DNA of 64,000 nucleotides from a virus, in IMG/VR virus record IMGVR_UViG_3300011116_000796, positions 55,655 through 119,654 of that record; one strand, 5' to 3'. The notes beneath the pieces are model-generated. The model was given only the letters and a program-made list of their open reading frames with translations. It was not told the origin of the DNA and ran no database searches. Within the stretch, counting starts at the first letter, position 1; every line of letters starts with the position of its first letter. The position numbers and the translations under genes are program-made. Shown here one piece after another: positions 1-64,000 of this stretch.

Positions 1-1
1 T

Positions 2-925
2 TTGCCTTGGGCACCTGTAATGCAACCTATTACTAGTGCTGCGATGTCGGGTATAGGCAGTTCACCGACAGGATTATTGCAAGGATCTTGGGTAGTTGGC
101 TTTTTCTTGGATGGAAGAAATGCACAACAACCGTTTGTGATAGGATCATATAGTGGAATTCAAAAACCAGACAAGGTAAACGCTAATTCATCTTTACCAT
201 ATAATGATTTCGGTAAACCCGCAAAGAAAAATGAGTTCATGAACTATCAGTTTGGGTTCAGAGACCCTGATGGGATTTATCCTGTAGAAGGAAGAATGGG
301 AGAACCGGATACAAATAGACTAGTTAGGAACGAGAATACTGACTGGACTGTTGTTAAAAAGAAGAAGGACGAAGTGGTAAGTTGTGATACTGCATTGTAT
401 GGCTCTTGGGAGGAACCAAAGACCCCATATTCTGCAAAATATCCTTACAATCATGTTACGGAAACCAAGTCGGGACACATATTTGAGGTCGATGATACAC
501 CTGGAGCGGAAAGAATTCATAGGTATCATAAATCTGGAACATTTGAAGAGATTCATCCAAATGGGAGTGAAGTGCACAAAGTGGTTGGTAATGAGTGGAA
601 CATAACACTCAACGATAGGTTGATTTTGGTGAAGGGAAATACTACATGGAATACAGATAAACTGATGAAAATTCGTGTGGGCAAAGATTTGGAAATTGAA
701 ACTGAAGGAAACATGCGTGTACTCGTAAAAGGTAATACCGTCATGGAGACACAGGGTAATTTCTTGCATAAGGTCAATGGCAAATTCACTTGTGCGAGTG
801 ATGGAAATATGTTGTTTGTTGCTCCAAGAATCGATTTCAACCCAAATGGATCATCATCTAGAAAGATTCAGACTCTGTTGTCTAAATTGAGATCAACTGT
901 CAGGAAGATATTCAGTAGGAACTGA
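2..925 (+). CDS. gp5: Baseplate hub/spike protein gp5 (5'-truncated at window edge; no lysozyme domain visible)
   Basis: OB-fold motif GSWVVGFFLDG..AQQP and C-terminal YPYNHVTETKSGHIFEVDDTPGAERI motif typical of T4 gp5, followed by beta-helix repeats; lies upstream of PAAR and gp25. Confidence 0.92.
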   Translation: MPWAPVMQPITSAAMSGIGSSPTGLLQGSWVVGFFLDGRNAQQPFVIGSYSGIQKPDKVNANSSLPYNDFGKPAKKNEFMNYQFGFRDPDGIYPVEGRMGEPDTNRLVRNENTDWTVVKKKKDEVVSCDTALYGSWEEPKTPYSAKYPYNHVTETKSGHIFEVDDTPGAERIHRYHKSGTFEEIHPNGSEVHKVVGNEWNITLNDRLILVKGNTTWNTDKLMKIRVGKDLEIETEGNMRVLVKGNTVMETQGNFLHKVNGKFTCASDGNMLFVAPRIDFNPNGSSSRKIQTLLSKLRSTVRKIFSRN

Positions 926-926
926 T

Positions 927-1529
927 ATGATTGGACCAAGCCCATACAAAGGTAACTTCCCAAATGTCAAGGACACAACAGTCGATCCGACATCTGTCGG
1001 AGGAGTTTTAGTTCCTGATAAAAGTATCAGGCAAGAGTTCATAGGTTTGTCGGAAGTTCCGACAATAGAGGTTCCATCAACATATGATGATGCATTACTC
1101 AATGACGAGTTATTAAATAATTTGGAGGTTGTTGAGGAGAATTTAGAGGAGGTGTTTCCTCAGTCACCCCCTAAAGAGGTGGTAGCATTTGGGATTCCTG
1201 TAGCCGATGATGTATCTCCTTTGGCATTTGGGGGTGGATTTGGAACTAAGAAAGAATCAGAACCGATTAAATTAGGAAGTTCATTATCTTTAGATGAAAC
1301 GAGAGTGCTACTTAAAAACTCTGTGATTTCAATCGGGATTAGTGGTGGAGTAGGAGGCGACTATGAATTGGGAACCAAACTGATTTACAGTTTGGAACAG
1401 CAGAAAAAACTCAACCAGATTCTTTCTACACAGTATGTTCCGGAGAATTTGGACACTCAGATTGTCCCCGATGCTCCTTTATTTGTGGTTGGAGATCCTC
1501 CCACCGTTGTTGATGGGGGAGATTTCTAA
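927..1529 (+). CDS. Hypothetical acidic protein in baseplate cluster
   Basis: 200-aa ORF tightly packed between gp5 and the next gene (1-nt gap upstream, TAATG overlap downstream). Confidence 0.7.
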   Translation: MIGPSPYKGNFPNVKDTTVDPTSVGGVLVPDKSIRQEFIGLSEVPTIEVPSTYDDALLNDELLNNLEVVEENLEEVFPQSPPKEVVAFGIPVADDVSPLAFGGGFGTKKESEPIKLGSSLSLDETRVLLKNSVISIGISGGVGGDYELGTKLIYSLEQQKKLNQILSTQYVPENLDTQIVPDAPLFVVGDPPTVVDGGDF

Positions 1530-2206
1530 TGCCAATGACAAGTGACCAATATCCGATTGAGTACTACTACCCAGGAGGTTTTGGTGCAACATCGCAGAAT
1601 TGTATGTTCACTTGGAAAGCGACCGATGAGACTTTTGGAAGAACTCCCATATATGAGAATCAGAGAGTTTGCGGTAATGGTTGTAATAATTTGAGAATAA
1701 CGGCAAATTATACGAGGTGTTCAGCAGCAGCCAAAAATGGAACATATATTCCACCAAATGTGGGTGATAGGTTTACTCTTTCCGAGTGCTGTGGTCCGGG
1801 TGATGGTCCCATCAAATACGCACTTTTAGGCGGTGAATTTCCGCCCAGTTTATATTTGAATATTGACACAGGAAAATTGTGCGGATTTATAGATGGAATT
1901 GAAAAAATTGCGCCGAAACGTCTTAGTGTTCCCCCAAATTTCAGATTCAATGAGTCTAACTATTTGTCTTTTGCAGTTGGCGGTCTTGCTGCTAGGTTTT
2001 TAGTTAGAGCATTTGATTCGGGAAATACAGGACACTATGACGATAGGTATTTAACGATGAATATCAGAACAGATTGGAGTGCTAGGCGTGATAGGTTTGT
2101 CCTAAATATCGATAATCAGTTTTACATAGATGGAAGACCAGTATCAAACAAAGAATATCTTTTGGGAATGAAAAGAAAAGGTTACTATCCAGGACCAGGA
2201 TGTTGA
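1529..2206 (+). CDS. Putative structural protein with He_PIG/Ig-like segment
   Basis: YALLGGEFPPSLYLNIDTGKLCG resembles the putative-Ig (He_PIG) motif; coupled to upstream ORF. Confidence 0.65.
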   Translation: MPMTSDQYPIEYYYPGGFGATSQNCMFTWKATDETFGRTPIYENQRVCGNGCNNLRITANYTRCSAAAKNGTYIPPNVGDRFTLSECCGPGDGPIKYALLGGEFPPSLYLNIDTGKLCGFIDGIEKIAPKRLSVPPNFRFNESNYLSFAVGGLAARFLVRAFDSGNTGHYDDRYLTMNIRTDWSARRDRFVLNIDNQFYIDGRPVSNKEYLLGMKRKGYYPGPGC

Positions 2207-2212
2207 GGAAAA

Positions 2213-2500
2213 ATGCCAGCAGTACATAGACTAAGGGATATCTGCACGGGACACGGATGTTTTCCTCCGAGACCAAATATATCAGCATCATCAAATGTGA
2301 TCGTTAATAGTAGAGGGTGGCACAGAAGAAATGATGGGTGGAAAAAGCATTGTTGCGGTAAATCTTGTCACGCAAGCACCACTGCACAAGGATCAACAAG
2401 TGTGTTCGTTAATAGTAGACAGGCAGTAAGAATAGGTGATCCAGTTAAATGTGGGTCAGCAGCAGGAACAGGTTCTCCAAATGTGTTTTGTGGCGGATGA
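2213..2500 (+). CDS. PAAR spike-tip protein (T4 gp5.4-like)
   Basis: MPAVHRLRDICTGHGCFPPR...AVRIGDPVKCG..GSPNVF PAAR pattern with metal-binding Cys/His; sits between gp5 and gp25. Confidence 0.93.
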   Translation: MPAVHRLRDICTGHGCFPPRPNISASSNVIVNSRGWHRRNDGWKKHCCGKSCHASTTAQGSTSVFVNSRQAVRIGDPVKCGSAAGTGSPNVFCGG

Positions 2501-2516
2501 TTGAGGGAAATTACAA

Positions 2517-2909
2517 ATGGCATCATTTAACGGAAATTCAGCAGATCTAGACATCAACTTCGAAAGAAACTTGTTTACAAATGATGTTTCTGTGAAGTCA
2601 GGAGAAGAGGCCATCCGTAGGGCAGTCAAGAATCTAATTCTTCTAAAGACAAACGAGAAACCTTTTCACCCAGAGATAAATTCAGGGGTTTCCGATATTC
2701 TGTTTGAGAATGTTGATCCGATTATCATGGAAGAACTCAAGAGAAGAATCAAACAGATTATTGCACGTTATGAGCCGAGAGTATCTAAGAGCATCATCAA
2801 CCTAGAATACAACATAGACCGAAACACAGTTACCGTTAAGATTCTTTACACAATAAAGAATGTTCCAACTGTATTCACGGCTGATTTAACACTACAGAGG
2901 ACACGCTAA
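2517..2909 (+). CDS. gp25: Baseplate wedge subunit gp25
   Basis: DLDINF...AIRRAVKNLI...EKPFHPEI...LFE...YEPRV GPW/gp25 motifs; synteny. Confidence 0.93.
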   Translation: MASFNGNSADLDINFERNLFTNDVSVKSGEEAIRRAVKNLILLKTNEKPFHPEINSGVSDILFENVDPIIMEELKRRIKQIIARYEPRVSKSIINLEYNIDRNTVTVKILYTIKNVPTVFTADLTLQRTR

Positions 2910-4840
2910 TGTCTAATACCCCTATCCGTGAACTTGACTTTGATCAGATAAAGCAAAGCCTTAAAGATTATTTGCGTGGTCAAGATAAGTTCAAAGACTA
3001 CGACTTCGAAGGGTCTACACTCAACATTCTATTGGATTTGCTTGCATATAATACGCATTACCAGGCGTTTTATGCAAACATGGTCGCAAATGAAGCCTTT
3101 CTTGATTCGGCTGTTGTGAGAAACTCTGTCGTTTCTTTGGCAAAACATCTTAACTATAGACCAAGATCGAAGAAGTCCGCACGAATTGCAGTAAATGTTG
3201 AGTTATCACCGATCACATCAGGAAGATCGCAGCCTGCTGGAGTGACTGTCGCATCTGGTAAAGAATATGTAAATGCAGGGACTACATTTTTTGCAAGAAA
3301 TTCACAGGGGCAAAATGTATCGTTTGTGACTCTAGACAATTTTAGAGTTCGGGTTTTTGGAGGGAGATTTGTTGCTTCTGATGTCATCCTACATGAGGGG
3401 GTTCTTAAGACATCTTCGTACATAGTTAATGCAAAGGATACACTACAGAGATTTGTGATTGAGGATCAAAACATTGATATAGATACGCTTTCTGTCAGAG
3501 TACAGAGGTCGGTGACAGACACAGAGGGGTTTGATGAAATCTGGGCGAGATCGACAGACATCAATACTCTTAATGGGAGTTCAAGGGTCTTCTTTGTACA
3601 AGAGGCAGAGAACGGTAAGTGGGAAATATATTTCGGTGATGGTATAGTAGGAAAGGCATTGGAAAACGGAAATTTAATTCAAATGGTGTATCTCTCCACA
3701 AATGGAGAAAGTGGAAATGGAATCGGATCTACAGACTCTACCTCTTCAAGAGTTTTCACATCAAACAATCCTGAGTTTTTGGTGGAAGTGATCAAGGACT
3801 CAAGGGGAATTCCACAGCCATCTTACGGTGGAGCAGAACCCGAGAGTACAGAATCTATTAAGTTTCATGCTCCTAAAAACTATCAGGCACAAGACCGAGC
3901 GGTAACATCAGAAGATTATCTCTCCATTCTCGCAAGAGAGTATTCCATCAGATCAGAATCTTTCTTGGTTTGGGGAGGAGAGGAAAACGACCCACCACAA
4001 TACGGAAAGGTCTTCATCTCAATCAAACCCAAAAATGCGGGTCGGCTTACTATTACAGAAAAGCAAGCAATTTCTAGGACTGTTTTAGGTCAAAGGAACT
4101 TGGTTACTGTCACCCCCGAAATAGTAGATCCAGATTTGACATATATCAATACTGATGTATCGGTATTTTATGATCCACAGTTGACAACAGCAACTCCAGA
4201 CGTTTTGATATCGGGGATCTCCTCTAAAATTGTTGAATATGGAGATACATTCTTAGATCAGTTTGGAAAGAATTTCAGGCAATCTAAGTTCAGTTCTTTC
4301 ATAGACGCTCTCGACCCGTCCATCAATAGTAGCAATGTCAAGTTGAAATTGGAAAAGCGTATAGAGCCACAATTTGAAAGGACTTTGCCCTACACAGTTA
4401 AGTTTGATAATGCAGTCTTTCATCCGGTTGATGGATACCCTCCCGTACTTAGTTCATCATCATTCTATTACAGAGATTTAACATCGACTGCTGTAAATAA
4501 ACCAACTGTTATTGCATATTTGGATGATGATGGATATGGTAATATTCGAATCTACAAAAAGGTGGGCGAGGAGAGAATTTATCTAGTTAGTAGAGCAGGA
4601 ACAATTAACTATACAAATGGCCTGATTCAACTCAAATCTTTCTCTCCTTTGGGTATTCCTGATCCAGATGGTTCAGTGGAGATCAAAATTATCATTGTTC
4701 CTGATCGGGGAGATGTTTTGGTTCGTAGAAATCAAGTTTTGTTAATCAACGACAGAGAAATAAATGTTGTTGTCGTGCCTGAAAAAACAGTTATTGATAG
4801 AAATGCAAGCGATAGTGGATTCCCATTTAGGACAAACTAA
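2909..4840 (+). CDS. gp6: Baseplate wedge subunit gp6
   Basis: LDFDQIK..LKDYL...FKDYDFEGS.L..LLDLLAYNTHY, QDRAVT..DY, WGGEENDPPQYGKVFISIKP. Confidence 0.95.
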   Translation: MSNTPIRELDFDQIKQSLKDYLRGQDKFKDYDFEGSTLNILLDLLAYNTHYQAFYANMVANEAFLDSAVVRNSVVSLAKHLNYRPRSKKSARIAVNVELSPITSGRSQPAGVTVASGKEYVNAGTTFFARNSQGQNVSFVTLDNFRVRVFGGRFVASDVILHEGVLKTSSYIVNAKDTLQRFVIEDQNIDIDTLSVRVQRSVTDTEGFDEIWARSTDINTLNGSSRVFFVQEAENGKWEIYFGDGIVGKALENGNLIQMVYLSTNGESGNGIGSTDSTSSRVFTSNNPEFLVEVIKDSRGIPQPSYGGAEPESTESIKFHAPKNYQAQDRAVTSEDYLSILAREYSIRSESFLVWGGEENDPPQYGKVFISIKPKNAGRLTITEKQAISRTVLGQRNLVTVTPEIVDPDLTYINTDVSVFYDPQLTTATPDVLISGISSKIVEYGDTFLDQFGKNFRQSKFSSFIDALDPSINSSNVKLKLEKRIEPQFERTLPYTVKFDNAVFHPVDGYPPVLSSSSFYYRDLTSTAVNKPTVIAYLDDDGYGNIRIYKKVGEERIYLVSRAGTINYTNGLIQLKSFSPLGIPDPDGSVEIKIIIVPDRGDVLVRRNQVLLINDREINVVVVPEKTVIDRNASDSGFPFRTN

Positions 4841-6949
4841 ATGACAAGCAAACCACTCAATGATATTAGTGATTTGGTGTCAGGAAGACTTCCTGAATTT
4901 ATCAGAGTTGATCACCCAACACTTGTTGCATTTTTGGATGCCTATTATGAGTGGCTACAGAACAAAGACAGATCAGGCAAAATTCTAAGCCCTATGGTTC
5001 TACAAGATGTGATTGATGTTGATGATACTTTGAATGATTTTGTCAAGCAATTCAAAAATCAGTATCTCTACAATTTTCCCGAAAAATTAGCCACATCTAA
5101 AGATGGAACTCCTTTAGATATTCGAAAATTGATGAAGCACATCAAAGCCTTTTATCGTTCAAAGGGCACGGAAAAGTCATATGAGTTTTTGTTTAGAATA
5201 TTGTATGATGCTTCCGTTGAAATTTATTATCCAAAACAAGATATTCTCAGAGTCTCAGATGCAAAATGGTATCAGAAAACTTCAATAAAGTCATCAAACT
5301 CACTCGGTGACCGAATCTTTGATTCTATCGGCAGAATCATCTATCAGAAAAACATTGAGGGAAAAATAACGTCATCGGCAAAAGTCATAGATGTTAATTT
5401 GTATCAACAAGATCAATATGAAGTTGCCGAACTTGTTTTGACAGGGAAAAATGGATCGTTTTCTCCTGGAAGTAGAGGTTTTTCATTTGAAGTTGATAAT
5501 CAAGTTCTTCGTGAACTTAAGATATACGATGTAGTCACATCAGTAACCGTAAGTAATGGTGGATCAGGATATACTGTTGGAGACAGAGTCATATTTACTG
5601 CTGTTGCTGGTGATAGTGGAATTGCTGCAAGAGGTCAGGTTTCAGTTGTTAGTGCAACAGGATCGATAAAAAGAATCAAGATGGATGACTTTGGACTCAA
5701 TTATGGTGTGAGTCCTTCTATAACAGTTCAATCAATAAATGGATCTGGATTTTCTGGTGTTGCAAATTTGGGAGCATTGTGTGAGTCAGAAGGCTACTAT
5801 GTAAATACAGATGGCAGATTGAGTAGCAAGAAAGTCATCCAAGACAACCATTACTACCAAGACTTCTCATATGTTCTAAAAACAGAGTTAGTCATTGATG
5901 AGTATCGTGAAGCAGTTCGTAGATTGATACACCCTGCGGGAACTGCCATGTTTGGTCAAGTTTTAATCAAGAGATGCGCTAAGGAAGATTTGACAAACGC
6001 CTCTACGCTTATGCGGTTTGAGCGTCCCATAATTGGTCATTACTGCCCATACACATTTAACACATACAACAATTTACAAGAATGGTTCTCAATTCCAGGT
6101 ACCGGGGATTCGTTGGGTACGAATATCCCATCTGGATATAACCCAAATAAGCATGACTCGCTAATTCAATATGGCGGCAAAGCCGGTACACCCGATCAAC
6201 TCACCACTATCGGAAATCCAATAACAAATTTGATCCCATTTGTTGAAGCAACCGGACCTTCGTTTTCGCCTCTCGGTCTTAGCGGATATCAAAATGCAGA
6301 TCCTTTCTGGATCATTTACGAGCATCCAAATAGAAAAATTAGTGGACCGACCATAGCACAAATTTGGAGAAATCAACTGTCCGATTTTGTGAATACATGG
6401 CCTGAGTGGTGTTCAGTTACAGGTGGTGGCCCACCAAACGGATGGACAGCGGATTTCCAAGACCCATCTTTTGAGAAGAAATATGCCTTCTTGAAATACA
6501 ACGACACATCATCGTTCAGAAAGATAACAGCAAGAGCATTTTTTGAAATGCCAATCGGTGAGGAATTTGACTGTAAGGTTGAGTCTAGAGAAGCATTCGC
6601 TAGGCCAGTTATGAACATATTGCAGCCTTTGAATGGGCAGGAGGTAAACTCTAAAATAGAGTCTTGTCCAATCACAATCAGATTTGATATACAAAACAGT
6701 CAGAATTTACCTAGAGTTTCAGGTTTCGATCAGGATAGTAAGATCAGAATCTCTATGTCTCCAAATACTGTTCCTTCTCTTAAAAAACCAGTTTATCTCG
6801 ACATCAATGAAAGAGAATTTCATGCAAATTCTGTGCCCGAAGGCATTTATTCTGTTCGTGTGGATGTTGTTGATAGATTATTCAGGCCCATACAGAGATT
6901 GTCTGACAGCGTAGTCTTTGAATATACATGCTTACCACCAAATCCGTGA
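4841..6949 (+). CDS. gp7: Baseplate wedge initiator gp7-like
   Basis: LPEFI..DHP..V.FL.AYYEW, FYRSKGTEKSYEFLFRILY, IQDNHYYQDFSYVLK, LIHPAG motifs; follows gp6. Confidence 0.85.
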   Translation: MTSKPLNDISDLVSGRLPEFIRVDHPTLVAFLDAYYEWLQNKDRSGKILSPMVLQDVIDVDDTLNDFVKQFKNQYLYNFPEKLATSKDGTPLDIRKLMKHIKAFYRSKGTEKSYEFLFRILYDASVEIYYPKQDILRVSDAKWYQKTSIKSSNSLGDRIFDSIGRIIYQKNIEGKITSSAKVIDVNLYQQDQYEVAELVLTGKNGSFSPGSRGFSFEVDNQVLRELKIYDVVTSVTVSNGGSGYTVGDRVIFTAVAGDSGIAARGQVSVVSATGSIKRIKMDDFGLNYGVSPSITVQSINGSGFSGVANLGALCESEGYYVNTDGRLSSKKVIQDNHYYQDFSYVLKTELVIDEYREAVRRLIHPAGTAMFGQVLIKRCAKEDLTNASTLMRFERPIIGHYCPYTFNTYNNLQEWFSIPGTGDSLGTNIPSGYNPNKHDSLIQYGGKAGTPDQLTTIGNPITNLIPFVEATGPSFSPLGLSGYQNADPFWIIYEHPNRKISGPTIAQIWRNQLSDFVNTWPEWCSVTGGGPPNGWTADFQDPSFEKKYAFLKYNDTSSFRKITARAFFEMPIGEEFDCKVESREAFARPVMNILQPLNGQEVNSKIESCPITIRFDIQNSQNLPRVSGFDQDSKIRISMSPNTVPSLKKPVYLDINEREFHANSVPEGIYSVRVDVVDRLFRPIQRLSDSVVFEYTCLPPNP

Positions 6950-6952
6950 GGT

Positions 6953-6959
6953 CTAAATA
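6953..6959 (+). promoter_or_regulatory. T4-type late promoter (CTAAATA) before gp8
   Basis: Same box recurs in intergenic or 3'-gene positions before many structural genes. Confidence 0.75.
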
Positions 6960-6966
6960 AACAGCC

Positions 6967-9333
6967 ATGTCAAGTTGCGACCCATTTCGTCAAAATCACA
7001 AAAGATTCATAGTTGATACGCTTGTAAATCAATACAGCGATATCTCAGATGATAATCTGTACCTTAGTATAGGTAAAATTACTCCTTGGGGAGCAACTCA
7101 AGGTAGTGATATACCTGTAAGATCTTTGGATTCTGTGGAAGATGATACTAATTTTTGGCGGGGCATGATCGCAGCCAAAAGGATCAATAGATCAGATGTT
7201 TCGTTCGTCATTCGTAGGGTAGATTGGACATCGGGAACAGTTTATACGGCCTACAGAAATAATGTCGATCTATTTGACGATCTGAGTCCAGCAGACTTTT
7301 ATGCACTTGTTGATGAGGAAAGAGTTTATATCTGTATAGACAACAATTTAGGCTCACAGTCTTTAATTCCACCCACTCACACAGATTCGATTGTTAGAAA
7401 ATTGAGTGATGGGTATCGGTGGAAGTTTCTTTACCAAATTCCCGAAAGTAAACGAAAGTTCCTGACAAAGAGTAAAGTTGGTTCTATTGGGTACATGCCT
7501 GTTGAATTTGTTGAGTCTATTCGTGAAAACGATGATAGAGTGTTGCAATGGAATGTTCAGCAAGCAGCAGTAAATGGAAAAATAGAGTTTGCTTACATGG
7601 ATGAACCCGCAAAAGCATATTGGGTTTCAAGTCCATCGTGTGTTCTTCCATCAAATGCAAATATAGTCGTTGACAATGTTGCATCTGGAGGGACTACAGT
7701 ACAAATATCATCTCCTGAACTATCACCCAATTCAGACTTCTACACAAACATGATCATATCATTTGATGCTGGTCCTGGTCAGGGGCAGCGTAGAACCATC
7801 AAGGAGTATAATTGGCTTGGTGTTACGGCAAGAGTGGTCGTAGATCCACTTGTTCTTGGTATATCGGGATCATCAAATCCAAACACACAAACCTTCTTTA
7901 GTATTCAGCCTAAAGTCACAGTGAATGGTGATGGGTTTGCTAATAGTAACACATACAATCCAACAAATAGAACCGCAGATTTTCAGGTTAAGTTTGGTGA
8001 AACAGCAGGGGTATCAGCCGATTGTAGTAATATTTTGTCTCGGTACGTCAAAAGTATCGAAATTGTAGATGGTGGCAAAGATTATACATTTATCGAACTC
8101 GACATTCCAAAGGGACTGACAACAGTATTTTCAAACACACCAAGAGAATATCTTGATCTGAAAAAGGTTCTTCATGGTGTCATCCCCCCTCCCGGAGGCC
8201 ACGGTGCAAATCCATTCAAAGAACTTGGGTGTGCTGCATATATGATTGTAAAGGATTTTGATGGGGATGAATTGGTTCAGGGAAATTGTGCTGAGGGGTG
8301 TACCGAAACAAGTAAATTGGATACGGACAATGATTTTAGACAATTCGGAATAATCAGAAACCCCACCTTATCGAATCCACAAACTAGACTTAAGTTTTTT
8401 CAAATTGGTCTGACAGGAACATTTACCGTAGGTGGTACTGCGGGGCAACTCGGAACATCTATAGTCGGTAGAGTTCTTGAGTGGAATATTGGAACTACAG
8501 GAGTTACTGCTACAAGTGAACTAGTTTTGGACAGAATTGTTGGCGGCACATTTGCAGCAGGAGCAACAGTTGGGGGATTGACTGTTTATGATGTTTCTCA
8601 TAAGACAGTCGCAGGAACTGAAGGCAGACATCTTATGAGACTGATTCTGTCTCCGCAAAATATTGAATTTGCATCTTCAGGTAAAACATATGCTCGTAGA
8701 CACTACGCACATGGTGTAGGTAACAGATCAGAAAACATTCCTGAATCTAGATCTTCTGGTGAAATTTATAAATGGCAAACCGCAGCGGGAACATTACAAC
8801 GTGGGGTTTTACATCTTGAAGATCCGAAAGGCAAATTCAATATTGGGGAATTGGTACTTCAAACTCAACCGTATTTTGCTGGTTCAAATGGTTCGACTGG
8901 AGATGGAAAGATAGTAAGTATTGATACAGAACTGATAAATGTTCCATCAATCTATGATTTGACTACAACACTAAAATTATTTGGTGAGGATTTTGTAAAG
9001 GATACTTTCTATAAAGATGCATTTGTTTCATTTGCGACAGGAATTACGGCTGGAAATGGGTATGTGGTTGATTGGAATCCTGTTACAGGTGGAACAAATG
9101 GATATTTGAGACTTGCTGGAGCGCAAGGAATATTTGTCACCGGACAAGCAGTCGAATATATTGCGTTTGGTTCCTCTGGAAACACAACTTCGGTTGATGC
9201 TATAGTTCAGAGTATTGACCACAGAGGGGAACTTAAGTACAGGACCGGAGAAGTCCTATACATACAGAATATAAAACCAATACAAAGAGACCTAGAGCAG
9301 AGAGAAGAAATTAAACTCGTAATAGAGTTGTAA
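6967..9333 (+). CDS. gp8: Baseplate wedge subunit gp8
   Basis: RVDWTSGTVY, VYICIDNN, DGYRWKFLY, PPGGHGAN, NDFRQFGIIRNP, GEVLYI.N..PI.R...Q.EEIKLVIE. Confidence 0.9.
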   Translation: MSSCDPFRQNHKRFIVDTLVNQYSDISDDNLYLSIGKITPWGATQGSDIPVRSLDSVEDDTNFWRGMIAAKRINRSDVSFVIRRVDWTSGTVYTAYRNNVDLFDDLSPADFYALVDEERVYICIDNNLGSQSLIPPTHTDSIVRKLSDGYRWKFLYQIPESKRKFLTKSKVGSIGYMPVEFVESIRENDDRVLQWNVQQAAVNGKIEFAYMDEPAKAYWVSSPSCVLPSNANIVVDNVASGGTTVQISSPELSPNSDFYTNMIISFDAGPGQGQRRTIKEYNWLGVTARVVVDPLVLGISGSSNPNTQTFFSIQPKVTVNGDGFANSNTYNPTNRTADFQVKFGETAGVSADCSNILSRYVKSIEIVDGGKDYTFIELDIPKGLTTVFSNTPREYLDLKKVLHGVIPPPGGHGANPFKELGCAAYMIVKDFDGDELVQGNCAEGCTETSKLDTDNDFRQFGIIRNPTLSNPQTRLKFFQIGLTGTFTVGGTAGQLGTSIVGRVLEWNIGTTGVTATSELVLDRIVGGTFAAGATVGGLTVYDVSHKTVAGTEGRHLMRLILSPQNIEFASSGKTYARRHYAHGVGNRSENIPESRSSGEIYKWQTAAGTLQRGVLHLEDPKGKFNIGELVLQTQPYFAGSNGSTGDGKIVSIDTELINVPSIYDLTTTLKLFGEDFVKDTFYKDAFVSFATGITAGNGYVVDWNPVTGGTNGYLRLAGAQGIFVTGQAVEYIAFGSSGNTTSVDAIVQSIDHRGELKYRTGEVLYIQNIKPIQRDLEQREEIKLVIEL

Positions 9334-9344
9334 GGTAAAAAGAC

Positions 9345-12300
9345 ATGGCATCATACAATTCAGAGATATTTAACTCAGATCCCTACTACGACGATTTCAG
9401 TGAGAACAAGAAGTTTCTTCGGATCATGTTCCGTCCTGGATATGGTGTTCAGGCTAGAGAACTGACACAAATACAGACAATTCTTCAGAACCAAATAGAA
9501 AGATTTGGTAGTCATGTTTTTGAAGAAGGTAGTATGGTTCTTGATGGTAAAATTACGGTCAACAGTCTCAAGTTTGCCCGTGTATCTGGACTATCGGGAA
9601 CAAATGATGTAAATGATTTTGTTGGAACAACTATATTCTCCAATAATAGAGCAAAAGCAAAGATTGTCCACGCTGAGAGTGGGTATTCAGGATCTTCAAT
9701 CGACAATATTCCAGTCATTTTCTATGAATATCTTGAGGGAGGTACAGCGTTTGCGTTCGGAGATGAGATTGGTGGAACAGCACCGAACGGATCGTACATT
9801 AGTGCAAATGTCACAGGAAGTAATGTTGTTTATCCTGTTGGTAATTCATTAGTTGTATCGGTTGATAGGGGAGTTAGATTTGTAGAGGGATACTTTGTTC
9901 TTAATGACTTTCAGTCAATGGGTGCATACTCACTATCGGGTGCAGATGGTAGTCAGGTTCGTGTTTATGATCAGCCAACAACACGCCTTGGATTCGATGT
10001 TTCAAGAAAGTTTGTTCAGGCAGAAGACGACAGCACACTAAACGATCCTGCATATGGATCCTACAATTATAATGCGCCTGGAGCAGATCGATTTAAGATC
10101 GATTTGATGATATCACAGAAATCATTTACAGCGGCAGATACAAGTGCAACTGATAACTTCTCTAGAAAAGATTTTATAGAGTTCCTTCGGCTTGTTGATG
10201 GTAGTCCGATTAAGATCGAAAAGTATCCAGACTATGCATCTTTAGAAGATACTTTGGCTCGTAGAACATATGATGAATCAGGTAACTATACAGTAAGACC
10301 ATTTGAACTTACAGTTCAAAGTGGTCCAGGTATTACATCCGATGGTGCTACGGGAAATTTGTTTGCCGATCTTGAACCAGGAAAGGCTTATATCTTTGGG
10401 TATGAATTTGAAACTCAAGGAATCACTAGGCTTCCGATAGATGCAACAAGAGATTCAAGTCACGTTAGAACAGTTTCAGATTTGTATTTCAATCGTTCTC
10501 TTGGTCCATATTGCAGAGTTCAGTTTTCAGGCATGACAGGTAGTGTGACTGGAGGACAGCAGTTTAATGTGCAACCTCTTTATAGATTAAGTAGAGGCAT
10601 AAGTGGAGCATCACTTGATGTTATTGGCACAGCAAGAGTGAGATGGATAGAGCCGTATAATACCGCAAATGGTGTTTACAACCTACATCTATTCAATGTT
10701 GAAATGTCTGGCACCGCATCATTTGATGAAGTGACAAGAATAACTCCATTCTCCACAGGAATAACTCATGCATTTTCAGTCACTGGAAGTGATGGGCTTA
10801 TCAATTTGCAGAACAGCAATCTTCTATATGAATTTCCAACAGGTACCCGTGGTAAGACTGTCAATAGTGCCGATTATGCTATTGCAGGATTCTTCGAAGT
10901 TCAATTTGGCTCTGGAAATTTTCCAACCGTTGGGGCTGACGCAAAGTGCAGAGGAACATTAAACGTCACAGATTATACATCATCAGCATCAAATGTTTCA
11001 TTCTCAGTTCCAGCCGATTACACAAATCTTCCCGACGAAGATGTGTTTGCGTTTAATGTTCATGGTGTTGCAATAGGAGGAACGGCATATAGAACCTCAT
11101 CTCAAACACTTGATGTGACTCTAGAGGGTATTGGTGTAACACAAGGCGCAAGAGCGTATATTGTCACCAGTATAGACGTTTCAGCCATCAGCGGAAGTCA
11201 ACTAAGATCTAAAGTCAGAGATGTTATTGAGATGGGATCAACTGCGGGTGGATTCACTGGCCCCTTTAAGGGGCTAACTTCAGATCAATACGGAAATACA
11301 ATTTTATATCTTGGTGGAAAGGTTGATGTTGTCGAGGTACTTTCTATCACTGGAACAAAGGATGTTACATCACAACTAAAACAGTATTTCACATTTGATA
11401 GCGGACAGAGGGACAATCTTTATGATTGGTCTAGATTGATACTCTCATCAGGTGTTACAGGAGTAACTGGTCCATTCGAAGCAACCCTTGCAGTTTATAA
11501 TAGAACAGGAGTCAGGGGACCATTCACAGTAAACTCGTATCCTGCACCATATTCGGAAATTCCATCATACACAAGTAGAACAACAGGTAAAAGATATGAC
11601 CTTGCTGATGTTATTGACTTTAGACCAGATCGTGGAACGAGCGGAAACATAATCGGTTACCCTTGGTTTCCAATAAATACAGCGGCGAATGATCAAACAT
11701 TCTCCTATGAGCACTATCTTCCAAGAACAGACAAAATTGTTCTGACTAGAGACAGAAAGTTTTCTGTTGTCAAAGGAATTCCTAGTCTAGACGCTCAGAC
11801 TCCTCCCGACGATCCAAATTCTATGACATTGTACTCTGTTACAATAAACCCTTACACATTCGATCAAAAAGATGTGTCTGTGCGGTTTATTGAGAACAAG
11901 AGATACACCATGAGAGACATCGGTGATCTTGAGAAAAGAATTGAAGCGGTTGAGTATTACACCACGTTATCATTACTTGAGCAAGAAGCGAAATCTCTTT
12001 CCATAGTCGATGGAAACAATTTAGAGATTCCGAAGAAGGGAATTTTAGTAGATCAATTTAAGGGTCACAACATTGGTGATATTTCAAATCCAATGTATAA
12101 GGCATCAATTGACTTCGAAAGAAATGAATTGCGTCCTCCGTTTGTTGCTAGAGCATTTGGAATTACAGGACCGATAGAGTCATCGGGTATTACAACATCT
12201 TATGATGGAATAGTTACCCTTGATTATACAACTACTGTAGAAGTTTCTCAGCCACTTGCCACAAGCACGTTCACAATAAACCCGTCTAGTGTTTTTAATT

Positions 12301-14288
12301 ACCTCGGTGTATTGAAATTAAATCCATCAGCAGACTTCTGGTTTGATACCTCAACTACAGCATCAGTAAAAGTGAATGTTGATGGTGAAAATGATGCGTG
12401 GCAATTTGGTTCTGGATTTGGAACACAATGGAATGATTGGGAATCAATCTGGTACGGTAGAGAAATTGCAAGCGAAAGCAATACAAAACAGAATATTATT
12501 GATACTAGAAACTCAGTTGTTGCAGGAACAAAGGGAATAAGCCTCGGCAATACATTTAAGTCGGGAACACCTGAAGGAGTCAAGAGAAAGTCGGTCTCAA
12601 GGGTAATCCGTAAAGATGTAGTTCCTTTCATGCGAGATCGTCAAATTGAGATGAATGCAAAGGGTCTCAAACCAAACACTAAATTCTATGTTTTCTTAGA
12701 TGATGTGAATATCACACCATATTGCACAGGTGGCTCACAAATTACATCGAATCTTGGCGAAGTGAATTCTTTGAAATACCTAATGAGCCAAGATCAAGAG
12801 AACCATTTCCTATCTGGCCGAAGAGTTTTCAGAATCACAGACAGTGAAACTAATGATCCGAGGAATTCTTCGATGGCTGCGGACGCAATTTTCAATTCGT
12901 CTGGAGCGATTGATACACTAAACGAAGATGGGATATTGTCAACAAGATCTGCAATAACAAGAAGAAGATCTGTTAAGACAAACAAGATACAATCGAATCT
13001 GACAGAGTTGTTATCAACAGATTTCTTCGGATTCACAGAGCCGCTAAGTCAAACATTCTTTATCGATCCAGTTAAGTATGCAAACGGAATCTTTGTGAAG
13101 AAGATTGGAATTTCATTTGCAACGAAAGATCAGGATGCGACATCATCAGTCACTCTTTTATTGAAACCGACTCAATCGGGATACCCGCATCCGTCTAAGG
13201 TGATGCCGTTTGGAGAAACCACTGTATACTCTTCGAATATAACAACATCTTCAAACGGAGCAACTGAGACAAACTTTGAATTCACAAGTCCAATATATCT
13301 TTTGCCTGGTGCAGAGTATTCCATTTCTCTGGTGTCGAATAGTAACCAATACACAGTATTTGGAGCATCAGTCGGTCAAAATATAATCAAACTATCAGAG
13401 TCTGAAACTGATATCAAAGCATCAAAACAACCAGGAGTGAGAAGTTTGTTTTTACCTCAGAATAGCGGAACATTGAGTAAGAAAGAAAATGATTCGATCA
13501 AATTCTCTATTCATGCATGTAAGTTCTCACCGCAGGCAGGAAACATCAAATATGAAAATTTGAGTGAGAACTACGGATCAAACACGTTTTTCGATCTGAT
13601 GAGGTTCAATGCCAATCAAATAATTCCTTCAAACACTTCAATCTCATTCAGTGAAAGAGGTTTGTTGGAAGATATAAATGGATCGTTTAAATCTATACAG
13701 GCAAACAAAAATATCGACAGACCATCCGACAAGTCATCAAGAAATATGGGAACAGGAAAGTTCTCAGAAATTTTGGTGAATATGGTTGGAAATCTATATG
13801 TTTCGCCGGTTCTCGACACACAGACAACCAACTATGTTGTTGTTGCAAATCAGATAAACAACAATAATGTGATCGCAACCAACCTTGAGTTATTTCCAAC
13901 AAATTTGGGTGCTACTGCTCCAAGTGAGGCAAGGTACATCACTAAACAAGTGACACTTGAGCCTGGATTTGAAGGTACGAATGTTCACGTTCAAATGTCA
14001 TTGTGCAATCCTTACGACTCAAGCATACAAGTCTTTGTTCGCCCACTTCCTGTCGGTGAAGGCGACTTCAGTAGCATAGGATACAAACAACTCACAAGCA
14101 ACGATTCTGGATATTCACAAAACTTTAATGATTTCCGTGAAGTTATGTACACAAGCACAGGATTAAATCTATCAAAGTTTAGAGCATTCTCTATTAAGAT
14201 TGTAATGTATTCAAGTAGCACATCAACACTTCCTAGTGATCCACGTTCACTTCCTAGAATCAAAAATCTGAGAATAGTTGCAACATGA
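9345..14288 (+). CDS. Large structural protein, VrlC/DUF4815-like
   Basis: N..PYYDDF....FLRIMFRPG..VQARELTQIQTILQNQIERFG, APGADR, LARRTYDESGNY, RYTMRDIG.LEKRI..VEYYT.LSLLE motifs of T4-like cyanophage VrlC proteins. Confidence 0.88.
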   Translation: MASYNSEIFNSDPYYDDFSENKKFLRIMFRPGYGVQARELTQIQTILQNQIERFGSHVFEEGSMVLDGKITVNSLKFARVSGLSGTNDVNDFVGTTIFSNNRAKAKIVHAESGYSGSSIDNIPVIFYEYLEGGTAFAFGDEIGGTAPNGSYISANVTGSNVVYPVGNSLVVSVDRGVRFVEGYFVLNDFQSMGAYSLSGADGSQVRVYDQPTTRLGFDVSRKFVQAEDDSTLNDPAYGSYNYNAPGADRFKIDLMISQKSFTAADTSATDNFSRKDFIEFLRLVDGSPIKIEKYPDYASLEDTLARRTYDESGNYTVRPFELTVQSGPGITSDGATGNLFADLEPGKAYIFGYEFETQGITRLPIDATRDSSHVRTVSDLYFNRSLGPYCRVQFSGMTGSVTGGQQFNVQPLYRLSRGISGASLDVIGTARVRWIEPYNTANGVYNLHLFNVEMSGTASFDEVTRITPFSTGITHAFSVTGSDGLINLQNSNLLYEFPTGTRGKTVNSADYAIAGFFEVQFGSGNFPTVGADAKCRGTLNVTDYTSSASNVSFSVPADYTNLPDEDVFAFNVHGVAIGGTAYRTSSQTLDVTLEGIGVTQGARAYIVTSIDVSAISGSQLRSKVRDVIEMGSTAGGFTGPFKGLTSDQYGNTILYLGGKVDVVEVLSITGTKDVTSQLKQYFTFDSGQRDNLYDWSRLILSSGVTGVTGPFEATLAVYNRTGVRGPFTVNSYPAPYSEIPSYTSRTTGKRYDLADVIDFRPDRGTSGNIIGYPWFPINTAANDQTFSYEHYLPRTDKIVLTRDRKFSVVKGIPSLDAQTPPDDPNSMTLYSVTINPYTFDQKDVSVRFIENKRYTMRDIGDLEKRIEAVEYYTTLSLLEQEAKSLSIVDGNNLEIPKKGILVDQFKGHNIGDISNPMYKASIDFERNELRPPFVARAFGITGPIESSGITTSYDGIVTLDYTTTVEVSQPLATSTFTINPSSVFNYLGVLKLNPSADFWFDTSTTASVKVNVDGENDAWQFGSGFGTQWNDWESIWYGREIASESNTKQNIIDTRNSVVAGTKGISLGNTFKSGTPEGVKRKSVSRVIRKDVVPFMRDRQIEMNAKGLKPNTKFYVFLDDVNITPYCTGGSQITSNLGEVNSLKYLMSQDQENHFLSGRRVFRITDSETNDPRNSSMAADAIFNSSGAIDTLNEDGILSTRSAITRRRSVKTNKIQSNLTELLSTDFFGFTEPLSQTFFIDPVKYANGIFVKKIGISFATKDQDATSSVTLLLKPTQSGYPHPSKVMPFGETTVYSSNITTSSNGATETNFEFTSPIYLLPGAEYSISLVSNSNQYTVFGASVGQNIIKLSESETDIKASKQPGVRSLFLPQNSGTLSKKENDSIKFSIHACKFSPQAGNIKYENLSENYGSNTFFDLMRFNANQIIPSNTSISFSERGLLEDINGSFKSIQANKNIDRPSDKSSRNMGTGKFSEILVNMVGNLYVSPVLDTQTTNYVVVANQINNNNVIATNLELFPTNLGATAPSEARYITKQVTLEPGFEGTNVHVQMSLCNPYDSSIQVFVRPLPVGEGDFSSIGYKQLTSNDSGYSQNFNDFREVMYTSTGLNLSKFRAFSIKIVMYSSSTSTLPSDPRSLPRIKNLRIVAT

Positions 14289-14482
14289 AAGTCCCTGTAA
14301 AGAACAACAGAATGGTTCGTGACATGTCGAACAGTGCAATTCTGTCTATTGACATCGATTCGATCAAAGAATATGAAGACCGATGCAGAAAAATTCAAAC
14401 AGATAAAGATCGACTAAATAGGCTAGAACAAGAGGTTTTGCAACTTCGCATGATAATAGAAGAAATAAGGAATAAACCATAA
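14285..14482 (+). CDS. Small coiled-coil protein commonly following VrlC-like genes
   Basis: 65 aa, VRD..NSAIL motif and C-terminal coiled coil; ATGA/TAATG coupling on both sides. Confidence 0.75.
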   Translation: MKVPVKNNRMVRDMSNSAILSIDIDSIKEYEDRCRKIQTDKDRLNRLEQEVLQLRMIIEEIRNKP

Positions 14483-17400
14483 TGGCTTGCACCTGTACTG
14501 GTAACTGCGATTTAATCAACATAGACAATCTTGTTCTATCGGATACATTTTACACATGGTACGACAGAACAAATGAAATAATCGACGCTATAAATCCTCT
14601 GCAAGTTTATGATATTAACGTAGGCATAACTGATGGTGGTTTGACGATGCATAGCACTTGTGTCGATGGTGACACAAGCGGTGTTTATACCATAAAGGTC
14701 TTGCCCGGTCCAGGCATAGGAGTTGGGACAACTGTAACACCGAATTATTATTTAAGCCACACTATGATCGATGTTTCGAAGATGTTGATTATAGGTGCAA
14801 CTGGATATTCAGATGCAGTAGTGTCAAACAGAAACACAGATTCATTCCCATCTGTAAATGATTGGTTTATCGTTAGTGATACTAGAGACAACAGACTTGG
14901 ATCAGGCGCAGGAACGCCCAAGAGAGTTCGTGCGGAGCAAATTTTACCCCCTACCGTATATCTTCCGCCAGGATTTCAATTTAACGGAAACGTATCGATT
15001 AATGGTAATCTGAGTGTTCAAGGTACGGCATCAAATGTTGATTCCAACGATCTCAGAATTGAAGATAAACTAATTGAAATTGCATACCATAGATTGGTAA
15101 GTATTGATGTCACGGGACCAACATACGCAGGGGCATTTCCAGCACAGGGTGCCACGTTCTACTATTATGATGCGGGAGTTACAAACCTTGCAGCATATAC
15201 GACGGTAGGACAAATTAGTGAAGTCAATTTCTTAGGTAAATACACTAATCTCAAACTCCACAACTTCGTCGCTGGTGGTGTGAATGATATCGTTGCCGGT
15301 GGCGCAATTAGTATCACTGGTGCTACATTTGATTTCTTCATGGTTGCGGGACCAACTACAACCGAAGCATTATTCACAGATGTTGATCTTGATGAAGCAG
15401 GACTTGTTGTTCGTGGTGCCGAAGGTAACAAAGAATTCATTTGGGTTAATTCTCAAGGTCCAGACAACGTCATTTACAATTCATTTGTCACCAACACTAA
15501 TCTTGGAGTTAGTGGGGATTCAAATTCGGTCATATCTTCTAGATTCCGCTCGTTCGGGTATGGATCAAGTAATACGAACAATAATAAGTTCCATTTTGTT
15601 GGAGATAACGGTGCACCGCCATCTATCAGACTCGGTGGCCTTGGAACGGGAGGCGACCAATACGGTTATTGGAGTGTCACAAGACAAAACTACGGTCTTA
15701 CCACCAGTCAGCAGCCACTTGTATTTGGATTCAAACAGCATCTTGGATCTGGAGAAACATCATCATTTACCATTTGGTCAGGAGCATCTGGTCCAACATA
15801 CCCCTCTATAACAGTTTTAGGACAGACCGGAAATAGAGTAAATAATTTTGCACAAAGTTTAAATGTCGATTTCTTGGACGGTGCTCACGGTACAACTATG
15901 CCAACTGCTTGGTCGATTCCAATCGCACTTGCAGATGGAACAATTGATCCGGGTTGGATTGATAATGAACTTGAAGCACTAGATAAATGCTATGCCTTGT
16001 CAGGACACAGTTTCAATATCGGTGATGTGATTAGACTGAATCCCGATACTGGAACAATGACTGCCGCAATTGCAACTAGTCGAGAAACTGCTGAAGTCTT
16101 GGGAATTGTGAGTGGTGTTCCCGACGCAGACAATTTCTGCATTATTGCAAATGGATTTATAAGCAATTTGACTGGTCCTCCAGGAAGTAATATATCAGAC
16201 ATTTTGCCTCTCGTAACAGGTCATGCATACTTTCTAAGCGCAGATGATGCTGGTGCATTGATCTTGAATCCCGATTCGGGAGCACACCAATTAGAACTTG
16301 GGGAAGTGAGAAAACCAATTCTTGTCGCTCTTGGACCAGATAGCGGATATATTCACAACTATCTCGGGGCAGTTGAAGGGGAAGAGACCGATATTGTTGA
16401 TGTTCAAGGAGTTGTTCCAGTTGGAACTATTTCTCCCTACATGGGACTCCTTTCTGCCATACCATCAGGATGGCTGCTCTGTGATGGAAGTAGACTTGAA
16501 AAATCACTTTGGCCAGAACTATTTGCAGTTATTGGTCAAGCAAATGAAACAAATGCTCTTGTCAGTGTTCCTCCAGATGCTGATAATGATCCAATAGTAT
16601 TTGATCTCAATGGGGGAAATAAAGGATTCCTTGTAGGAGATGCAATTACAGTAGAAACATTAGGAATAAATGGTGTTCCAATTACAGAAGATAGTGTTGT
16701 TACATCAGTAGACAATACAACACAAAAAATTACAGTTTCGGGATGGACATGGTTTGGCACTGACTGGGAATCTGCGGATTCCGGTAAATTCAAAATTCGT
16801 GGAAGAATAAGCAGTGATATTAGTGAGACTAGTGTATTCCTGCTACCCGATGCAAGACAAAAATTTCTTCTTGGTGCATCAAAAAATACTAATTATCCCG
16901 ACAGATTATCAATTTTCCCAAATGCACCGATTTCTGGTATAAGTCAACTTGGAACTCCAATTTTAGATGGAATTCCTGTTGGTTACCACGGTGGTGATCA
17001 AACGATCACTCTCAAGGAAAATGAAATACCAGAGCACACACATAGACTTTCTAGAATTTCGATTGGCGCAACCTCCGGACTAGATCCAATGACATCTATC
17101 GGTGGGCATTTCGTGAATTCAAATATAAGTGCTCGACAGTCAGCCCTAGCAAATCAGGCATCCGACAGGTTCTTCACTGCCCGTGGACCTCACAATACAC
17201 CTGTATTCGGAAATGCTGCACACAGCAATGTTCCTGAATTCGTTGCGGTGTACTGGATAATTAGGGCAAGAAGAGGCATTTCTGCCATGATCTTGAGCGG
17301 TCATAATCACGATGATCGTTATATTAGACATGACGGAAATCAGACAGGACTAACGGCTACAGGTAGAAATACATTCAGAAATAATGCCAAGGTGCTTTCT

Positions 17401-18450
17401 AATGGTCATGATGGACCAGACACATTCCACTCTACACTCACAGTCACAGGTGGAATTGTTGTTGGTGTAAACAACACATCTTACTTAAATGTTCTTTCTC
17501 ATGCATCATTTGCTGCATCTGCAACATTCTCAAGTCAATTCTCAATAGCAAGAGATTCAGGCACAATTGTGTCTCCTGTTGATGATTCTTCTTGTAAACT
17601 TCAAGTTCTTTCGAAGCCAAGTATTCTAAACAAGAATTCTGAGTTGTACGTTGCAAATGGGTACTCAGGACAATCGTATACAGACATTTCCAATTTGTTA
17701 TCGGGCGCACCACAAGCAGCATTCTCAAATGCTGCGATCAAGGTTCACGGAGGAAATGATAATCGTTCTTCTATAGTCATATTCAACGATAATGCAGATG
17801 GGAATGCACGGGATAAAATGTCTCTGCAATTCTGGGGAAATGCTCAAACTGGATCAACAATAAATGCTAAATTTGCAGGCGCAATACAAGGTGTGGTTGA
17901 TTCGGGACTTGAGGGAAATCCAAGTCAAATATTGAGAAAAGTTGTTCTTCAAATTGGTGGAATTAATTCTGCACCAAATACGCCAACTGATGTTATGTCA
18001 ATCGAAAGATCCTCTGATAATCCTAGTTCGATTGATGTTAGATTTAGCACTGGAGTTCCAGAAGTTTCTGATGGTACACATTTTCCTGTTCTGATTGATG
18101 GAACTGGTAAATTAAGTCAATCAACATCTAAACATGGTTTTATGCAAATTGTTGGTAGAGCAGAATGTTCTTTGAACGGTACTGCTCTAACCTCTGTCCT
18201 CAAAGGTGATATAGAAAGTGTAACGAGAACAACCATCGGTAAATTTACTGTAACTATGAAAGCGGCGGTGTTCTCCAATAACGATTTTGGAGTTATATGT
18301 TCTGGTGGTGGATCTAACAATGGATTGGCTGTTAGCAGTAAATCATACAACACAACAACTCAAAAAGCATCTTTTGAAGTTGTGTGCAAATCATCAACAA
18401 CCTTATATGCGGATCCGACCGAGGGATTCGAAATATTTGTAACAACATAA
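14482..18450 (+). CDS. Tail fibre protein with tail-collar domain
   Basis: SDTFYTWYDRTNEI N-terminal baseplate-attachment motif; collar motif PVGTISPY.G...PSGWLLCDG......WPELFAVIG; FLLPD; His motifs PEHTH, GHNHDDRY. Confidence 0.85.
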   Translation: MACTCTGNCDLINIDNLVLSDTFYTWYDRTNEIIDAINPLQVYDINVGITDGGLTMHSTCVDGDTSGVYTIKVLPGPGIGVGTTVTPNYYLSHTMIDVSKMLIIGATGYSDAVVSNRNTDSFPSVNDWFIVSDTRDNRLGSGAGTPKRVRAEQILPPTVYLPPGFQFNGNVSINGNLSVQGTASNVDSNDLRIEDKLIEIAYHRLVSIDVTGPTYAGAFPAQGATFYYYDAGVTNLAAYTTVGQISEVNFLGKYTNLKLHNFVAGGVNDIVAGGAISITGATFDFFMVAGPTTTEALFTDVDLDEAGLVVRGAEGNKEFIWVNSQGPDNVIYNSFVTNTNLGVSGDSNSVISSRFRSFGYGSSNTNNNKFHFVGDNGAPPSIRLGGLGTGGDQYGYWSVTRQNYGLTTSQQPLVFGFKQHLGSGETSSFTIWSGASGPTYPSITVLGQTGNRVNNFAQSLNVDFLDGAHGTTMPTAWSIPIALADGTIDPGWIDNELEALDKCYALSGHSFNIGDVIRLNPDTGTMTAAIATSRETAEVLGIVSGVPDADNFCIIANGFISNLTGPPGSNISDILPLVTGHAYFLSADDAGALILNPDSGAHQLELGEVRKPILVALGPDSGYIHNYLGAVEGEETDIVDVQGVVPVGTISPYMGLLSAIPSGWLLCDGSRLEKSLWPELFAVIGQANETNALVSVPPDADNDPIVFDLNGGNKGFLVGDAITVETLGINGVPITEDSVVTSVDNTTQKITVSGWTWFGTDWESADSGKFKIRGRISSDISETSVFLLPDARQKFLLGASKNTNYPDRLSIFPNAPISGISQLGTPILDGIPVGYHGGDQTITLKENEIPEHTHRLSRISIGATSGLDPMTSIGGHFVNSNISARQSALANQASDRFFTARGPHNTPVFGNAAHSNVPEFVAVYWIIRARRGISAMILSGHNHDDRYIRHDGNQTGLTATGRNTFRNNAKVLSNGHDGPDTFHSTLTVTGGIVVGVNNTSYLNVLSHASFAASATFSSQFSIARDSGTIVSPVDDSSCKLQVLSKPSILNKNSELYVANGYSGQSYTDISNLLSGAPQAAFSNAAIKVHGGNDNRSSIVIFNDNADGNARDKMSLQFWGNAQTGSTINAKFAGAIQGVVDSGLEGNPSQILRKVVLQIGGINSAPNTPTDVMSIERSSDNPSSIDVRFSTGVPEVSDGTHFPVLIDGTGKLSQSTSKHGFMQIVGRAECSLNGTALTSVLKGDIESVTRTTIGKFTVTMKAAVFSNNDFGVICSGGGSNNGLAVSSKSYNTTTQKASFEVVCKSSTTLYADPTEGFEIFVTT

Positions 18451-18451
18451 C

Positions 18452-19327
18452 ATGACAACAACATCAACACAACCTTGCTGCGATAACTATGCGAAGTGGA
18501 AAAATTGGGGTCTAAACTCCAATACCACAAATGCTGAACAACAAATTGACAATTTCTCATTTGTCATGGGTAAAGATTTTCTTTGGTTCTATCGAACTTA
18601 TGTTTTGAAGTACGAAGAGTCTGTTTTGATTTGGAACGTATCTGAGAGTCAAACCATCAGATCAGAATTTCTTTTGGAAGAAGATAACTTCGCAATTCAG
18701 GTTGCAAGTGGTATTTTTCAAGAAATTGTTAAGAGGGAACCAAAAATATTAATAATTTTTACCGAATACAGTAGATCGAATTGGTCTGAAAGAGAGTGTT
18801 GTGAAAACGGAGGACCAAAAGGAAAACTGACTATTTTAAGAAACCTGATCGATAATATGTACAGTCGTGTTGTTCGGGAATGCGATAGAAGGACAAGAAA
18901 TAACGGGTTTCATTGCACCACAATTAAAGACTACTTAGCAAACTTGTTGTTGAGAATATCATTAGATTTTACTGATTCCCGTGGAACACCATTTAGATCG
19001 GCTGTGTTGTCTAAAACACCAAAAGACAATACTCCATCATCAGAACCAAATATTATACTTTCTGAAAGTGTTTGTTCTGATTTAGTAAATCAACTCAAAT
19101 CCCAACTTAAATCTGCTTCGGTTGATGCATTTCCGGATGAGTGTGAACTATGCTGTCCTATGACACCAATTTGTTATGATCAGATGAAACAAGTTCAGAA
19201 AAACATAGGTGATACAAATAGGAAAATTTCAGACACAATAGATAAATATTTGTCTCTGTGTGGTCCTAATTTACCAAGAAATCAAGAAGTTAATTTTGAT
19301 GAGACAAACTGGGAAAGATGGCAATAA
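18452..19327 (+). CDS. Cys-rich hypothetical protein
   Basis: 291-aa ORF with CC pairs (PCCD, ECCE, LCCP); 1 nt after the fibre gene stop. Confidence 0.75.
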   Translation: MTTTSTQPCCDNYAKWKNWGLNSNTTNAEQQIDNFSFVMGKDFLWFYRTYVLKYEESVLIWNVSESQTIRSEFLLEEDNFAIQVASGIFQEIVKREPKILIIFTEYSRSNWSERECCENGGPKGKLTILRNLIDNMYSRVVRECDRRTRNNGFHCTTIKDYLANLLLRISLDFTDSRGTPFRSAVLSKTPKDNTPSSEPNIILSESVCSDLVNQLKSQLKSASVDAFPDECELCCPMTPICYDQMKQVQKNIGDTNRKISDTIDKYLSLCGPNLPRNQEVNFDETNWERWQ

Positions 19328-19336
19328 GGTGCAAGA

Positions 19337-21673
19337 ATGAAAAAGCAGTCCATCAATAGAGAGATAGATCAGAATACAGATTTCGGTTTTACATACTATC
19401 CTTTAGATAAGGATGGTAACAAATTATCATCTAATGAAATTGCACTTCAAAATGTGACTGCTTATTGTTCTGTCAAGAAGTATCCAAGTTCTAGTACTTC
19501 TATCAATCTACAAACTTCGATTGGTTCTGACAATCAATCTCACATATTTGTGAAAGTCTATGCTGCTGCATCGCAAACTGTAACTTTCAAAGAAGGAACA
19601 TGGTTTTATGATGTCATCGTAGATATTGGTGATCCATATACTCGCAGTAAAGTTCTTGAAGGGCTGATTTTTGTGTATCCATCAGTTTCTAACACAAACA
19701 GTTTTATTTCTGCTGTGCAAAATGATTTTGCGGCAGTTTTAAACTCAGGAAACAGAATTGATATCAGCACTTATACAAGACTTATTCGATCACCATTTCA
19801 ATCCGGTTATTTTTCACCTGAAGCAAGATCGACTGATAGTGCTGAGTATGATGATGAATCGCAACGAAAAATGCAGAGATGTTGCGATATTCAAAACTAT
19901 TGGATGAATTTTATTAAAAGTTGGAGTCCAGAAAAATGGGTTAATGATGGCAATGATAATCTATCTATTACTGAAAAATTTTTAGAGGCTCTGCGAATCA
20001 AGTACACAATAGATCGATATCTAAAAAGGTTGTTGGAGTATCAGGTTAGAAGATATAATGAACGACCCATTTTAATTCCATTACCGGCTTGGTTGAAGGA
20101 TGATTGGCCGTTGAGATTACCGCAATTTCCTCCAGTTGGTCCATCATATTGGCCCGATGAATTAATACCATTTAAGCCTGTGCCATACATCCCTTCGCTT
20201 GAGGATGGGCCAGGAGCAGATGACCTTCGTCCCCTATCGTGGTATTGGCCTTGGCAAGATGCATTCAATCCCAACCAACCGAGCATACTAGATATTTTTC
20301 CTGGCGGTATTCCAAAATTGATCCTGGAGGATTTGCTCATACTAAAATTGACCTGTCAGAAGGATCTTAGCAAATTTTGGGATTTAATGCTGAGGGATGA
20401 TTGTACGTGTACAGAAAATGAATATATTGAAGGATCATATGTGTCACCGGCACCATGTAAATATGAATTCCAAAGACTAATTGATACCTTAACTGATCCC
20501 TCTTTTAATGCGAACTCATTTGATCCAGAAGAAACAGATTGCTGTACAAGTTTTGGATTCATGGCACCAATATTTTCTTTACTGAACTGCCTAATAACAA
20601 GAGCAAATGGGGTTCCATGTCTTTTTGGTTGCGACGAAGAGAGAGGTTTATCCCCTGGGCAGAGTATTGATCCTGGTGGATTTTGGTGGGATGACTCATA
20701 TGAATGTACTACTGATCTTGGTAAATTCTTAAATGCGCTTCGTAGAGATATTTTAGTTGGTTGGTTGTATTGCCAGTTTGAATGTGCCAAGCGTGGGTAT
20801 GGTGATGCGGGTGGTCCTTGTGGTTGCCTTCCGAAATGCGATATTTTACCACCTGATCCTAACGATCCCGATCCGCCAAATCTAAGAGATATTGAAGATA
20901 TAATAGATCCCCCGCAAGACCGTCCAGGAACTCAGCCAGAATCTTGGCATGAAATATACCGTAATTGCCCTGGCCTGTTAAGAAACCCATATGGTGGTGT
21001 CCCATATGGAGATGGAGAGAATCCATATCCTCCTGGAGAACTTCCAGTTTATCCTGAGGAGGGCTTTCCCAGTTGGAACCCTCTTAATCGAGAATTTCGA
21101 AAACCAATTGAAGAGTTTAACTCGTTGTGTGGTTCCTATTTTAGTTCACCATCAATAACATTTGAAACTAAGATGTGCTGTGACTGTGTGCGAGATTTGA
21201 TTCCAACATGCGCAGATCCTGTTCCTCCGGCGGGCGGTTGGCCTGAGGGTTATCAACCAGAACCATGCACACCAAGTTGGGATGATCCTATTGCTGCACT
21301 TTGCGTGTCCGTTTTGAATTTGCTTACCGCTGACATTAGCGGATTTACAATTGACCCCGATACAGCAATTCCCGGAGGCACACCAATAAATTTAGACCTA
21401 CTGAATAAGAGTTGTGGATCTGGACCTACCATTCCACCTAAACCCCCCCGTGATGTTGGTGAACCCGAAAGCGAAGGTATAACTCCATCCGCACTAAGAC
21501 AAAAATGTAAAGACTTGTCTGCAACATATTTGATGGAAGTATTGTCTTGGATTCAATGTATATTGGATTACCTAGAAAGGAATCATCCAAACCAACATGA
21601 CGATAAGAAGAAGAAACTAGAAGATTTAATTCGCAAAATCCAAATTTGCATGGTTTCTTGCACAAATTCATGA
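19337..21673 (+). CDS. Cys/Pro-rich protein with N-terminal conserved virion-attachment (BppU-like) domain
   Basis: First ~118 aa match the small T4-like structural domain (EIDQ.TDF...KKYPSSS...EG.WFYDV...KVLEG.I.V.P.VS); the rest is very Cys/Pro/Trp-rich; ATAAATA box at 19242. Confidence 0.75.
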   Translation: MKKQSINREIDQNTDFGFTYYPLDKDGNKLSSNEIALQNVTAYCSVKKYPSSSTSINLQTSIGSDNQSHIFVKVYAAASQTVTFKEGTWFYDVIVDIGDPYTRSKVLEGLIFVYPSVSNTNSFISAVQNDFAAVLNSGNRIDISTYTRLIRSPFQSGYFSPEARSTDSAEYDDESQRKMQRCCDIQNYWMNFIKSWSPEKWVNDGNDNLSITEKFLEALRIKYTIDRYLKRLLEYQVRRYNERPILIPLPAWLKDDWPLRLPQFPPVGPSYWPDELIPFKPVPYIPSLEDGPGADDLRPLSWYWPWQDAFNPNQPSILDIFPGGIPKLILEDLLILKLTCQKDLSKFWDLMLRDDCTCTENEYIEGSYVSPAPCKYEFQRLIDTLTDPSFNANSFDPEETDCCTSFGFMAPIFSLLNCLITRANGVPCLFGCDEERGLSPGQSIDPGGFWWDDSYECTTDLGKFLNALRRDILVGWLYCQFECAKRGYGDAGGPCGCLPKCDILPPDPNDPDPPNLRDIEDIIDPPQDRPGTQPESWHEIYRNCPGLLRNPYGGVPYGDGENPYPPGELPVYPEEGFPSWNPLNREFRKPIEEFNSLCGSYFSSPSITFETKMCCDCVRDLIPTCADPVPPAGGWPEGYQPEPCTPSWDDPIAALCVSVLNLLTADISGFTIDPDTAIPGGTPINLDLLNKSCGSGPTIPPKPPRDVGEPESEGITPSALRQKCKDLSATYLMEVLSWIQCILDYLERNHPNQHDDKKKKLEDLIRKIQICMVSCTNS

Positions 21674-21692
21674 ACAACAATATCATGATCCA

Positions 21693-21699
21693 CTAAATA
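21693..21699 (+). promoter_or_regulatory. Late promoter before glycosyltransferase
   Basis: CTAAATA in intergenic gap. Confidence 0.75.
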
Positions 21700-21735
21700 T
21701 CAGAGGCTAACGCAACTAATTCAACATGGAGATTA

Positions 21736-22941
21736 ATGATGGAAAGTGCAACTATTGATGCTGTGAATGTGAACGATTCAACGAGTGAATTACCTCAGAG
21801 CACAAAGACCAATACAGTAACATTGTGCATGATTGTCAAAGATGAAGCACATGTCATCGAAAGATGCCTTTCTTCAGTTGTGCCTGTGATTGACTATTGG
21901 GTTATTGTGGACACGGGATCAACTGACGGCACACAGGAGAAGATCAAAGACTTCTTCGACAGAAATAATATTCCTGGTGAACTACACGAAGTTCCTTGGG
22001 TAGATTTCGGAACAAATCGAAGCAAAGCACTAGAACTCGCTCAGAAGACCGGATACGACTATTCATTAATGATCGATGCAGATGAGATTCTTGTTTTCGA
22101 TCCTGGATTTGATCCCGATCAGTTCAAGAATTCGCTAACCGCAGATCTCTATAATGTTTTTGCGATCTACGGTCAAACAAAGTACCACCGTCCTCAACTT
22201 ACAAGTAATCACAAACGATTCTATTATCGTGGAGTTCTCCATGAGTATGTCGATTGCCATGAGGAAATTGGAGCAAGAGATTTTGCCCGTGGATTTGTTA
22301 ACACGCCAATCCAAGATGGCAATCGATCTAAGTCTGCTGATAAGTATGCGAAAGATGCTCTTGTGTTTGAAGAGGCACTTGCATCGGGTAAAGTTGAAGA
22401 GAAAGACTTCAATAGATATCACTTCTATCTTGCACAGTCATATCGTGACTCGCAGCAATGGGAAAAGTCACTTTCGGCTTATCTGAAGAGAGCAGAACTT
22501 GGTGGGTGGAATGAAGAAGTTTTCTATTCTTACTATCAAGCAGGAAGAATTATGGAGGTTCTCAAGAAGGAATTTGATGAGATCATCCGCATGTACTTCC
22601 AAGCCTATCAAGCGGCTCCTTGGAGAGCAGAGAGTCTTTGGGCTGCTGCAAGACTTTGTCGAAACTACTGCCGATGGGATCAGGCTTATCGCTTTGCAAA
22701 GCAGGCACTAAAGATCAGATATCCTGAGGGTGCTCTGTTCGTAGGTCAGACGATTTATGATTGGGCAATTCTTGATGAGTTTGCAATTTCGTCATATTGG
22801 ACTGAGAATTATCGTGAATCTCGTCTTGCATCCATTCAGTTGCTGAATGACAACAAATTCCCCGCTGATCAGAAAGAGAGAATTGAGGCAAATCTCAAGT
22901 TTGCTACCGAATCTCTGCTGAATGAACAGCAGGCCAAGTAA
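21736..22941 (+). CDS. Family-2 glycosyltransferase with C-terminal TPR repeats
   Basis: TLCMIVKDE..VIERCL.S, VIVDTGSTDGT, DADE (DxD), GVLHE; TPR-like helices (FYLAQSYRD, FYSYYQAG); SD GGAG and CTAAATA box upstream. Confidence 0.92.
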   Translation: MMESATIDAVNVNDSTSELPQSTKTNTVTLCMIVKDEAHVIERCLSSVVPVIDYWVIVDTGSTDGTQEKIKDFFDRNNIPGELHEVPWVDFGTNRSKALELAQKTGYDYSLMIDADEILVFDPGFDPDQFKNSLTADLYNVFAIYGQTKYHRPQLTSNHKRFYYRGVLHEYVDCHEEIGARDFARGFVNTPIQDGNRSKSADKYAKDALVFEEALASGKVEEKDFNRYHFYLAQSYRDSQQWEKSLSAYLKRAELGGWNEEVFYSYYQAGRIMEVLKKEFDEIIRMYFQAYQAAPWRAESLWAAARLCRNYCRWDQAYRFAKQALKIRYPEGALFVGQTIYDWAILDEFAISSYWTENYRESRLASIQLLNDNKFPADQKERIEANLKFATESLLNEQQAK

Positions 22942-22967
22942 GTAAAGTGGTTAGGTGTATTTGTTGT

Positions 22968-22974
22968 CTAAATA
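22968..22974 (+). promoter_or_regulatory. Late promoter before collagen fibre gene
   Basis: CTAAATA in intergenic gap. Confidence 0.75.
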
Positions 22975-22998
22975 GTCGAGTAACAAAGGACTAATTAG

Positions 22999-25900
22999 AT
23001 GGCATATAGCGCACTAACTATTCGCAGCGGCGGCGGTGCTGGTGACGGTCGCTCAATTCGTAACACTATCTCTCAAACGGCACACGGGTTTCAGCCTGGA
23101 ATGGTCGTTCGTAGAGATAGTGCTACGGGTGTTTTTGTAAGAGCAACATCACAGTCTCTGTCAGGATCCAATACGGTTGGTATTGTCGAAAGTGTTACTC
23201 CAAACACATTCGTGGTTGTTTATCAAGGTGAGATGGACTTTGGATCTTCGGTTGTAGCCGTTGACGATGGCAATTCTGGATTAACAAATGGGTATGTTTA
23301 TTATCTTTCTGCATCAGATTCTTTAACTGGTTATATCAGTCCTGATGCACCATCCGATCAGACAGTAATTTACCACCCTCTCTTTGTGGCTACCGCTGAA
23401 AAGAAGGGAATAGTTATAAACAGCCTTCCGAGGCCAGCACAAGGATCGACGTTATTCAGCCCTGTCGGTACAGTAGTTCCTTATTGTGGTGCTGCTGATA
23501 GTGTTCCGCAAAATTGGTATCTTTGTGTTGGTGATTCGATCTCAAAGGAGAACCACCCTGCCCTATATGCGAGATTGGGTGACGCATTCAGAATTAATGG
23601 GTTAGAGAAAAATGTTCAAGATGTTGGATTATCTGCTGGAGCAAACTTAACACTAATATTTCCAGGATCATTGACTAACGCTCCCGCCTCTGGCGTAGGA
23701 AGTAGTAATATTCATAGTCTACTTGCCAACTCATATTACAAACTTCTTTGGAATGATGATACTGAAGTTGCTGTTGTTTATGTTGCGGGAGTTAATGCTG
23801 CAAGTAAAGAGGCAACTTTTAGATTTGTTTGCGATCACCCATATCAAAATACTGTTCCTCATGCAGATTTTTTCAGTGGTGTCTCGGGTGGTGTGGCATC
23901 TATCTTTACAGTTCAATCTCTTGCACACGGAGAAGTCAGTGGTGTAACTAGTGATTATTTCTTCTTGCCAGATTTACGAGCGAGAACTGTTTTTGGAGTT
24001 GGTTCAAGTACAGGTTTGACATCGACTGGATATGATAGAGGAGATTTTGCGGGATCTCAATCACACTTGCTGACCGTAAATGAACTCCCACAACACAGCC
24101 ACAATATTAAGGTCAGAGAGTCTGGAAGTCCAGGAAGTGGTTCTTATTATTTGAATCCTGGACAATCTCCAGCACAAGGTTCAAGTTTCTATACAAACCA
24201 AGCAGTCACAGAAAATGCAGGAAATAACGAATCATTCCAATTGATGAATCCATATGTTTCATGTAATTGGATTGTTCGATGGAAAAATGCAGAGGGTGTG
24301 TTAATAGATGAGTGTTTGCCGGGACCAATTGGTCCAACAGGACCAAGGGGTGAAACGGGAAATCAAGGAACTACGGGAACTCCTGGTTCGGCGGGTGGAG
24401 TGGGTCCGGCTGGTCCCGCTGGTCCGGAGGGTCCACAGGGTCCACAGGGTGAAGATGGTCCACGGGGTAAAAATTGCACATGTGTATCGGCGTTTCAATC
24501 TGAGGAGACAAATGTCTTCGTTGGCGAAGAAACAATCTACGATGGCAGTGTTGCGCCAACGACTTGGGTTACAAATGATTACCTGTCCACAAGATTGACT
24601 CAACCAACTGATTTTTCGTATTTCAAATCTGTGGTTAGAAATAACAATACTCTGTTTGCTAATTTCTTGAACGACGTTGCTCATATCAATGAGTTCAATC
24701 CAAAAGAACCAACCTATTTCGGAGAGTTGAGAACTGATTACAGATCTTCTTTCTTACAGCCATCGGAACTCAAAACAAGAGACATTAAAGAGACCTACAC
24801 TCTATTTGTATCCGAGAAGCAATACTCTCTTGATGAACAAACAAATTTCATCTTCTCTCCAGGAGAATATGTTCTAGATAGAGCATTTTCAATCAGAGGA
24901 AACAAAAAGATTGCTATAGGTGGTGCAAATGGATCGGTGCAGAATGTACCAATATCAACTATTCAAGTTTTGCCAGCATATGATTCAGGTGCAACTGCAT
25001 CGAATAGATTCTTGCTTAAGTGTCTTGGAAGTGAAACTGGATATACTGAACCAATAGTTAAAACTGGAAATTTTGCTGGAATAGGTTCAGAGCAACTGGC
25101 ATTTACAAATACTGTTCCTCTTGGTTATTCTGGAAACAATCCTTCTGTTGGTGGACACTCCGGAGCATCTGGAGGAACATTTGGATTCCTGACATCCATG
25201 ATTGGTGTGTATCCTTGCATTTCAAATGGCTGGTCCGGTCCTGCGAGTTTCATTCTTGAAATTCCGAATGTTGAAATTACGGCTACGGCAGGAGTTCCAA
25301 TCGGTATTCCCTACGGTGCAACATTCTCAGGATCATCAGTTGGATTGTCTGCCATGACAATCTACACAACCATATTCAGAGTTAGAAATCCAAACGGATT
25401 CATTGTTGCCGATCAGGGAACACAAGTGCATATCGGAGGCGGGGCCAGAGCATACGACTTGAATCCAATTGTGATTGTCATGGATATGAGTGGTTCAAGT
25501 GGCACAACTACATCAGCGGAGCCTAGAAGGTCAAGTAACTGTGTGGGTGTGCAATCCATGGGCGATGTTTATATGTACAATAGTGCAATATATGGATTCC
25601 CTTGCGGAATTCATAGTTATGGGGGAAGAGTAGTTGTTGATGGCGGAATTTTCGGCGCAAACTACAATGCTATTGCTGCTGATAATTCTAAAGTCAAAAT
25701 CAAAGGCGCAAAAATCAATCGAAATGAATTTGGTGTTAGTCTCGTTAATTCTGATGCGGAAGTAAAGGGGAAGACTGTTCTTGCTAGAAACGGCTACGCA
25801 TTTGTTTCAAATGGATCAAGAATCAGAATTGATGATCTATCAGATACAGCGGCTATCGTTCGTGGTAGTCCATCGTTAGTTGCTCTCAACTCTCCCTCTG

Positions 25901-26271
25901 TCGTTGTTGGGTCTTTGGTTAGCGATCACCCAATAAGATTTATGGGTGGATCATATATTCCAATTGGAGCATCGGCTTCTGTGGACACACTACCATCCAA
26001 TAATTATTCAATTTTCGCAATTAACAGTAATGTGACATTGACAGATTCGAATATGAACAGTAAGGGGGATATTCCAATCATTGGTCTTGCTGCAACGAAT
26101 GTTTCAGTTGTCAGCAGAGATATCAATACGAGCGGAATTGATATTGCTCTGAAGAGGTCTGCAATTTATAAAGATAGTGATGTTACATTCAAGAATCCAA
26201 AACAAACAAAGACCCCGCAATTGTCGATAGTAGAACTAGAAGATTACACTCCGACGCTACCACCAATTTGA
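22999..26271 (+). CDS. Tail fibre/receptor-binding protein: collar domain, collagen segment, C-terminal beta-helix
   Basis: SPVGTVVPYCG...PQNWYLCVG, FFLPDLRAR, ELPQHSH collar motifs; 17 Gly-X-Y triplets; C-terminal parallel beta-helix-like repeats. Confidence 0.85.
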   Translation: MAYSALTIRSGGGAGDGRSIRNTISQTAHGFQPGMVVRRDSATGVFVRATSQSLSGSNTVGIVESVTPNTFVVVYQGEMDFGSSVVAVDDGNSGLTNGYVYYLSASDSLTGYISPDAPSDQTVIYHPLFVATAEKKGIVINSLPRPAQGSTLFSPVGTVVPYCGAADSVPQNWYLCVGDSISKENHPALYARLGDAFRINGLEKNVQDVGLSAGANLTLIFPGSLTNAPASGVGSSNIHSLLANSYYKLLWNDDTEVAVVYVAGVNAASKEATFRFVCDHPYQNTVPHADFFSGVSGGVASIFTVQSLAHGEVSGVTSDYFFLPDLRARTVFGVGSSTGLTSTGYDRGDFAGSQSHLLTVNELPQHSHNIKVRESGSPGSGSYYLNPGQSPAQGSSFYTNQAVTENAGNNESFQLMNPYVSCNWIVRWKNAEGVLIDECLPGPIGPTGPRGETGNQGTTGTPGSAGGVGPAGPAGPEGPQGPQGEDGPRGKNCTCVSAFQSEETNVFVGEETIYDGSVAPTTWVTNDYLSTRLTQPTDFSYFKSVVRNNNTLFANFLNDVAHINEFNPKEPTYFGELRTDYRSSFLQPSELKTRDIKETYTLFVSEKQYSLDEQTNFIFSPGEYVLDRAFSIRGNKKIAIGGANGSVQNVPISTIQVLPAYDSGATASNRFLLKCLGSETGYTEPIVKTGNFAGIGSEQLAFTNTVPLGYSGNNPSVGGHSGASGGTFGFLTSMIGVYPCISNGWSGPASFILEIPNVEITATAGVPIGIPYGATFSGSSVGLSAMTIYTTIFRVRNPNGFIVADQGTQVHIGGGARAYDLNPIVIVMDMSGSSGTTTSAEPRRSSNCVGVQSMGDVYMYNSAIYGFPCGIHSYGGRVVVDGGIFGANYNAIAADNSKVKIKGAKINRNEFGVSLVNSDAEVKGKTVLARNGYAFVSNGSRIRIDDLSDTAAIVRGSPSLVALNSPSVVVGSLVSDHPIRFMGGSYIPIGASASVDTLPSNNYSIFAINSNVTLTDSNMNSKGDIPIIGLAATNVSVVSRDINTSGIDIALKRSAIYKDSDVTFKNPKQTKTPQLSIVELEDYTPTLPPI
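24322..24474 (+). repeat. Collagen-like (Gly-X-Y)17 coding repeat
   Basis: GPI GPT GPR GET GNQ GTT GTP GSA GGV GPA GPA GPE GPQ GPQ GED GPR GKN. Confidence 0.95.
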
Positions 26272-26278
26272 AATTAAT

Positions 26279-26830
26279 ATGTCAACATTTAAACAAATAA
26301 AAAACACAGTTTATATTGATGACCTTGAGATCCCCATAGATGTCTTCAGGGTTCTTGAGCCTAATTACAATCCACAAAGTGGACTTGAAGTTTTAATTTA
26401 CGATGGGAATCAATTGACGGTTCGTACCAACGGTAAGACAACTACCATTAGTGGAGAATGGTCAGACGGGGACAGATACATCTCCAGACAGAAAGATTTC
26501 ATAGTTTTGATGTCATTGATCTCCAAAGAAGACTCTGAGATAAATCTTGAAGTCGATTCTATCAAGGATCCTGGTCTTTGTAGAGAAAACGAGTACCCGA
26601 ATATTTCTGAACTAGTTGTCGCTCTCTGGGAGCACTTTGTTGAACAAAAGAGTTATGATCAATCTGGAATATACGAACTTCAGCAGAAGAGGATTATGGT
26701 AAAGGATAAATACCCTATGAAGGAGAAGTCCAATGCCAGCGATAACCTCTCGGGAAAAACTGAAGGAGTACTGCCTAAGACTACTCGGCGCACCCGTAAT
26801 CGAAATAAATCTAGCAGAAGAACAGATTGA
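26279..26830 (+). CDS. Hypothetical protein, possibly tail-fibre assembly chaperone-like
   Basis: R..EYP.I.E..VALWE...R..VKDKYP motif is seen in fibre-adjacent small proteins; overlaps gp13 by 98 nt. Confidence 0.6.
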   Translation: MSTFKQIKNTVYIDDLEIPIDVFRVLEPNYNPQSGLEVLIYDGNQLTVRTNGKTTTISGEWSDGDRYISRQKDFIVLMSLISKEDSEINLEVDSIKDPGLCRENEYPNISELVVALWEHFVEQKSYDQSGIYELQQKRIMVKDKYPMKEKSNASDNLSGKTEGVLPKTTRRTRNRNKSSRRTD

Positions 26831-27566
26831 AGATCGTTTAGACGATGCTTTGCGGTTCTTCTCTGAGTATCACTTTGATGGTGTTGAAAAAGTTTACTTA
26901 AAGTACCAAGTTCAGCCAATCGATATTCAGCGTGGCTACATTGAGATGAAAGCCACAAATCGTAAATCTCTTGGGGGTGGGTTTTCTGACCAAGATGCAA
27001 TCCACACGGGAAGCACTGATACAACTGACGATGATGTATTACTTGAGAATCTAGTCACAAGTGTGACCAGAATTTTTCCGTTTACTCAACAATCAGTTGG
27101 AATGTTTGATATCAGATATCAGTATGCACTAAATGATCTATACACATTTGGAACAATAGATCTAGTTCAATATGATCTAACGCAACAGTATCTGACAATG
27201 CTTAGACAGTATTTGTCTCCTGAGAAGAGTGTTAGATTCAGTAGAGTTCAGAATAGACTTTACATTGACATGAATTGGTCACAGAACGTGACTGCTGGAA
27301 TGTACCTGATTATAGAGTGTTACAGGATTTTGGATCCTAGAATCTACCCCGAAATATATGAAGACAGATTGCTAAAGAAATATGCAACTGCTCTTTTGAA
27401 AAAACAATGGGGAGTCAATCTCAGTAAGTATAGTGGAGTGAAATTACCTGGAGATATTACACTCAGAGGAACGGAGATTGTTCAAGAAGCAAATACGGAA
27501 ATAGAGAATCTTGAGAAAGATATCGTTTCTAAGTACGAACTACCAGCAGACTTTATGATGGGATAA
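26733..27566 (+). CDS. gp13: Neck protein gp13
   Basis: SRE.LKEYCLR.LGAPVIEIN....QIEDRLDDAL.FF.EYHFDG; KKQWGVNLSKY.GV.LPG. Confidence 0.95.
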   Translation: MPAITSREKLKEYCLRLLGAPVIEINLAEEQIEDRLDDALRFFSEYHFDGVEKVYLKYQVQPIDIQRGYIEMKATNRKSLGGGFSDQDAIHTGSTDTTDDDVLLENLVTSVTRIFPFTQQSVGMFDIRYQYALNDLYTFGTIDLVQYDLTQQYLTMLRQYLSPEKSVRFSRVQNRLYIDMNWSQNVTAGMYLIIECYRILDPRIYPEIYEDRLLKKYATALLKKQWGVNLSKYSGVKLPGDITLRGTEIVQEANTEIENLEKDIVSKYELPADFMMG

Positions 27567-27570
27567 GACA

Positions 27571-28467
27571 ATGGCATTAAATCCATACATTAGACTTCAC
27601 AATCATACCTACAAGCCAGAGCAGAATCTGGTTGAGGATCTGACCGTGGAAGCCATCAAGATTCATGGGTTGGAGATGTACTATATTCCAAGGGATTTGG
27701 TGGTTAGGGATGATCTTTTTGGTGAGTCTAGGTATTCAAGATTTAATTCATTCTCAATGATAGAGATGTACATGGATACCACTCAGGCATTTGAGGGGGG
27801 AGACACATTTACTAAGTTTGGTTTTGAGGTGAGAGATAGTGTCAAGTTTACAGTTTCCAAGAAGAGATTCATGAGAGAAACTGGCAAGAAAAGGCCATTA
27901 GAAGGAGACTTGCTTTTTCTTCCATTGAATCGTGGATTGTTTGAGATAAAGTTTGTTGAACACGAAAATCCGTTTTATCAACTAGGCAAATTGTTTTCGT
28001 ATCAACTCACATGTGAATTGTTCCAATATAGCGAAGAGGAATTTAATACTGGAATAGAGGAAATAGATGTAATTAATGAAGAGACAGGATACAAACTAGA
28101 CATAGGATTGGAGGCCACCTATGGAACGGGATCTTTCAGAAAAGGCGACTTCGTATATCAGTTCCAAGACGGTTCAGTTACGGGAGGAACTTCGGGAGAA
28201 ACTGCACGGGCGAAAATTCAATCAATCGACAGCAGATTCTCTCCGAAAATACTTTCTATTGCCGATGTTTCTGGTAAGTGGCTGTTTGGCCCAAGTGAAA
28301 GTCCACTATACCTAACGAAATTCGACAACTCCATATATGCACAAATATCCTCTTCCACAAGTAAAGAGAGACTTGGAATATTGGATATAGCGAACAACTC
28401 ACAAATTCAATCTGAAGCAAATACCATTCTGAATTTTGATGAAACTAATCCTTTTGATGACATGTGA
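27571..28467 (+). CDS. gp14: Neck protein gp14
   Basis: EQNLVEDL..EAIKIHG...YYIPR, KFGFEVRD, RPLEGDL, FEIKFVEHENPFYQLGK, CELFQYS, FDETNPF. Confidence 0.95.
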   Translation: MALNPYIRLHNHTYKPEQNLVEDLTVEAIKIHGLEMYYIPRDLVVRDDLFGESRYSRFNSFSMIEMYMDTTQAFEGGDTFTKFGFEVRDSVKFTVSKKRFMRETGKKRPLEGDLLFLPLNRGLFEIKFVEHENPFYQLGKLFSYQLTCELFQYSEEEFNTGIEEIDVINEETGYKLDIGLEATYGTGSFRKGDFVYQFQDGSVTGGTSGETARAKIQSIDSRFSPKILSIADVSGKWLFGPSESPLYLTKFDNSIYAQISSSTSKERLGILDIANNSQIQSEANTILNFDETNPFDDM

Positions 28468-28567
28468 TTTGAAAGATAAGTTACCTTACATTTCAATTTA
28501 TGATAGTGAATTCGGGATTTTAAGTATCATACATAACAGTATAACTCCAAGGTAAAAGGGGATTCGT

Positions 28568-31500
28568 ATGTCATTTCAGGTAAATCCAAACGACAGTTTT
28601 ACGCCAGACAATATATCAATTAATATTCCACCTTCATCTGGTCAGTCAGAGAGGGATCGTCAAAGATGTTGTGCGGACGCTGTTCAAAAATTACTTGAAA
28701 AACTCAGAAGACTTGAACTCACTAGTCCCATTCCACTTTTGAGTCGAAGAAATGGACTTCCTCCCATTCCGGAGGAATGTTCAAGCAATGCATGCAATGC
28801 GGCTTGCTTGAATTGGTTGGAGATGCTATGGAGATATATTTATAATCAACGTGATGGTAATGGCGATCTTAAAAACAAACAGGCTCTTGATGCTGTTTCA
28901 GAAACCCTATCAAATCGATGTTTCCCGAGGAATTACCCACCATCCCCACCAAAACCAGAGACTCGACCCCTGGTCCTTCCCGATTATAAAACAATAGATC
29001 CATCGCAACCCGATTATAAAATAATAGATCCGTCGCAAATAGGCAGACTTGATTGTTGTAGTCAATCTTTTAATAATCTTCTTGTTAAGTTGAAAGAGTT
29101 GACTGGTAAATCAAATATCCACGATATGGAGACCGAGTGGCTACATGCACCATGTACAGTTCAAGAAGTGGAAAGTGGTTCATGTATTCCGTATTCGAAA
29201 CGATTAGAACTAAAAAGACTTACAGATGGTCTTGATAAGAACTGTCAAAACACAAATCCAACCGGAGATCGAGAAGTCGCTGGCGCTTTAGCATGTCAGA
29301 GTAAGTGCAAAGAATACCTAGAGCAACTTTACAGTTGGTATCTGAATCTACCTGTTGAGCAACAATCCCCAAATCACTCAGAGATTCTGAGATTGATACC
29401 GGAAGCGTATAATAATCCATGTTATAACCGTAGTCCAGTTAATACTGGTGATTTTGTAGATACCGAAGGTTATTGGATTGATGCACCGGTACAGTATCGG
29501 TCTATTACCCCCGATACTTTGCCTGATGGTCTGAGTGTCATTGAGATTATACCAATAAACAATCCCGATTCTATCAGACCAACAAGTGATCGTGTAGTGC
29601 CGTTAGGATGGGAGTTCCGTCCTGAAATTTACGTTCGTGAGCAAGTTGCGAAGTGTTGCGCCGAACTACAAAGAATTAAAGACGCTTACAGAAATCAAAA
29701 CCCGCCTATTCAAGGGCTTCAGGAGTTAGATAGCAACGATTGTGATTTTCTTGATCAGGTTCGGGCTATCGTAAACCGTAATCCAAACGGTTTTGCTGAA
29801 CAACAGTTACAAAGAATGGCGAATAACTGTTTTACATTATGGAAATGGTGGACGGGACAATTACTGGAATCGGGAGATCCAGAATTGCCATCTGCGCCAG
29901 GATTACAGATCAGTCCAATAGTGGACCGATATAATCAATTCCTCAAACAATTGAAAGAATGGTGGAATACTCCCGAGGCGCAAAGAAACCCGAAGTGCCC
30001 AAATGGAGGGGTTGTTCATCCTAGCGACATTGAAAACGGCGTTGTTCCTTACTTGCCTCCTCCCGGTATAAGTATATGTGATTATACTTATTGCTACGCA
30101 TTGAATGGTGCAAGCGCAGAAGACGGTCCTCACGGACCACTTATGCCCATATTCTCACAAGGGTGGTGGCAATGGTGGAATACTAGACAGCGTGATGGTA
30201 AATCTTTGCCTGTACTGAATCCTAAATTCATGAAGAAATTGTTGAAGTCGTATCCACAATTTTTGGGAATTTCTTGCAGGCTGGCTGGAGTTTTGGAATT
30301 CAATCCAGAGCAACCTTGTTCAGTCCCTGCTGACTCAGGACTTAGCCCCACTCCAGGACCAAATAGACTAATTCGACCTGGTTATGGCGGCGATCATGGT
30401 TGTAGTTTCTATCCCCACCTATTCCCATCTGATGGGCAAGATTTGACCAAAAATTGTATGAAGGTGGTTGTGTATTATGGTGGGCAACAAAAGGTCATTT
30501 GTGTGTGTAAGGATGGTAGCCCAAATCCACTAATTCCAGGAGATCCACAACTTTGGAGAGAGTTTGAACCTCCGTTGCCCCCGACACCGGATGATGGACC
30601 AGGATTTACACCAACTTGGGCACCCGAAGGATGTAAGTGTATTGATTTACCATCTCCATTTCCAGGTATTCCAGGAAGTGGTTGCCCTCAACCTCCCGAA
30701 GGGTACAGATCGGCTAGTTTACCACTAGGCAGAGTGCCCCCATTCAGTTTTGTAAATGCAAATTCAACAATTGTTTTAAATTCATTGGCATACATTTCAA
30801 GCAATTTGTGGAAGTCTAGACAGAGCAGAGCAAAAGCATGCGCCGCACTAACCAAGGCAGGAGAATTGTATACTCAATACAACACCCTTTTGCCATCAGG
30901 AATTAAGTCGTGGCCCTTCAATTACTCTGACAAAAAAATTGCCGGAGAATGTGGATTCAATCCTCCTATTAATGGATACGATGGCGTTCCACTGTTCAAT
31001 TATGGTATAGATTGCGTTGGTGGAATTACGGATCCAAGATCACATATCAAAACCGTGATTGATTGGGTCAAGTGCCATAGAGATGCTGCTGCAAATAAAA
31101 AAGGCGTTGGCGGAAATGTGGGTCGATGGAACCATATTCTGAAACAATTTGAAGATCTTTATAATGAGGGTGAGGGCAGTTCATTTATCTATAGAAATGC
31201 AAGTGATGCATCTCTAGTGGAATATTCCTCGCCAGAAGAAGGAGATATTTTCACTGATTCAGTTGCGGGGGTATCCGATGCAGTCACACAAAACTGTCAA
31301 TCTATATTGGAAAGAAGACTGAAAACAATATCGTACAGATTAGCAATCATAAAATGCCTGATACAGAGATGCTTTAATAATTATTATTACAGTGATTGCG
31401 ACAATAATGGTGTCTGCACTACACCAAGAAACTTCAACAGTATGAGTGTAGTGGAAAGGGACAATCTTGAAAGAGAATTATTTGAATGTTTAAATTACTA

Positions 31501-32995
31501 TTCTCAAATGCTGAATTATCTATTGCCTGCTGAAGTGTTCGGTGGTGGAGGTGAGCATCTACGAAGACTTTTCCTGGAACTTCTAGGCAGTTATGTTTAC
31601 CTGCCCTATAACGACCGAACAATATTCAACATACGATTCTATCCTCCTAGTTGTTATCCCGAACGTTTGCCATGCGATGGATCATCAAATTCTATTGAGA
31701 GATTACGGTCGATTTCAGAGTGGCTTGACACAATATTTGGTCAAATTATACCTCAATTCATTAACGGTTTCGCCATGAAAACCCCGTGCTCACTTTATCA
31801 TATTCTAAAATCTGATTCATGGGGTACAAGCAGTTTCAATAATAGGTTTTTGGCAGTGGGTACACAGAGTATACAAGGATGTTTGGATTCGTCTGGGGCT
31901 GAAAATCCATATAATTTACAACCAAATCAAAAAATGCCTCCTGTTCCGGCAGGCTGCATAGAACGCATGAAAGAGTTGTGCGATAATTATCAAAACCATC
32001 CTTCGCATATCAGCAAAATTATACAGTGTGCGCTTGATAAATTAAAAACTCCACAAGGACTAGGATTGCTCTCCGATGAGTTATGCTTTCATAATTTCAT
32101 TGAATGTGATGAGAATGGTAATCCTCGCATGAAGTCTCTTCAAGAAATTCAGGATCACTTGAATAAATTATTCAAGAAATTGTTGGAATCTTGTTGTCGA
32201 AGTATTTCAATACAAGGGCGGCAAGCAGAGGAGGATAGAGGGGTGCAGAACCCTGATTATCAGTTTGGATGCTGTGATTATACATGTACGGAATACTGTT
32301 TAGCATCAGGTTGTGTAGATGACCCTAATACTCCTAGTGTTCAGGAGGATAGAGTTTCTTGCTCTACTATTGTAGAATATTTGATGGGGAATGTGAGTAC
32401 CACCCTACCTAATTGCTTCCCATGTGTAGGTGCCCGCCGCCCCGGACGCAGGATGGTTTCAAATTCCGATTCTCAGGATGGAGGGCTTCCGGATCCAGAC
32501 ACCAGTGGTCCAGGTGGGCCTGTCTTTAGTGATGACGCTATCTGTGGACAACTTATCATATCTACGACAGAAATTGTAGAAAATGGTTTAAGAAGACTAA
32601 GAGGCAATCAATCATCGGGTTTACCTAATGACGCACCTCAGATACCTCCCGTTCCCTCATTCTTTAATTGTAAAGAAGCATTTGAGGCGATTGAACGAAT
32701 TGGGGATAGTTTAGTTTGGTGCCATACCGGAATTCCGGCTTACGAGGCTCGGTGTCGGTTACACAAAGCCGCAATAGCGTGTTACCGAGAAATGCAAAGA
32801 ACAGGTAGTATGTCACTTGAATGCTATCAGAAACTTGAAGAGTATGAGAAATCGATTGAAGATTATAGAGATGGCTTGCTTGATCAAGGGGCACCCCCAG
32901 GGGTGGTGTTGCGGGGTGAAGCACAATATTTGTTGGAAGCAATCAGATATATTTTGGAAAACTGCATTGCGCTTCGAAAACCCATAGATCCGTAA
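28568..32995 (+). CDS. Very large Cys/Pro-rich hypothetical protein inserted between gp14 and gp15
   Basis: Uninterrupted 1475-aa ORF with SD-like GGGG and an ATACATA box upstream; many CC and CxC motifs; internal repeats. Confidence 0.8.
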   Translation: MSFQVNPNDSFTPDNISINIPPSSGQSERDRQRCCADAVQKLLEKLRRLELTSPIPLLSRRNGLPPIPEECSSNACNAACLNWLEMLWRYIYNQRDGNGDLKNKQALDAVSETLSNRCFPRNYPPSPPKPETRPLVLPDYKTIDPSQPDYKIIDPSQIGRLDCCSQSFNNLLVKLKELTGKSNIHDMETEWLHAPCTVQEVESGSCIPYSKRLELKRLTDGLDKNCQNTNPTGDREVAGALACQSKCKEYLEQLYSWYLNLPVEQQSPNHSEILRLIPEAYNNPCYNRSPVNTGDFVDTEGYWIDAPVQYRSITPDTLPDGLSVIEIIPINNPDSIRPTSDRVVPLGWEFRPEIYVREQVAKCCAELQRIKDAYRNQNPPIQGLQELDSNDCDFLDQVRAIVNRNPNGFAEQQLQRMANNCFTLWKWWTGQLLESGDPELPSAPGLQISPIVDRYNQFLKQLKEWWNTPEAQRNPKCPNGGVVHPSDIENGVVPYLPPPGISICDYTYCYALNGASAEDGPHGPLMPIFSQGWWQWWNTRQRDGKSLPVLNPKFMKKLLKSYPQFLGISCRLAGVLEFNPEQPCSVPADSGLSPTPGPNRLIRPGYGGDHGCSFYPHLFPSDGQDLTKNCMKVVVYYGGQQKVICVCKDGSPNPLIPGDPQLWREFEPPLPPTPDDGPGFTPTWAPEGCKCIDLPSPFPGIPGSGCPQPPEGYRSASLPLGRVPPFSFVNANSTIVLNSLAYISSNLWKSRQSRAKACAALTKAGELYTQYNTLLPSGIKSWPFNYSDKKIAGECGFNPPINGYDGVPLFNYGIDCVGGITDPRSHIKTVIDWVKCHRDAAANKKGVGGNVGRWNHILKQFEDLYNEGEGSSFIYRNASDASLVEYSSPEEGDIFTDSVAGVSDAVTQNCQSILERRLKTISYRLAIIKCLIQRCFNNYYYSDCDNNGVCTTPRNFNSMSVVERDNLERELFECLNYYSQMLNYLLPAEVFGGGGEHLRRLFLELLGSYVYLPYNDRTIFNIRFYPPSCYPERLPCDGSSNSIERLRSISEWLDTIFGQIIPQFINGFAMKTPCSLYHILKSDSWGTSSFNNRFLAVGTQSIQGCLDSSGAENPYNLQPNQKMPPVPAGCIERMKELCDNYQNHPSHISKIIQCALDKLKTPQGLGLLSDELCFHNFIECDENGNPRMKSLQEIQDHLNKLFKKLLESCCRSISIQGRQAEEDRGVQNPDYQFGCCDYTCTEYCLASGCVDDPNTPSVQEDRVSCSTIVEYLMGNVSTTLPNCFPCVGARRPGRRMVSNSDSQDGGLPDPDTSGPGGPVFSDDAICGQLIISTTEIVENGLRRLRGNQSSGLPNDAPQIPPVPSFFNCKEAFEAIERIGDSLVWCHTGIPAYEARCRLHKAAIACYREMQRTGSMSLECYQKLEEYEKSIEDYRDGLLDQGAPPGVVLRGEAQYLLEAIRYILENCIALRKPIDP
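28979..29038 (+). repeat. 30-bp tandem duplication (PDYKTIDPSQ/PDYKIIDPSQ)
   Basis: cccgattataaaacaatagatccatcgcaa followed by cccgattataaaataatagatccgtcgcaa (2 mismatches). Confidence 0.95.
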
Positions 32996-33024
32996 CCATA
33001 ATGAATGATATGTGAATTGATGAT

Positions 33025-34071
33025 ATGGAAACCCCCAACATTAAAAATGTCTACTTACAAAATGTTAACATCTTTGGTGTTGGGGGATTTCCTATCAAAC
33101 CGAAAGATTACGTTGATGACTATTTCATTCCTTGGTTGAGGGAGGATTCTTTATGGGAGTCCAATCTCAAAAATTTAATCGATTGCTGCAATGCCAGGCA
33201 AGTAAAATTTTTACTTGGGGATGAGTGCTCTGAAGAGATTGATATACAATTGTCAATCCCAACAGACCACCCTGATTCCGAGGAGTTTCGAATTCTTGGT
33301 GTATCAGGATGTAAGAAACTACAGGAGTATTGGATAAATTGGTTTTCTCCTGTCAATGGCAAGAGTGAACAAGGAACTATTAGATTATGGAATAATTGGA
33401 GACAGTCGATAAATTCTCTTTCAGAATATTGGAAAACCACCCCTTCCGCAAAAATCTGTAAGGACATTGTTCATCCATCATTCATAGAAAGCGGCATGGT
33501 TCCTTACCTTCCTATGAACGGACTTCCGATCTGTGACTATACATGGAAGATAGCAATATGCGGTGGAGATGGTAATACAGATTTACACCCCCCCCACACA
33601 ATTCCCTTTAGCGAAAATTGGTGGATGGCTTACATAAATGCGAGAGTTGTCGGGAAAAAAGTGCCCGCAATAAATCCAGTTTGGTTTAATCGAATGTATC
33701 AAGAGTATGATAGAGGATTCCGAATATCATGTGTGTCTAAAGTATTAAGTGATCTGTCCGTAGATTGGCCTGGTGTGAGTTTCGGAGCGATCCCTGCTGG
33801 AGTAATTACATTCAACTCAAGTTCTCCTTGTACTGGATTGGGCAATTTGAATTCACTACCAACAGATGTCAAAAGGTGGAAAATTGACTCTTCGGACTAT
33901 AAAACTCCTTACATATTCACCGAAAAGCAAAATGTATTTTCGGGAGAGTGTTTAAATTCTGTTATTCCGATTGGATCTTCGATGCAGTCCCGATGTTTCT
34001 GTAAAAGCAAATTACATACTGTGAATGGCATAACAATTCGTGAATATACTCTGACGGAGAATTGTCAATGA
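33025..34071 (+). CDS. Cys-rich protein, paralogue of the central part of the upstream 1475-aa protein
   Basis: IVHPSFIESGMVPYLPMNGLPICDYT aligns with VVHPSDIENGVVPYLPPPGISICDYT; ATGA overlap with gp15. Confidence 0.8.
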   Translation: METPNIKNVYLQNVNIFGVGGFPIKPKDYVDDYFIPWLREDSLWESNLKNLIDCCNARQVKFLLGDECSEEIDIQLSIPTDHPDSEEFRILGVSGCKKLQEYWINWFSPVNGKSEQGTIRLWNNWRQSINSLSEYWKTTPSAKICKDIVHPSFIESGMVPYLPMNGLPICDYTWKIAICGGDGNTDLHPPHTIPFSENWWMAYINARVVGKKVPAINPVWFNRMYQEYDRGFRISCVSKVLSDLSVDWPGVSFGAIPAGVITFNSSSPCTGLGNLNSLPTDVKRWKIDSSDYKTPYIFTEKQNVFSGECLNSVIPIGSSMQSRCFCKSKLHTVNGITIREYTLTENCQ

Positions 34072-34874
34072 CAGATTATTATTATCACAGCACCATCAGA
34101 AAAGTTGTAGTGGCTTTTGCATCTTTGTTTAATGACATATATGTGTCGAGAAAAGGTGCTGATGGTAGTGAGATTGAAAGAATCAAAGTTCCAATCGCAT
34201 ATGGACCCAAGCAAAAGTTTTTGGCTAGACTTGATAGAATAGGTAAGGATTTCGATCAACCAATAAAGATAGAGTCTTATTTACCGAGACTTTGTTTTGA
34301 AATTGGTAACCTTCAATACGATTCCTCTAGAAAGTTAAACAGCATACAGAAAACTGTTGCATATTCTTCAGACAACGATTTATATCGTAGATTGGAGAAG
34401 GTTCCATACAACATGTCTTTGACATTGAGTATCATGACTAAAACGATGGATGACAATCTTCAAATAATGGAGCAAATTCTTCCGATGTTCGGTCCTGAAT
34501 TCACTTTTACAATCAAGGCTGTTGAACCAACAGATGTAGATGTTGACGTTCCTCTCGTATTCTCTTCGTCATCTATGAGTGATGGTGATGATGGGAGTTA
34601 CGGAGATTACTCCACAAGAAAGATTACACTTTCAAATATTCAATTTACTGCAAAGATGTATCTGTATGGTCCTGTCAAGAGACAGAAACTCATTACACAA
34701 ACTGAGGCAACACTTATTGATACTGATTTTGTTGATTCTGGTCTTACTAACCCACCAAAATACGCTGATATTGTTGCCATGCCACAGCCTGATGCTAATC
34801 CTCTAACTTATGATCCGAACGACTTAGGAAAAACGGGTGGAGCATCAGTTGTCATTACGGAAAATACAGGATGA
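34068..34874 (+). CDS. gp15: Tail sheath stabilizer/completion protein gp15
   Basis: YYHSTIRKVVVAF..LFNDI, IKVPIAYGPKQKFLARL, LPR..FE...YD..RKLN, QIMEQILP.F.P. Confidence 0.95.
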   Translation: MTDYYYHSTIRKVVVAFASLFNDIYVSRKGADGSEIERIKVPIAYGPKQKFLARLDRIGKDFDQPIKIESYLPRLCFEIGNLQYDSSRKLNSIQKTVAYSSDNDLYRRLEKVPYNMSLTLSIMTKTMDDNLQIMEQILPMFGPEFTFTIKAVEPTDVDVDVPLVFSSSSMSDGDDGSYGDYSTRKITLSNIQFTAKMYLYGPVKRQKLITQTEATLIDTDFVDSGLTNPPKYADIVAMPQPDANPLTYDPNDLGKTGGASVVITENTG

Positions 34875-35332
34875 TTATGGACTCTAATTCCAATATAGCA
34901 AAAGAACTTGATATCAATATTGATGTGACTGAACCGAAGAAAATTCAACCGGTTAAATCGGAGATTGAATCTAAACCATACAAGACATCTGAAGCAGATG
35001 ATGATTACAACGAGGTCCGCAAGAATTTGAAAGTTGTAATTGAGCAGTCTAATAGTGCAATACAAGGCATTCTAGAACTTGCTGAAGATAGTCAGCAGCC
35101 CCGTGCATATGAAGTGGTTGCACAGTTGATCGGCCAAACTCTTGAGGCAAACACCAAACTGATAGACTTGCACCGCCGTATGAAAGACATCAAAAAGGAA
35201 GATGCACCGTCAAAAGCAGCAAGTGTAACCAACAATAGTATCTTCGTTGGCAGCACGGCAGAGTTGCAAAAAATGATCAAGGCACAGCAGAAGCAGATGA
35301 TCGATGTGAAGCCGATTGAAGAGTCCAAATAA
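34871..35332 (+). CDS. gp16: Terminase small subunit gp16
   Basis: DDY..VR.NL, PRAYEV...LI, NNSIFVGSTAELQKM. Confidence 0.93.
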   Translation: MIMDSNSNIAKELDINIDVTEPKKIQPVKSEIESKPYKTSEADDDYNEVRKNLKVVIEQSNSAIQGILELAEDSQQPRAYEVVAQLIGQTLEANTKLIDLHRRMKDIKKEDAPSKAASVTNNSIFVGSTAELQKMIKAQQKQMIDVKPIEESK

Positions 35333-37002
35333 TGCGTAAAACTGATGACACATATCTTGGCAATCCGCTACTCAAAGGCGGAAACATCAAGATTGAATTC
35401 ACCAAGGATCAGTTGGAGGAGTACATCAAATGCTCCCAAGATCCTGTTTACTTCATGGAAAACCACATGAAGATTGTGACTTTGGATCAGGGTTTAGTGA
35501 CTATTACTCTGTATGACTTTCAGAAAGAAATTGTCAGATCGGTTCATGACAATCGATTTACCATCTGCAAGATTCCCCGTCAGTCGGGAAAGACAACATG
35601 TCTTATTGGTGAGATAGTGCATCAAGTTCTGTTCAATCAGAATTACAAGGTGGCAATTCTTGCAAACAAATTGAAGACGGCCACCGAAATTATGGACAGA
35701 GTCAAGATAGTGTATGAAAACTTGCCTAAGTGGATGCAGCAGGGAGTCATCGAATGGAATAAGACTAGTATCACACTTGAGAACGGATCGAAAGTCATGT
35801 GTTCATCCACATCGTCAAGTGCGGTTCGTGGATCGTCATATAACTTCCTTCTCTTGGATGAATTTGCATTCGTCCCTGATGAAATAGCAGAAGACTTCTT
35901 TGCATCAGTCTATCCCACCATCACAGCAGGACAGACAACAAAGACTGTGATTGTTAGTACTCCGAATGGACTGAACCTGTACTACAAGTTGTGGCAGAAT
36001 GCCAAACAAGGAAGATCAAACTTCAAAGCAGTAGAAGCACATTGGTGGCAGATTCCTGGTCGTGATGAGAAGTTCAAAGCAGAGACAATCAAGAACACAT
36101 CTGAACGGCATTGGGCTTCAGAATACGAGTGCGAGTTCCTCGGTTCACAAGACACACTAATCAAAGCATCGAAACTTGCTTCATTGTCTTTCTCGGAACC
36201 AATACTTAGAACAAGTGATGGTCTTTGCGTGTATGAGTCCCCGAAGGAAGCGCATTTATACTCTATTACAGTAGATACGAGTAGGTCTATAGGCCAAGAC
36301 TATAATGCGTTTGTTGTTACTGATGTCACGCAAGTTCCGTACAAAGTTGTTGCAAAGTACAGAAACAATCAGATACCAAATGCGGTTTATCCGAATGTGA
36401 TCTTTTCTGTCGCAAGCAAATACAACGAAGCCTATGTTCTAGTTGAAATCAATGATGTTGGTCAGCAAATTGCTGATCTTCTTCGGGAAGAGTTAGAGTA
36501 TGAGAATATTCTTGAGGTGGTTGTTAAAGGAAAGAAAGCACAAAAACTAGGAGTTGCCTACGGAGGAATGCGATCTTATTCTGGTCTCAAGATGAGTGTG
36601 CAGACCAAAAAACTAGGTTGTATGGCTCTAAAAGAAATGGTAGAAGGCAACAAATTAATACTCAATGATTTTGATGTTATATCTGAATTGAGTACATTTG
36701 TTTCTAAAGGACAATCCTATGAGGCAAGTTCAGGATATCACGACGATTTAGTGGCATCTCTTGTACTTTTTGGGTGGATGACAACTCAGCCATATTTCCA
36801 AGAACTGACAAATATTGATACAAGAAGACGAATTTATGAGGAAAAGATCAAAAAACTTGAGGAGGATCTTACTCCATTTGGGTTTGTCGGAAACCATGAA
36901 ATAGATGATGCGACTGAATCGATTAGAGAGTTGTCTAGAGAAAGCACGGGACAGCCAATTATAAGATCTGATTGGGGTCTACAATCAGACGAGATTCTAT
37001 GA
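35332..37002 (+). CDS. gp17: Terminase large subunit gp17
   Basis: YLGNPLLK, Walker A PRQSGKTT, Walker B LLDEFAF, VSTPNG, nuclease HDDLV. Confidence 0.97.
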   Translation: MRKTDDTYLGNPLLKGGNIKIEFTKDQLEEYIKCSQDPVYFMENHMKIVTLDQGLVTITLYDFQKEIVRSVHDNRFTICKIPRQSGKTTCLIGEIVHQVLFNQNYKVAILANKLKTATEIMDRVKIVYENLPKWMQQGVIEWNKTSITLENGSKVMCSSTSSSAVRGSSYNFLLLDEFAFVPDEIAEDFFASVYPTITAGQTTKTVIVSTPNGLNLYYKLWQNAKQGRSNFKAVEAHWWQIPGRDEKFKAETIKNTSERHWASEYECEFLGSQDTLIKASKLASLSFSEPILRTSDGLCVYESPKEAHLYSITVDTSRSIGQDYNAFVVTDVTQVPYKVVAKYRNNQIPNAVYPNVIFSVASKYNEAYVLVEINDVGQQIADLLREELEYENILEVVVKGKKAQKLGVAYGGMRSYSGLKMSVQTKKLGCMALKEMVEGNKLILNDFDVISELSTFVSKGQSYEASSGYHDDLVASLVLFGWMTTQPYFQELTNIDTRRRIYEEKIKKLEEDLTPFGFVGNHEIDDATESIRELSRESTGQPIIRSDWGLQSDEIL

Positions 37003-37006
37003 AACA

Positions 37007-37013
37007 CTAAATA
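37007..37013 (+). promoter_or_regulatory. Late promoter before gp18
   Basis: CTAAATA in intergenic gap. Confidence 0.8.
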
Positions 37014-37055
37014 CCCTCGACTAACCAAAGTCTATTAAATTAGGAGACTATTCAG

Positions 37056-38900
37056 ATGGCATTCCAACTTTCTCCAGGTGTAAATGTAACAGAGCGGGAT
37101 CTTACAACGATTGTACCGTCTGTCGCCACTACAAATGCAGCATTTGCTGGCATATTCTCATGGGGTCCAATGAACAAGCGGGTTCTGATTGATAGTGAGA
37201 ATGCCCTTGCAAGAACATTTGGCCTTCCAAATAATCACAATTTTCAATATTGGTTTACTGCGGCAAACTTTTTGCAATATGGAAATAATCTTCAGGTGGT
37301 AAGAACATCAGGAATGACTGCGTTCAATGCCACATCTATTACCGGTGCGGCAGAAGAACTTAGAGTCAATAATGACGATGATGTGAATAATGCATCGTTG
37401 ACTGCACATGGAGTGTTTTTTGCCAAATATCCTGGTGCGTTGGGAAATTCAATTGGAATTCAAATTTGCGGATCTGAAGCATCTGTTTTTGATGAAGATG
37501 GTGGTGATTTGATAGATCCAGGATTTGCTGATTGGGCATATTCCGATGAATTTGATGGTCCTCCGGAAACCAGTGAATATGTTTCCAGTTTAGGGGGGAA
37601 ATCGGATCAATTTCATTTAGTTGTTATTGATACAACTGGAAAGTGGACCGGTGCATCTGGAAGTGTTCTTGAGAGATTTGCAAATCTCTCTCAAGATAAA
37701 GATGGACAGGATTTCAATGGAATATCCTCTTACTATAGAGAAAGAATTAATTCAAGTTCAAGGTACATTGGATGTCCATTGGATAATATCGATAGTGCAA
37801 TTGGAAATACTGCTTTAGTAAACGGAGTCGCAGAAGGCTCAACGACAAATTACAAATATGTTCATGTAAATACTGATCAAGAAGATAAAATGCCATCAGA
37901 TTCTAAATCATTTGGCGTTTTAAAATATGTTCTTCAGGGCGGGAAAGATCCAGTGGTGGATAATACTCCCGAATCATATGTTCAAGTCGCCTTTAGTCTA
38001 ACGGGTGGAGGATATAACGCATTCAAGGATTCTGAGATTGCCGATGTCAATTTAATACTAGGTGGTCCAGAATATTGTCCTCAGAGCGCATCAGATGAAA
38101 AATTGGAAGAGTCATATCAAACAGTCGGTAAGATGCTTAAAGACCTTGTTGATGCTAGGAAGGACTGTGTCGCATTTCTTTCTTGTCCGATCAATAATGC
38201 AAGCATGAGCGAAACGGACAAGTTGAGTATTGCTAAGAAGTATCGTAACGATATCGGTTCTTCGTCTTATGTGGTCATCGATAGTGGTTACAAATATATG
38301 TACGATATCTACAATGATAAGTATCGTTGGGTTCCTTTGAATGGAGACATCGCCGGATTGTGCGCTCGGACAGATTCCACCAATGATCCTTGGTATAGTC
38401 CCGCAGGATTCAATCGGGGTAATATTAAAGGGGTTGTTAAGTTAGCATTTAATCCAACGCAGAGTTTCCGTGATGAATTGTACAAGAACGGAATCAATCC
38501 AGTTGTAACATTCCCCGGTGAAGGAACAGTCCTTTATGGCGATAAAACTGCACAAGCAAAGCCATCTGCATTCGACCGCATCAATGTGCGCCGTTTGTTC
38601 ATCGTCCTTGAAAAGGCAATTGCAACGGCCTCAAAGTATAGCCTTTTCGAATTCAACGATTCATTCACACGGGCACAGTTTGTGTCTCTAGTTGAACCCT
38701 TCCTTCGTGATGTTCAGGCTAGAAGAGGAATCATCGACTTTAAAGTTGTTTGTAACGAAAGAAACAATACACCTGAAGTCATCGACGGCAACCGATTTGT
38801 GGCTGATATTTACATCAAGCCCAACCGCAGCATCAATTTCATCCAACTGAACTTTGTTGCTACAAGAACAGGTGTTTCGTTCAACGAGGTTGGGGCGTAA
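37056..38900 (+). CDS. gp18: Tail sheath protein gp18
   Basis: MAFQLSPGV.V.E.DLT, AKYPGALGN, PWYSPAGFNRG, SAFDRINVRRLF, IKPNRSINFI.LNFVATRTGV.F.EV. Confidence 0.97.
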   Translation: MAFQLSPGVNVTERDLTTIVPSVATTNAAFAGIFSWGPMNKRVLIDSENALARTFGLPNNHNFQYWFTAANFLQYGNNLQVVRTSGMTAFNATSITGAAEELRVNNDDDVNNASLTAHGVFFAKYPGALGNSIGIQICGSEASVFDEDGGDLIDPGFADWAYSDEFDGPPETSEYVSSLGGKSDQFHLVVIDTTGKWTGASGSVLERFANLSQDKDGQDFNGISSYYRERINSSSRYIGCPLDNIDSAIGNTALVNGVAEGSTTNYKYVHVNTDQEDKMPSDSKSFGVLKYVLQGGKDPVVDNTPESYVQVAFSLTGGGYNAFKDSEIADVNLILGGPEYCPQSASDEKLEESYQTVGKMLKDLVDARKDCVAFLSCPINNASMSETDKLSIAKKYRNDIGSSSYVVIDSGYKYMYDIYNDKYRWVPLNGDIAGLCARTDSTNDPWYSPAGFNRGNIKGVVKLAFNPTQSFRDELYKNGINPVVTFPGEGTVLYGDKTAQAKPSAFDRINVRRLFIVLEKAIATASKYSLFEFNDSFTRAQFVSLVEPFLRDVQARRGIIDFKVVCNERNNTPEVIDGNRFVADIYIKPNRSINFIQLNFVATRTGVSFNEVGA

Positions 38901-38936
38901 TTCATCATCTCTACAAATATAAATTAGGAGAAAAAA

Positions 38937-39563
38937 ATGTCACAATTTAGTATCGATGGATTCAGAGCAAATCTTGTAAATGGCGTAGCCAGAAACAACC
39001 TATTCCTAGTTCAGGGCAACTTTCCAAATGCAGGACTTGGTGCAGTCAATTTTGCAGCAGCGGCAGCGGGGGCTTTGCTTGGTGCCGCCGCAGCAGGAGC
39101 GGTAAATGCCGTTGCTGGTGCATTAGGAGCAGGAAGCCCAAACAATCAAGTTTCGTTTCTGGCAAAATCAGCATCTATTCCTAATAGTGTGTTGAATATA
39201 GGCACAGCAAATTATATGGGTCGGCAGTTTAAGTATCCTGCTGATCGCACGTTCAATGACTGGAATATCACAGTCTACAATGATGGAGCATATACTCTTC
39301 GTAAAGCGTTTGAATCGTGGCAAAATACAATTAACACGAATAAGACCAATGTTGGTCCAAATGCAATGAACACATTTATGACAGATTGGTATGTGTCTCC
39401 ACTTACCCGTGAAGGTAATGTGATTACTACTTATAAGTTCGTTGGATGCTGGCCTTCAACACTAGGCGAAATCGCCCTAGACATGGGTCAACAATCTGAG
39501 CCTTCAAATTTCCAAGTTACTATGACATATCAGTACTATGAAATTGCGAATGTCACCACTTGA
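38937..39563 (+). CDS. gp19: Tail tube protein gp19 with Ala/Gly-rich insertion
   Basis: AR.NLF.V, GR..K..ADRTF.DW.ITVYND, R.AFE.W...IN, Y.F.GCWP, F.VT..YQY; follows gp18. Confidence 0.92.
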   Translation: MSQFSIDGFRANLVNGVARNNLFLVQGNFPNAGLGAVNFAAAAAGALLGAAAAGAVNAVAGALGAGSPNNQVSFLAKSASIPNSVLNIGTANYMGRQFKYPADRTFNDWNITVYNDGAYTLRKAFESWQNTINTNKTNVGPNAMNTFMTDWYVSPLTREGNVITTYKFVGCWPSTLGEIALDMGQQSEPSNFQVTMTYQYYEIANVTT

Positions 39564-39566
39564 TCC

Positions 39567-39573
39567 ATAAATA
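39567..39573 (+). promoter_or_regulatory. Late promoter before gp20
   Basis: ATAAATA in intergenic gap. Confidence 0.75.
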
Positions 39574-39617
39574 AGAAGACGCTCTCCCAGGATCAAGAAT
39601 AGGAGCGATAATATATC

Positions 39618-41123
39618 ATGGCAGAACTATTTGGATTCAAACTAGAGCGGTCCAAGAAGCAGAAGGAAAACTTCAAAGCACTAAAGTCGTTCGTGGTTCC
39701 AACCTCGGACGATGGTGCCATTCCAGTAGAAGCCGGTGGTTTCTATGGTCAATATGTTGACCTAGACGGAACGATAAGAAATGACTTTGAATTGGTCATG
39801 AAATATCGTGAAATGGCAATGGACCCCATTACAGAGATTGCTGTTGATGATATTGTCAACGAATCAATTGTTCTTGGTGAAAAGAAAGCACCTGTGAAGA
39901 TCATACTTGATCGTCTGAAACAGCCAGACAGCATCAAAGAGAAGATTCATGAAGAGTTTCGTAACATTCTGAGAGTGTTGCAGTTTGAAACTAAAGGAGC
40001 AGACATCTTTCGCAGATGGTATGTGGACAGCCGAATCTATTTCCACATCATAGTTGATGAAGAGAATCCACAGAAGGGCATTCTTGAGTGCCGATATGTT
40101 GACCCGATGAATATCACGAAGATTCGTGAGTTCAAGAAAGAGACACTCAAGGACGGCACGAAAGTCATCGCTGGATATCATGACTTCTACATCTACAACA
40201 AGGATAATCCCCGTCAGGGTGGAAATGTCAGCGGAACGAAAATCAGCGACGATGCAATTGCATTCTGTTCGTCAGGATTGATGGACTCTCGTTACAAGAG
40301 AATCGTTGGATTCCTCCACAAAGCAATCAAACCACTTAATCAATTGAGAATGCTTGAGGACGCTGTTGTGATCTATCGCATCAGCCGTGCCCCTGAACGA
40401 AGAATCTTCTATATCGATGTCGGTAATCTTCCGAAGACCAAGGCTGAAGCATATGTGAAGGGGCTTATGAATCAGTATCGTAATCGATTAGTTTACGATG
40501 CCAACACAGGTGATATTCGTGATGACCGTAAGTTCATGAGTATGCTTGAAGACTATTGGCTCCCTCGTCGTGAAGGTAGCAAGGGAACAGAAATTACTAC
40601 TCTACAGGGTGGTGCGAATCTGGGTGAACTCACCGATGTGGTGTACTTCCAAAAGAAACTATATCGTGCCTTGTCAGTACCAGTAAGTCGCCTTGAGCAG
40701 GACAAGCAATTCATGCTTGGGCGTTCTACGGAAATCACCCGTGATGAGGTTCGATTTACGAAGTTTATTCACAGACTTCGAACTAGATTTAGTGAGTTAT
40801 TCTTCGATTTGCTCAAAAAGCAGTTGATTTTGAAGAAAATCATCACTCAAGATGATTGGCCGGACTTGCGGGAATCTGTCTACTTCGACTTCGTGAAAGA
40901 TAATCTATTCACCGAATTGAAGAATAGCGAAGTCCGCAAAAACCAAATAGATGAATTGGGGAACATTAAACCATACATAGGTAAGTACTATTCTCATGAA
41001 TGGGTGCGGAGAAATGTTCTTGGTCAATCCGAAGCAGACATTCGGGATATGGATCGGCAAATTGAGAGAGAACGCAATGCAGGCAAGATCGAACCCGATA
41101 CTTCACAGTTCGGCCTTGCATAA
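39618..41123 (+). CDS. gp20: Portal protein gp20
   Basis: FRRWYVD.R, LHKAIKPLNQLRMLEDAVVIYRISRAPERRIFYIDVGNLPK.KAE, EDYWLPRREG..GTEITTL.G. Confidence 0.97.
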   Translation: MAELFGFKLERSKKQKENFKALKSFVVPTSDDGAIPVEAGGFYGQYVDLDGTIRNDFELVMKYREMAMDPITEIAVDDIVNESIVLGEKKAPVKIILDRLKQPDSIKEKIHEEFRNILRVLQFETKGADIFRRWYVDSRIYFHIIVDEENPQKGILECRYVDPMNITKIREFKKETLKDGTKVIAGYHDFYIYNKDNPRQGGNVSGTKISDDAIAFCSSGLMDSRYKRIVGFLHKAIKPLNQLRMLEDAVVIYRISRAPERRIFYIDVGNLPKTKAEAYVKGLMNQYRNRLVYDANTGDIRDDRKFMSMLEDYWLPRREGSKGTEITTLQGGANLGELTDVVYFQKKLYRALSVPVSRLEQDKQFMLGRSTEITRDEVRFTKFIHRLRTRFSELFFDLLKKQLILKKIITQDDWPDLRESVYFDFVKDNLFTELKNSEVRKNQIDELGNIKPYIGKYYSHEWVRRNVLGQSEADIRDMDRQIERERNAGKIEPDTSQFGLA

Positions 41124-41131
41124 AGGAAGAT

Positions 41132-41827
41132 ATGGACGAACAGACAGGAGACATTCTCAAGTCAGTCATCGAAACTCTTATGAAGAAAGAGGCGGGAAAA
41201 TTCCGTGCCATCATTCAGAAAGAGTTGGCATCTAAAGTACACACTAAGATCGAAGAACTGAAGAAGGCTCTATCTGTAAACATTGCTAGCGAACCAAAGA
41301 CGGTAAATGAAATTCCGATGGCACCCTCTGCTCCTGTTACAACGACACCGACGAACAGCATGGATACGATGGGTACAGGTTCACCCGCACCAGTTAAACC
41401 CCTGAAGCCTAAAGATATCAAGATAGTCCCGACAGCGGCAGGAGCAAATAAAGACGATGTGACACTTGACCCGAACTTCGAAAAGGAGTTCTATGTCAAT
41501 TCATACGACTACAAAGGACAGAAAGTTATTGTTAAGCAAGTGGGAACGGGATTTGGCAAACCCGTTCGTATTTACATCAACGATAGAAGATGGGAGTTCT
41601 TTCCTGGTCCTAAAACTGCTGAGAAAGCAACCAAGACATACATTGATCAGTTGATGAAAGATGCTAAGAAAGATCCAGATCTTGCAATTAGCATGACGAA
41701 GAAAGTTGAAAACGACAAAAAGGCTGGATTCGCTGAACCGCCGCCCGAAATTCAAACTTCAGTTACGAAGTCAGATACATCGACAAAAACAGTTGATTCA
41801 TCTAAACCAAAGAAGATGAAGAAGTAA
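41132..41827 (+). CDS. Hypothetical protein, likely prohead core/internal protein (gp67 position)
   Basis: Directly after portal; N-terminal helix resembling gp67-like proteins; Lys/Pro-rich. Confidence 0.65.
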   Translation: MDEQTGDILKSVIETLMKKEAGKFRAIIQKELASKVHTKIEELKKALSVNIASEPKTVNEIPMAPSAPVTTTPTNSMDTMGTGSPAPVKPLKPKDIKIVPTAAGANKDDVTLDPNFEKEFYVNSYDYKGQKVIVKQVGTGFGKPVRIYINDRRWEFFPGPKTAEKATKTYIDQLMKDAKKDPDLAISMTKKVENDKKAGFAEPPPEIQTSVTKSDTSTKTVDSSKPKKMKK

Positions 41828-41837
41828 GGAAGATTAT

Positions 41838-42395
41838 ATGGAAAATCCAAACAAACTTCAAGAGACTGTGCAAATTGATGGAAGAACTAAGATGTACAAA
41901 GAGACCGTTGCTCGTCTTGAGCAGGCTAGAAAACTGCGGGAAGAACGCAAGAAAGCCATGCAAGAAAATAAGTACAACGGTCTTTATGATGATGGATCAG
42001 GAAAGGGCGCATTTGTTCCCGAGCCAATAATCAAACGAGGAGCCGCAATGGAAAGCAAAGACATAGTTGCAAACGCAATGAAGATGGTTGAGATGTATAA
42101 GAAACTCCGTGAAGAGAAAAAGAAAACTCTCATGGGAGCAAAAAAGGAGTCTGTTCAGTCTGAACCCATCAACGACGATAAGAAGTTGACTAGAGGACAG
42201 ATGATGGACGCTATCGGCATGAATAACACAGGTAAATTTGAAGTCAGCGAAGAGGAACTCTCACCCAAGCAAAAGGCATATCGGGCGTTCTTTGAGAAAG
42301 CACTCAAGAAGTTCGGTAAGAAATCTCCTGCTGCTATGGACGATGGTGAAAAGAAGAAGTTCTTCGATTATGTGAAAGCGAATTGGAAAGGATAA
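41838..42395 (+). CDS. Putative prohead core/internal head protein
   Basis: Charged protein with L/M-x-E sites (LQE, MQE, LREE); shares a 19-aa motif with scaffold gp22; SD GGA. Confidence 0.7.
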   Translation: MENPNKLQETVQIDGRTKMYKETVARLEQARKLREERKKAMQENKYNGLYDDGSGKGAFVPEPIIKRGAAMESKDIVANAMKMVEMYKKLREEKKKTLMGAKKESVQSEPINDDKKLTRGQMMDAIGMNNTGKFEVSEEELSPKQKAYRAFFEKALKKFGKKSPAAMDDGEKKKFFDYVKANWKG

Positions 42396-42679
42396 TGCTG
42401 AAACTTCAAATCACATTTAAACTTCCAAAAACCACAAATGACTTTGCGGCGAAGTTTAAATCTGCAAATATCAGAGGGGCTTCGGTAGAAAAAGTCTCAG
42501 ATAAATTATTGATTATAGATTGCGAGGACAAAAAAACTTATTCTCTAGTCAAGCAATTCATTTCCAATAAAGACAATTGGAAATCTCCTGATCCAAAAAT
42601 CAAATTATCGCAACAGTCAGCATCAACAAACAGCAACGAAACACTCAAATTAAATGCCAAGTCTCAAAGTCAATTTTAA
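42395..42679 (+). CDS. Hypothetical protein, paralogue of the N-terminus of the next ORF
   Basis: ATG at 42395 overlaps upstream TAA; L.I.FK.PK...F...F....I.G...........II...DKK....VKQ.I shared with 42654 ORF. Confidence 0.6.
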   Translation: MLKLQITFKLPKTTNDFAAKFKSANIRGASVEKVSDKLLIIDCEDKKTYSLVKQFISNKDNWKSPDPKIKLSQQSASTNSNETLKLNAKSQSQF

Positions 42680-43103
42680 AACCCCAAAACAATCCAAGGA
42701 GTTCATGAAGAACTTCAGTGTACTGGGACTGAAAGGTACCACTGCGAATGAGCAGGGTGGGGCAATTATAATTAAGACTCCCGACAAAAAGTCTCACGAA
42801 TTTGTGAAACAGATGATAAATGACTTAAAAGCAGACATGAAATTGGAGCAAGTATCTGCAAATATGGTAAACGCTATCATCGAATCCAATGATAGTGGCG
42901 AAAATTTGGTTGTAAAAACACTAGACGGCTCTGAGGTCATAGTGACACCAAAATTATCAAGTGAATTTATTCATTTACACGACAACATAATTAATGAGGA
43001 CAATTTATCCTCTGTTTTGATTAGTCTACTCATAGAAAGTAAAGATTCGTTTGAGAAGACAAGCAATTTCGTGAATAAACTACCAAAGAATGAGAGCAAA
43101 TAA
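42654..43103 (+). CDS. Hypothetical protein (prohead region)
   Basis: 149-aa ORF coupled to the downstream gene by TAATG. Confidence 0.7.
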   Translation: MPSLKVNFKTPKQSKEFMKNFSVLGLKGTTANEQGGAIIIKTPDKKSHEFVKQMINDLKADMKLEQVSANMVNAIIESNDSGENLVVKTLDGSEVIVTPKLSSEFIHLHDNIINEDNLSSVLISLLIESKDSFEKTSNFVNKLPKNESK

Positions 43104-43561
43104 TGTCAGCAAGTATTAAAACCGATTTAGTAATTACTAAAAATAGATATGTTGTATTATTAAATTTTCCAACCACAGCCCAATCATTTGTAATTGGTCT
43201 TACGAATACCGCTTTTGATGCTATTCGTGGTGAAACGGGAGAGAGAATATTTGCACAATCGGGTATTACAAACAATTCTGCTGAGATCACACGAATAATG
43301 TATACCACGGCGTCATCATCAAATAGTGTTTTACTACGTTGGGGCCAAGAAGGGCACATTAATGGTCCAACTGCATTCATTTGTCAAGGTCAAGTTGGCG
43401 ATTTTAATTTTGAGAGAATGGCAATTAAAAATACTGCAACTGGTCCGAGTGGAACACTAGTTGTAACAACTGTGGGAGGAGGAAACACCCCTACAAGTGT
43501 GTTGCTTGAATTTGCTGTTGGATCTGGATCCATTACTCCTCCTGGCTATCTCAGTCTATAA
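43103..43561 (+). CDS. Hypothetical beta-rich protein, probable virion component
   Basis: 152 aa, immediately upstream of gp21; carries several G-x-T motifs. Confidence 0.7.
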   Translation: MSASIKTDLVITKNRYVVLLNFPTTAQSFVIGLTNTAFDAIRGETGERIFAQSGITNNSAEITRIMYTTASSSNSVLLRWGQEGHINGPTAFICQGQVGDFNFERMAIKNTATGPSGTLVVTTVGGGNTPTSVLLEFAVGSGSITPPGYLSL

Positions 43562-43572
43562 GGAACTCAAAC

Positions 43573-44220
43573 ATGAAACTTATCACAGAAGTAAACGAAG
43601 GTATCGAAATCATCACCGAAGCCACAGCAAGTGGCGAGAAGAAGTACACCATTGAAGGAACATTTCTTCAGGGAGATATTACGAACCGAAACAAGCGTAA
43701 GTATCCGTTTGAGATGTTGAAGACGAAAGTCAATGACTACATCAAAGAGTTTGTCAATCAGAAGAGAGCATTCGGTGAATTGGGTCACCCAGATGGTCCA
43801 ACCATCAATCTTGAGCGTGTGTCGCACATGATTACTGAACTACAGGCTGATGGTAAGAACTTTTACGGTAAAGCAAAAATTATGGATACCCCATACGGAA
43901 AGATCGTAAAGAATCTTATCGATGAGGGTGCAAAGTTAGGTGTTTCAAGTCGTGGCATCGGTTCAATCGAAGAGAAGAATGGCGTAAATGTTGTTAAAGA
44001 TGATTTTCGCCTTGCAACCGCTGCTGACATAGTTGCAGATCCGTCTGCTCCAGACGCATTTGTTCGTGGAGTGATGGAAGGAAAAGAATGGATTTATGAG
44101 AACGGAATCCTCAAAGAAAAAGATATTGATGAGATCCGTCGTGAGATCAGCCGAACATCATCCCGCAAATTAGAGGAAGCCTGCATGAAGGCATTCCAAC
44201 GCTTTATATCGAAACTTTAA
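43573..44220 (+). CDS. gp21: Prohead protease gp21
   Basis: MKLITE, IEG.FLQ, NRN.R.YP, AFGELGHPDGPTINLERVSH, LGVSSRG, ADIVADPSAPDAFV. Confidence 0.97.
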   Translation: MKLITEVNEGIEIITEATASGEKKYTIEGTFLQGDITNRNKRKYPFEMLKTKVNDYIKEFVNQKRAFGELGHPDGPTINLERVSHMITELQADGKNFYGKAKIMDTPYGKIVKNLIDEGAKLGVSSRGIGSIEEKNGVNVVKDDFRLATAADIVADPSAPDAFVRGVMEGKEWIYENGILKEKDIDEIRREISRTSSRKLEEACMKAFQRFISKL

Positions 44221-44226
44221 CCCTTA

Positions 44227-44233
44227 CTAAATA
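44227..44233 (+). promoter_or_regulatory. Late promoter before gp22
   Basis: CTAAATA in intergenic gap. Confidence 0.8.
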
Positions 44234-44254
44234 ACCCTTACGAAGGAGACATCC

Positions 44255-45367
44255 ATGTCCGACGCTAACGAAGAAATTGAACAGATCATCGATGAACTGC
44301 TTGAAGATTCAAGCGACACTACCATCGAAGAAGAAGAATCGAAGACCGCTCAAAAAGCCAATCTGACGAAGGTTGGAAAGAAGCCCGTTCCTCCTACTAA
44401 AACTAAGAAAGAAATGACTGAAGAGGAAGAAGAGGAAGAAGAGTTGGCATCGGAACAAGCCGTAACCAATGCTTCGAAGAGAGGCTCTGGCAAGGGTAAG
44501 TATGTTGGTCTTTACAAGGACGGGACTGGTAAAGGAGCAGAAGTTCCTGAGCCAGTCGCTACCGATACATCAGACTCGGGGAGCAAGTTGTCCGCTAATG
44601 TGAAGGCTAAGAAGTCGATGCGTGAAGACATCGAAACCCACATGGATGCCATGTTTGACGGTGAAGAACTCACAGAAGACTTTAAGACCAAGGCTTCGAC
44701 AATCTTCGAAGCCGCTCTTCAGGAGCGTGTTGATGCTATTCAAGCAGAATTGCAAGAAGAGTATCAGAGCCGTCTTGTCGATGAAGTCGATGAGATCAAG
44801 AAGGGACTCACCGAACAACTCGACTCATACCTTTCGTATGTTGTTGAAGAGTGGATGGAAGAGAACCGTCTGGCTGTCGAAAAGGGAATCCGCACTGAGA
44901 TTGCAGAAGAATTCATGCAAGGACTTCGTAATCTGTTCCTTGAGCATGACATCTCGGTTCCCGAAAGCAAGGTCGATCTCACTGATCAACTTGCAGAAAC
45001 CGTCGAGAGCATCAAGGGTCAACTTGATGAGGAGATGAACAAGAACATCGAACTCAAGAGTGAGATCGCAAAGTATCGTCGGGCACAGATCCTTGAAGAG
45101 GCTTCTGCTGACCTTGCCGATACTCAAAAGGAAAGATTTGCTGTGCTTGCTGAAGGAATCACCTTCGAAACAGAAGATGACCTCCGTAAGAAGGCACAGA
45201 TAATCAAGGAGTCGTACTTCAATCATAAGAAGCCCGTACTCCGTGAGGAAGCAATAGCAACCTCACATGAAGGAAGCATTGATGAAGTGGCAACTCCATC
45301 GACGGAGACTCTATCAGAATCAATGGCTAGTTATGCACAGACCTTGTCACGGCTGAACCGCCGCTGA
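44255..45367 (+). CDS. gp22: Prohead core scaffold protein gp22
   Basis: ELTEDFK.KASTIFEAAL, LDSYLSYVVEEWMEENRLAVE.GIRTEIAE.FM.GL..LF.EH, IIKESYF. Confidence 0.95.
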   Translation: MSDANEEIEQIIDELLEDSSDTTIEEEESKTAQKANLTKVGKKPVPPTKTKKEMTEEEEEEEELASEQAVTNASKRGSGKGKYVGLYKDGTGKGAEVPEPVATDTSDSGSKLSANVKAKKSMREDIETHMDAMFDGEELTEDFKTKASTIFEAALQERVDAIQAELQEEYQSRLVDEVDEIKKGLTEQLDSYLSYVVEEWMEENRLAVEKGIRTEIAEEFMQGLRNLFLEHDISVPESKVDLTDQLAETVESIKGQLDEEMNKNIELKSEIAKYRRAQILEEASADLADTQKERFAVLAEGITFETEDDLRKKAQIIKESYFNHKKPVLREEAIATSHEGSIDEVATPSTETLSESMASYAQTLSRLNRR

Positions 45368-45384
45368 CCAAATAGTTTCATTCG

Positions 45385-45391
45385 CTAAATA
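45385..45391 (+). promoter_or_regulatory. Late promoter before gp23
   Basis: CTAAATA in intergenic gap. Confidence 0.8.
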
Positions 45392-45429
45392 AAACCGTAC
45401 TAAAAGTACTCAACTTAGGAGAACCCAAA

Positions 45430-46785
45430 ATGGATCTAACCATTTCAGAAGCACTTCAGAAGAAGTGGAAGCCAATTCTTGAGCATGCGGACCTTCCAGA
45501 AATCAAGGACGCATACAAGAGGGCTGTTACGACAATGCTGCTGGAAAACCAGGAGCAGTACCTCAAGGAAGCCGCACCCACTAACTTTGCAGGAACCATG
45601 CCCGATACCGGCGGTGTTGCAAAGTGGGATCCGATTCTTATTTCGCTCGTCCGTCGTGCAATGCCGAACCTGATCGCCTATGATATCTGTGGTGTTCAGC
45701 CGATGAGTGGCCCGACTGGCCTTATCTTCGCCATGCGTAGCCGCTACATTAATCAAAATGGCCCTGAGGCTCTGTATCAGGAAGCAGATACGGCATTCGG
45801 TGGTTCAGGCTCAACTGGTGTTACGGCTGATGGTGTCTATAACACATCAACATTTGCAGCAAACTCGACGGGTGTTGATCCTTTCGAAACTGCGAACGGT
45901 CCTACCAAGCCGTCATCAGCAGGCGGAATCGCACGGTCAACACTTGATGGCGAAGCCCTCGGTGACACGACTACTAACGCATTCCCGCAGATGGCATTCA
46001 GCATTGAAAAGACCACGGTCGAAGCAAAGACCCGTGCTTTGAAGGCTGAGTATACGATGGAACTCGCACAGGACTTGAAGGCAATCCACGGTCTCGACGC
46101 TGAAACCGAACTCGCCAACATCCTGTCGAGTGAAATCCTCGCTGAAATTAACCGTGAAGTGGTTCGCACTCTGTATCAAACCGCTAAGTTGGGTGCCCGT
46201 GCAGGGACCACTCAGACCGCTGGCGTGTTTGATCTAAACATCGACTCAAACGGTCGTTGGAGCGTTGAAAAGTTCAAGGGTCTGCTCTACCAGATTGAGC
46301 GTGAATGCAATATGATTGCCAAGGAAACTCGTCGTGGCAAGGGCAACTTCGTCCTTTGCTCGGCAGATGTCGCCTCGGCACTCAGCATGGCAGGCATCCT
46401 TGACTATGCACCGGCTCTTTCAACCAACCTGAATGTGGACGATACGGGTAACACCTTCGCTGGTGTGCTGAACGGTCGTCTGCGTGTGTACATCGATCCT
46501 TACGCTTCGATGACAACATCACACGACTTCTTCATGGTTGGTTATAAGGGATCGTCGGCATATGACGCTGGTATGTTCTACTGCCCGTATGTTCCGCTGC
46601 AAATGGTTCGTGCAGTTGGTGAGCAGTCCTTCCAGCCGAAGATCGGCTTCAAGACCCGTTATGGTCTGGTGAACAATCCGTTCGCCACGATTAAGGACAA
46701 TCTGACTATCTCAGATCCTTATTCAGCAGCAGCCAAGCGGTCAAACTGCTACTACCGCATCGTGAAGGTCACGAACCTGTTCTGA
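45430..46785 (+). CDS. gp23: Major capsid protein gp23
   Basis: KW.PIL.H, LLENQE, DPILISLVRRAMPNLIAYDICGVQPMSGPTGLIFAMR, AKTRALKAEYTMELAQDLKAIHGLDAE.ELANIL, FQPKIGFKTRYG. Confidence 0.98.
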   Translation: MDLTISEALQKKWKPILEHADLPEIKDAYKRAVTTMLLENQEQYLKEAAPTNFAGTMPDTGGVAKWDPILISLVRRAMPNLIAYDICGVQPMSGPTGLIFAMRSRYINQNGPEALYQEADTAFGGSGSTGVTADGVYNTSTFAANSTGVDPFETANGPTKPSSAGGIARSTLDGEALGDTTTNAFPQMAFSIEKTTVEAKTRALKAEYTMELAQDLKAIHGLDAETELANILSSEILAEINREVVRTLYQTAKLGARAGTTQTAGVFDLNIDSNGRWSVEKFKGLLYQIERECNMIAKETRRGKGNFVLCSADVASALSMAGILDYAPALSTNLNVDDTGNTFAGVLNGRLRVYIDPYASMTTSHDFFMVGYKGSSAYDAGMFYCPYVPLQMVRAVGEQSFQPKIGFKTRYGLVNNPFATIKDNLTISDPYSAAAKRSNCYYRIVKVTNLF

Positions 46786-46825
46786 TCGGTAAAGGTCACC
46801 CTGTTCTACAGGGAATTTCGCTACG

Positions 46826-46862
46826 GGGCTGTGAGGAGAAATCTTCACAGCCCTTTTCCTTT
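46826..46862 (+). terminator. Rho-independent terminator after gp23
   Basis: gggctgtgagga-gaaa-tcttcacagccc stem-loop followed by ttttccttt. Confidence 0.9.
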
Positions 46863-46866
46863 GGTT

Positions 46867-46873
46867 CTAAATA
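46867..46873 (+). promoter_or_regulatory. Late promoter before gp3-like pair
   Basis: CTAAATA right after the gp23 terminator. Confidence 0.8.
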
Positions 46874-46879
46874 AATGAG

Positions 46880-47422
46880 ATGGGAAATACTCCAAACATT
46901 CCTGATGACAGAATTGCTGGTATTCTAAATCAGCAACCTCCTAATACTAATGTTGCCTATGCATCAAATTTTCGACTATTCATACCAAAGGTGAAACTGG
47001 GGGTGTATTTCTGCACCGAGGTTACATTTCCTGGTTGGGAATGTCCACCGGTTAGATTACCAATTCGGTTTGCACCATCACTGAAATTTTGGGGGAACAA
47101 AGTCACCCATGGAGAAATATCAGTAAAGTTCATAGTGAACGAAGATTATTCAAACTACTATGAGATGAGCGATTGGTTCAAAAAGAGTCTTGTGTGGGAA
47201 GATTTCTTCAAGAACGGAACTGATGTACAATTATTGACAAACACCGCACATCTTCTCATATTGTCTAACAAGAAGAATCCCGTTGCCACATTTAAGATAA
47301 ATGGACTTATGATAACAGGACTATCATCTATTGATTATAATAGTGGAACAACCGATGCACCAATCACAACGGCGACCGCTACCATGCAATTTTCAACTTA
47401 CGATCTTGAGGAGTTCAAGTGA
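46880..47422 (+). CDS. Tail tube terminator gp3-like protein (copy 1)
   Basis: NFRL.I......YFC..V..PG, F.V.ED..NY.E...W, L.IL.NK.NP motifs of gp3/gp19 fold; usual position after gp23 in T4-like cyanophages. Confidence 0.8.
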   Translation: MGNTPNIPDDRIAGILNQQPPNTNVAYASNFRLFIPKVKLGVYFCTEVTFPGWECPPVRLPIRFAPSLKFWGNKVTHGEISVKFIVNEDYSNYYEMSDWFKKSLVWEDFFKNGTDVQLLTNTAHLLILSNKKNPVATFKINGLMITGLSSIDYNSGTTDAPITTATATMQFSTYDLEEFK

Positions 47423-47961
47423 TGAATCCACAACCTCAAATCGAAAATTTTGAACGGTTTGGTATACTTGGTAATCAAGCCATCAATACGAATCTGGCTC
47501 TAAACACAAACTTCAGGTTTATTCTGAAGAAAATTCCATATACAACATATTTCTGTACGTCGATTACTACACCATCATCAACATCCGAGCCAATGAGTTA
47601 TGATTACATAACTGCTGCACAACTTAAATTGCCCGGAGGAAGAACTAATACTGATATTTCTATACGGTTCATTATATCCGAAGACTTCAAGAACTATATG
47701 GAAATAGTCAATTGGTTTAGATACAGTGTTGCTTATCGTGATTTTTCGAAGATAGAACCAGAGAGTATAGTTGGTCCTTCGGATGGTCAAATGCTTCTAT
47801 TGAACAATAAGAAGAATCCCATCTACATGATCAACTACAGAAATTTGATACCAACAAATCTATCTGGATTTACATTAACCAATTCCGAGAGCGAGCCGTC
47901 TGTTTTGACTGCAACAATTCAGTTTGTTTATGATACTTACAGCGTAAACAAACTCAATTAA
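47422..47961 (+). CDS. Tail tube terminator gp3-like protein (copy 2)
   Basis: NFRFILKKIP..TYFCTS...P, FIISEDFKNYMEI.NW, LLNNKKNP, PTNLSG; TGATG coupling. Confidence 0.8.
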   Translation: MNPQPQIENFERFGILGNQAINTNLALNTNFRFILKKIPYTTYFCTSITTPSSTSEPMSYDYITAAQLKLPGGRTNTDISIRFIISEDFKNYMEIVNWFRYSVAYRDFSKIEPESIVGPSDGQMLLLNNKKNPIYMINYRNLIPTNLSGFTLTNSESEPSVLTATIQFVYDTYSVNKLN

Positions 47962-48015
47962 GGTTTAGGTCTAATCGGTTTACTAGCAGATTTGGAAGAT
48001 CCTTTGGATCTGCGA

Positions 48016-48324
48016 TCAGTTGAACGAAGAGGTTTTGCCGCTCTCATCGGTTTCATTGTTGATTTTCTTCTGGGCATTCTCTATCTCCATTTGAATTTTT
48101 TCAATACGAGAGACTATCTCTACATTGTTTGAAACTAATTTCTTCGCATTGATTATGAGTTCTTTAGGACAATTCTTTACTGATTCAAGGTTCTTGATTG
48201 TTTTGATTAGTTGCTTTGTATTGCTATCGTAAAAACTCCTCATGGAGTAAAGTTTCTCTTTCTTAATATTATCCGGTAAAGATCGGAACCACTCAACTAT
48301 TTCAAGAGCCGATTTGTCATCCAT
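48016..48324 (-). CDS. Hypothetical protein
   Basis: 102-aa ORF with SD GGAG upstream; coiled-coil character. Confidence 0.65.
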   Translation of the reverse strand: MDDKSALEIVEWFRSLPDNIKKEKLYSMRSFYDSNTKQLIKTIKNLESVKNCPKELIINAKKLVSNNVEIVSRIEKIQMEIENAQKKINNETDESGKTSSFN

Positions 48325-48526
48325 TCTTTCTCACTCCGCTAAGTTGGAGCGTTAGGATTCCATCCCTATGCTCCATACTGATTAGTACATGGTCCCATCC
48401 TTGAGACTTTGCAAGATCAACTTCGATCTTGCATATTCGGTAGAACATCTCAGGCATAAACTCTTTATTGAGTTTGTATGTTGCCTTTCGAATGACTTGT
48501 CTGTTGGGGAGATTTGATTCAGACAT
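48317..48526 (-). CDS. Hypothetical protein
   Basis: 69-aa ORF overlapping the start of the downstream gene. Confidence 0.55.
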   Translation of the reverse strand: MSESNLPNRQVIRKATYKLNKEFMPEMFYRICKIEVDLAKSQGWDHVLISMEHRDGILTLQLSGVRKNG

Positions 48527-48608
48527 GATAGTGTTTATGGTGTGTGTTGTCTAGAGAGTCTTGAAAAGTTTGAACACATTCTTTTATGTCCTCAAGCAAT
48601 TGGAATTC

Positions 48609-48615
48609 ATAAATA
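48609..48615 (+). promoter_or_regulatory. Late promoter before membrane/lipoprotein pair
   Basis: ATAAATA in intergenic gap. Confidence 0.7.
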
Positions 48616-48651
48616 GTTTAGTAGTGTTGGAACCCCTAAGAAAGGTTGAAT

Positions 48652-49089
48652 ATGTTCGCACCTGAACTCATATCATTGATTGGCGGATCCGCCGTTGGAT
48701 TTCTCTTCAAGTTCATGGCGCAGAAAGCGCAAGATCAGAAAGAGATGTTCAATCGCCTCATAGAGGCAAACAAGAGAACAACTGAGAATCAAGATAAGGC
48801 AGCAGAGCGTGTGCCTCTTGATGTGGGCAAGGGGGTCCGTCAGTTGATTGTGCTTTCAGTCCTGTTCGGAACTCTTCTTGCTCCGTTTATTCTCCCATTC
48901 TTTGGTGTACCCACATTCGTTGAAGTGGACACCAATACATCAGAGGCACTGTTTGGATTAGTTCCTGCTACAGCAAAGAAGTATTTTGTTGAAGTGAACG
49001 GATTTGTTTATGCCTCTGAAACACGACAGATTCTTGTAAGTATCGTCGGTTTCTACTTCGGAACCGCAGCAGCAACAAACAGAAGTTAA
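48652..49089 (+). CDS. Membrane protein (about 3 TM segments), late-expressed
   Basis: Hydrophobic segments LISLIGGSAVGFLFKF, LIVLSVLFGTLLAPFILPFFG, ILVSIVGFYFG; ATAAATA box at 48609. Confidence 0.75.
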   Translation: MFAPELISLIGGSAVGFLFKFMAQKAQDQKEMFNRLIEANKRTTENQDKAAERVPLDVGKGVRQLIVLSVLFGTLLAPFILPFFGVPTFVEVDTNTSEALFGLVPATAKKYFVEVNGFVYASETRQILVSIVGFYFGTAAATNRS

Positions 49090-49098
49090 GGAGTTACC

Positions 49099-49497
49099 AT
49101 GAACATCAAACTATTATCGTTTACTGCGCTCCTTTTCCTTGGTGCATGCTGCACGGCTCCCGAAATTGTTCCTGACTCAACAGGCGACTCGGTCATCATG
49201 TTGAGCCTGAAAGAGCAGATCGCAAAGAACAGCAAGATCGATGCGGGTTGGGGATGGATTGCTTGGTATCTGCCTGTAGTAGGTCTTGCGGGGGCTTGGG
49301 CATGGAGAGAACTGATCAAGAAGCCTTTCACATGCGATACATGCGAGTTCGAAAAGAGCAAAGCCGTCAATGCCTACAAGAAGATCAAGGCCAATGAAGA
49401 AAAGGCCAAGGCTGATGCAGCCAAGGCCGATAAGCAAGAAGACGAAAAGAAAGAACAGGATCAACCAACTGATCCTGATCCGAAGCCTAATCCTTGA
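49099..49497 (+). CDS. Putative lipoprotein with additional TM helix
   Basis: Signal peptide ending in lipobox LFLGA-C; Trp-rich TM WGWIAWYLPVVGLAGAWAW; SD AGGAG. Confidence 0.75.
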   Translation: MNIKLLSFTALLFLGACCTAPEIVPDSTGDSVIMLSLKEQIAKNSKIDAGWGWIAWYLPVVGLAGAWAWRELIKKPFTCDTCEFEKSKAVNAYKKIKANEEKAKADAAKADKQEDEKKEQDQPTDPDPKPNP

Positions 49498-49761
49498 TCA
49501 ATTGTAGACAACGGACTGCCATCCGTCTTCGGTGTAATTCTTCCACACCGACCGTGCACTTGACTTGCTCACAGTTGTGGAGTATGTCCACTTGATGACT
49601 CCTGACTTTCCAGATCCAAGAAACAGACTGATGACGGAATCATCGTTCGGAACCTTCACGAACCGAATCCACCCCGCTTTGTCTTTCGACTGAAGCATCG
49701 GATCGCTCTTGGTGAAATCTGCCATCGTGGCAACAGGAAGTTTAGGGGAGTCGTTGTTCAC
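49498..49761 (-). CDS. Hypothetical early protein
   Basis: 87-aa ORF starting at GTG immediately downstream of a perfect sigma70 promoter. Confidence 0.65.
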   Translation of the reverse strand: MNNDSPKLPVATMADFTKSDPMLQSKDKAGWIRFVKVPNDDSVISLFLGSGKSGVIKWTYSTTVSKSSARSVWKNYTEDGWQSVVYN

Positions 49762-49767
49762 GATTCA

Positions 49768-49796
49768 ATTATAAGGTTTGAATCGGTTTCTGTCAA
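49768..49796 (-). promoter_or_regulatory. Consensus sigma70 promoter
   Basis: TTGACA-17 nt-TATAAT on - strand; overlapped by inverted repeat cgattcaa/ttgaatcg. Confidence 0.9.
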
Positions 49797-49803
49797 GGGG
49801 CAT

Positions 49804-50517
49804 TTACGAATTGTCCAATAACTCTTCTGCCTCCTGAATACTGTCCACCTTCCGAATGAACAGAGGAGTACCCTCCCCCACCCATGCTCCAATGGTATTG
49901 GTGTGTAGGTACTCATAAGCCTCGTCAATAGTCATACCGTCACGCTCGACCAGAACGCTTGCACACTTATCAAGATCATATACGATAATTGGCACATTGT
50001 TATCGATCCTAGACCCCACTCCAATGACGCAGTCTTCGAACCCATCCGCCTTCATAGTTCGGGGTTCAGGGCGACTCTGTCTAGCCTCTGGCTTGCCCTC
50101 TGTACCTTCCCCCTCTTGCCACCCGCTCCGATCAGGGATCGTGGAGATCGCCTCCTGGGGGCTTTTCTGATGCATAGTCCAATAACACCTTTCCGCATCC
50201 CTCTTGGTGGTGTATGGGCGGCTGACATTCCCGTTGATATCGGTCCACACCCACCCCATATGGCGGGGACTGTATCGGACCACAGGATCCTTCTCATCAG
50301 GATTCATGCATTGGCGGTCCATAACTTCCATGTGGTTTGCAATAATCTGATCCGCCTCCATCTCACTCGGAAAGTGCTTCGTAATGCGTCTTGCAGCCTC
50401 ACGAACCGCTTTGGGAATTCCCTTACGGATGTAATTTGGGTTGAATGGGCTGAACAGGGAATACATGAAATTTCGGGCGTTATTCATGGCAACAAATTGC
50501 TCGTATGGAAGTGTCAT
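49804..50517 (-). CDS. Two-domain hypothetical protein (BPSL0761-like N-terminus plus conserved phage domain)
   Basis: MTLPYE...ARNF...PK.VR..ARR..KHFP; C-terminal ADGF.D..IG...VYD..K....L...GM..DEA.EY...N..GAWVGE.TP; start placed at the ATG downstream of the promoter. Confidence 0.75.
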   Translation of the reverse strand: MTLPYEQFVAMNNARNFMYSLFSPFNPNYIRKGIPKAVREAARRITKHFPSEMEADQIIANHMEVMDRQCMNPDEKDPVVRYSPRHMGWVWTDINGNVSRPYTTKRDAERCYWTMHQKSPQEAISTIPDRSGWQEGEGTEGKPEARQSRPEPRTMKADGFEDCVIGVGSRIDNNVPIIVYDLDKCASVLVERDGMTIDEAYEYLHTNTIGAWVGEGTPLFIRKVDSIQEAEELLDNS

Positions 50518-50524
50518 AAAAAGT

Positions 50525-50552
50525 ATTATAAGCGTTTTATGTGAGAAGTCAA
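50525..50552 (-). promoter_or_regulatory. Sigma70-type promoter
   Basis: TTGACT-16 nt-TATAAT on - strand, 7 nt before ATG at 50517. Confidence 0.8.
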
Positions 50553-50588
50553 TAAATTTCGAAAAGAAAATTCGGAAAAATAGAAACA

Positions 50589-50595
50589 CTAAATA
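50589..50595 (+). promoter_or_regulatory. Late promoter before 502-aa gene
   Basis: CTAAATA in intergenic gap. Confidence 0.7.
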
Positions 50596-50699
50596 CAGTC
50601 GCTGAAGGTATATCCATACCTTGTCCCTACTTGAATTGTTTCTTTTGGTTGTGGGGCTTCATTATCTGATAGTCAAATCAACTAAAAGGAACTACCCCT

Positions 50700-52208
50700 A
50701 TGGCAAACTTTTACTGGCAAGGACAAAGTATAACCGGAATTGCCAAATTCGATTGGAACACTAAAGAAAATTGGAAGCAAGTTGAATTCAACTCAAGCGG
50801 AACCGGATCAAGTTTTGGTTGGCGGTATGTAACCGCAAACTATGCACCTGGCCCAAATGATGCCGCAATCTTCGGAGCAATTAACGAAGGTGGTGGTGCA
50901 CTTCAGCCACTTAATGCACTTTCGCCGTGCCTATTTGGAGGATATTCAGGAAATGTTGCTTCAGGAAGTTGGTTAGGTGCAGTAATAGAAACTGGAACCA
51001 CTGCACAAAGCAGTCTTATCACTATAGTTACAAACCTATCAAGAGAAACTGGAGGCAACAGATATCCGTTCACATTATTCGGAACCGGTCTGACGGCAGA
51101 AACTCTGAATTATCTGTACACGGCTGAAGGCATTAGTGGTGTATCTGATGCAGACCTTGTCCCGTGGGCAGCAGGATCACTTCCGAACTCCGGACTTACT
51201 AGTGGTGGAGTTTCTGGCGGTCAAGCAATGGTCGCAAGATCAAGATTCCCATTGAAACTAAAAGTTAGTGATTCAATCATGCTGCACCACGATGGAGACA
51301 AGTTGATTAAATTTGTTGGTGTCAAATCACTTGTAGATGTTTATGGGACTACAGGCAACACAAAATATGTAAGGACTAATGTTATCCAAAATGGTAAGGG
51401 AACAGTTTCAATCTCTTCAGGTGTCTATCAGAACATTTACAACAATGGTGTTGGTTCTTCTATGTACTTGACGGGACTTACATGTGGAACTTTCCGTACA
51501 GTTCCAACTTCTGTTTTTGTAGAACCTAATTGCAGATTCAATCGTGTTGAGGTTGGAGGACAATACACCAATCCAATTTGGTTCGGTGGATCATTAGACA
51601 CCGCATCAGTTGTTAATGAACTCGGTATACCAGGATTGGGTACAACAGGTGTTAACCAAGCAGAATTGGAATCTGGAATTGATATTCAACCGATCTATCA
51701 GTGGTGGACTGGTGGTGGTCTGCAAAATCAACCCTACTTTGTATTCGGTATTCCCGGCCCAACTTCACAGCAAGCAGTTGCGAAGAGAATTAGAGTAGCG
51801 TCAGTTGATGGTGGTGCATCAGGATCTTCAACGGGAACCGCTGCTTGGAATTCAACTTGGAATCTGACATTCGGGGGTGGTGCAAGTGCAGCAACCATTG
51901 AAACCACTAGTGCAATTGTCAGAGTCCAAAATTCCATCAACACCGCAACAACTGTGAATATTGGTACCTTGTTCATGGACAAATCATCTGTACTGGATCT
52001 AGCATCAGCAGGAGAATTTGATAATTGGTTCTTTGGATCATTGAGTGGAAACTCGATTCAGGGTGGTATCATTTTCAGAGATGAAAAATCCACGGTCAAA
52101 GGAAGCCAAGGTATCAGACTATTCAATACTCAAGTTGTGCTTGGTAATAGATTTGATGTCCGTGGCGGTAAACCAACAGCAACTCTCTCTGAGGGTGGTA
52201 TGATTTGA
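50700..52208 (+). CDS. Gly/Ser/Thr-rich beta-strand protein, probable late virion/fibre-like protein
   Basis: 502 aa; N-terminal YWQG.....DW....NW and P...D.A.F motif reminiscent of autotransporter/G8-like beta-helix starts; CTAAATA box at 50589; dense G-x-T/S motifs. Confidence 0.75.
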   Translation: MANFYWQGQSITGIAKFDWNTKENWKQVEFNSSGTGSSFGWRYVTANYAPGPNDAAIFGAINEGGGALQPLNALSPCLFGGYSGNVASGSWLGAVIETGTTAQSSLITIVTNLSRETGGNRYPFTLFGTGLTAETLNYLYTAEGISGVSDADLVPWAAGSLPNSGLTSGGVSGGQAMVARSRFPLKLKVSDSIMLHHDGDKLIKFVGVKSLVDVYGTTGNTKYVRTNVIQNGKGTVSISSGVYQNIYNNGVGSSMYLTGLTCGTFRTVPTSVFVEPNCRFNRVEVGGQYTNPIWFGGSLDTASVVNELGIPGLGTTGVNQAELESGIDIQPIYQWWTGGGLQNQPYFVFGIPGPTSQQAVAKRIRVASVDGGASGSSTGTAAWNSTWNLTFGGGASAATIETTSAIVRVQNSINTATTVNIGTLFMDKSSVLDLASAGEFDNWFFGSLSGNSIQGGIIFRDEKSTVKGSQGIRLFNTQVVLGNRFDVRGGKPTATLSEGGMI

Positions 52209-52239
52209 TAGGATACTAGTTGACAGACAATCAGAATTA

Positions 52240-52273
52240 CAGCACCCCCCCCCGAAAGGGGGGGTTGTTGTTT
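52240..52273 (+). terminator. Rho-independent terminator
   Basis: C-run, gaaa loop, G7 stem then ttgttgttt after the 50700 gene. Confidence 0.8.
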
Positions 52274-52275
52274 AT

Positions 52276-52315
52276 AAAGCAAAACCCCCTGCACATTTCC
52301 GGTTGTGCAGGGGGT
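52276..52315 (-). terminator. Rho-independent terminator of candidate ncRNA
   Basis: ACCCCCTGCACA-accggaaa-TGTGCAGGGGGT followed by TTTGCTTT on - strand. Confidence 0.85.
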
Positions 52316-52574
52316 CGCTGAGTTCGCACTCTCTATTATTAAGGCTCTTGACCCTACATGTGCGAAATGCGGGGCTGACTGATGCGGCTGTACATCCGCA
52401 TTTTCGTCGGCACTAAAAGATCGTCCGGACAATCCTTTAATACCGTCAGGTGCCTCTTGACGGACTAGTCCGTCAACGCTTCGTGCCTATTGGCCTATTT
52501 TACTTCGCACGAACGAAGGGGTGTGACTAGCCTTGGCGAACCTCGGCAGGGGCGAACCCTTTTCGTCACACCCC
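52276..52574 (-). ncRNA. Candidate structured non-coding RNA (~300 nt), family unknown
   Basis: Bounded by TTGACG-17-TATACT promoter and an intrinsic terminator; at least six hairpins, two UUCG loops, G-U pairs only on the - strand; no credible ORF. Confidence 0.7.
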
Positions 52575-52575
52575 A

Positions 52576-52604
52576 AGTATATCCCTTTTCCTACCCTCCG
52601 TCAA
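52576..52604 (-). promoter_or_regulatory. Sigma70-type promoter driving candidate ncRNA
   Basis: TTGACG-17 nt-TATACT on - strand. Confidence 0.8.
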
Positions 52605-52641
52605 TACCTAACATCAAAGTTTTTCGACTTTGAGTTATCGG

Positions 52642-53673
52642 TCACTCTACCAAAGCAGGCTCGGATCCCTGCATCTGCTTGGTGAGCAAAGCCATGTCGT
52701 ACTTGTACATGATCTTGGCAAGGAGTTTCATATCCACCTTTGGTTCCCATCCAAGCACACGCTTGGCCTTTGATGGATCGCCAAGAAGGAACGGAACTTC
52801 GTTCGGACGGAAGTACTTGGGGTCAATGACAACATGCTTGTTCCAATCAAGCCCTGCCTCTTCAAAGACTTCGGTCAAGAACTCACGAACGCTGTGAGTC
52901 TTCTGCGTTGCAACCACATAATCATCTCCCTGTGGTTGTTGCAGCATAAGCCACATAGCCTCCACATAGTCCTCTGCATAACCCCAATCACGAAGTGCGT
53001 CAAGGTTTCCAAGGCGCAGTTCAGACTGCAATCCCATCTTGATTCTTGCAGCAGCCATCGTAATCTTACGAGTCACGAATGTCTCACCACGACGAGGACT
53101 TTCATGATTGAAAAGAATGCCTGACGATGCGTGAAGACCATATGCATTTCGATACACACGGGTCATGTGATGAGCATGAAGTTTTGCAACAGCATATGGA
53201 GACACAGGCATCATGATGCTATTCTCGTTATATCCGACCGAAGGATCATAGTCCTTGCTGTCGCCAAACATCTCAGATGAGGATGCCTGATAGAAACGAG
53301 TCTTGGGGCTGAAAGTGCGAATTGCTTCAAGAATCTTTAATGTTCCCGATGCAATACCATCACATGTGTACTCGGGAATCTCAAACGATACCGCAACATG
53401 TGACTGTGCAGCAAGGTTGTAGAATTCATCAGGCTTATGTGTCATGATGACATGAGCGACAGCAGACCCATCAGTCAGATCAAAGTGATGCATCTTAAAT
53501 CTAGGATGATTGAAAAGGTGATCGATTCTTGTCGTACTGATAGATGATGTACGACGCTTGAGACCGATGACCTTATATCCCTTTGCCAAGAGCATGTCGG
53601 CAAGATATGAACCATCTTGACCATTTACGCCCGTGATAACAGCAGTCTTTCCATTCCAAATTTCATCTTGCAT
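52642..53673 (-). CDS. gmd: GDP-mannose 4,6-dehydratase
   Basis: ITGVNGQDGSYLA, YNLAAQSHV..SF..PEYT, FYQASSSEMFG, SPYAVAK, GILFNHESPRRGETFVTRKIT, LGNLDA.RDWG. Confidence 0.97.
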   Translation of the reverse strand: MQDEIWNGKTAVITGVNGQDGSYLADMLLAKGYKVIGLKRRTSSISTTRIDHLFNHPRFKMHHFDLTDGSAVAHVIMTHKPDEFYNLAAQSHVAVSFEIPEYTCDGIASGTLKILEAIRTFSPKTRFYQASSSEMFGDSKDYDPSVGYNENSIMMPVSPYAVAKLHAHHMTRVYRNAYGLHASSGILFNHESPRRGETFVTRKITMAAARIKMGLQSELRLGNLDALRDWGYAEDYVEAMWLMLQQPQGDDYVVATQKTHSVREFLTEVFEEAGLDWNKHVVIDPKYFRPNEVPFLLGDPSKAKRVLGWEPKVDMKLLAKIMYKYDMALLTKQMQGSEPALVE

Positions 53674-53685
53674 TATTTACTCCAT

Positions 53686-54216
53686 TCACGCATTCATTGC
53701 GTAGTTGTCGTAGTATTTATCGCCTTGCTTTGGGTAATTGTAATCAGGCGATGAATTCATGATAATTTTTGCCTGATTGTTGTTCTTCTCTTCTAGTCTG
53801 ACCATTTCCTCCTCCAACGAATAGACCATCTTTTCAAGATGATCAATTTGATTAGAGTAGTCTTCCCTCATAGCAGAGACTTGATCAAACGCCACTCCAA
53901 TGATTCCACTATGGTCCTTTGGAGTCGGAAGAAATCCTGCTTCGGTGAGTTCATCCCAAAGCAAACGAGAATCCTCCTTGTCGAGATGCAAAAATGGTGT
54001 GTCGGGAATGTGTACAGAAACTTTCAATCGATCCTTTTTGAGGATGTTCTTGATGCTGACAGGAACGGGAAAAACAACATTCGATCCCTTTCGAAGTATC
54101 GCAGAGAAGATCGAAACTGTACCTTCAATATCAATAGAGAAAACGACCATGTAGTCAACACGGTCGGTTCTGCTGTTAATGTTATCAGTCCGATAGAGAG
54201 AGTGAATCTTGCTCAT
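53686..54216 (-). CDS. Hypothetical protein
   Basis: 176-aa ORF with SD GAGG; C-terminal coiled coil. Confidence 0.7.
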   Translation of the reverse strand: MSKIHSLYRTDNINSRTDRVDYMVVFSIDIEGTVSIFSAILRKGSNVVFPVPVSIKNILKKDRLKVSVHIPDTPFLHLDKEDSRLLWDELTEAGFLPTPKDHSGIIGVAFDQVSAMREDYSNQIDHLEKMVYSLEEEMVRLEEKNNNQAKIIMNSSPDYNYPKQGDKYYDNYAMNA

Positions 54217-54245
54217 GTTCTAAACCTCACAGTATCGTAGTGCGC

Positions 54246-54560
54246 TTAACTGCGCTCATTCATGAACTTTCCATATGCACCCTCTGGACCGTCGTTGGGA
54301 AAGCGGTCGTGCCTGTCCCAATCTGCTTGACGCAGGGATTCATTCTCAAGCACGACACTTTCGATATGTTCAATCACCTTACGAAACGCTGCTCGTTCCT
54401 TTTCGCTGTATGCTTCCTTGTCATTCACACAGTCATTGAGGAACTTGATCGCATCGAACTTCGCCTTGGGCTTGGGCTTTCGCTTGGGAGTGTCCCAATC
54501 GATGTGCAGTCCACGCTTGAGACCATTTGCGGTGCGAGTGTTACGATAGTTGGATTTCAT
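54246..54560 (-). CDS. Hypothetical protein
   Basis: 104 aa; TAATG coupling to upstream acidic ORF. Confidence 0.7.
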   Translation of the reverse strand: MKSNYRNTRTANGLKRGLHIDWDTPKRKPKPKAKFDAIKFLNDCVNDKEAYSEKERAAFRKVIEHIESVVLENESLRQADWDRHDRFPNDGPEGAYGKFMNERS

Positions 54561-54844
54561 TAGTTGTGTCCTTCATCTTCGTAGTCACTATCGTCATCAT
54601 CTTCACCATCTTCGATGAAGTCATCTTCGTCATCCCAACGATCATCGTAATCATCGGGGTAAAAGACATCGTCATCATTCAACGATTCATCATCACAGAC
54701 TGGCGAGTCACGATCAGCATGCCAATCCCAATTGGCCTGCATGTCATCGTCATCTTCGGAATCGTAGTTGTCAGGATCTCCGCTCATGTCATTGTGGAGA
54801 ACGGAGGCGTAGTGGTCATCAAGATCGTCATAGGGGTTGGTCAT
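54560..54844 (-). CDS. Extremely acidic small protein
   Basis: 94 aa with 35 Asp and 7 Glu, no Lys; SD AGGAG and promoter directly upstream. Confidence 0.75.
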   Translation of the reverse strand: MTNPYDDLDDHYASVLHNDMSGDPDNYDSEDDDDMQANWDWHADRDSPVCDDESLNDDDVFYPDDYDDRWDDEDDFIEDGEDDDDSDYEDEGHN

Positions 54845-54866
54845 GTGGATTACTCCTGTTTCAGAT

Positions 54867-54894
54867 AGTATAACCCCTTCCTCAAATATTTCAA
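54867..54894 (-). promoter_or_regulatory. Sigma70-type promoter
   Basis: TTGAAA-16 nt-TATACT on - strand. Confidence 0.65.
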
Positions 54895-54934
54895 GAGGTA
54901 AACATCACCAAACCAAAGATTTCTTTGGAGGTTA

Positions 54935-55135
54935 TCAGTCTATGTTGGAAACTACCATCCAAGCCCCAAAGGGGTCGGATTTGCGTAGCAATCGTTTAGC
55001 CTTGGTTAAGGCTTCCTCCTGCTTTCGTACTTGGTTGAGTGTGCGCTTCAGAGCCTTCTGAAGCCGTCGAATCTCGTCATTCGCCATTTCGGCGTAGTAA
55101 CCGGACTCTCTAGGGGTCATAGATTCTGCATCCAT
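54935..55135 (-). CDS. Small coiled-coil hypothetical protein
   Basis: 66 aa; SD GGAGG upstream. Confidence 0.65.
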   Translation of the reverse strand: MDAESMTPRESGYYAEMANDEIRRLQKALKRTLNQVRKQEEALTKAKRLLRKSDPFGAWMVVSNID

Positions 55136-55209
55136 TTGAGTACCCTCCCATAGTGTTTATGTAAGAGAGGATTCCCAACACCTAGTATTTTTCATGCATA
55201 CATATTTTC

Positions 55210-55584
55210 ATGGCTATATCCCAAACCGAAACGGCTAGAAGTGCCGTGGAGCAGTTTCTTCTTAGTTATGGGATAGATATCGGATTCTTAATCTCCGGTT
55301 TCTTTGGTGCCCTGCTCCTCGTCCCCAAAAACTCCGCACAGCGTGTTGGATCGACTCTTGCTTCCCTTCTGGCGGGCACAGCCTGTGCCAACTACTTGAC
55401 TCCTGTGGTCATGAGCATGCTTCCAGATGCCGTACAGAGCAACGGAAAGTATGCTGTGGCATTTGTCATGGGGTTTATGGGTTTGAAGGGTCTTGAGATG
55501 GTAATTAATCGATACTTTACGGCGCACGAAAAAAAGCCTACTAAAAGAAAAGTAAAGAGATCAACTAAGACAAAGAGGAAATGA
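55210..55584 (+). CDS. Membrane protein, holin-like
   Basis: About 3 TM segments (LISGFFGALLLV, LASLLAGTACANYLTP, YAVAFVMGFMGL) and a basic C-terminal tail. Confidence 0.65.
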   Translation: MAISQTETARSAVEQFLLSYGIDIGFLISGFFGALLLVPKNSAQRVGSTLASLLAGTACANYLTPVVMSMLPDAVQSNGKYAVAFVMGFMGLKGLEMVINRYFTAHEKKPTKRKVKRSTKTKRK

Positions 55585-55928
55585 ACATGGACTGGTTGAT
55601 GGAAAACAAAGTTTGGTTGAATTTAGCCAGTAATGCAGTTTTGACTATGTCTTTTGCGTCCTTCATCATTTTCGTATTCGGAAGAAGCAATTCAATAATT
55701 CATAAGTTCAGTCTGCCAAAATCATTCGCATTGAAGACAGGACTTTCGATTTGCACAATAGGTGCTTTATACAATGCACTTACATTCAGCGACCCTCCTC
55801 TTTCAGAGGTTATTCTGAACACGGGTCTAGCCACACTATTCACATGGGCCGCACTATTTCACCATGAGCGGTTTGTGAAAAACTCAAGCGTCAAGGTGGC
55901 AAAGAAAAGAAACTTCAAGCGGAAATAA
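55581..55928 (+). CDS. Membrane protein (about 3 TM)
   Basis: Hydrophobic segments with basic C-terminus; ATGA overlap with the upstream holin-like gene. Confidence 0.65.
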   Translation: MNMDWLMENKVWLNLASNAVLTMSFASFIIFVFGRSNSIIHKFSLPKSFALKTGLSICTIGALYNALTFSDPPLSEVILNTGLATLFTWAALFHHERFVKNSSVKVAKKRNFKRK

Positions 55929-55945
55929 GAGAGTAATCAGATACC

Positions 55946-55952
55946 CTAAATA
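55946..55952 (+). promoter_or_regulatory. Late promoter before PEP-CTERM pair
   Basis: CTAAATA in intergenic gap. Confidence 0.7.
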
Positions 55953-55990
55953 CAGGCATCTGATGTGATCTCATTTCATATTGGTTCGTC

Positions 55991-56683
55991 ATGTGGTTTC
56001 CGTTTTTAAGGAACTGCAAGATGATCAAACCATCACTACCATTACCAACTAATTCAAGTGGCGGAGACTCATGTGAGTCCTGCAAAATGCTTTGCGAGAA
56101 ATCGAAAGATAAAGTAGAGAAACTTGAGAGCAAGGTCGGAAAGATGACAATCGCTCTGACTGTGTCTGTAACTCTGCTTGGTCAAGAACTTGCCAAAACT
56201 GTCATGTCGTATGTTGATAGCATCAACAAGATATCAGATGTCTCAACTGATGGTGAAACAAGTCAAACTGAAGAGAAGGGTGAGCAATCGAATAACTTTG
56301 AACTCAAACCGAAGTCACCATTTGTCTTGCCTCCATCCGACAATTCGGATAAGAGCGATAAAACGCCAATGGCTGCAAATGAGCCTAAAGGCGACTCGCC
56401 ATTCAAACCATCACCATCTACAAATTCACAGTCGAGAGGACAGTCGAATTCTGACATTCAATCATTGCCATCTACTGAAGATATGAGGAATCTCATGCAG
56501 AGTGCTTTGAATGAGCCACAGGAATTGCCTAACCTATCTCAGTTGATGTCATATGACCTTGCACCATTCGGTGGGTATGACATGTATACAGTTCCCGCAC
56601 TCGACTATACAAATATCCCATCGCCAAGTGGAATCTATTTGTTCGCCATGGGTGGAATGTTCGGATCTCGCAATCGTTCATAA
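55991..56683 (+). CDS. Protein with PEP-CTERM-like C-terminal sorting signal
   Basis: Ends IPSPSG-IYLFAMGGMFGS-RNRS; CTAAATA box at 55946; exact start uncertain. Confidence 0.65.
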   Translation: MWFPFLRNCKMIKPSLPLPTNSSGGDSCESCKMLCEKSKDKVEKLESKVGKMTIALTVSVTLLGQELAKTVMSYVDSINKISDVSTDGETSQTEEKGEQSNNFELKPKSPFVLPPSDNSDKSDKTPMAANEPKGDSPFKPSPSTNSQSRGQSNSDIQSLPSTEDMRNLMQSALNEPQELPNLSQLMSYDLAPFGGYDMYTVPALDYTNIPSPSGIYLFAMGGMFGSRNRS

Positions 56684-56695
56684 TAAAGGACAAGA

Positions 56696-57328
56696 ATGAA
56701 TAAGAATCTCCCCGCTATCGCTCTCGCAACATCATTGGCTGTTCCCGCTTCTGCTGGTCTTGTTAATGGAGGATTTGAATCCTTCCCCGTATGGGGTTAT
56801 GACTTCTACAGCGGAACCATTCCCGAAGACGGATGGGCAACAACTGCTCCCGACAATCTTATTGAAGTTTGGGGGAATGGATTCTTTGGAGTCCCTGCTT
56901 ATGAGGGAAACACATTTGCTGAACTGAACGCAAATTATGCATCAACACTCTATCAGCATGTTTCAAATGTGCCAGCAAACGGATCGGTGAACTGGCACTT
57001 CGCTCACCGTGGCCGTGATGGTGTAGATACAATGAATCTCACGATCACAGATCTTGGTGCAGATCAATCGTGGGGAGGTGGCGACGATACAGTTCTGTTC
57101 ACGCAGAACTTCTCAGCAGGCAATACTGACTGGGTCTTCAATTTTGGATCAGTGACCACCCTTGGTAACACAACAAGGTTTGCGTTTGAGGCTGTTAATG
57201 CCGTAGGTGGTAACACCCAAGGAAATCTTATTGACTTCTGCGATTTTGACATCAACGCAGTTCCTGCTCCAGGTGCAATTGCCTTGGTGGGTCTCGCTGC
57301 GTTCTTTATGTCACGCCGCCGACTTTGA
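56696..57328 (+). CDS. PEP-CTERM sorting-domain protein
   Basis: Signal peptide MNKNLPAIALATSLAVPASA, LVNGGFE beta-sandwich start, C-terminal VPAPG-AIALVGLAAFFMS-RRRL. Confidence 0.9.
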   Translation: MNKNLPAIALATSLAVPASAGLVNGGFESFPVWGYDFYSGTIPEDGWATTAPDNLIEVWGNGFFGVPAYEGNTFAELNANYASTLYQHVSNVPANGSVNWHFAHRGRDGVDTMNLTITDLGADQSWGGGDDTVLFTQNFSAGNTDWVFNFGSVTTLGNTTRFAFEAVNAVGGNTQGNLIDFCDFDINAVPAPGAIALVGLAAFFMSRRRL

Positions 57329-57344
57329 TATGAAATTCAAAAAC

Positions 57345-57379
57345 AAAAAGCCCCCGCATTACTGCGGGGGTTTTCTTTT
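57345..57379. terminator. Bidirectional Rho-independent terminator
   Basis: aaaaag-cccccgca-ttac-tgcggggg-ttttctttt between convergent genes. Confidence 0.9.
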
Positions 57380-57394
57380 GGACTCGTAGTTCTC

Positions 57395-57703
57395 TTACTG
57401 AGGAACGGTCTGATCGTAGTAGTGCTGACCCTGATCGGTCAGGTTGTACTCGGGATTGCCCTCTTCGTCGTAGACGGTCACTTCGACCAACTTGCCGTTC
57501 GTGCCCGTGGGCGCAGAAGCGTTCTCTTCAAGGGCACCCATCAGGATGGAGACTGCCATTGAGGGGTTGGTGGTGAGCATCCACACGGCCACCTCCTGAA
57601 GGGACATGGTAGCGGGACGATCCTTGTAGGTCAGCCAGTTCTCAGCGACTTGATCGTCGGCTTGGGCGGGAGGGGGCAGGACGGCAGTAGTGGTCTTCTT
57701 CAT
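57395..57703 (-). CDS. Hypothetical early protein
   Basis: ORF starting MKKTTT just downstream of a sigma70 promoter. Confidence 0.7.
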   Translation of the reverse strand: MKKTTTAVLPPPAQADDQVAENWLTYKDRPATMSLQEVAVWMLTTNPSMAVSILMGALEENASAPTGTNGKLVEVTVYDEEGNPEYNLTDQGQHYYDQTVPQ

Positions 57704-57711
57704 ACGCCATA

Positions 57712-57739
57712 AGTATACAGACTTTTGGCATTCTGTCAA
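57712..57739 (-). promoter_or_regulatory. Sigma70-type promoter
   Basis: TTGACA-16 nt-TATACT on - strand. Confidence 0.8.
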
Positions 57740-57751
57740 GCCCCTAAACCA

Positions 57752-58063
57752 CTACCAATCGTGCATGGGATTGGTTTCACTTATCGGACTATCGTGGGTG
57801 ACCTCACGAACAATTCCCTTGGCGGCATCGGCAAATTCAAGAATCGGAAGTTTCCTAGCCGAATCGATGAGTTTCATGCAATCTTGAATTTCATCAAGGT
57901 TATCGAACAGATCCAGATTGACGCATTCCACGCTGATTCCTGATAGAGTGTTATCGTCATTCCAGTACGCATGGTGAATTGCGTATCTGTTAATAATGTT
58001 GCCGTCACTATCCCAAAGAGAGTGACGGCAGACTCTGTAGTTATGAATCCTGTCATCGGACAT
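57752..58063 (-). CDS. Hypothetical protein
   Basis: 103 aa; NYRV...YAIH..Y....A...P.L pattern common in small phage proteins; TAATG coupling. Confidence 0.7.
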   Translation of the reverse strand: MSDDRIHNYRVCRHSLWDSDGNIINRYAIHHAYWNDDNTLSGISVECVNLDLFDNLDEIQDCMKLIDSARKLPILEFADAAKGIVREVTHDSPISETNPMHDW

Positions 58064-58278
58064 TACTTCTTCTCCGTAAGCCTTACGATTTCACGAACCA
58101 ATGATTCGATCATGAGAGCGGCATTTCCATATAGTTGAGAGTCTCCACAGATAGAGACCAAACTGTTCTTGGATTCCGCACGAAGTTTTGCAGCAAGCCG
58201 TAAAGCATTACTCTGCTTCATGAGCCTACGCAGAGTTGCTCTTGCTTCCTTTTCTGTAGGTTGTTCACTCACTTGCAT
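58063..58278 (-). CDS. Hypothetical protein
   Basis: 71-aa ORF within a coupled - strand gene string. Confidence 0.6.
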   Translation of the reverse strand: MQVSEQPTEKEARATLRRLMKQSNALRLAAKLRAESKNSLVSICGDSQLYGNAALMIESLVREIVRLTEKK

Positions 58279-58486
58279 TCCCCTTGAGAGAAAGAATGTG
58301 CTTGGTCACATCCATGGTGATGTTGGTAAGTTCGATCTCTTCCTCTTCGGTGATCCACGAAAGACCAGTCTTAATGACATAGTTCAATTCACGAATCATG
58401 CAAACAAGATCGTCAAGTTGGGCATTGTCTTCTTTCCAACTCTCAATACCGTGGAGAGCGACAATCATACCAATAAAGTTGCTCAT
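58265..58486 (-). CDS. Hypothetical protein
   Basis: Probable start at ATG 58486 (MSNFIG), just after the stop of the 57-aa upstream ORF. Confidence 0.55.
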   Translation of the reverse strand: MSNFIGMIVALHGIESWKEDNAQLDDLVCMIRELNYVIKTGLSWITEEEEIELTNITMDVTKHILSLKGNASE

Positions 58487-58493
58487 GTGGCAG

Positions 58494-58667
58494 TCACTTG
58501 GTCTCATCTTTTGTTTCCTCATCTGCGAAGTAGTTGTTGAGAGCGTTCAGAACACTGAGATAGAGATTGGTTCCCCATGTGTCGCCTCTGTCACCAAACT
58601 TCTCGGTGACAGACTTGGCGAACGCATAAGAGATCTGCTGAAGATCATCTTGAGAGGGCTTCGTCAT
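58494..58667 (-). CDS. Small hypothetical protein (57 aa, absent from ORF track)
   Basis: MTKPSQDDLQQISYAFAKSVTEKFG...EETKDETK; ATGA overlap with upstream gene fills the gap exactly. Confidence 0.65.
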   Translation of the reverse strand: MTKPSQDDLQQISYAFAKSVTEKFGDRGDTWGTNLYLSVLNALNNYFADEETKDETK

Positions 58668-59071
58668 CGCTTCCCTGCTTCAAGAATCGGAAGCCCCGCT
58701 TCCGTAGGGATGTAGATGACAGAGTTCGAACCCGACTCAAGGTTCTGAATCCAAAGCCAACGGAGGTACGATTCATTTCCTGCGAGAGATTCTCCGATGA
58801 TAAGATTCGCTTGTGCAACACCATGCGCCCTTTCGATTTCTGCCATCGCTAGTGCCTTGGCGGCTTCACGCTTGGATTCTGCCTCAAGAATCTGAATCTT
58901 TCGATTTTGTTCTGCCTGTGCGTATTGCGCCGCACCCTCCATCTCAGCCGCCCACACATTGTACTTCGGCTTCAAATAGGCGCACGATCCCACGACTGCG
59001 GTGAGGCCGATAACACCAATGGCAGCGAGAGTGAGGATAGAGTAACCATTTTCGTTTTCGATGTAAGACAT
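58664..59071 (-). CDS. Membrane-anchored SPFH/stomatin-prohibitin-like phage protein
   Basis: N-terminal TM, AE-rich coiled coil (AQAEQNRKI..EAE..REAA), YLRWLWI, VIYIPTEAGLPILEAG. Confidence 0.75.
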   Translation of the reverse strand: MSYIENENGYSILTLAAIGVIGLTAVVGSCAYLKPKYNVWAAEMEGAAQYAQAEQNRKIQILEAESKREAAKALAMAEIERAHGVAQANLIIGESLAGNESYLRWLWIQNLESGSNSVIYIPTEAGLPILEAGKR

Positions 59072-59128
59072 TCTGTTCGTTTCCTTTGCTTGAATTAGTT
59101 AGAACCAGACATTTGGTTCTTTGGGTTA

Positions 59129-59156
59129 ATTGTATAGTGTTGGGAGGATATGTCAA
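59129..59156 (-). promoter_or_regulatory. Sigma70-type promoter
   Basis: TTGACA-16 nt-TACAAT on - strand. Confidence 0.7.
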
Positions 59157-59175
59157 TAGGTAAAGGTGTGAGAAC

Positions 59176-59421
59176 TTACTTTTTCTTTTGAAGCCGAATT
59201 GGAGTTATCGGTCTAGATTCCCACTCTTCGGGAAACTGACCTTCGAAGATTTCCTCGACCCAAAGTAGGGGCAATTCTTGTTCGACATCTCTACCGTCAA
59301 TATCACCGTAGAGCCAACAGTTTCCCTTTGCAAGATCGATTCTTTTGATTTCGTATTTGCCGCTGTCATCATCGTCGGAGATGTAGATCTTGTCTCCAAC
59401 CTTGAGTTTCGTTGTTTTCAT
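59176..59421 (-). CDS. Hypothetical protein (KOW/SH3-like start)
   Basis: LKVGDKIYI motif; ATGA overlap with upstream gene. Confidence 0.65.
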   Translation of the reverse strand: MKTTKLKVGDKIYISDDDDSGKYEIKRIDLAKGNCWLYGDIDGRDVEQELPLLWVEEIFEGQFPEEWESRPITPIRLQKKK

Positions 59422-59879
59422 TTCGTATTACCCTTTCTCTTTCTTGAGAACGCTGCTAGACCAAGTGCGAGAATTGGAATTGCACTTGGAGATGGAATTG
59501 GAGGTGGGTATGTTACTGATATATCACCAATTTGGTTTGGAATCATCGGAAACGATACACTCTCCACTCTATCAAACTGAACAGGAATGTAGAGATCCTG
59601 ATTCATGGTCTGAATCGCCAACACAAGAAACTCATCATTATAGATCTTGTGTACCCAAAGCCCCGTAAATGAACCCATGAACATGGGCATATCATTCTGT
59701 GGGTAGTTGCTTACTGTTGGTAGGTAAAGAGCAGATGTAACAGGATTCGTGATCTGTGATGTAAAAGTGAAGACACTCGGATAGTTGTAAGAGTCTCCTA
59801 AGTAAACTGCTCCCTGATCTATAGTTCTTGAATATCTACCGGCAGAGTCATAAATCGTAGATGTTGAATATGAGATCAT
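59418..59879 (-). CDS. PEP-CTERM-type protein without evident signal peptide
   Basis: Ends IPSPSA-IPILALGLAAFS-RKRK; start at ATG overlapping upstream TGA with SD GGAG. Confidence 0.75.
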   Translation of the reverse strand: MISYSTSTIYDSAGRYSRTIDQGAVYLGDSYNYPSVFTFTSQITNPVTSALYLPTVSNYPQNDMPMFMGSFTGLWVHKIYNDEFLVLAIQTMNQDLYIPVQFDRVESVSFPMIPNQIGDISVTYPPPIPSPSAIPILALGLAAFSRKRKGNTK

Positions 59880-60559
59880 CACTTTCTCCGTCGATTTGAT
59901 CCAAGCGCACAACTGCACAGCGCAAGAGCAAATGTTCCAGGAGAAGGGACAACTTCCATGTAGTAGAAATTGTCCATGGCAAAATGCTTGCGGTATTTGC
60001 CCAACGAATCATCGATCTCATTCCAGATGTGCAATGTGTCGATTTCATACCCCGCACCATAACTCACCCATGATCGATATTCATTAGAAATACTTTGCCC
60101 ATAATCAAACACAGTATTTCCATCTCGGATTCCTTGAATCCTGATGTTTCCGTTTTCCCATATAGATGTAAACCAAGCACCAAAGAAGTGCCAGTTGTTT
60201 CCGCTTGCCAATCGAATTGACCAACGCACAGGTTCTGAGTGATAGTATTCGGTGTAATATGGAGTGAACGCTGCTCTTTGACCAATTACACCAATTGAAT
60301 AACTTCCTTCTTGAGCGATACTTGAGTTTGAATTGTAGTATCCCCAACCAGTGCTGTTCCAACCATTGCTATTCGCATATCGTGGTGGAGTGGGAACACC
60401 ATTCTCTAGGCATTCGAAACGAAGTCCCTGATATTTTTCAAGGAATCCTGCACCATTGAATGGTACACTCGGATCTTCCTCAAAATCAACTAGAGTGACG
60501 CTTGCGTTAGCAAAGCACGATGAAAGACACAGAGCAAAAAATCCATTGTAAATATTCAT
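59879..60559 (-). CDS. PEP-CTERM sorting-domain protein
   Basis: Signal peptide ending ANA-S, VDFE start, FAMDNF near end, C-terminal VPSPGT-FALALCSCALGS-NRRRK. Confidence 0.88.
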   Translation of the reverse strand: MNIYNGFFALCLSSCFANASVTLVDFEEDPSVPFNGAGFLEKYQGLRFECLENGVPTPPRYANSNGWNSTGWGYYNSNSSIAQEGSYSIGVIGQRAAFTPYYTEYYHSEPVRWSIRLASGNNWHFFGAWFTSIWENGNIRIQGIRDGNTVFDYGQSISNEYRSWVSYGAGYEIDTLHIWNEIDDSLGKYRKHFAMDNFYYMEVVPSPGTFALALCSCALGSNRRRK

Positions 60560-60612
60560 GATGATTTCCTATAATAAAGATTTCAGAGGGTCAAATTAAA
60601 TCAGAAGTTAAA

Positions 60613-61671
60613 TTATAAAGGTGGAACAGAATTTGGCTGTATGGTGTAACTACCAAATTCCGCTAATAAGATTGCAAGGTCTGCTCCATCCACAACTCCA
60701 TTAAAATTAAGATCACAAATCGAATTAGTTTTACCGAAATTAGCCTGCATTACTGCAAGGTCTGCTCCATCCACATTCCCATCTTGATTGAAATCGGCTG
60801 CTTTTGCGGAGATTTTGGTTCTTGAAATTTGATAATCTTTGCTTACCTGACTTATGAGGGCATTTAGATTGTCCATCTCCGGTGGCCTAATATACCCGCC
60901 GCTCCACGAAAGACCTATAAGAATAGTATCATTATATTTGTCCAAGACAAAATATGGAGTTCCACTATCACCAGAGAATACCGAATAAAAACAATTCTGA
61001 GAGCACGTTAATGTCTCTGCACCTTCGTTAATCCCGTTCTCTCCAAGAATTACAGTCTGAGTAAATGAAAATGGGTAACTCAGTGGTGGATTGGTTTGCC
61101 ATGTCGCAACACCCATTTTACTTTTAAGACATTTTCCATTACAGTCATGGTACCAAATTGTGTGGCCTGTGGGGATGTACTGAACATCGGCAATCTTGTT
61201 GTAAACTTTTACATCATCCACGGGAACTGATTCACTAAATTCAAGAAGTGTACGATCAGTTGAGGTGTTGACTGTCACTTTTGAAACCATCATTGTGTAT
61301 TTTGTGCCGGACTTTCCAAGAAAGGTATAACTCTCATTTGGATTGGGATTGGGATTGGTTCCTCTATAGTGCGTACTAATTAATGCATGTTGTGGAGTGA
61401 TAAGAACCGCACATGGAACGCCTGTATTGTAATAGTTAATATTTGATTGATCATACGCTGATGCAGTAGTCGGTCCTCTTCGATAAAAAGACCGCTGTCG
61501 TAAACTCACACCAGACCAATCTACGGCAGCACCTTGGCATTGTGGATTATATGCAACAGGAACACCATTGCAGCAGCAGGGGCAAGTTGCTTGATTGGGT
61601 GGGGTGTAGACCGCTTCTGGATTGTATAGGTGAATGTCGTGAATTTGGGGTATGTAAGTTTTTACGATCAT
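60613..61671 (-). CDS. Trypsin-like serine protease with C-terminal dockerin-like (GADL) repeats
   Basis: Triad motifs LITPQHALISTHY (His), DRTLLEF (Asp), GDSGTP (Ser); C-terminal ADFNQDGNVDGADLA and CDLNFNGVVDGADLAILL EF-hand pair. Confidence 0.85.
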   Translation of the reverse strand: MIVKTYIPQIHDIHLYNPEAVYTPPNQATCPCCCNGVPVAYNPQCQGAAVDWSGVSLRQRSFYRRGPTTASAYDQSNINYYNTGVPCAVLITPQHALISTHYRGTNPNPNPNESYTFLGKSGTKYTMMVSKVTVNTSTDRTLLEFSESVPVDDVKVYNKIADVQYIPTGHTIWYHDCNGKCLKSKMGVATWQTNPPLSYPFSFTQTVILGENGINEGAETLTCSQNCFYSVFSGDSGTPYFVLDKYNDTILIGLSWSGGYIRPPEMDNLNALISQVSKDYQISRTKISAKAADFNQDGNVDGADLAVMQANFGKTNSICDLNFNGVVDGADLAILLAEFGSYTIQPNSVPPL

Positions 61672-61748
61672 GACTCTTTCCTCATCACTAGTAGATAGGT
61701 CATAGCAAACTCATCTTTTTATACAGTCTGGTCATCTTGTTCATGTAA

Positions 61749-62837
61749 TTACTTTGCTCCCAAAACATCTCTTCCAAGAATGCCATTAGTGGTCAACATA
61801 TGGAAGGATGTATCTGCTAAAAGGTCGAAAGAAAGTTGCTCGTAAAATCCATTTGCTCCCCAAGGTGTTCCTTCGTGCCATAAACCTCTCTGTTGAGGGG
61901 GTGGGGTTGACGATCCATTCCACCCTGCCCGGGCACGACGGTCAGCGTCCATGACTTCAGATACTGCAACAGCACTAACATGACCATCAAAGAACAGTGT
62001 ATTTGGTGTGCTACTATTCCCTTGATTAAAGAACCAAGGAGTATATCCGCCAGCAAATCCGGGATTGAGTGGCCCACCGTCTTGATTCTGTAGCCAATAG
62101 AACTCAATCATGCGAGTCTTTAGTTCAGAATACTTTGCTTGACCCTGTGTAGGACACTTGTACCCTGCGGGAAGAGTATTAGGATTTCTAAATCCCTTGT
62201 CTGAAAGCACATCTGGGTTCCACAATGCGGCAGGACTCCAAACATATGTTGAAAACACTACTGCACCAGGTTGATTGGGAAGCAGAGTAAATTCGCCAGG
62301 ACTGCCTAGACCTTCATCTGCTCGTTCCATTGTCAGTTTGTCTTTTGGAGCAATAAAGGTTCGGTCATAGAAACGACCATTAATGTAACTATTGAACGCC
62401 TTTACATTAGGCAATCGGTAATAGCCAAAGCCTCCATTAGTGAAAGTCCACTCGTTTGGGTGGTACACAATCCAATTGTTGCACCCGCCTGGTTGTGTAA
62501 GCGGACACAAGCCGCCGCCCAACCAGTATCCGTACAGGTTTCCTTGACTGTCCCACCCCAAAATCTGTTGACCAGGACAGCCAATAGTATTCAGATACAC
62601 TTGGCAACTACCGTTAGCAAGACCAAAATCGTCTGCTGCTTGTGTAAACTGACGGTCAGCGTAATCAGCCCCGTAAGTAGCATTAGCAGCGGCAAGATTC
62701 CTTAGATTGCCAAGGCTTTGAGTCACTAGAGCAGCATCTCTTGCTCGTCCCAGTGCAGGAAGCAAAATTGCAATCAGTAGTGCGATAATGGCAACGACAA
62801 CCAACAACTCAACAATAGTAAATGCCTTCTTTTTCAT
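61749..62837 (-). CDS. Prepilin-type N-terminal cleavage/methylation protein (planctomycete DUF1559/H-X9-DG class)
   Basis: KKKA-FTIVELLVVVAIIALLIAILLPALGRAR..A....NLR.L; C-terminal NTLFFDGHV; SD AGGAG. Confidence 0.92.
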   Translation of the reverse strand: MKKKAFTIVELLVVVAIIALLIAILLPALGRARDAALVTQSLGNLRNLAAANATYGADYADRQFTQAADDFGLANGSCQVYLNTIGCPGQQILGWDSQGNLYGYWLGGGLCPLTQPGGCNNWIVYHPNEWTFTNGGFGYYRLPNVKAFNSYINGRFYDRTFIAPKDKLTMERADEGLGSPGEFTLLPNQPGAVVFSTYVWSPAALWNPDVLSDKGFRNPNTLPAGYKCPTQGQAKYSELKTRMIEFYWLQNQDGGPLNPGFAGGYTPWFFNQGNSSTPNTLFFDGHVSAVAVSEVMDADRRARAGWNGSSTPPPQQRGLWHEGTPWGANGFYEQLSFDLLADTSFHMLTTNGILGRDVLGAK

Positions 62838-62850
62838 ATTTTCTCCTTAA

Positions 62851-63219
62851 TTAAAGTAGTCCCATCTCTTCATCAAGTCTAGTCATCTCTTTAAGTGCCT
62901 CATCTACACTAATTTTAAGTTTACTCGGATGATCCTTGAGGTATTCCCACCCACGCTTCTCGTATTCCTCATTCATCTCTTTGGTGGATGCACGATCAGA
63001 CAGCAGGAGCATCGCTTCCCGCCTCGCCTCGTCACGCTCCTTACGCAGACGCTGAATCTCGTTACCCCGTAGGTCTTGGATTTTAATGGCTGCTTCGTAT
63101 AGCAGCGTAGGAATACCGTCCAGTTCGGATCGTTCCCCAAATGGGGTGGATGCTTGCCTGCGGCTCAACTCATAATACATCGACCTGAGCCTGTCAACGA
63201 TGTCTGTGTTGTCATCCAT
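62851..63219 (-). CDS. Hypothetical protein
   Basis: DIVDRLR...EAA..I..LR...ERDEARR phage motif; SD AGGAG before ATG 63219. Confidence 0.7.
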   Translation of the reverse strand: MDDNTDIVDRLRSMYYELSRRQASTPFGERSELDGIPTLLYEAAIKIQDLRGNEIQRLRKERDEARREAMLLLSDRASTKEMNEEYEKRGWEYLKDHPSKLKISVDEALKEMTRLDEEMGLL

Positions 63220-63236
63220 TGTTGTTCTCCTTGTTA

Positions 63237-63518
63237 TCAAATCTTCTTGGGCAGAGTGAGGGGGTAGGAAGGTCCGCTGACAACTTCATTCTGAATGAGG
63301 ATGGTCTTCAGGGTGTCGAATGCCTCACCCATCTCCTCTGAGATGTCATCACATGCCTTCTCAATATCACGACCGCTGATGGAGCGTGACGAGACATTAT
63401 TGTTGAGTTTAGTAATCTTTGCGAACAGACCCTCCATCGTCTTTGCGATGTCGTAGAGGTCAGATGCACTTGTGGTAACGGTCTTGTTGGTCTTGTTCTT
63501 TGTTGCAGTCTTAGGCAT
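63237..63518 (-). CDS. Hypothetical early protein
   Basis: Start MPKTATK after SD AGGAG and promoter. Confidence 0.7.
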   Translation of the reverse strand: MPKTATKNKTNKTVTTSASDLYDIAKTMEGLFAKITKLNNNVSSRSISGRDIEKACDDISEEMGEAFDTLKTILIQNEVVSGPSYPLTLPKKI

Positions 63519-63539
63519 TGTCAATCTCCTTGTTGTTAG

Positions 63540-63568
63540 AGTATAGCAGGTAAATGGTGTGCTGTCAA
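63540..63568 (-). promoter_or_regulatory. Sigma70-type promoter
   Basis: TTGACA-17 nt-TATACT on - strand. Confidence 0.85.
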
Positions 63569-63666
63569 GCAAACATCTTGCGGATCTTTTTGTAGCCGTA
63601 GTATGCCACCATTGACACTCCAGCAACGATGGCTGCGGCTTTGATGTACTTCCAAAAGTTATTCAT
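63565..63666 (-). CDS. 33-aa single-TM peptide
   Basis: MNNFWKYIKAAAIVAGVSMVAYYGYKKIRKMFA; SD AAGGAG. Confidence 0.65.
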   Translation of the reverse strand: MNNFWKYIKAAAIVAGVSMVAYYGYKKIRKMFA

Positions 63667-63686
63667 GGCTTTCTCCTTTCTGTGTT

Positions 63687-63998
63687 TCAGTTGATTACTT
63701 CTGTTGTGACGGGAACGGGTTTTGAGCGTTGCTTGTACTTCTTGTACAGGAAATAGGCAAGGTAGGCAATCGCCGCCAAGATACCCATTTTCAATAGGGA
63801 CGAGAACCATCCGCTGCTGGGCTTCTCATTGGTCTTACTGCCATCCGCTTCCTCGCTGTGTGCGTGGTTCTTCTTGCAAGCACATCCCGAAAAGTAGAGA
63901 CTGCTGTAGTGGCGCAACTCGGATTCAAGATGACGAATCTTGTTGTCCTTGCTTAAAAGTTTCCACTTGGTGTCATGCAAGTGAACCATGTAGAGCAA
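63687..63998 (-). CDS. Membrane protein, 5'-truncated at window edge
   Basis: Open to window end; C-terminal TM MGILAAIAYLAYFLY followed by KKYK. Confidence 0.6.
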   Translation of the reverse strand: MLYMVHLHDTKWKLLSKDNKIRHLESELRHYSSLYFSGCACKKNHAHSEEADGSKTNEKPSSGWFSSLLKMGILAAIAYLAYFLYKKYKQRSKPVPVTTEVIN

Positions 63999-64000
63999 GG

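Follow-up and report, generated by a model that had tools for sequence, protein, structure and literature searches.

What kind of gene, if any, lies in a structured stretch of about 300 nt between two protein-coding genes of a virus? The question is raised by positions 52276-52604 of the window, that is, the whole 64,000-nt stretch of DNA analysed here, which is the terminal 64 kb of a 119,654-bp IMG/VR virus record. A T4-type major capsid protein, a scaffold protein and a tail sheath are all encoded in the window. The capsid protein shares 64% identity with its counterpart in Pelagibacter phage Mosig, and about 61% with the capsid proteins of Methylophilales phage Melnitz and several Synechococcus myoviruses. 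The virus, which is uncultured and from freshwater, is therefore a distant T4-like myovirus.

The unit on the minus strand is a real, conserved, structured, non-coding RNA gene of about 300 nt. It is modular, and consists of a 47-nt three-way junction, a pistol ribozyme, a domain of about 135 nt with four hairpins, and a terminator. Overall, it represents a known ribozyme in a new setting, accompanied by a variable 3' domain and, at the 5' end, by a small motif that belongs to no described class. The gene, its neighbours and its parts are as follows.

52276-52604, minus strand: the RNA gene, between gmd and a convergent open reading frame of 502 amino acids
52642-53673: gmd, encoding GDP-mannose 4,6-dehydratase (Pfam E = 6e-123), the upstream neighbour of the RNA gene
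50700-52208, opposite strand: the 502-amino-acid open reading frame, convergent to the RNA gene and without a Pfam match
52599..52604, minus strand: -35 hexamer TTGACG, from a consensus scan; TTGACN is kept in 17 of 18 locus variants
52576..52581, minus strand: -10 hexamer TATACT; the junction begins after a further 6 nt (TGGGGT)
52523..52569, minus strand: the 47-nt three-way junction, with its helices in the sequence and in the fold, and no Rfam match
52451..52518, minus strand: pistol self-cleaving ribozyme, Rfam RF02679, full model 1-68
G52456/A52455, minus strand: predicted scissile bond, in the 2-nt junction from P3 to the 3' strand of P2 (model positions 63-64 in the Rfam alignment)
52317..52450, minus strand: the 3' domain, about 135 nt, four hairpins between anchors
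Within the 3' domain, minus strand: the conserved anchors CUGACG, AAAAU, UCAGUCAG (52382-52375) and AAGAGCC (52349-52343)
52439-52414, minus strand: hairpin of the 3' domain with a CCGG loop
52401-52382, minus strand: second hairpin of the 3' domain
52366-52360, minus strand: loop UUCGCAC of the third hairpin
52329-52323, minus strand: loop GUGCGAA of the fourth hairpin
52277..52316, minus strand: intrinsic terminator, with a stem at 52316-52283 and a U-rich tail

The original prediction for this locus had proposed a stand-alone structured non-coding RNA gene, expressed early, with its own promoter and terminator. Both elements have been located and are kept in related phages, and the gene is placed behind a host-type (early-type) sigma70-like promoter. 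The helices that had been listed are likewise all in the sequence on the minus strand and were recovered in minimum-free-energy folds, which contain the three-way junction, UUGACGGA/UCCGUCAA, the CCGG-looped hairpin, AUGCGG/CCGCAU and UUCGCAC/GUGCGAA. The fold of 52276-52575 on the minus strand reaches -127.6 kcal/mol (z = -7.04), with none of 200 shuffles equal or better; the same interval on the plus strand gives z = -5.53. The statement that the RNA resembles no tRNA or tmRNA is borne out by ARAGORN, which found no such gene in the whole window. The segment is also GC-richer than its flanks as had been claimed, but the excess is small, at 0.505-0.525 within the RNA versus 0.40-0.46 in the low-coordinate flank and 0.47-0.50 in gmd.

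Stop codons occur in all three frames of the RNA interval, and no open reading frame is kept across seven locus variants; the idea of a peptide-coding RNA was dropped on this ground. A tmRNA-like tag end at UAAUAAUAG was also considered and dropped, given that its frame amounts to 4 codons only and that ARAGORN finds nothing.

A cmscan of the whole window against Rfam at gathering thresholds returned a single match, the pistol ribozyme RF02679, with a score of 43.8 bits against a gathering cut-off of 34.5. The RNA had been thought to match no known family, and an Rfam search had been set beforehand as the check on that point. One family was matched, covering 68 of the ~293 nt; the central 68 nt are thus a pistol ribozyme, whereas neither the junction nor the 3' domain has any Rfam match at E <= 10. 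Similarly, the pairings UUCGUGC/GCACGAA and UUGACGGA-CUAG-UCCGUCAA are present, but what had been described as two hairpins are really the pseudoknot and the P3 helix of the pistol fold. Matches to mir-5045, mir-1759, mir-27, mir-1497, TCV_Pr, snoU61, HCV_5BSL1, rnk_pseudo, ClpQY_promoter, sR23 and RFPL3-AS1_2 were far under their cut-offs and were rejected. These sub-threshold matches are mostly to families from eukaryotes or eukaryotic viruses.

The pistol helices comprise P1 (CUUC/GAAG), a 7-bp pseudoknot (UUCGUGC/GCACGAA), P2 (GCC/GGC) and P3 (UUGACGGA/UCCGUCAA). In pistol ribozymes generally, the pseudoknot has 6-7 bp and joins the P1 loop to the internal loop that separates P2 from P3. 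Identity to the model extends to 25 of 32 upper-case consensus positions, and two of the seven differences constitute one compensating pseudoknot pair. The active-site residues of the class, in env25 numbering, are described as purine 32, the G33-C41 pair, G40 and G42 (PMC6154101). The core bases are present here at model positions 31 (G), 32-40 (G-C), 39 (G, the general base in this class) and 41 (G), with the offset between env25 and model numbering deduced from the G-C pair in the structure line of the model. The cleavage position of the class was given by Harris and colleagues (Harris 2015; PMC4604425), and alignment to the model predicts cleavage between G52456 and A52455. The scissile junction has 2 nt and reads G-A instead of the consensus G-U. 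Because the class is reported to conserve the length of this junction strictly and the scissile GU dinucleotide only modestly (PMC4604425), the G-A step does not exclude activity.

Pistol ribozymes scoring above the cut-off occur in eight further loci, namely L002, L003 and L004 (three of 20 scanned) and L092, L093, L096, L099 and L100 (five of a set of eight scanned, in which L086, L090 and L097 had none). Their scores range from 35.6 to 48 bits. P1 has 4 bp and the pseudoknot seven standard pairs in all eight variants compared, and the scissile junction is 2 nt long in all eight (GA or AU). P3 keeps eight pairs across these variants, except for one A.C mismatch in L092, the weakest copy at 35.6 bits. 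P2 has three standard pairs, or four in L093, and its outermost model pair is G.A in seven of the eight. In L093, the most divergent copy, two pseudoknot, two P2 and seven of eight P3 pairs are changed on both sides relative to the window, i.e. 11 compensatory changes, and every helix remains intact. The covariance model and the covariation together establish membership in the pistol family. A search of viral contigs with a pattern for this pistol subtype returned only four contigs, all of which were already in the set.

Relatives of the locus were gathered through the gmd protein (80 loci) and through junction patterns in viral contigs (8 and 9 stretches) and metagenome contigs (10 stretches). 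Including the window, they form 18 distinct locus variants, some of which differ only outside the RNA. A distant-mode blastn search with 52230-52650 against 50,697 deposited phage records gave no match. The full form, with promoter, junction, pistol, 3' domain and terminator, is found in the window, L002, L092 and L100, which are about 95% identical over some 400 nt, and also in L003/L088, L004/L096 and L099 at about 74% identity. L093 combines the junction with a pistol that has diverged, a domain of another kind (about 190 nt) and a terminator. L007/L091 carries the junction, a plain hairpin, a reduced 3' domain and the terminator; since the junction is joined here to the 3' domain without the ribozyme, processing is not indispensable. 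In L005, L006/L095, L008, L086 and L097, the promoter and junction are followed by a terminator within 3-15 nt. Finally, L090 has a diverged junction and a terminator behind an unrelated open reading frame, without a promoter match. Because some relatives carry the junction and terminator only, the junction is the constant core of the family, and the pistol and the 3' domain are optional add-ons. The family is a narrow one, found in about a dozen freshwater T4-like contigs.

The promoter, TTGACG-17-TATACT (52604..52576), is of the sigma70 type and has 10 of 12 consensus matches. A promoter scan by itself is at chance level, with three sites in 51500-53500 against 3.0 +/- 1.9 in shuffles. Of the 18 distinct locus variants, however, all but L090 have TTGACN-16/17-TAnnnT and then, after exactly 6 nt, GTGAC. 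The promoter is intergenic in five sequence types (the window, L002, L092, L100 and the L003/L004/L099 group), and these copies, free of coding constraint, still keep TTGACN-16/17-TATACT and the 6-nt spacing. The next downstream gene of this phage (MTLPYEQF..., start 50517) is preceded by TTGACT-16-TATAAT, with the ATG after 7 nt. Polymerases therefore appear to start about 7 nt after the -10 hexamer, and we infer a +1 at about G52569, where the conserved closing stem of 5 bp begins. The closing stem can be extended to 10 bp (52570-52574 with 52518-52522) in the window and its closest relatives, and a standard +1 near 52569 had been flagged as one that would trim this first helix. This creates no conflict, as only the inner 5 bp (GUGAC/GUCAC) are kept in relatives and these begin at +1. 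At the other end, the terminator stem has 13 pairs (8 G-C) and is followed by a T-rich tail; six terminator-like sites were found versus 1.8 +/- 1.4 in shuffles. The stem is conserved and includes two covarying basal pairs (RNAalifold).

These signals bear directly on the proximity of gmd, the stop codon of which (52642) lies 70 nt upstream of the junction in the window. The structures could be the 3' untranslated end of the gmd message, with the junction and terminator stabilizing or terminating it and the pistol trimming its 3' end, so that there would be no independent small RNA. In L005-L008, L086, L093 and L097, the gmd frame spans the promoter-like sequence and its UGA stop falls inside the GUGAC stem; in the L005 type, the last gmd codons contain the promoter, and the UGA of GUGAC itself serves as the gmd stop. 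In L090, the junction starts right at the stop of an unrelated upstream open reading frame, with no promoter match. Further, no terminator-like site was called between the gmd stop and the RNA in the window, so read-through from gmd would include the RNA. This explanation is nevertheless unlikely, given that the intergenic promoters of the window, L002, L092, L100 and L003/L004/L099 retain their sequence and spacing without coding constraint, and that the L003/L004 group has a separate terminator-like hairpin between gmd and the RNA promoter. Read-through from gmd and independent transcription are not exclusive, and the RNA may be made in both ways.

The arrangement downstream of the promoter suggests a second alternative, in which the junction acts in cis, as a leader through which passage of the terminator into the next gene is controlled; it might be a riboswitch, an attenuator or an antiterminator similar to put. 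The put element of phage HK022 acts as an antiterminator in the nascent RNA. In L005, L006 and L097, the promoter, junction and terminator are followed on the same strand by a ribosome-binding site and the MTLPYEQ... gene, the whole series lying within about 50 nt. The junction is composed of two hairpins 1-2 nt apart directly after the promoter, and pairing between the G-run of arm A and the terminator's C-run seems possible from the sequence. The same-strand leader position of a riboswitch or attenuator is, however, found only in these three loci. The gene that follows in the window (50700-52208) lies on the opposite strand; the next gene is likewise convergent in L002, L004, L008, L086 and L092, which leaves nothing to switch on, and it is served by a promoter of its own in L003, L007, L093 and L099. 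The long forms have about 250 nt, among them the ribozyme, between the junction and the terminator. Moreover, some eight unpaired junction bases and two tetraloops leave little room for a ligand pocket. Thus, we regard control in cis as quite improbable.

The junction itself is built from the closing stem GUGAC/GUCAC, J1 (GAAAA), arm A (GGG-UUCG-CCC), J2 (CU), arm B (GCCGAGG-UUCG-CCAAGGC) and J3 (UA). Across the family, its core can be written as GUGAC-GAAAR-[GGG(G) UUCG CCC(Y)]-(C)U-[7-bp arm, UUCG loop]-UA-GUCAC, in which the helices vary but the bases at the junction (GAAA, U, UA) and the two UUCG loops do not. When 12 sequences were compared, 87% of cells were paired, versus at most 52% in all slid controls; the middle two pairs of arm B were unpaired in nine of the 12. 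Five of the 16 junction pairs were changed on both sides, a number equalled by one of 500 shuffles. Four of these five pairs come from L090 and one from L005, the other sequences being at least 90% identical in the junction, and the covariation support for the proposed pairing is thin. The junction is more conserved than the adjacent gmd gene. A covariance model built from it in this work (R1) found a single copy in the genome of the window (75.8 bits) and one copy each in four of five related virus records, but nothing in 73 other gmd loci. A junction pattern run against 185,579 prokaryote genomes gave only two matches (L101 and L102), both lacking the fold and missed by R1; these are taken as chance. 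A C/D-box or k-turn, an idea derived from the snoU61 match, was rejected in that the GUGAC strand forms Watson-Crick pairs, which covary in L090. The UGA in GUGAC prompted the idea of stop-codon recoding or a SECIS-like role, rejected on the distance between the gmd stop and the junction in the window.

Could the junction be a new small catalytic or ligand-binding class of RNA beside the pistol? Its bases and UUCG loops are invariant while the helices vary, and the order of strands around the three-way junction is that of the hammerhead ribozyme. Hammerheads have a conserved seven-nucleotide core strand between stems I and II and GAAA between stems II and III. In the junction, GAAA is present, but the strand that would match the seven-nucleotide core is only UA, and no Rfam hammerhead match was found at E <= 10; a hammerhead was rejected on both grounds. 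The motif is also very small, and no Rfam ribozyme family of any kind matched it at that threshold. Ribozyme classes have been described as tending to sit near one another (PMC4604425; PMC6765202), and such clustering of self-cleaving classes would favour a second one here. However, the downstream terminator argues against self-cleavage, by the reasoning applied to similar motifs (Weinberg 2017; PMC5737381). On balance, we consider a new class of this kind very unlikely.

The 3' domain has diverged in sequence more freely. The segments between its conserved anchors were folded separately, and no covariation was counted for the first two hairpins, which MAFFT misaligned between the two sequence groups. 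All four segments fold as hairpins in five of five variants despite 44-63% identity between groups; from the window to L004, the identities per segment are 18/41, 11/20, 14/27 and 20/32 aligned columns. The third hairpin has three pairs with changes on both sides (RNAalifold). Hairpins three and four can pair with each other through their loops, as UUCGCAC/GUGCGAA. This pairing becomes CUCGCAC/GUGCGAG in L003, with one compensatory change, and L004 and L099 keep five pairs only. A pattern search with the 3' domain returned the same contigs and four new loci (L108-L111) that share no resemblance beyond the pattern and lie, by eye, in apparently coding-like sequence; they are taken as chance matches. 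That the whole assembly is a chance structure in an intergenic spacer, without function, can hardly be entertained: the promoter scan alone is at chance and the plus strand also folds well (z = -5.5), but the pistol match is strand-specific and above cut-off in nine loci, and compensatory changes, a conserved promoter position and a junction more conserved than gmd all speak against it.

Taken together, the locus is probably a stand-alone modular RNA gene with an early transcript that is cut by its own pistol ribozyme into two small RNAs. Here we infer the start of transcription, the cleavage, the chemistry of the ends, the stability of the products and any role in trans. Host RNA polymerase would start at about G52569 and stop at the terminator near 52277, yielding a primary transcript of about 293 nt. 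The pistol would fold (P1, pseudoknot, P2 and P3) and cut G52456|A52455 co-transcriptionally, with the 2',3'-cyclic phosphate and 5'-hydroxyl ends predicted for Mg2+-dependent self-cleavage of this kind. The 5' product (52569-52456, about 114 nt) would contain the junction and the ribozyme between a triphosphate end buried in a helix and a cyclic-phosphate end. The 3' product (52455 to about 52277, about 179 nt) would begin with a 5'-hydroxyl and contain the four hairpins and the terminator. The P2 strand GGCA, once released, may re-pair in the 3' domain, where it can form GGCAC/GUGCC or join its GGC to the GCC of AAGAGCC; the first of these helices is a competitor that could also trap the uncut fold. 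By what is established about RNA decay, cyclic-phosphate, 5'-hydroxyl, helix-buried and terminator-hairpin ends should be poor substrates for 5'-end-dependent and 3'-exonucleolytic decay. The pistol would thus act as a built-in maturation device that derives two end-protected small RNAs from one early promoter.

As for function, the original prediction had suggested a protein sponge, an antitoxin mimic or an anti-defence RNA; our guess is that the products are protein-binding or regulatory RNAs that act early in infection. We lean towards such a role on three grounds: the twin loops and the junction bases do not vary, each genome has a single copy and no pairing target is seen in the phage genome; complementarity of the RNA to its own 119.7-kb genome is limited to 11-12-mers, in about the number expected by chance by our estimate. 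It is also conceivable, if improbable, that the 47-nt junction is a new functional RNA class, e.g. a decoy that engages a host or defence protein, or a novel small fold for catalysis or ligand binding, and that it is the true conserved payload, in which case the pistol would serve to detach it from a fast-evolving second RNA. Such detachment would be among the first concrete roles for a pistol ribozyme.

Metatranscriptome data from two runs (X1 and X2) touch the locus, with 0.09 and 0.07 of sampled words present, respectively. Each run has one Logan contig on 52100-53000, of a type that carries no information on strand, start, end or cut. The X1 contig covers 52583-52748, from the end of gmd up to the promoter spacer. 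The X2 contig covers 52248-52385 with five mismatches; it has a loose end that matches an L092-type relative, and it extends past both terminators.

The roles of most genomically encoded self-cleaving ribozymes, including those of bacteria and phages, were described in a 2019 review as undeciphered and mostly hypothetical (PMC6765202). A pistol situated mid-way in a non-coding RNA that runs from promoter to terminator, with natural variants that have it and others that lack it, provides a clean case for the ribozyme as a small-RNA maturation device. The junction is a compact unclassified motif and a candidate addition to libraries of RNA families. The narrowness of the family limits the practical reach. 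In full-text literature searches, no paper with this arrangement was found, and published pistol alignments could still contain these copies.

Several known systems share features with this RNA gene. MicL and DapZ are small RNAs derived from 3' untranslated regions and transcribed from a promoter within the terminal part of the gene upstream. The L005 type resembles them in that its promoter lies in the last gmd codons and the RNA shares the terminator of the gene, whereas the promoter of the window is intergenic. As a member of its class, the ribozyme has P1, the P1-loop pseudoknot, P2, P3, the 2-nt scissile junction, the core bases and the association with phages; pistol ribozymes are reported to occur often in environmental DNA and close to phage genes (PMC4604425). 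It differs from the typical pistol in its G-A scissile step and its minimal P2 of three pairs, and its activity here is a prediction. Further, it lies inside a stand-alone non-coding RNA gene, between two RNA modules and not between protein-coding genes.

Theta ribozymes, HDV-like ribozymes described beside phage tRNAs (PMC10879173), offer a similar case of a small self-cleaving ribozyme that adjoins a structured phage non-coding RNA and plausibly defines its end. In the present locus, however, the ribozyme is a pistol rather than an HDV-like one and the neighbours are not tRNAs, of which ARAGORN finds none. In addition, the pistol leaves nearly all of itself on the upstream product, and so would define the 5' end of the downstream RNA. 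For the minimal form, the comparison is with the drum, skipping-rope, DUF3800-I and FuFi-1 motifs, which have been described as highly conserved, followed by a Rho-independent terminator and of undefined function (Weinberg et al., 2017; PMC5737381). The form with junction and terminator only is likewise small and highly conserved, with an adjacent terminator, and rarely lies in a 5' untranslated region. It has no sequence or model match to those families, and its junction is smaller (47 nt), is confined to a narrow set of T4-like phage contigs and starts where transcription is predicted to start. These motifs are the nearest analogue of this minimal form.

In the L005-type relatives (listed as L005-L008, L086, L093 and L097), of which L005, L006, L008, L086 and L097 carry only a promoter, the conserved three-way junction and a terminator, the RNA promoter is located within the final codons of gmd, the GDP-mannose 4,6-dehydratase gene, and the TGA within the closing stem of the junction is the gmd stop codon. 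The layout of the window looks like a later separation of gmd and the RNA, the latter with a promoter of its own. Loci of the L003/L004 group, which encode the full-length RNA, contain an additional terminator-like hairpin (L003 1046-1085; L004 4062-4101) that separates gmd from the promoter of the RNA; the window lacks this hairpin. Directly 3' of the gmd stop (52630-52645), the window reads GAGTGACCGATAAC, similar to the junction start, GTGTGACGAAAAG.

Three further features lie on the other side of the RNA gene, and one lies in a separate phage contig.

52244-52265: second G/C-rich hairpin (C run, GAAA, G run), called as the + strand terminator of the 502-aa gene
50700-52208, + strand: 502-aa ORF, convergent with the RNA gene
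50517-50561, - strand: promoter and start of the MTLPYEQF... gene, downstream of the RNA gene
L090 4540-4700, - strand: diverged junction copy behind an unrelated small ORF

The hairpin is placed 18 nt past the RNA gene's own terminator, and therefore both convergent units would terminate back to back. The 502-aa ORF had no Pfam match. Recognisable homologues of its 3' end lie downstream of the RNA in L002, L004, L008, L086 and L092, and the gene is not present at the corresponding position in L003, L005-L007, L093, L097 and L099. Its distribution is that of a present/absent cassette adjoining the RNA.

Upstream of the MTLPYEQF... gene is TTGACT-16-TATAAT, with only 7 nt separating TATAAT from an ATG at 50517, which is probably the true start rather than the listed GTG at 50589. 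The predicted mRNA is of the leaderless type. Homologues in L003, L007, L093 and L099 have the same promoter-ATG layout upstream.

L090 is a different 40-kb phage contig. No promoter match was found for its junction copy; a terminator is present, the closing stem is AUCCGAC/GUCGGAU and arm A is GGA-UUCG-UCC. The junction motif has shifted from one context to another.

Follow-up and report, generated by a model that had tools for sequence, protein, structure and literature searches.

Proteins of the PEP-CTERM/exosortase system (EpsH, Xrt; TIGR02595, PF07589) are marked by an extreme C-terminal Pro-x-Pro motif followed by a TM helix and a basic cluster, occur in several copies per genome, and include small beta-rich bodies behind signal peptides; according to PMC1569441, the Glu of PEP is near-invariant and a signal peptide is generally present. 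The prepilin-leader proteins of Planctomycetota (the DUF1559/H-X9-DG group) have a short basic leader with Phe at +1 and Glu at +5, a hydrophobic alpha-1 segment and a large C-terminal body, while the type I dockerins of cellulosome-type systems (PF00404) consist of two 22-residue Ca-binding repeats. Some small phage proteins of the envelope likewise rely on the host's enzymes for export and modification and act at the surface: the T5 lipoprotein Llp and T4 Imm and Sp, which use Sec/lipoprotein routes, reportedly have proven receptor-block or superinfection functions. As for mobile elements, HOG10 of the IME1 elements of Dehalococcoides is mentioned in passing in bioRxiv 10.64898/2026.09.15.751708 as annotated with a PEP-CTERM domain and membrane-localised by prediction.

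The stretch analysed here (the window, 64,000 nucleotides, positions 55,655 to 119,654 of IMG/VR record IMGVR_UViG_3300011116_000796) carries six ORFs, A to F, located 1.2–8 kb from the 3' end of the contig. An earlier note made from the sequence alone had listed all six, correctly, but had taken them for a single kit of envelope-sorting proteins. We find two separate sets that differ both in their promoters and in how they evolved: a conserved late pair, A-B, and a variable group, F-E-D-C, with an early-type promoter, both promoter assignments being consensus matches. Across other viral contigs, A-B recurs as a pair, whereas F-E-D-C is a variable set. As a whole, we lean slightly towards the explanation that the region is the accessory arm in the genome of a T4-like freshwater myovirus, not yet cultured, and that two envelope-directed gene sets in it borrow bacterial sorting signals whose matching enzymes are not phage-encoded. 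The sequences suggest that the phage uses host sorting enzymes to alter the surface of the infected cell, as do Llp, Imm and Sp in their dependence on the host, but through PEP-CTERM-like and prepilin-type tags and with a function that we only propose. HOG10 is likewise a mobile-element protein with a PEP-CTERM annotation and a predicted place at the membrane, but the element is of another sort (integrative, filamentous or budding-like) and its host is from another phylum.

That the DNA is from a T4-like phage, as first thought, is evident from its baseplate, sheath, portal and capsid genes, the capsid protein being at most 64% identical to capsids of Pelagibacter, Methylophilales and cyanobacterial myoviruses. 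Neither exosortase (PF09721) nor prepilin peptidase (PF01478) was found in the entire record (119,654 bp, 67% complete), which extends to its full length what had been said of the window; exosortase was also missing from five related phage records, one of them 100% complete. The host is probably a Phycisphaerae planctomycete, judging only from F and the dockerin tail of E, both described below.

A C-terminal tail pattern, [VILFT]P[AESTG]P[GSATN] followed by 11–22 uncharged residues and at least two K/R, matched exactly 4 of the 348 ORFs of at least 60 aa in the whole record and nothing in 100 shuffles. The four are those already singled out by eye: A (55991..56683, + strand; IPSPS-TM-RNRS, IPSPSGIYLFAMGGMFGSRNRS), B (56696..57328, +; VPAPG-TM-RRRL, VPAPGAIALVGLAAFFMSRRRL), D (59879..60559, −; VPSPG-TM-RRRK, VPSPGTFALALCSCALGSNRRRK) and C (59418..59879, −; IPSPS-TM-RKRK, IPSPSAIPILALGLAAFSRKRKGNTK). 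In anatomy these tails agree with the PEP-CTERM label given to them earlier; by the curated cut-offs of PF07589 and TIGR02595, all four proteins fall short of it. B scores 16.2 bits with PF07589 (cut-off 20.7) and 13.4 with TIGR02595 (cut-off 16), C scores 12.4 with PF07589, the sole HMM match of D is to the tail of NF038120 (E 0.026), and A has no match in the PEP-CTERM HMM searches. Compared with the system so described, all four tails have Ala or Ser in place of Glu, only B and D of the four proteins have a classical signal peptide, and the carrier is a lytic phage with no exosortase and, for B, a family that is nearly all viral.

At the same time, the tails grade into recognised ones. A profile-profile alignment matches the D-family tail to that of the B family over 32 columns (probability 94.8%, E 5e-8), and the C tail aligns with that of the D family at 78% probability (hhalign). 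Six of 23 B-family members match PF07589 at E≤0.1 (best E 2e-4). The D-family alignment (42 cluster representatives in the family) continues in register into canonical VPEP tails, and three distant members with such tails pass TIGR02595 at 29.9, 29.2 and 21.9 bits; three close relatives of D have no PEP-CTERM HMM match. It speaks against borrowing from a host that the nearest kin of B and D also come from viruses. Together with the leader of F, the tails support the earlier view that window proteins bear host-type sorting signals at their start or end, which a host exosortase, in the case of the tails, may read.

A contains a CxxC...C motif, a coiled coil, a short hydrophobic segment and a low-complexity region before its tail, with C28, C31, P210 and R229 invariant among 16 aligned sequences, and has a 93% identical homologue in viral locus L008. 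B has a signal peptide and a CBM-like beta-sandwich (AF2 pLDDT 82.5; Foldseek matches to the CBM folds 8xmz, 2xom, 4xup and 2zew, TM by target ≤0.70). It has 241 homologues, and its family is found at 39 viral loci against a single locus in 185,579 species genomes, the latter on a 9.5-kb scaffold with phage genes; B is missing from three of the five related phage records. A lies directly 5' of B in 24 of the 39 loci. A late-promoter-like motif, CTAAATA (55946..55952, +), is placed 45 nt 5' of A, and HTAAATA motifs stand 7–120 nt 5' of a same-strand start in 16 of 22 cases in the window, where such zones make up 5.9% of strand positions; the genes behind them include sheath, portal, scaffold, capsid, fibres and others. 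A GC-rich hairpin terminator (57351..57370; eight pairs, seven of them G-C, then a T run) separates the convergent + and − units. By these comparisons A and B make up a conserved, putatively late pair that is essentially phage-restricted.

Four further + strand genes are linked with the pair: a multi-TM membrane protein (48646..49089; phrog_38283, TM segments by hydropathy) with an HTAAATA late-type motif at 48609; a small lipoprotein (49099..49497) with a signal peptide, lipobox ...LFLGAC, second hydrophobic segment and charged tail; and two holin-like proteins, the first (55210..55584) with three hydrophobic segments and a basic tail, the second (55581..55928) a membrane protein with a basic tail. 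The lipoprotein gene adjoins a homologue of the multi-TM gene in 17 of the 39 B loci, the order multi-TM, lipoprotein, A, B is seen in 14, a gene of the first holin-like type directly follows B in seven, and both holin-like genes follow it in five. Since A-B is linked with such genes elsewhere, the pair would act at the envelope late in infection. This linkage, with the late-type motif and the lipobox, also speaks for a different view, in which the tails are plain membrane anchors needing no exosortase and A-B forms a lysis or egress cassette with the four genes, its anchored periplasmic proteins acting like spanins or antiholins or binding wall or outer-layer glycan at lysis. The Glu-less, sub-cut-off tails fit it, as do the lack of a recognised canonical endolysin among 51 other record proteins (E≤1e-5) and the layout of B (N-terminal signal, beta-rich body, C-terminal TM), which recalls unimolecular spanins such as T1 gp11. 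However, a lipobox is missing from B, whose well-conserved body has the fold of a CBM and not that of a spanin, a bare anchor would not need the P-x-P that B conserves (P190 invariant, P192 nearly so), the D family passes by degrees into true PEP-CTERM proteins, and the holin calls (phrog_2359, E 4e-12, and phrog_198, E 1.4e-5, for the first protein) are PHROG names only. We regard a lysis cassette as unlikely.

The four minus-strand genes F, E, D and C are contiguous and co-oriented, as had been pointed out. A sigma-70-like promoter, TTGACA-17-TATACT with TG (63540..63568, −; 11/12 consensus, a consensus match only), lies 5' of an ATG at 63518 and is a candidate head of a unit running to F-E-D-C; sigma-70-like sites are not commoner here than in shuffles (13 found, 16.0 expected). 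E (60613..61671, −) joins a chymotrypsin-fold serine protease domain (H95, D139, S236) to a type I dockerin. The model (AF2 pLDDT 88.4) matches trypsin-like proteases by Foldseek and VIA (Z 12–13), and in the family alignment D139, GDSG-x-P and H101 are invariant and H95 nearly so. The paired dockerin repeats noticed earlier score 29.3 bits with PF00404 (cut-off 22.9). The dockerin is a binding module rather than a sorting signal, and in some family members another C-terminal module replaces it. Neither a signal peptide nor a TM segment was found in E, and its family is widespread in phages (54 viral loci, often beside structural genes, although missing from two of the five related records), so E is probably not sorted by the host, contrary to the first proposal.

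D has a signal peptide and a beta-rich domain, and lies 53 nt 3' of E; its stop overlaps the ATG of C as TGATG, which couples the two in translation. D has a homologue at 61% identity in other viral contigs, and C (153 aa) has a viral homologue likewise without a signal peptide. In three other loci (L021, L026 and L023) a D-like or F-like gene stands upstream of an E-like one. The neighbourhood of E and D might point to a phage-made plug and socket. The partner of the E dockerin would be D, or else a cohesin-like host protein with a PEP-CTERM anchor, and the contact would display the protease on the cell surface or let the phage dock there. In keeping with this, the gene after E encodes a small, secreted, beta-rich protein whose tail is of the PEP-CTERM type, a D-like gene is near an E-like one in L021 and L026, one D-family member has a dockerin where the tail would be, and the E dockerin resembles those of Phycisphaerales. 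But no signal peptide precedes the E protease, D gave neither a cohesin HMM match at E≤1 nor a cohesin among its PDB sequence matches, no cohesin partner of E was identified, and most E-like loci are without a D-like neighbour (D-like genes in 5 of 102 loci, E-like in 52), and we give such pairing little credence.

F (61749..62837, −) is pseudopilin-like, with the class III (prepilin) leader MKKKA|FTIVE that had been noticed in it; N_methyl (PF07963) scores 24.4 (cut-off 21.2) and TIGR02532 21.1 (cut-off 16.3), and residues 1 to 55–60 match pilin alpha-1 helices in PDB. It shares with the planctomycete group the leader, Phe at +1, Glu at +5, the alpha-1 segment and a C-terminal body of ~330 aa. 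Among its 2759 homologues, 14 of the 15 taxon-bearing names listed are Planctomycetota, and among the matches listed the nearest named relatives are Phycisphaerae/Planctomycetota MAGs (47–58% identity), which bears out the planctomycete link. The motif N..F.DGHV is indeed present, as NTLFFDGHV, but ~70 residues from the C-terminus and not near it. The H-X9-DG label does not hold: TIGR04294 and DUF1559 (PF07596) have no match to F at E≤1, nor to eight of its relatives at E≤0.01. Position −1 is Ala, as in 42 of the 120 relatives listed, and F is phage-carried. F appears to be a host-derived pseudopilin-like protein that would depend on a host prepilin peptidase.

Under the explanation we favour, B and D, less surely A and C, would enter the host Sec pathway, and the tail would hold the protein in the inner membrane unless a host exosortase freed it to the surface or EPS layer. 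A would have its Cys motif and coiled coil in the cytoplasm, cross the membrane by its short segment and run on in the periplasm as a disordered stretch up to the tail, while F would be cut by the host prepilin peptidase and become part of a fibre, either of type II secretion or of a type IV pilus. The outcome would be a changed cell surface, perhaps by glycan-receptor masking, superinfection exclusion or shielding of progeny from debris; such remodelling is plausible, if unproven.

Alternatively, F, D and C could be recently captured passengers without a role for the phage. F is 97% identical in amino acids and 92% in nucleotides to a copy in a second, otherwise different phage with unrelated flanks, and the hint given below that E-F occurs in part of the population points the same way. 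Against this, none of the frames is broken, translation of C is coupled to that of D, and near-identical copies occur in runs from at least eight studies; moreover, other viral contigs carry homologues of D, C and F at 26–61% identity, so that these genes have been kept over long divergence. Mere passage appears quite improbable.

Finally, host DNA misassembled at the end of a phage contig, as the place near the 3' end, the higher local GC (0.45 vs 0.40) and the bacterial look of F could suggest, is practically discounted, being refuted for 52.6–61.8 kb by an independent 5,504-nt contig (run X3) over 56270–61773 (33 differences, 99.4% identity) and by L008 synteny over 52.6–57.1 kb (85–96% aa identity), while locus L088 carries the genes beyond F (63565–63998, 77–90% identity), contigs bridge the F 5' junction (62723–62874) and the GC rise begins at 44 kb, within structural genes. 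At the F 3' junction contigs reach only 25–30 nt. In eleven runs, half or more of the sampled words are present. Two runs, X4 and X5, also show a joint from 60559 to 62855, its sides only 30 and 20 nt long; this joint and the contig depth are a hint that some members of the population lack E-F.

The record is linear, 119,654 bp long and, by CheckV, 67% complete. Its T4-type virion module, recognised with PHROGs, occupies 1–48 kb of the window on the + strand and holds genes for baseplate hub and wedge, fibres, neck, terminase, sheath, tube, portal, prohead protease, scaffold and major capsid protein. The capsid protein shares no more than 64% identity with its counterparts in Pelagibacter, Methylophilales and cyanobacterial myoviruses, and T4-type replication and recombination genes (UvsW, UvsY, gp32, RNase H, ThyX) lie elsewhere in the record. 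Just 3’ of the capsid gene, at 46880–47961 (+), we also saw two tandem 180-aa tail tube paralogues (phrog_45), separate from the main tube gene at 38937–39563. The six ORFs studied here, A to F, lie in the accessory arm, 1.2–8 kb from the 3’ end of the contig; A and B lie on the + strand (set 1), and F, E, D and C, in this order, on the – strand (set 2). All six features that the earlier note had described, namely four ORFs with a sorting-signal-like tail, one with a dockerin and one with a prepilin leader, are present.

That this region is host DNA misassembled onto a phage contig is ruled against by a 5,504-nt contig from a run of a different study (X3), which covers 56270–61773 with 33 differences and spans the end of A, B, the strand switch, C, D and E, by a viral locus from another sample (L008) that is syntenic over 52.6–57.1 kb at 85–96% amino acid identity (A 93%, B 95%), and by the genes at the far end of the window (63565–63998), which have counterparts in viral locus L088 at 77–90% identity. 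Eleven public runs each contain half or more of the 31-mers sampled from 54500–64000; their labels are freshwater, lake, wetland, aquatic or estuary. Contigs bridge the 5’ junction of F (62723–62874) and reach only 25–30 nt across its 3’ junction; within F the contigs are interrupted and their depth increases two- to three-fold, as expected if several genomes share this gene. Contigs of runs X4 and X5 contain a joint, 60559 to 62855, that omits E and F and whose sides are just 30 and 20 nt long, and in X5 the contigs bearing D and E have a depth of 4.5–5.9 against about 22 for the flanks. These data weakly hint that the E–F cassette is absent from part of the natural population; no direct repeat accounting for the 60559–62855 joint was found. 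RNA run X18 has contigs on 55134–55355, 57200–57453, 58228–58525 and 63019–63997, which we did not count as evidence of transcription, since an RNA library may contain DNA and contigs give no expression level.

The tails of A, B, C and D, at the very end of each protein, consist of a P-x-P motif, a TM helix and a basic cluster, the last being weak in A (RNRS). When a regular expression for P-x-P, an uncharged stretch and a C-terminal basic cluster was run on the 348 ORFs of at least 60 aa in the whole record, it matched four, exactly A, B, C and D, with no match in 100 shuffles. The motif is PAP in B and PSP in A, C and D; across the families the middle residue can be A, S, T, E, G, D or N, with Glu in few members, and the window tails lack the near-invariant Pro-Glu-Pro of PEP-CTERM. 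All four proteins stay below the curated cut-offs, none of which was reached in the genome scan (best score, 19 bits): B scores 16.2 with PF07589 (cut-off 20.7) and 13.4 with TIGR02595 (cut-off 16), C scores 12.4 bits with PF07589, the sole match of this type for D is to the tail of NF038120, and A matches no PEP-CTERM HMM. On the other hand, three distant members of the D family pass TIGR02595, with 29.9, 29.2 and 21.9 bits. The Pfam PEP-CTERM model finds a match in only one of five related records (E≤0.1), although three of the five carry a B homologue; it is insensitive to such tails. At the other end of the proteins, as read from sequence, the h-region of B ends in ASA and that of D in ANA, the sole candidate signal in A is a hydrophobic stretch of some 14 residues that follows its coiled coil, and neither C nor its homologue in viral locus L097 shows a signal peptide. 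The claim that the window encodes neither an exosortase nor a prepilin peptidase extends to the whole record (67% complete), and five related viral records (123–175 kb, one 100% complete) have no exosortase.

B (56696–57328, +; 210 aa) has 241 homologues of near-uniform length. Twenty-two sequences aligned with it are 56–70% identical to B and share 49 invariant columns, which include the first Pro of the tail. A pattern scan found 39 B-like loci in viral contigs and a single relative in genomes of 185,579 species, each represented by one genome, and this lone relative sits on a 9.5-kb scaffold together with homologues of other genes of this phage; as the scan was pattern-based, distant bacterial relatives could escape it. 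The AF2 model of B is a beta-sandwich (pLDDT 82.5) that matches CBM4, 16, 22 and 61 and a porphyran-binding module (Foldseek E 3e-7 to 1e-5), with TM-scores by target of 0.55–0.70 for 8xmz, 2xom, 4xup, 2y6k and 2zew, and there is no Pfam CBM match. From these fold matches we describe B as a putative signal peptide, a CBM-type body and a VPAPG-TM-RRRL tail, that is, a CBM-type jelly-roll or beta-sandwich at the level of the predicted fold, with putative ligand binding.

Its neighbour A (55991–56683, +) consists of a CxxC...C motif, a coiled coil, the ~14-residue hydrophobic segment, a low-complexity stretch and a P-x-P-TM-R.R tail. A evolves fast, with 18–28% identity beyond its closest relative, and keeps all these features. 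An A-like ORF lies immediately 5’ of the B-like ORF in 24 of the 39 loci. A predicted complex of B residues 21–190 with A residues 68–212, made from the two family alignments (A2 and A4), scored 0.00 against a mark of 0.32, which, the partner fold being uncertain, says nothing either way on binding. A strong hairpin terminator at 57351–57370 ends the A-B unit. As for timing, the T4 late consensus TATAAATA was uninformative (one match against 2.2 expected), and the looser HTAAATA was taken instead. This motif occurs less often in the window than expected (22 copies against 31.8), yet 16 of the 22 fall 7–120 nt upstream of a gene start on the same strand, and such zones account for 5.9% of strand positions. 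The genes it precedes include those for sheath, portal, scaffold, capsid and fibres, the gene at 48646, and A. Given this placement before virion genes and A, we take HTAAATA to be the phage’s late promoter and A-B to be putative late genes; set 1 is a conserved, phage-restricted and, on this promoter reading, late pair.

In 14 of the 39 loci the gene order is 48646-like, 49099-like, A, B, where the 48646 product has several TM segments and the 49099 product a lipobox, and in seven of the 39 a homologue of 55210–55584 lies immediately 3’ of B. The 55210–55584 product is holin-like (phrog_2359, E 4e-12; phrog_198, E 1.4e-5; Pfam Phage_holin_8 only at E 0.25), its TM and charged-tail layout fits, and it adjoins a second protein of holin layout (55581–55928). 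That A-B is part of a lysis module, as this linkage to holin-like genes would have it, fits almost as well as the mechanism set out below; a canonical endolysin was not recognised in 51 further proteins of the record (E≤1e-5), an absence that proves nothing in a record 67% complete.

A bolder reading, to which we give a low probability, is that T4-like freshwater phages infecting PVC-type bacteria would encode substrates of their own for the host exosortase: a phage-restricted, late, sugar-binding B and its partner A, with Glu-less tails, would be delivered by the host enzyme to the surface or EPS, where they would mask a glycan receptor or aid egress, with exosortase as a host dependency factor and the tail as a phage-adapted signal. 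In the mechanism that we consider most likely, B and D would enter the host Sec pathway, as would, with less certainty, A and C, and the tails would either anchor the proteins in the inner membrane or be handled by a host exosortase, releasing them toward the surface or EPS. F would need the host prepilin peptidase and would become part of a fibre of the type II secretion or type IV pilus kind. Receptor masking would be a fitting role for a sugar-binding module that reaches the cell surface at a late stage of infection, and, by analogy with Llp of phage T5, it would shield progeny from debris and block superinfection. The sequence data directly show anatomy, folds, conservation, phage origin and promoter motifs; the biological role and all steps of processing and localisation are inferred from them. 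Haft et al. (2006; PMC1569441) propose exosortase release toward the surface or EPS as the route of PEP-CTERM proteins, and report such proteins in Planctomycetes.

Turning to the variable set 2, D (59879–60559, –) belongs to a family of 42 cluster representatives (E≤1e-3) whose alignment holds the tails in register although close relatives have VP[AS]PG and distant ones the canonical VPEP. In one distant member, 130 residues match the body part of the model for the flocculation protein PepA. The closest ESM-Atlas cluster to D is 100% viral, the profiles of the D and B families have the tail alone in common (hhalign probability 94.8%), and a search of PDB sequences with the D-family profile gave chance-level rows only (E≥0.21). 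One family member, P0329, carries two dockerin-like repeats where the PEP-CTERM-type tail would be; by sequence, dockerin and tail seem to be interchangeable C-terminal modules in this family. C (59418–59879, –) is taken to start at an ATG that overlaps the D stop as TGATG, and an upstream GTG was set aside in its favour. The C tail aligns with that of the D family at an hhalign probability of 78%, and its nearest Atlas clusters are 92–100% PF07589 members at a feature overlap below the trust mark of the tool. The minus-strand block also encodes, at 58664–59071, a further envelope protein of 135 aa with an N-terminal TM segment, which matches phrog_11227 (‘protease’, E 5e-45), resembles a short SPFH/prohibitin-type membrane protein and has a 75% identical homologue in viral locus L083.

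A sigma-70-like site, TTGACA-17-TATACT with TG (11 of 12 consensus matches), stands just upstream of the ATG at 63518, matches to this consensus being no commoner in the window than in shuffles, and HTAAATA was not found before F, E, D or C. The two observations suggest that the F-E-D-C unit is probably early.

F (61749–62837, –) begins with the prepilin leader MKKKA/FTIVE (cleavage at the slash; A at –1, F at +1, E at +5) and a hydrophobic alpha-1 helix, and PDB pilin alpha-1 helices match its residues 2–62. It passes PF07963 (N_methyl; 24.4, cut-off 21.2) and TIGR02532 (21.1, cut-off 16.3), which bears out the earlier prepilin call. The H-X9-DG label attached to it fell: neither TIGR04294 nor DUF1559 (PF07596) matches F at E≤1, and TIGR04294 matches none of eight relatives (E≤0.01); one relative, P0083, has a precomputed PF07596 match, and JGI labels some others ‘prepilin-type processing...’. 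F has 2759 homologues (E≤1e-3) among 8000 scored candidates. Among the 120 relatives listed, position –1 is G in 68 and A in 42, and 15 have names that bear a taxon (10 Phycisphaerae or Phycisphaerales, four Planctomycetota and one ‘bacterium’); these are 47–58% identical to F, some on contigs of up to 2.4 Mb, and the closer relatives (63–96%) carry no taxon name. No relative was found in cultured phages (tblastn, E≤1e-3).

A 123-kb viral contig, L003, carries a copy of F at 97% protein and 92% DNA identity in a locus where just three other ORFs of 33 have any homologue in this phage. The shared DNA is the gene plus 61 nt upstream (window 61748–62898, L003:9940–11090), which overlap the 3’ end of the preceding gene in both phages; this may be the boundary of a mobile cassette or a common regulatory stretch. 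In a related fragment, L011, a D-like tail occupies the corresponding site and F is missing there. Considering the Phycisphaerae relatives, the copy in a foreign context and the L011 site, we take F to be a mobile cargo gene of phages with putative Phycisphaerae ancestry.

E (60613–61671, –) joins a chymotrypsin-type domain (first 281 residues) to a type I dockerin, which passes PF00404 (Dockerin_1) in two stretches (29.3, cut-off 22.9), again as anticipated, and whose repeats also form a 42-nt direct repeat at 79% identity. The AF2 model (pLDDT 88.4) is a chymotrypsin-type double barrel, with a Foldseek probability of 1.0 to plasmin, tryptase, DegS and MamO; by VIA, it aligns with plasmin at Z 12.9 and rmsd 3.3 over 180 residues, overall at Z 12–13 and rmsd 3.3–3.4 over 176–180 residues, and reaches Z≥8 for 594 of 999 chains. 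In 27 family sequences D139 and GDSGxP (S236) are invariant and H95 is nearly so, with a triad spacing that we take to resemble that of chymotrypsin. As Pfam Trypsin gives no match at E≤1, we assign E to the PA-clan serine proteases at the fold level only, as a putative protease.

E has no hydrophobic N-terminus, and the host-sorting idea does not suit it. As to that idea as a whole, the features on which it was built were confirmed, and it found partial support: the tails and the F leader speak for it, and a dockerin protein devoid of an export signal and the missing Glu of the PEP motif against it. The E family is present in 54 viral loci, where its genes may adjoin capsid and tube genes, separate the small from the large terminase gene, follow baseplate genes or lie amid replication genes; some members have another C-terminal module in place of the dockerin, and in some phages a dockerin-ended protein of 690–817 aa, also without a signal peptide, is encoded right 3’ of the E-like gene. 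The predicted protease E, with its binding module, may be virion-associated or released at lysis. The viral loci L064 (2377–6996), L030, L032 and L036 have two or three tandem E-like paralogues (454–488 aa) or an E-like gene followed by one for a dockerin-ended protein, none with a signal peptide. D-like or F-like genes lie slightly upstream of E-like genes in L021, L026 and L023, so this neighbourhood recurs. About 50 full-length relatives of E have no informative name, and only its dockerin part resembles Phycisphaerales proteins. A Phycisphaerae host is suggested only by F and this dockerin tail; the proteins closest to B and D are viral, and none from a host with such a Glu-less tail was seen.

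Phage envelope proteins that use host export routes are known, among them lipoproteins and membrane exclusion proteins, and our finding extends the phage envelope proteins that depend on host export or sorting. If exosortase reads the tails, this would be the first viral use of the exosortase pathway and would provide a host-prediction marker for uncultured freshwater phages. The tails, if so read, would also offer compact natural substrates with which to settle what exosortases do (B, with 210 aa and a folded CBM). The phage-restricted B family points to an unknown glycan important for infection. We found no description of PEP-CTERM-type or planctomycete-type prepilin proteins in tailed phages in the openly accessible literature that was covered; the nearest item makes passing mention of a PEP-CTERM-domain protein in Dehalococcoides IME1 elements (bioRxiv 10.64898/2026.09.15.751708).

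Genes for sugar-nucleotide chemistry coexist with the CBM-type protein B in the same phage. A GDP-mannose 4,6-dehydratase-type gene (52642–53673, –; PF16363, E 6e-123) has a late-type motif upstream, and a glycosyltransferase-like gene (phrog_13126; 21736–22941, +) lies within the fibre module. Outside the window, the record also encodes a 1000-aa fusion of a RimK-type ATP-grasp, a Zn-protease-like domain and DUF3140 (G000:C1:11-3013) and a 758-aa protein with collagen triple-helix repeats (G000:C1:14629-16905).
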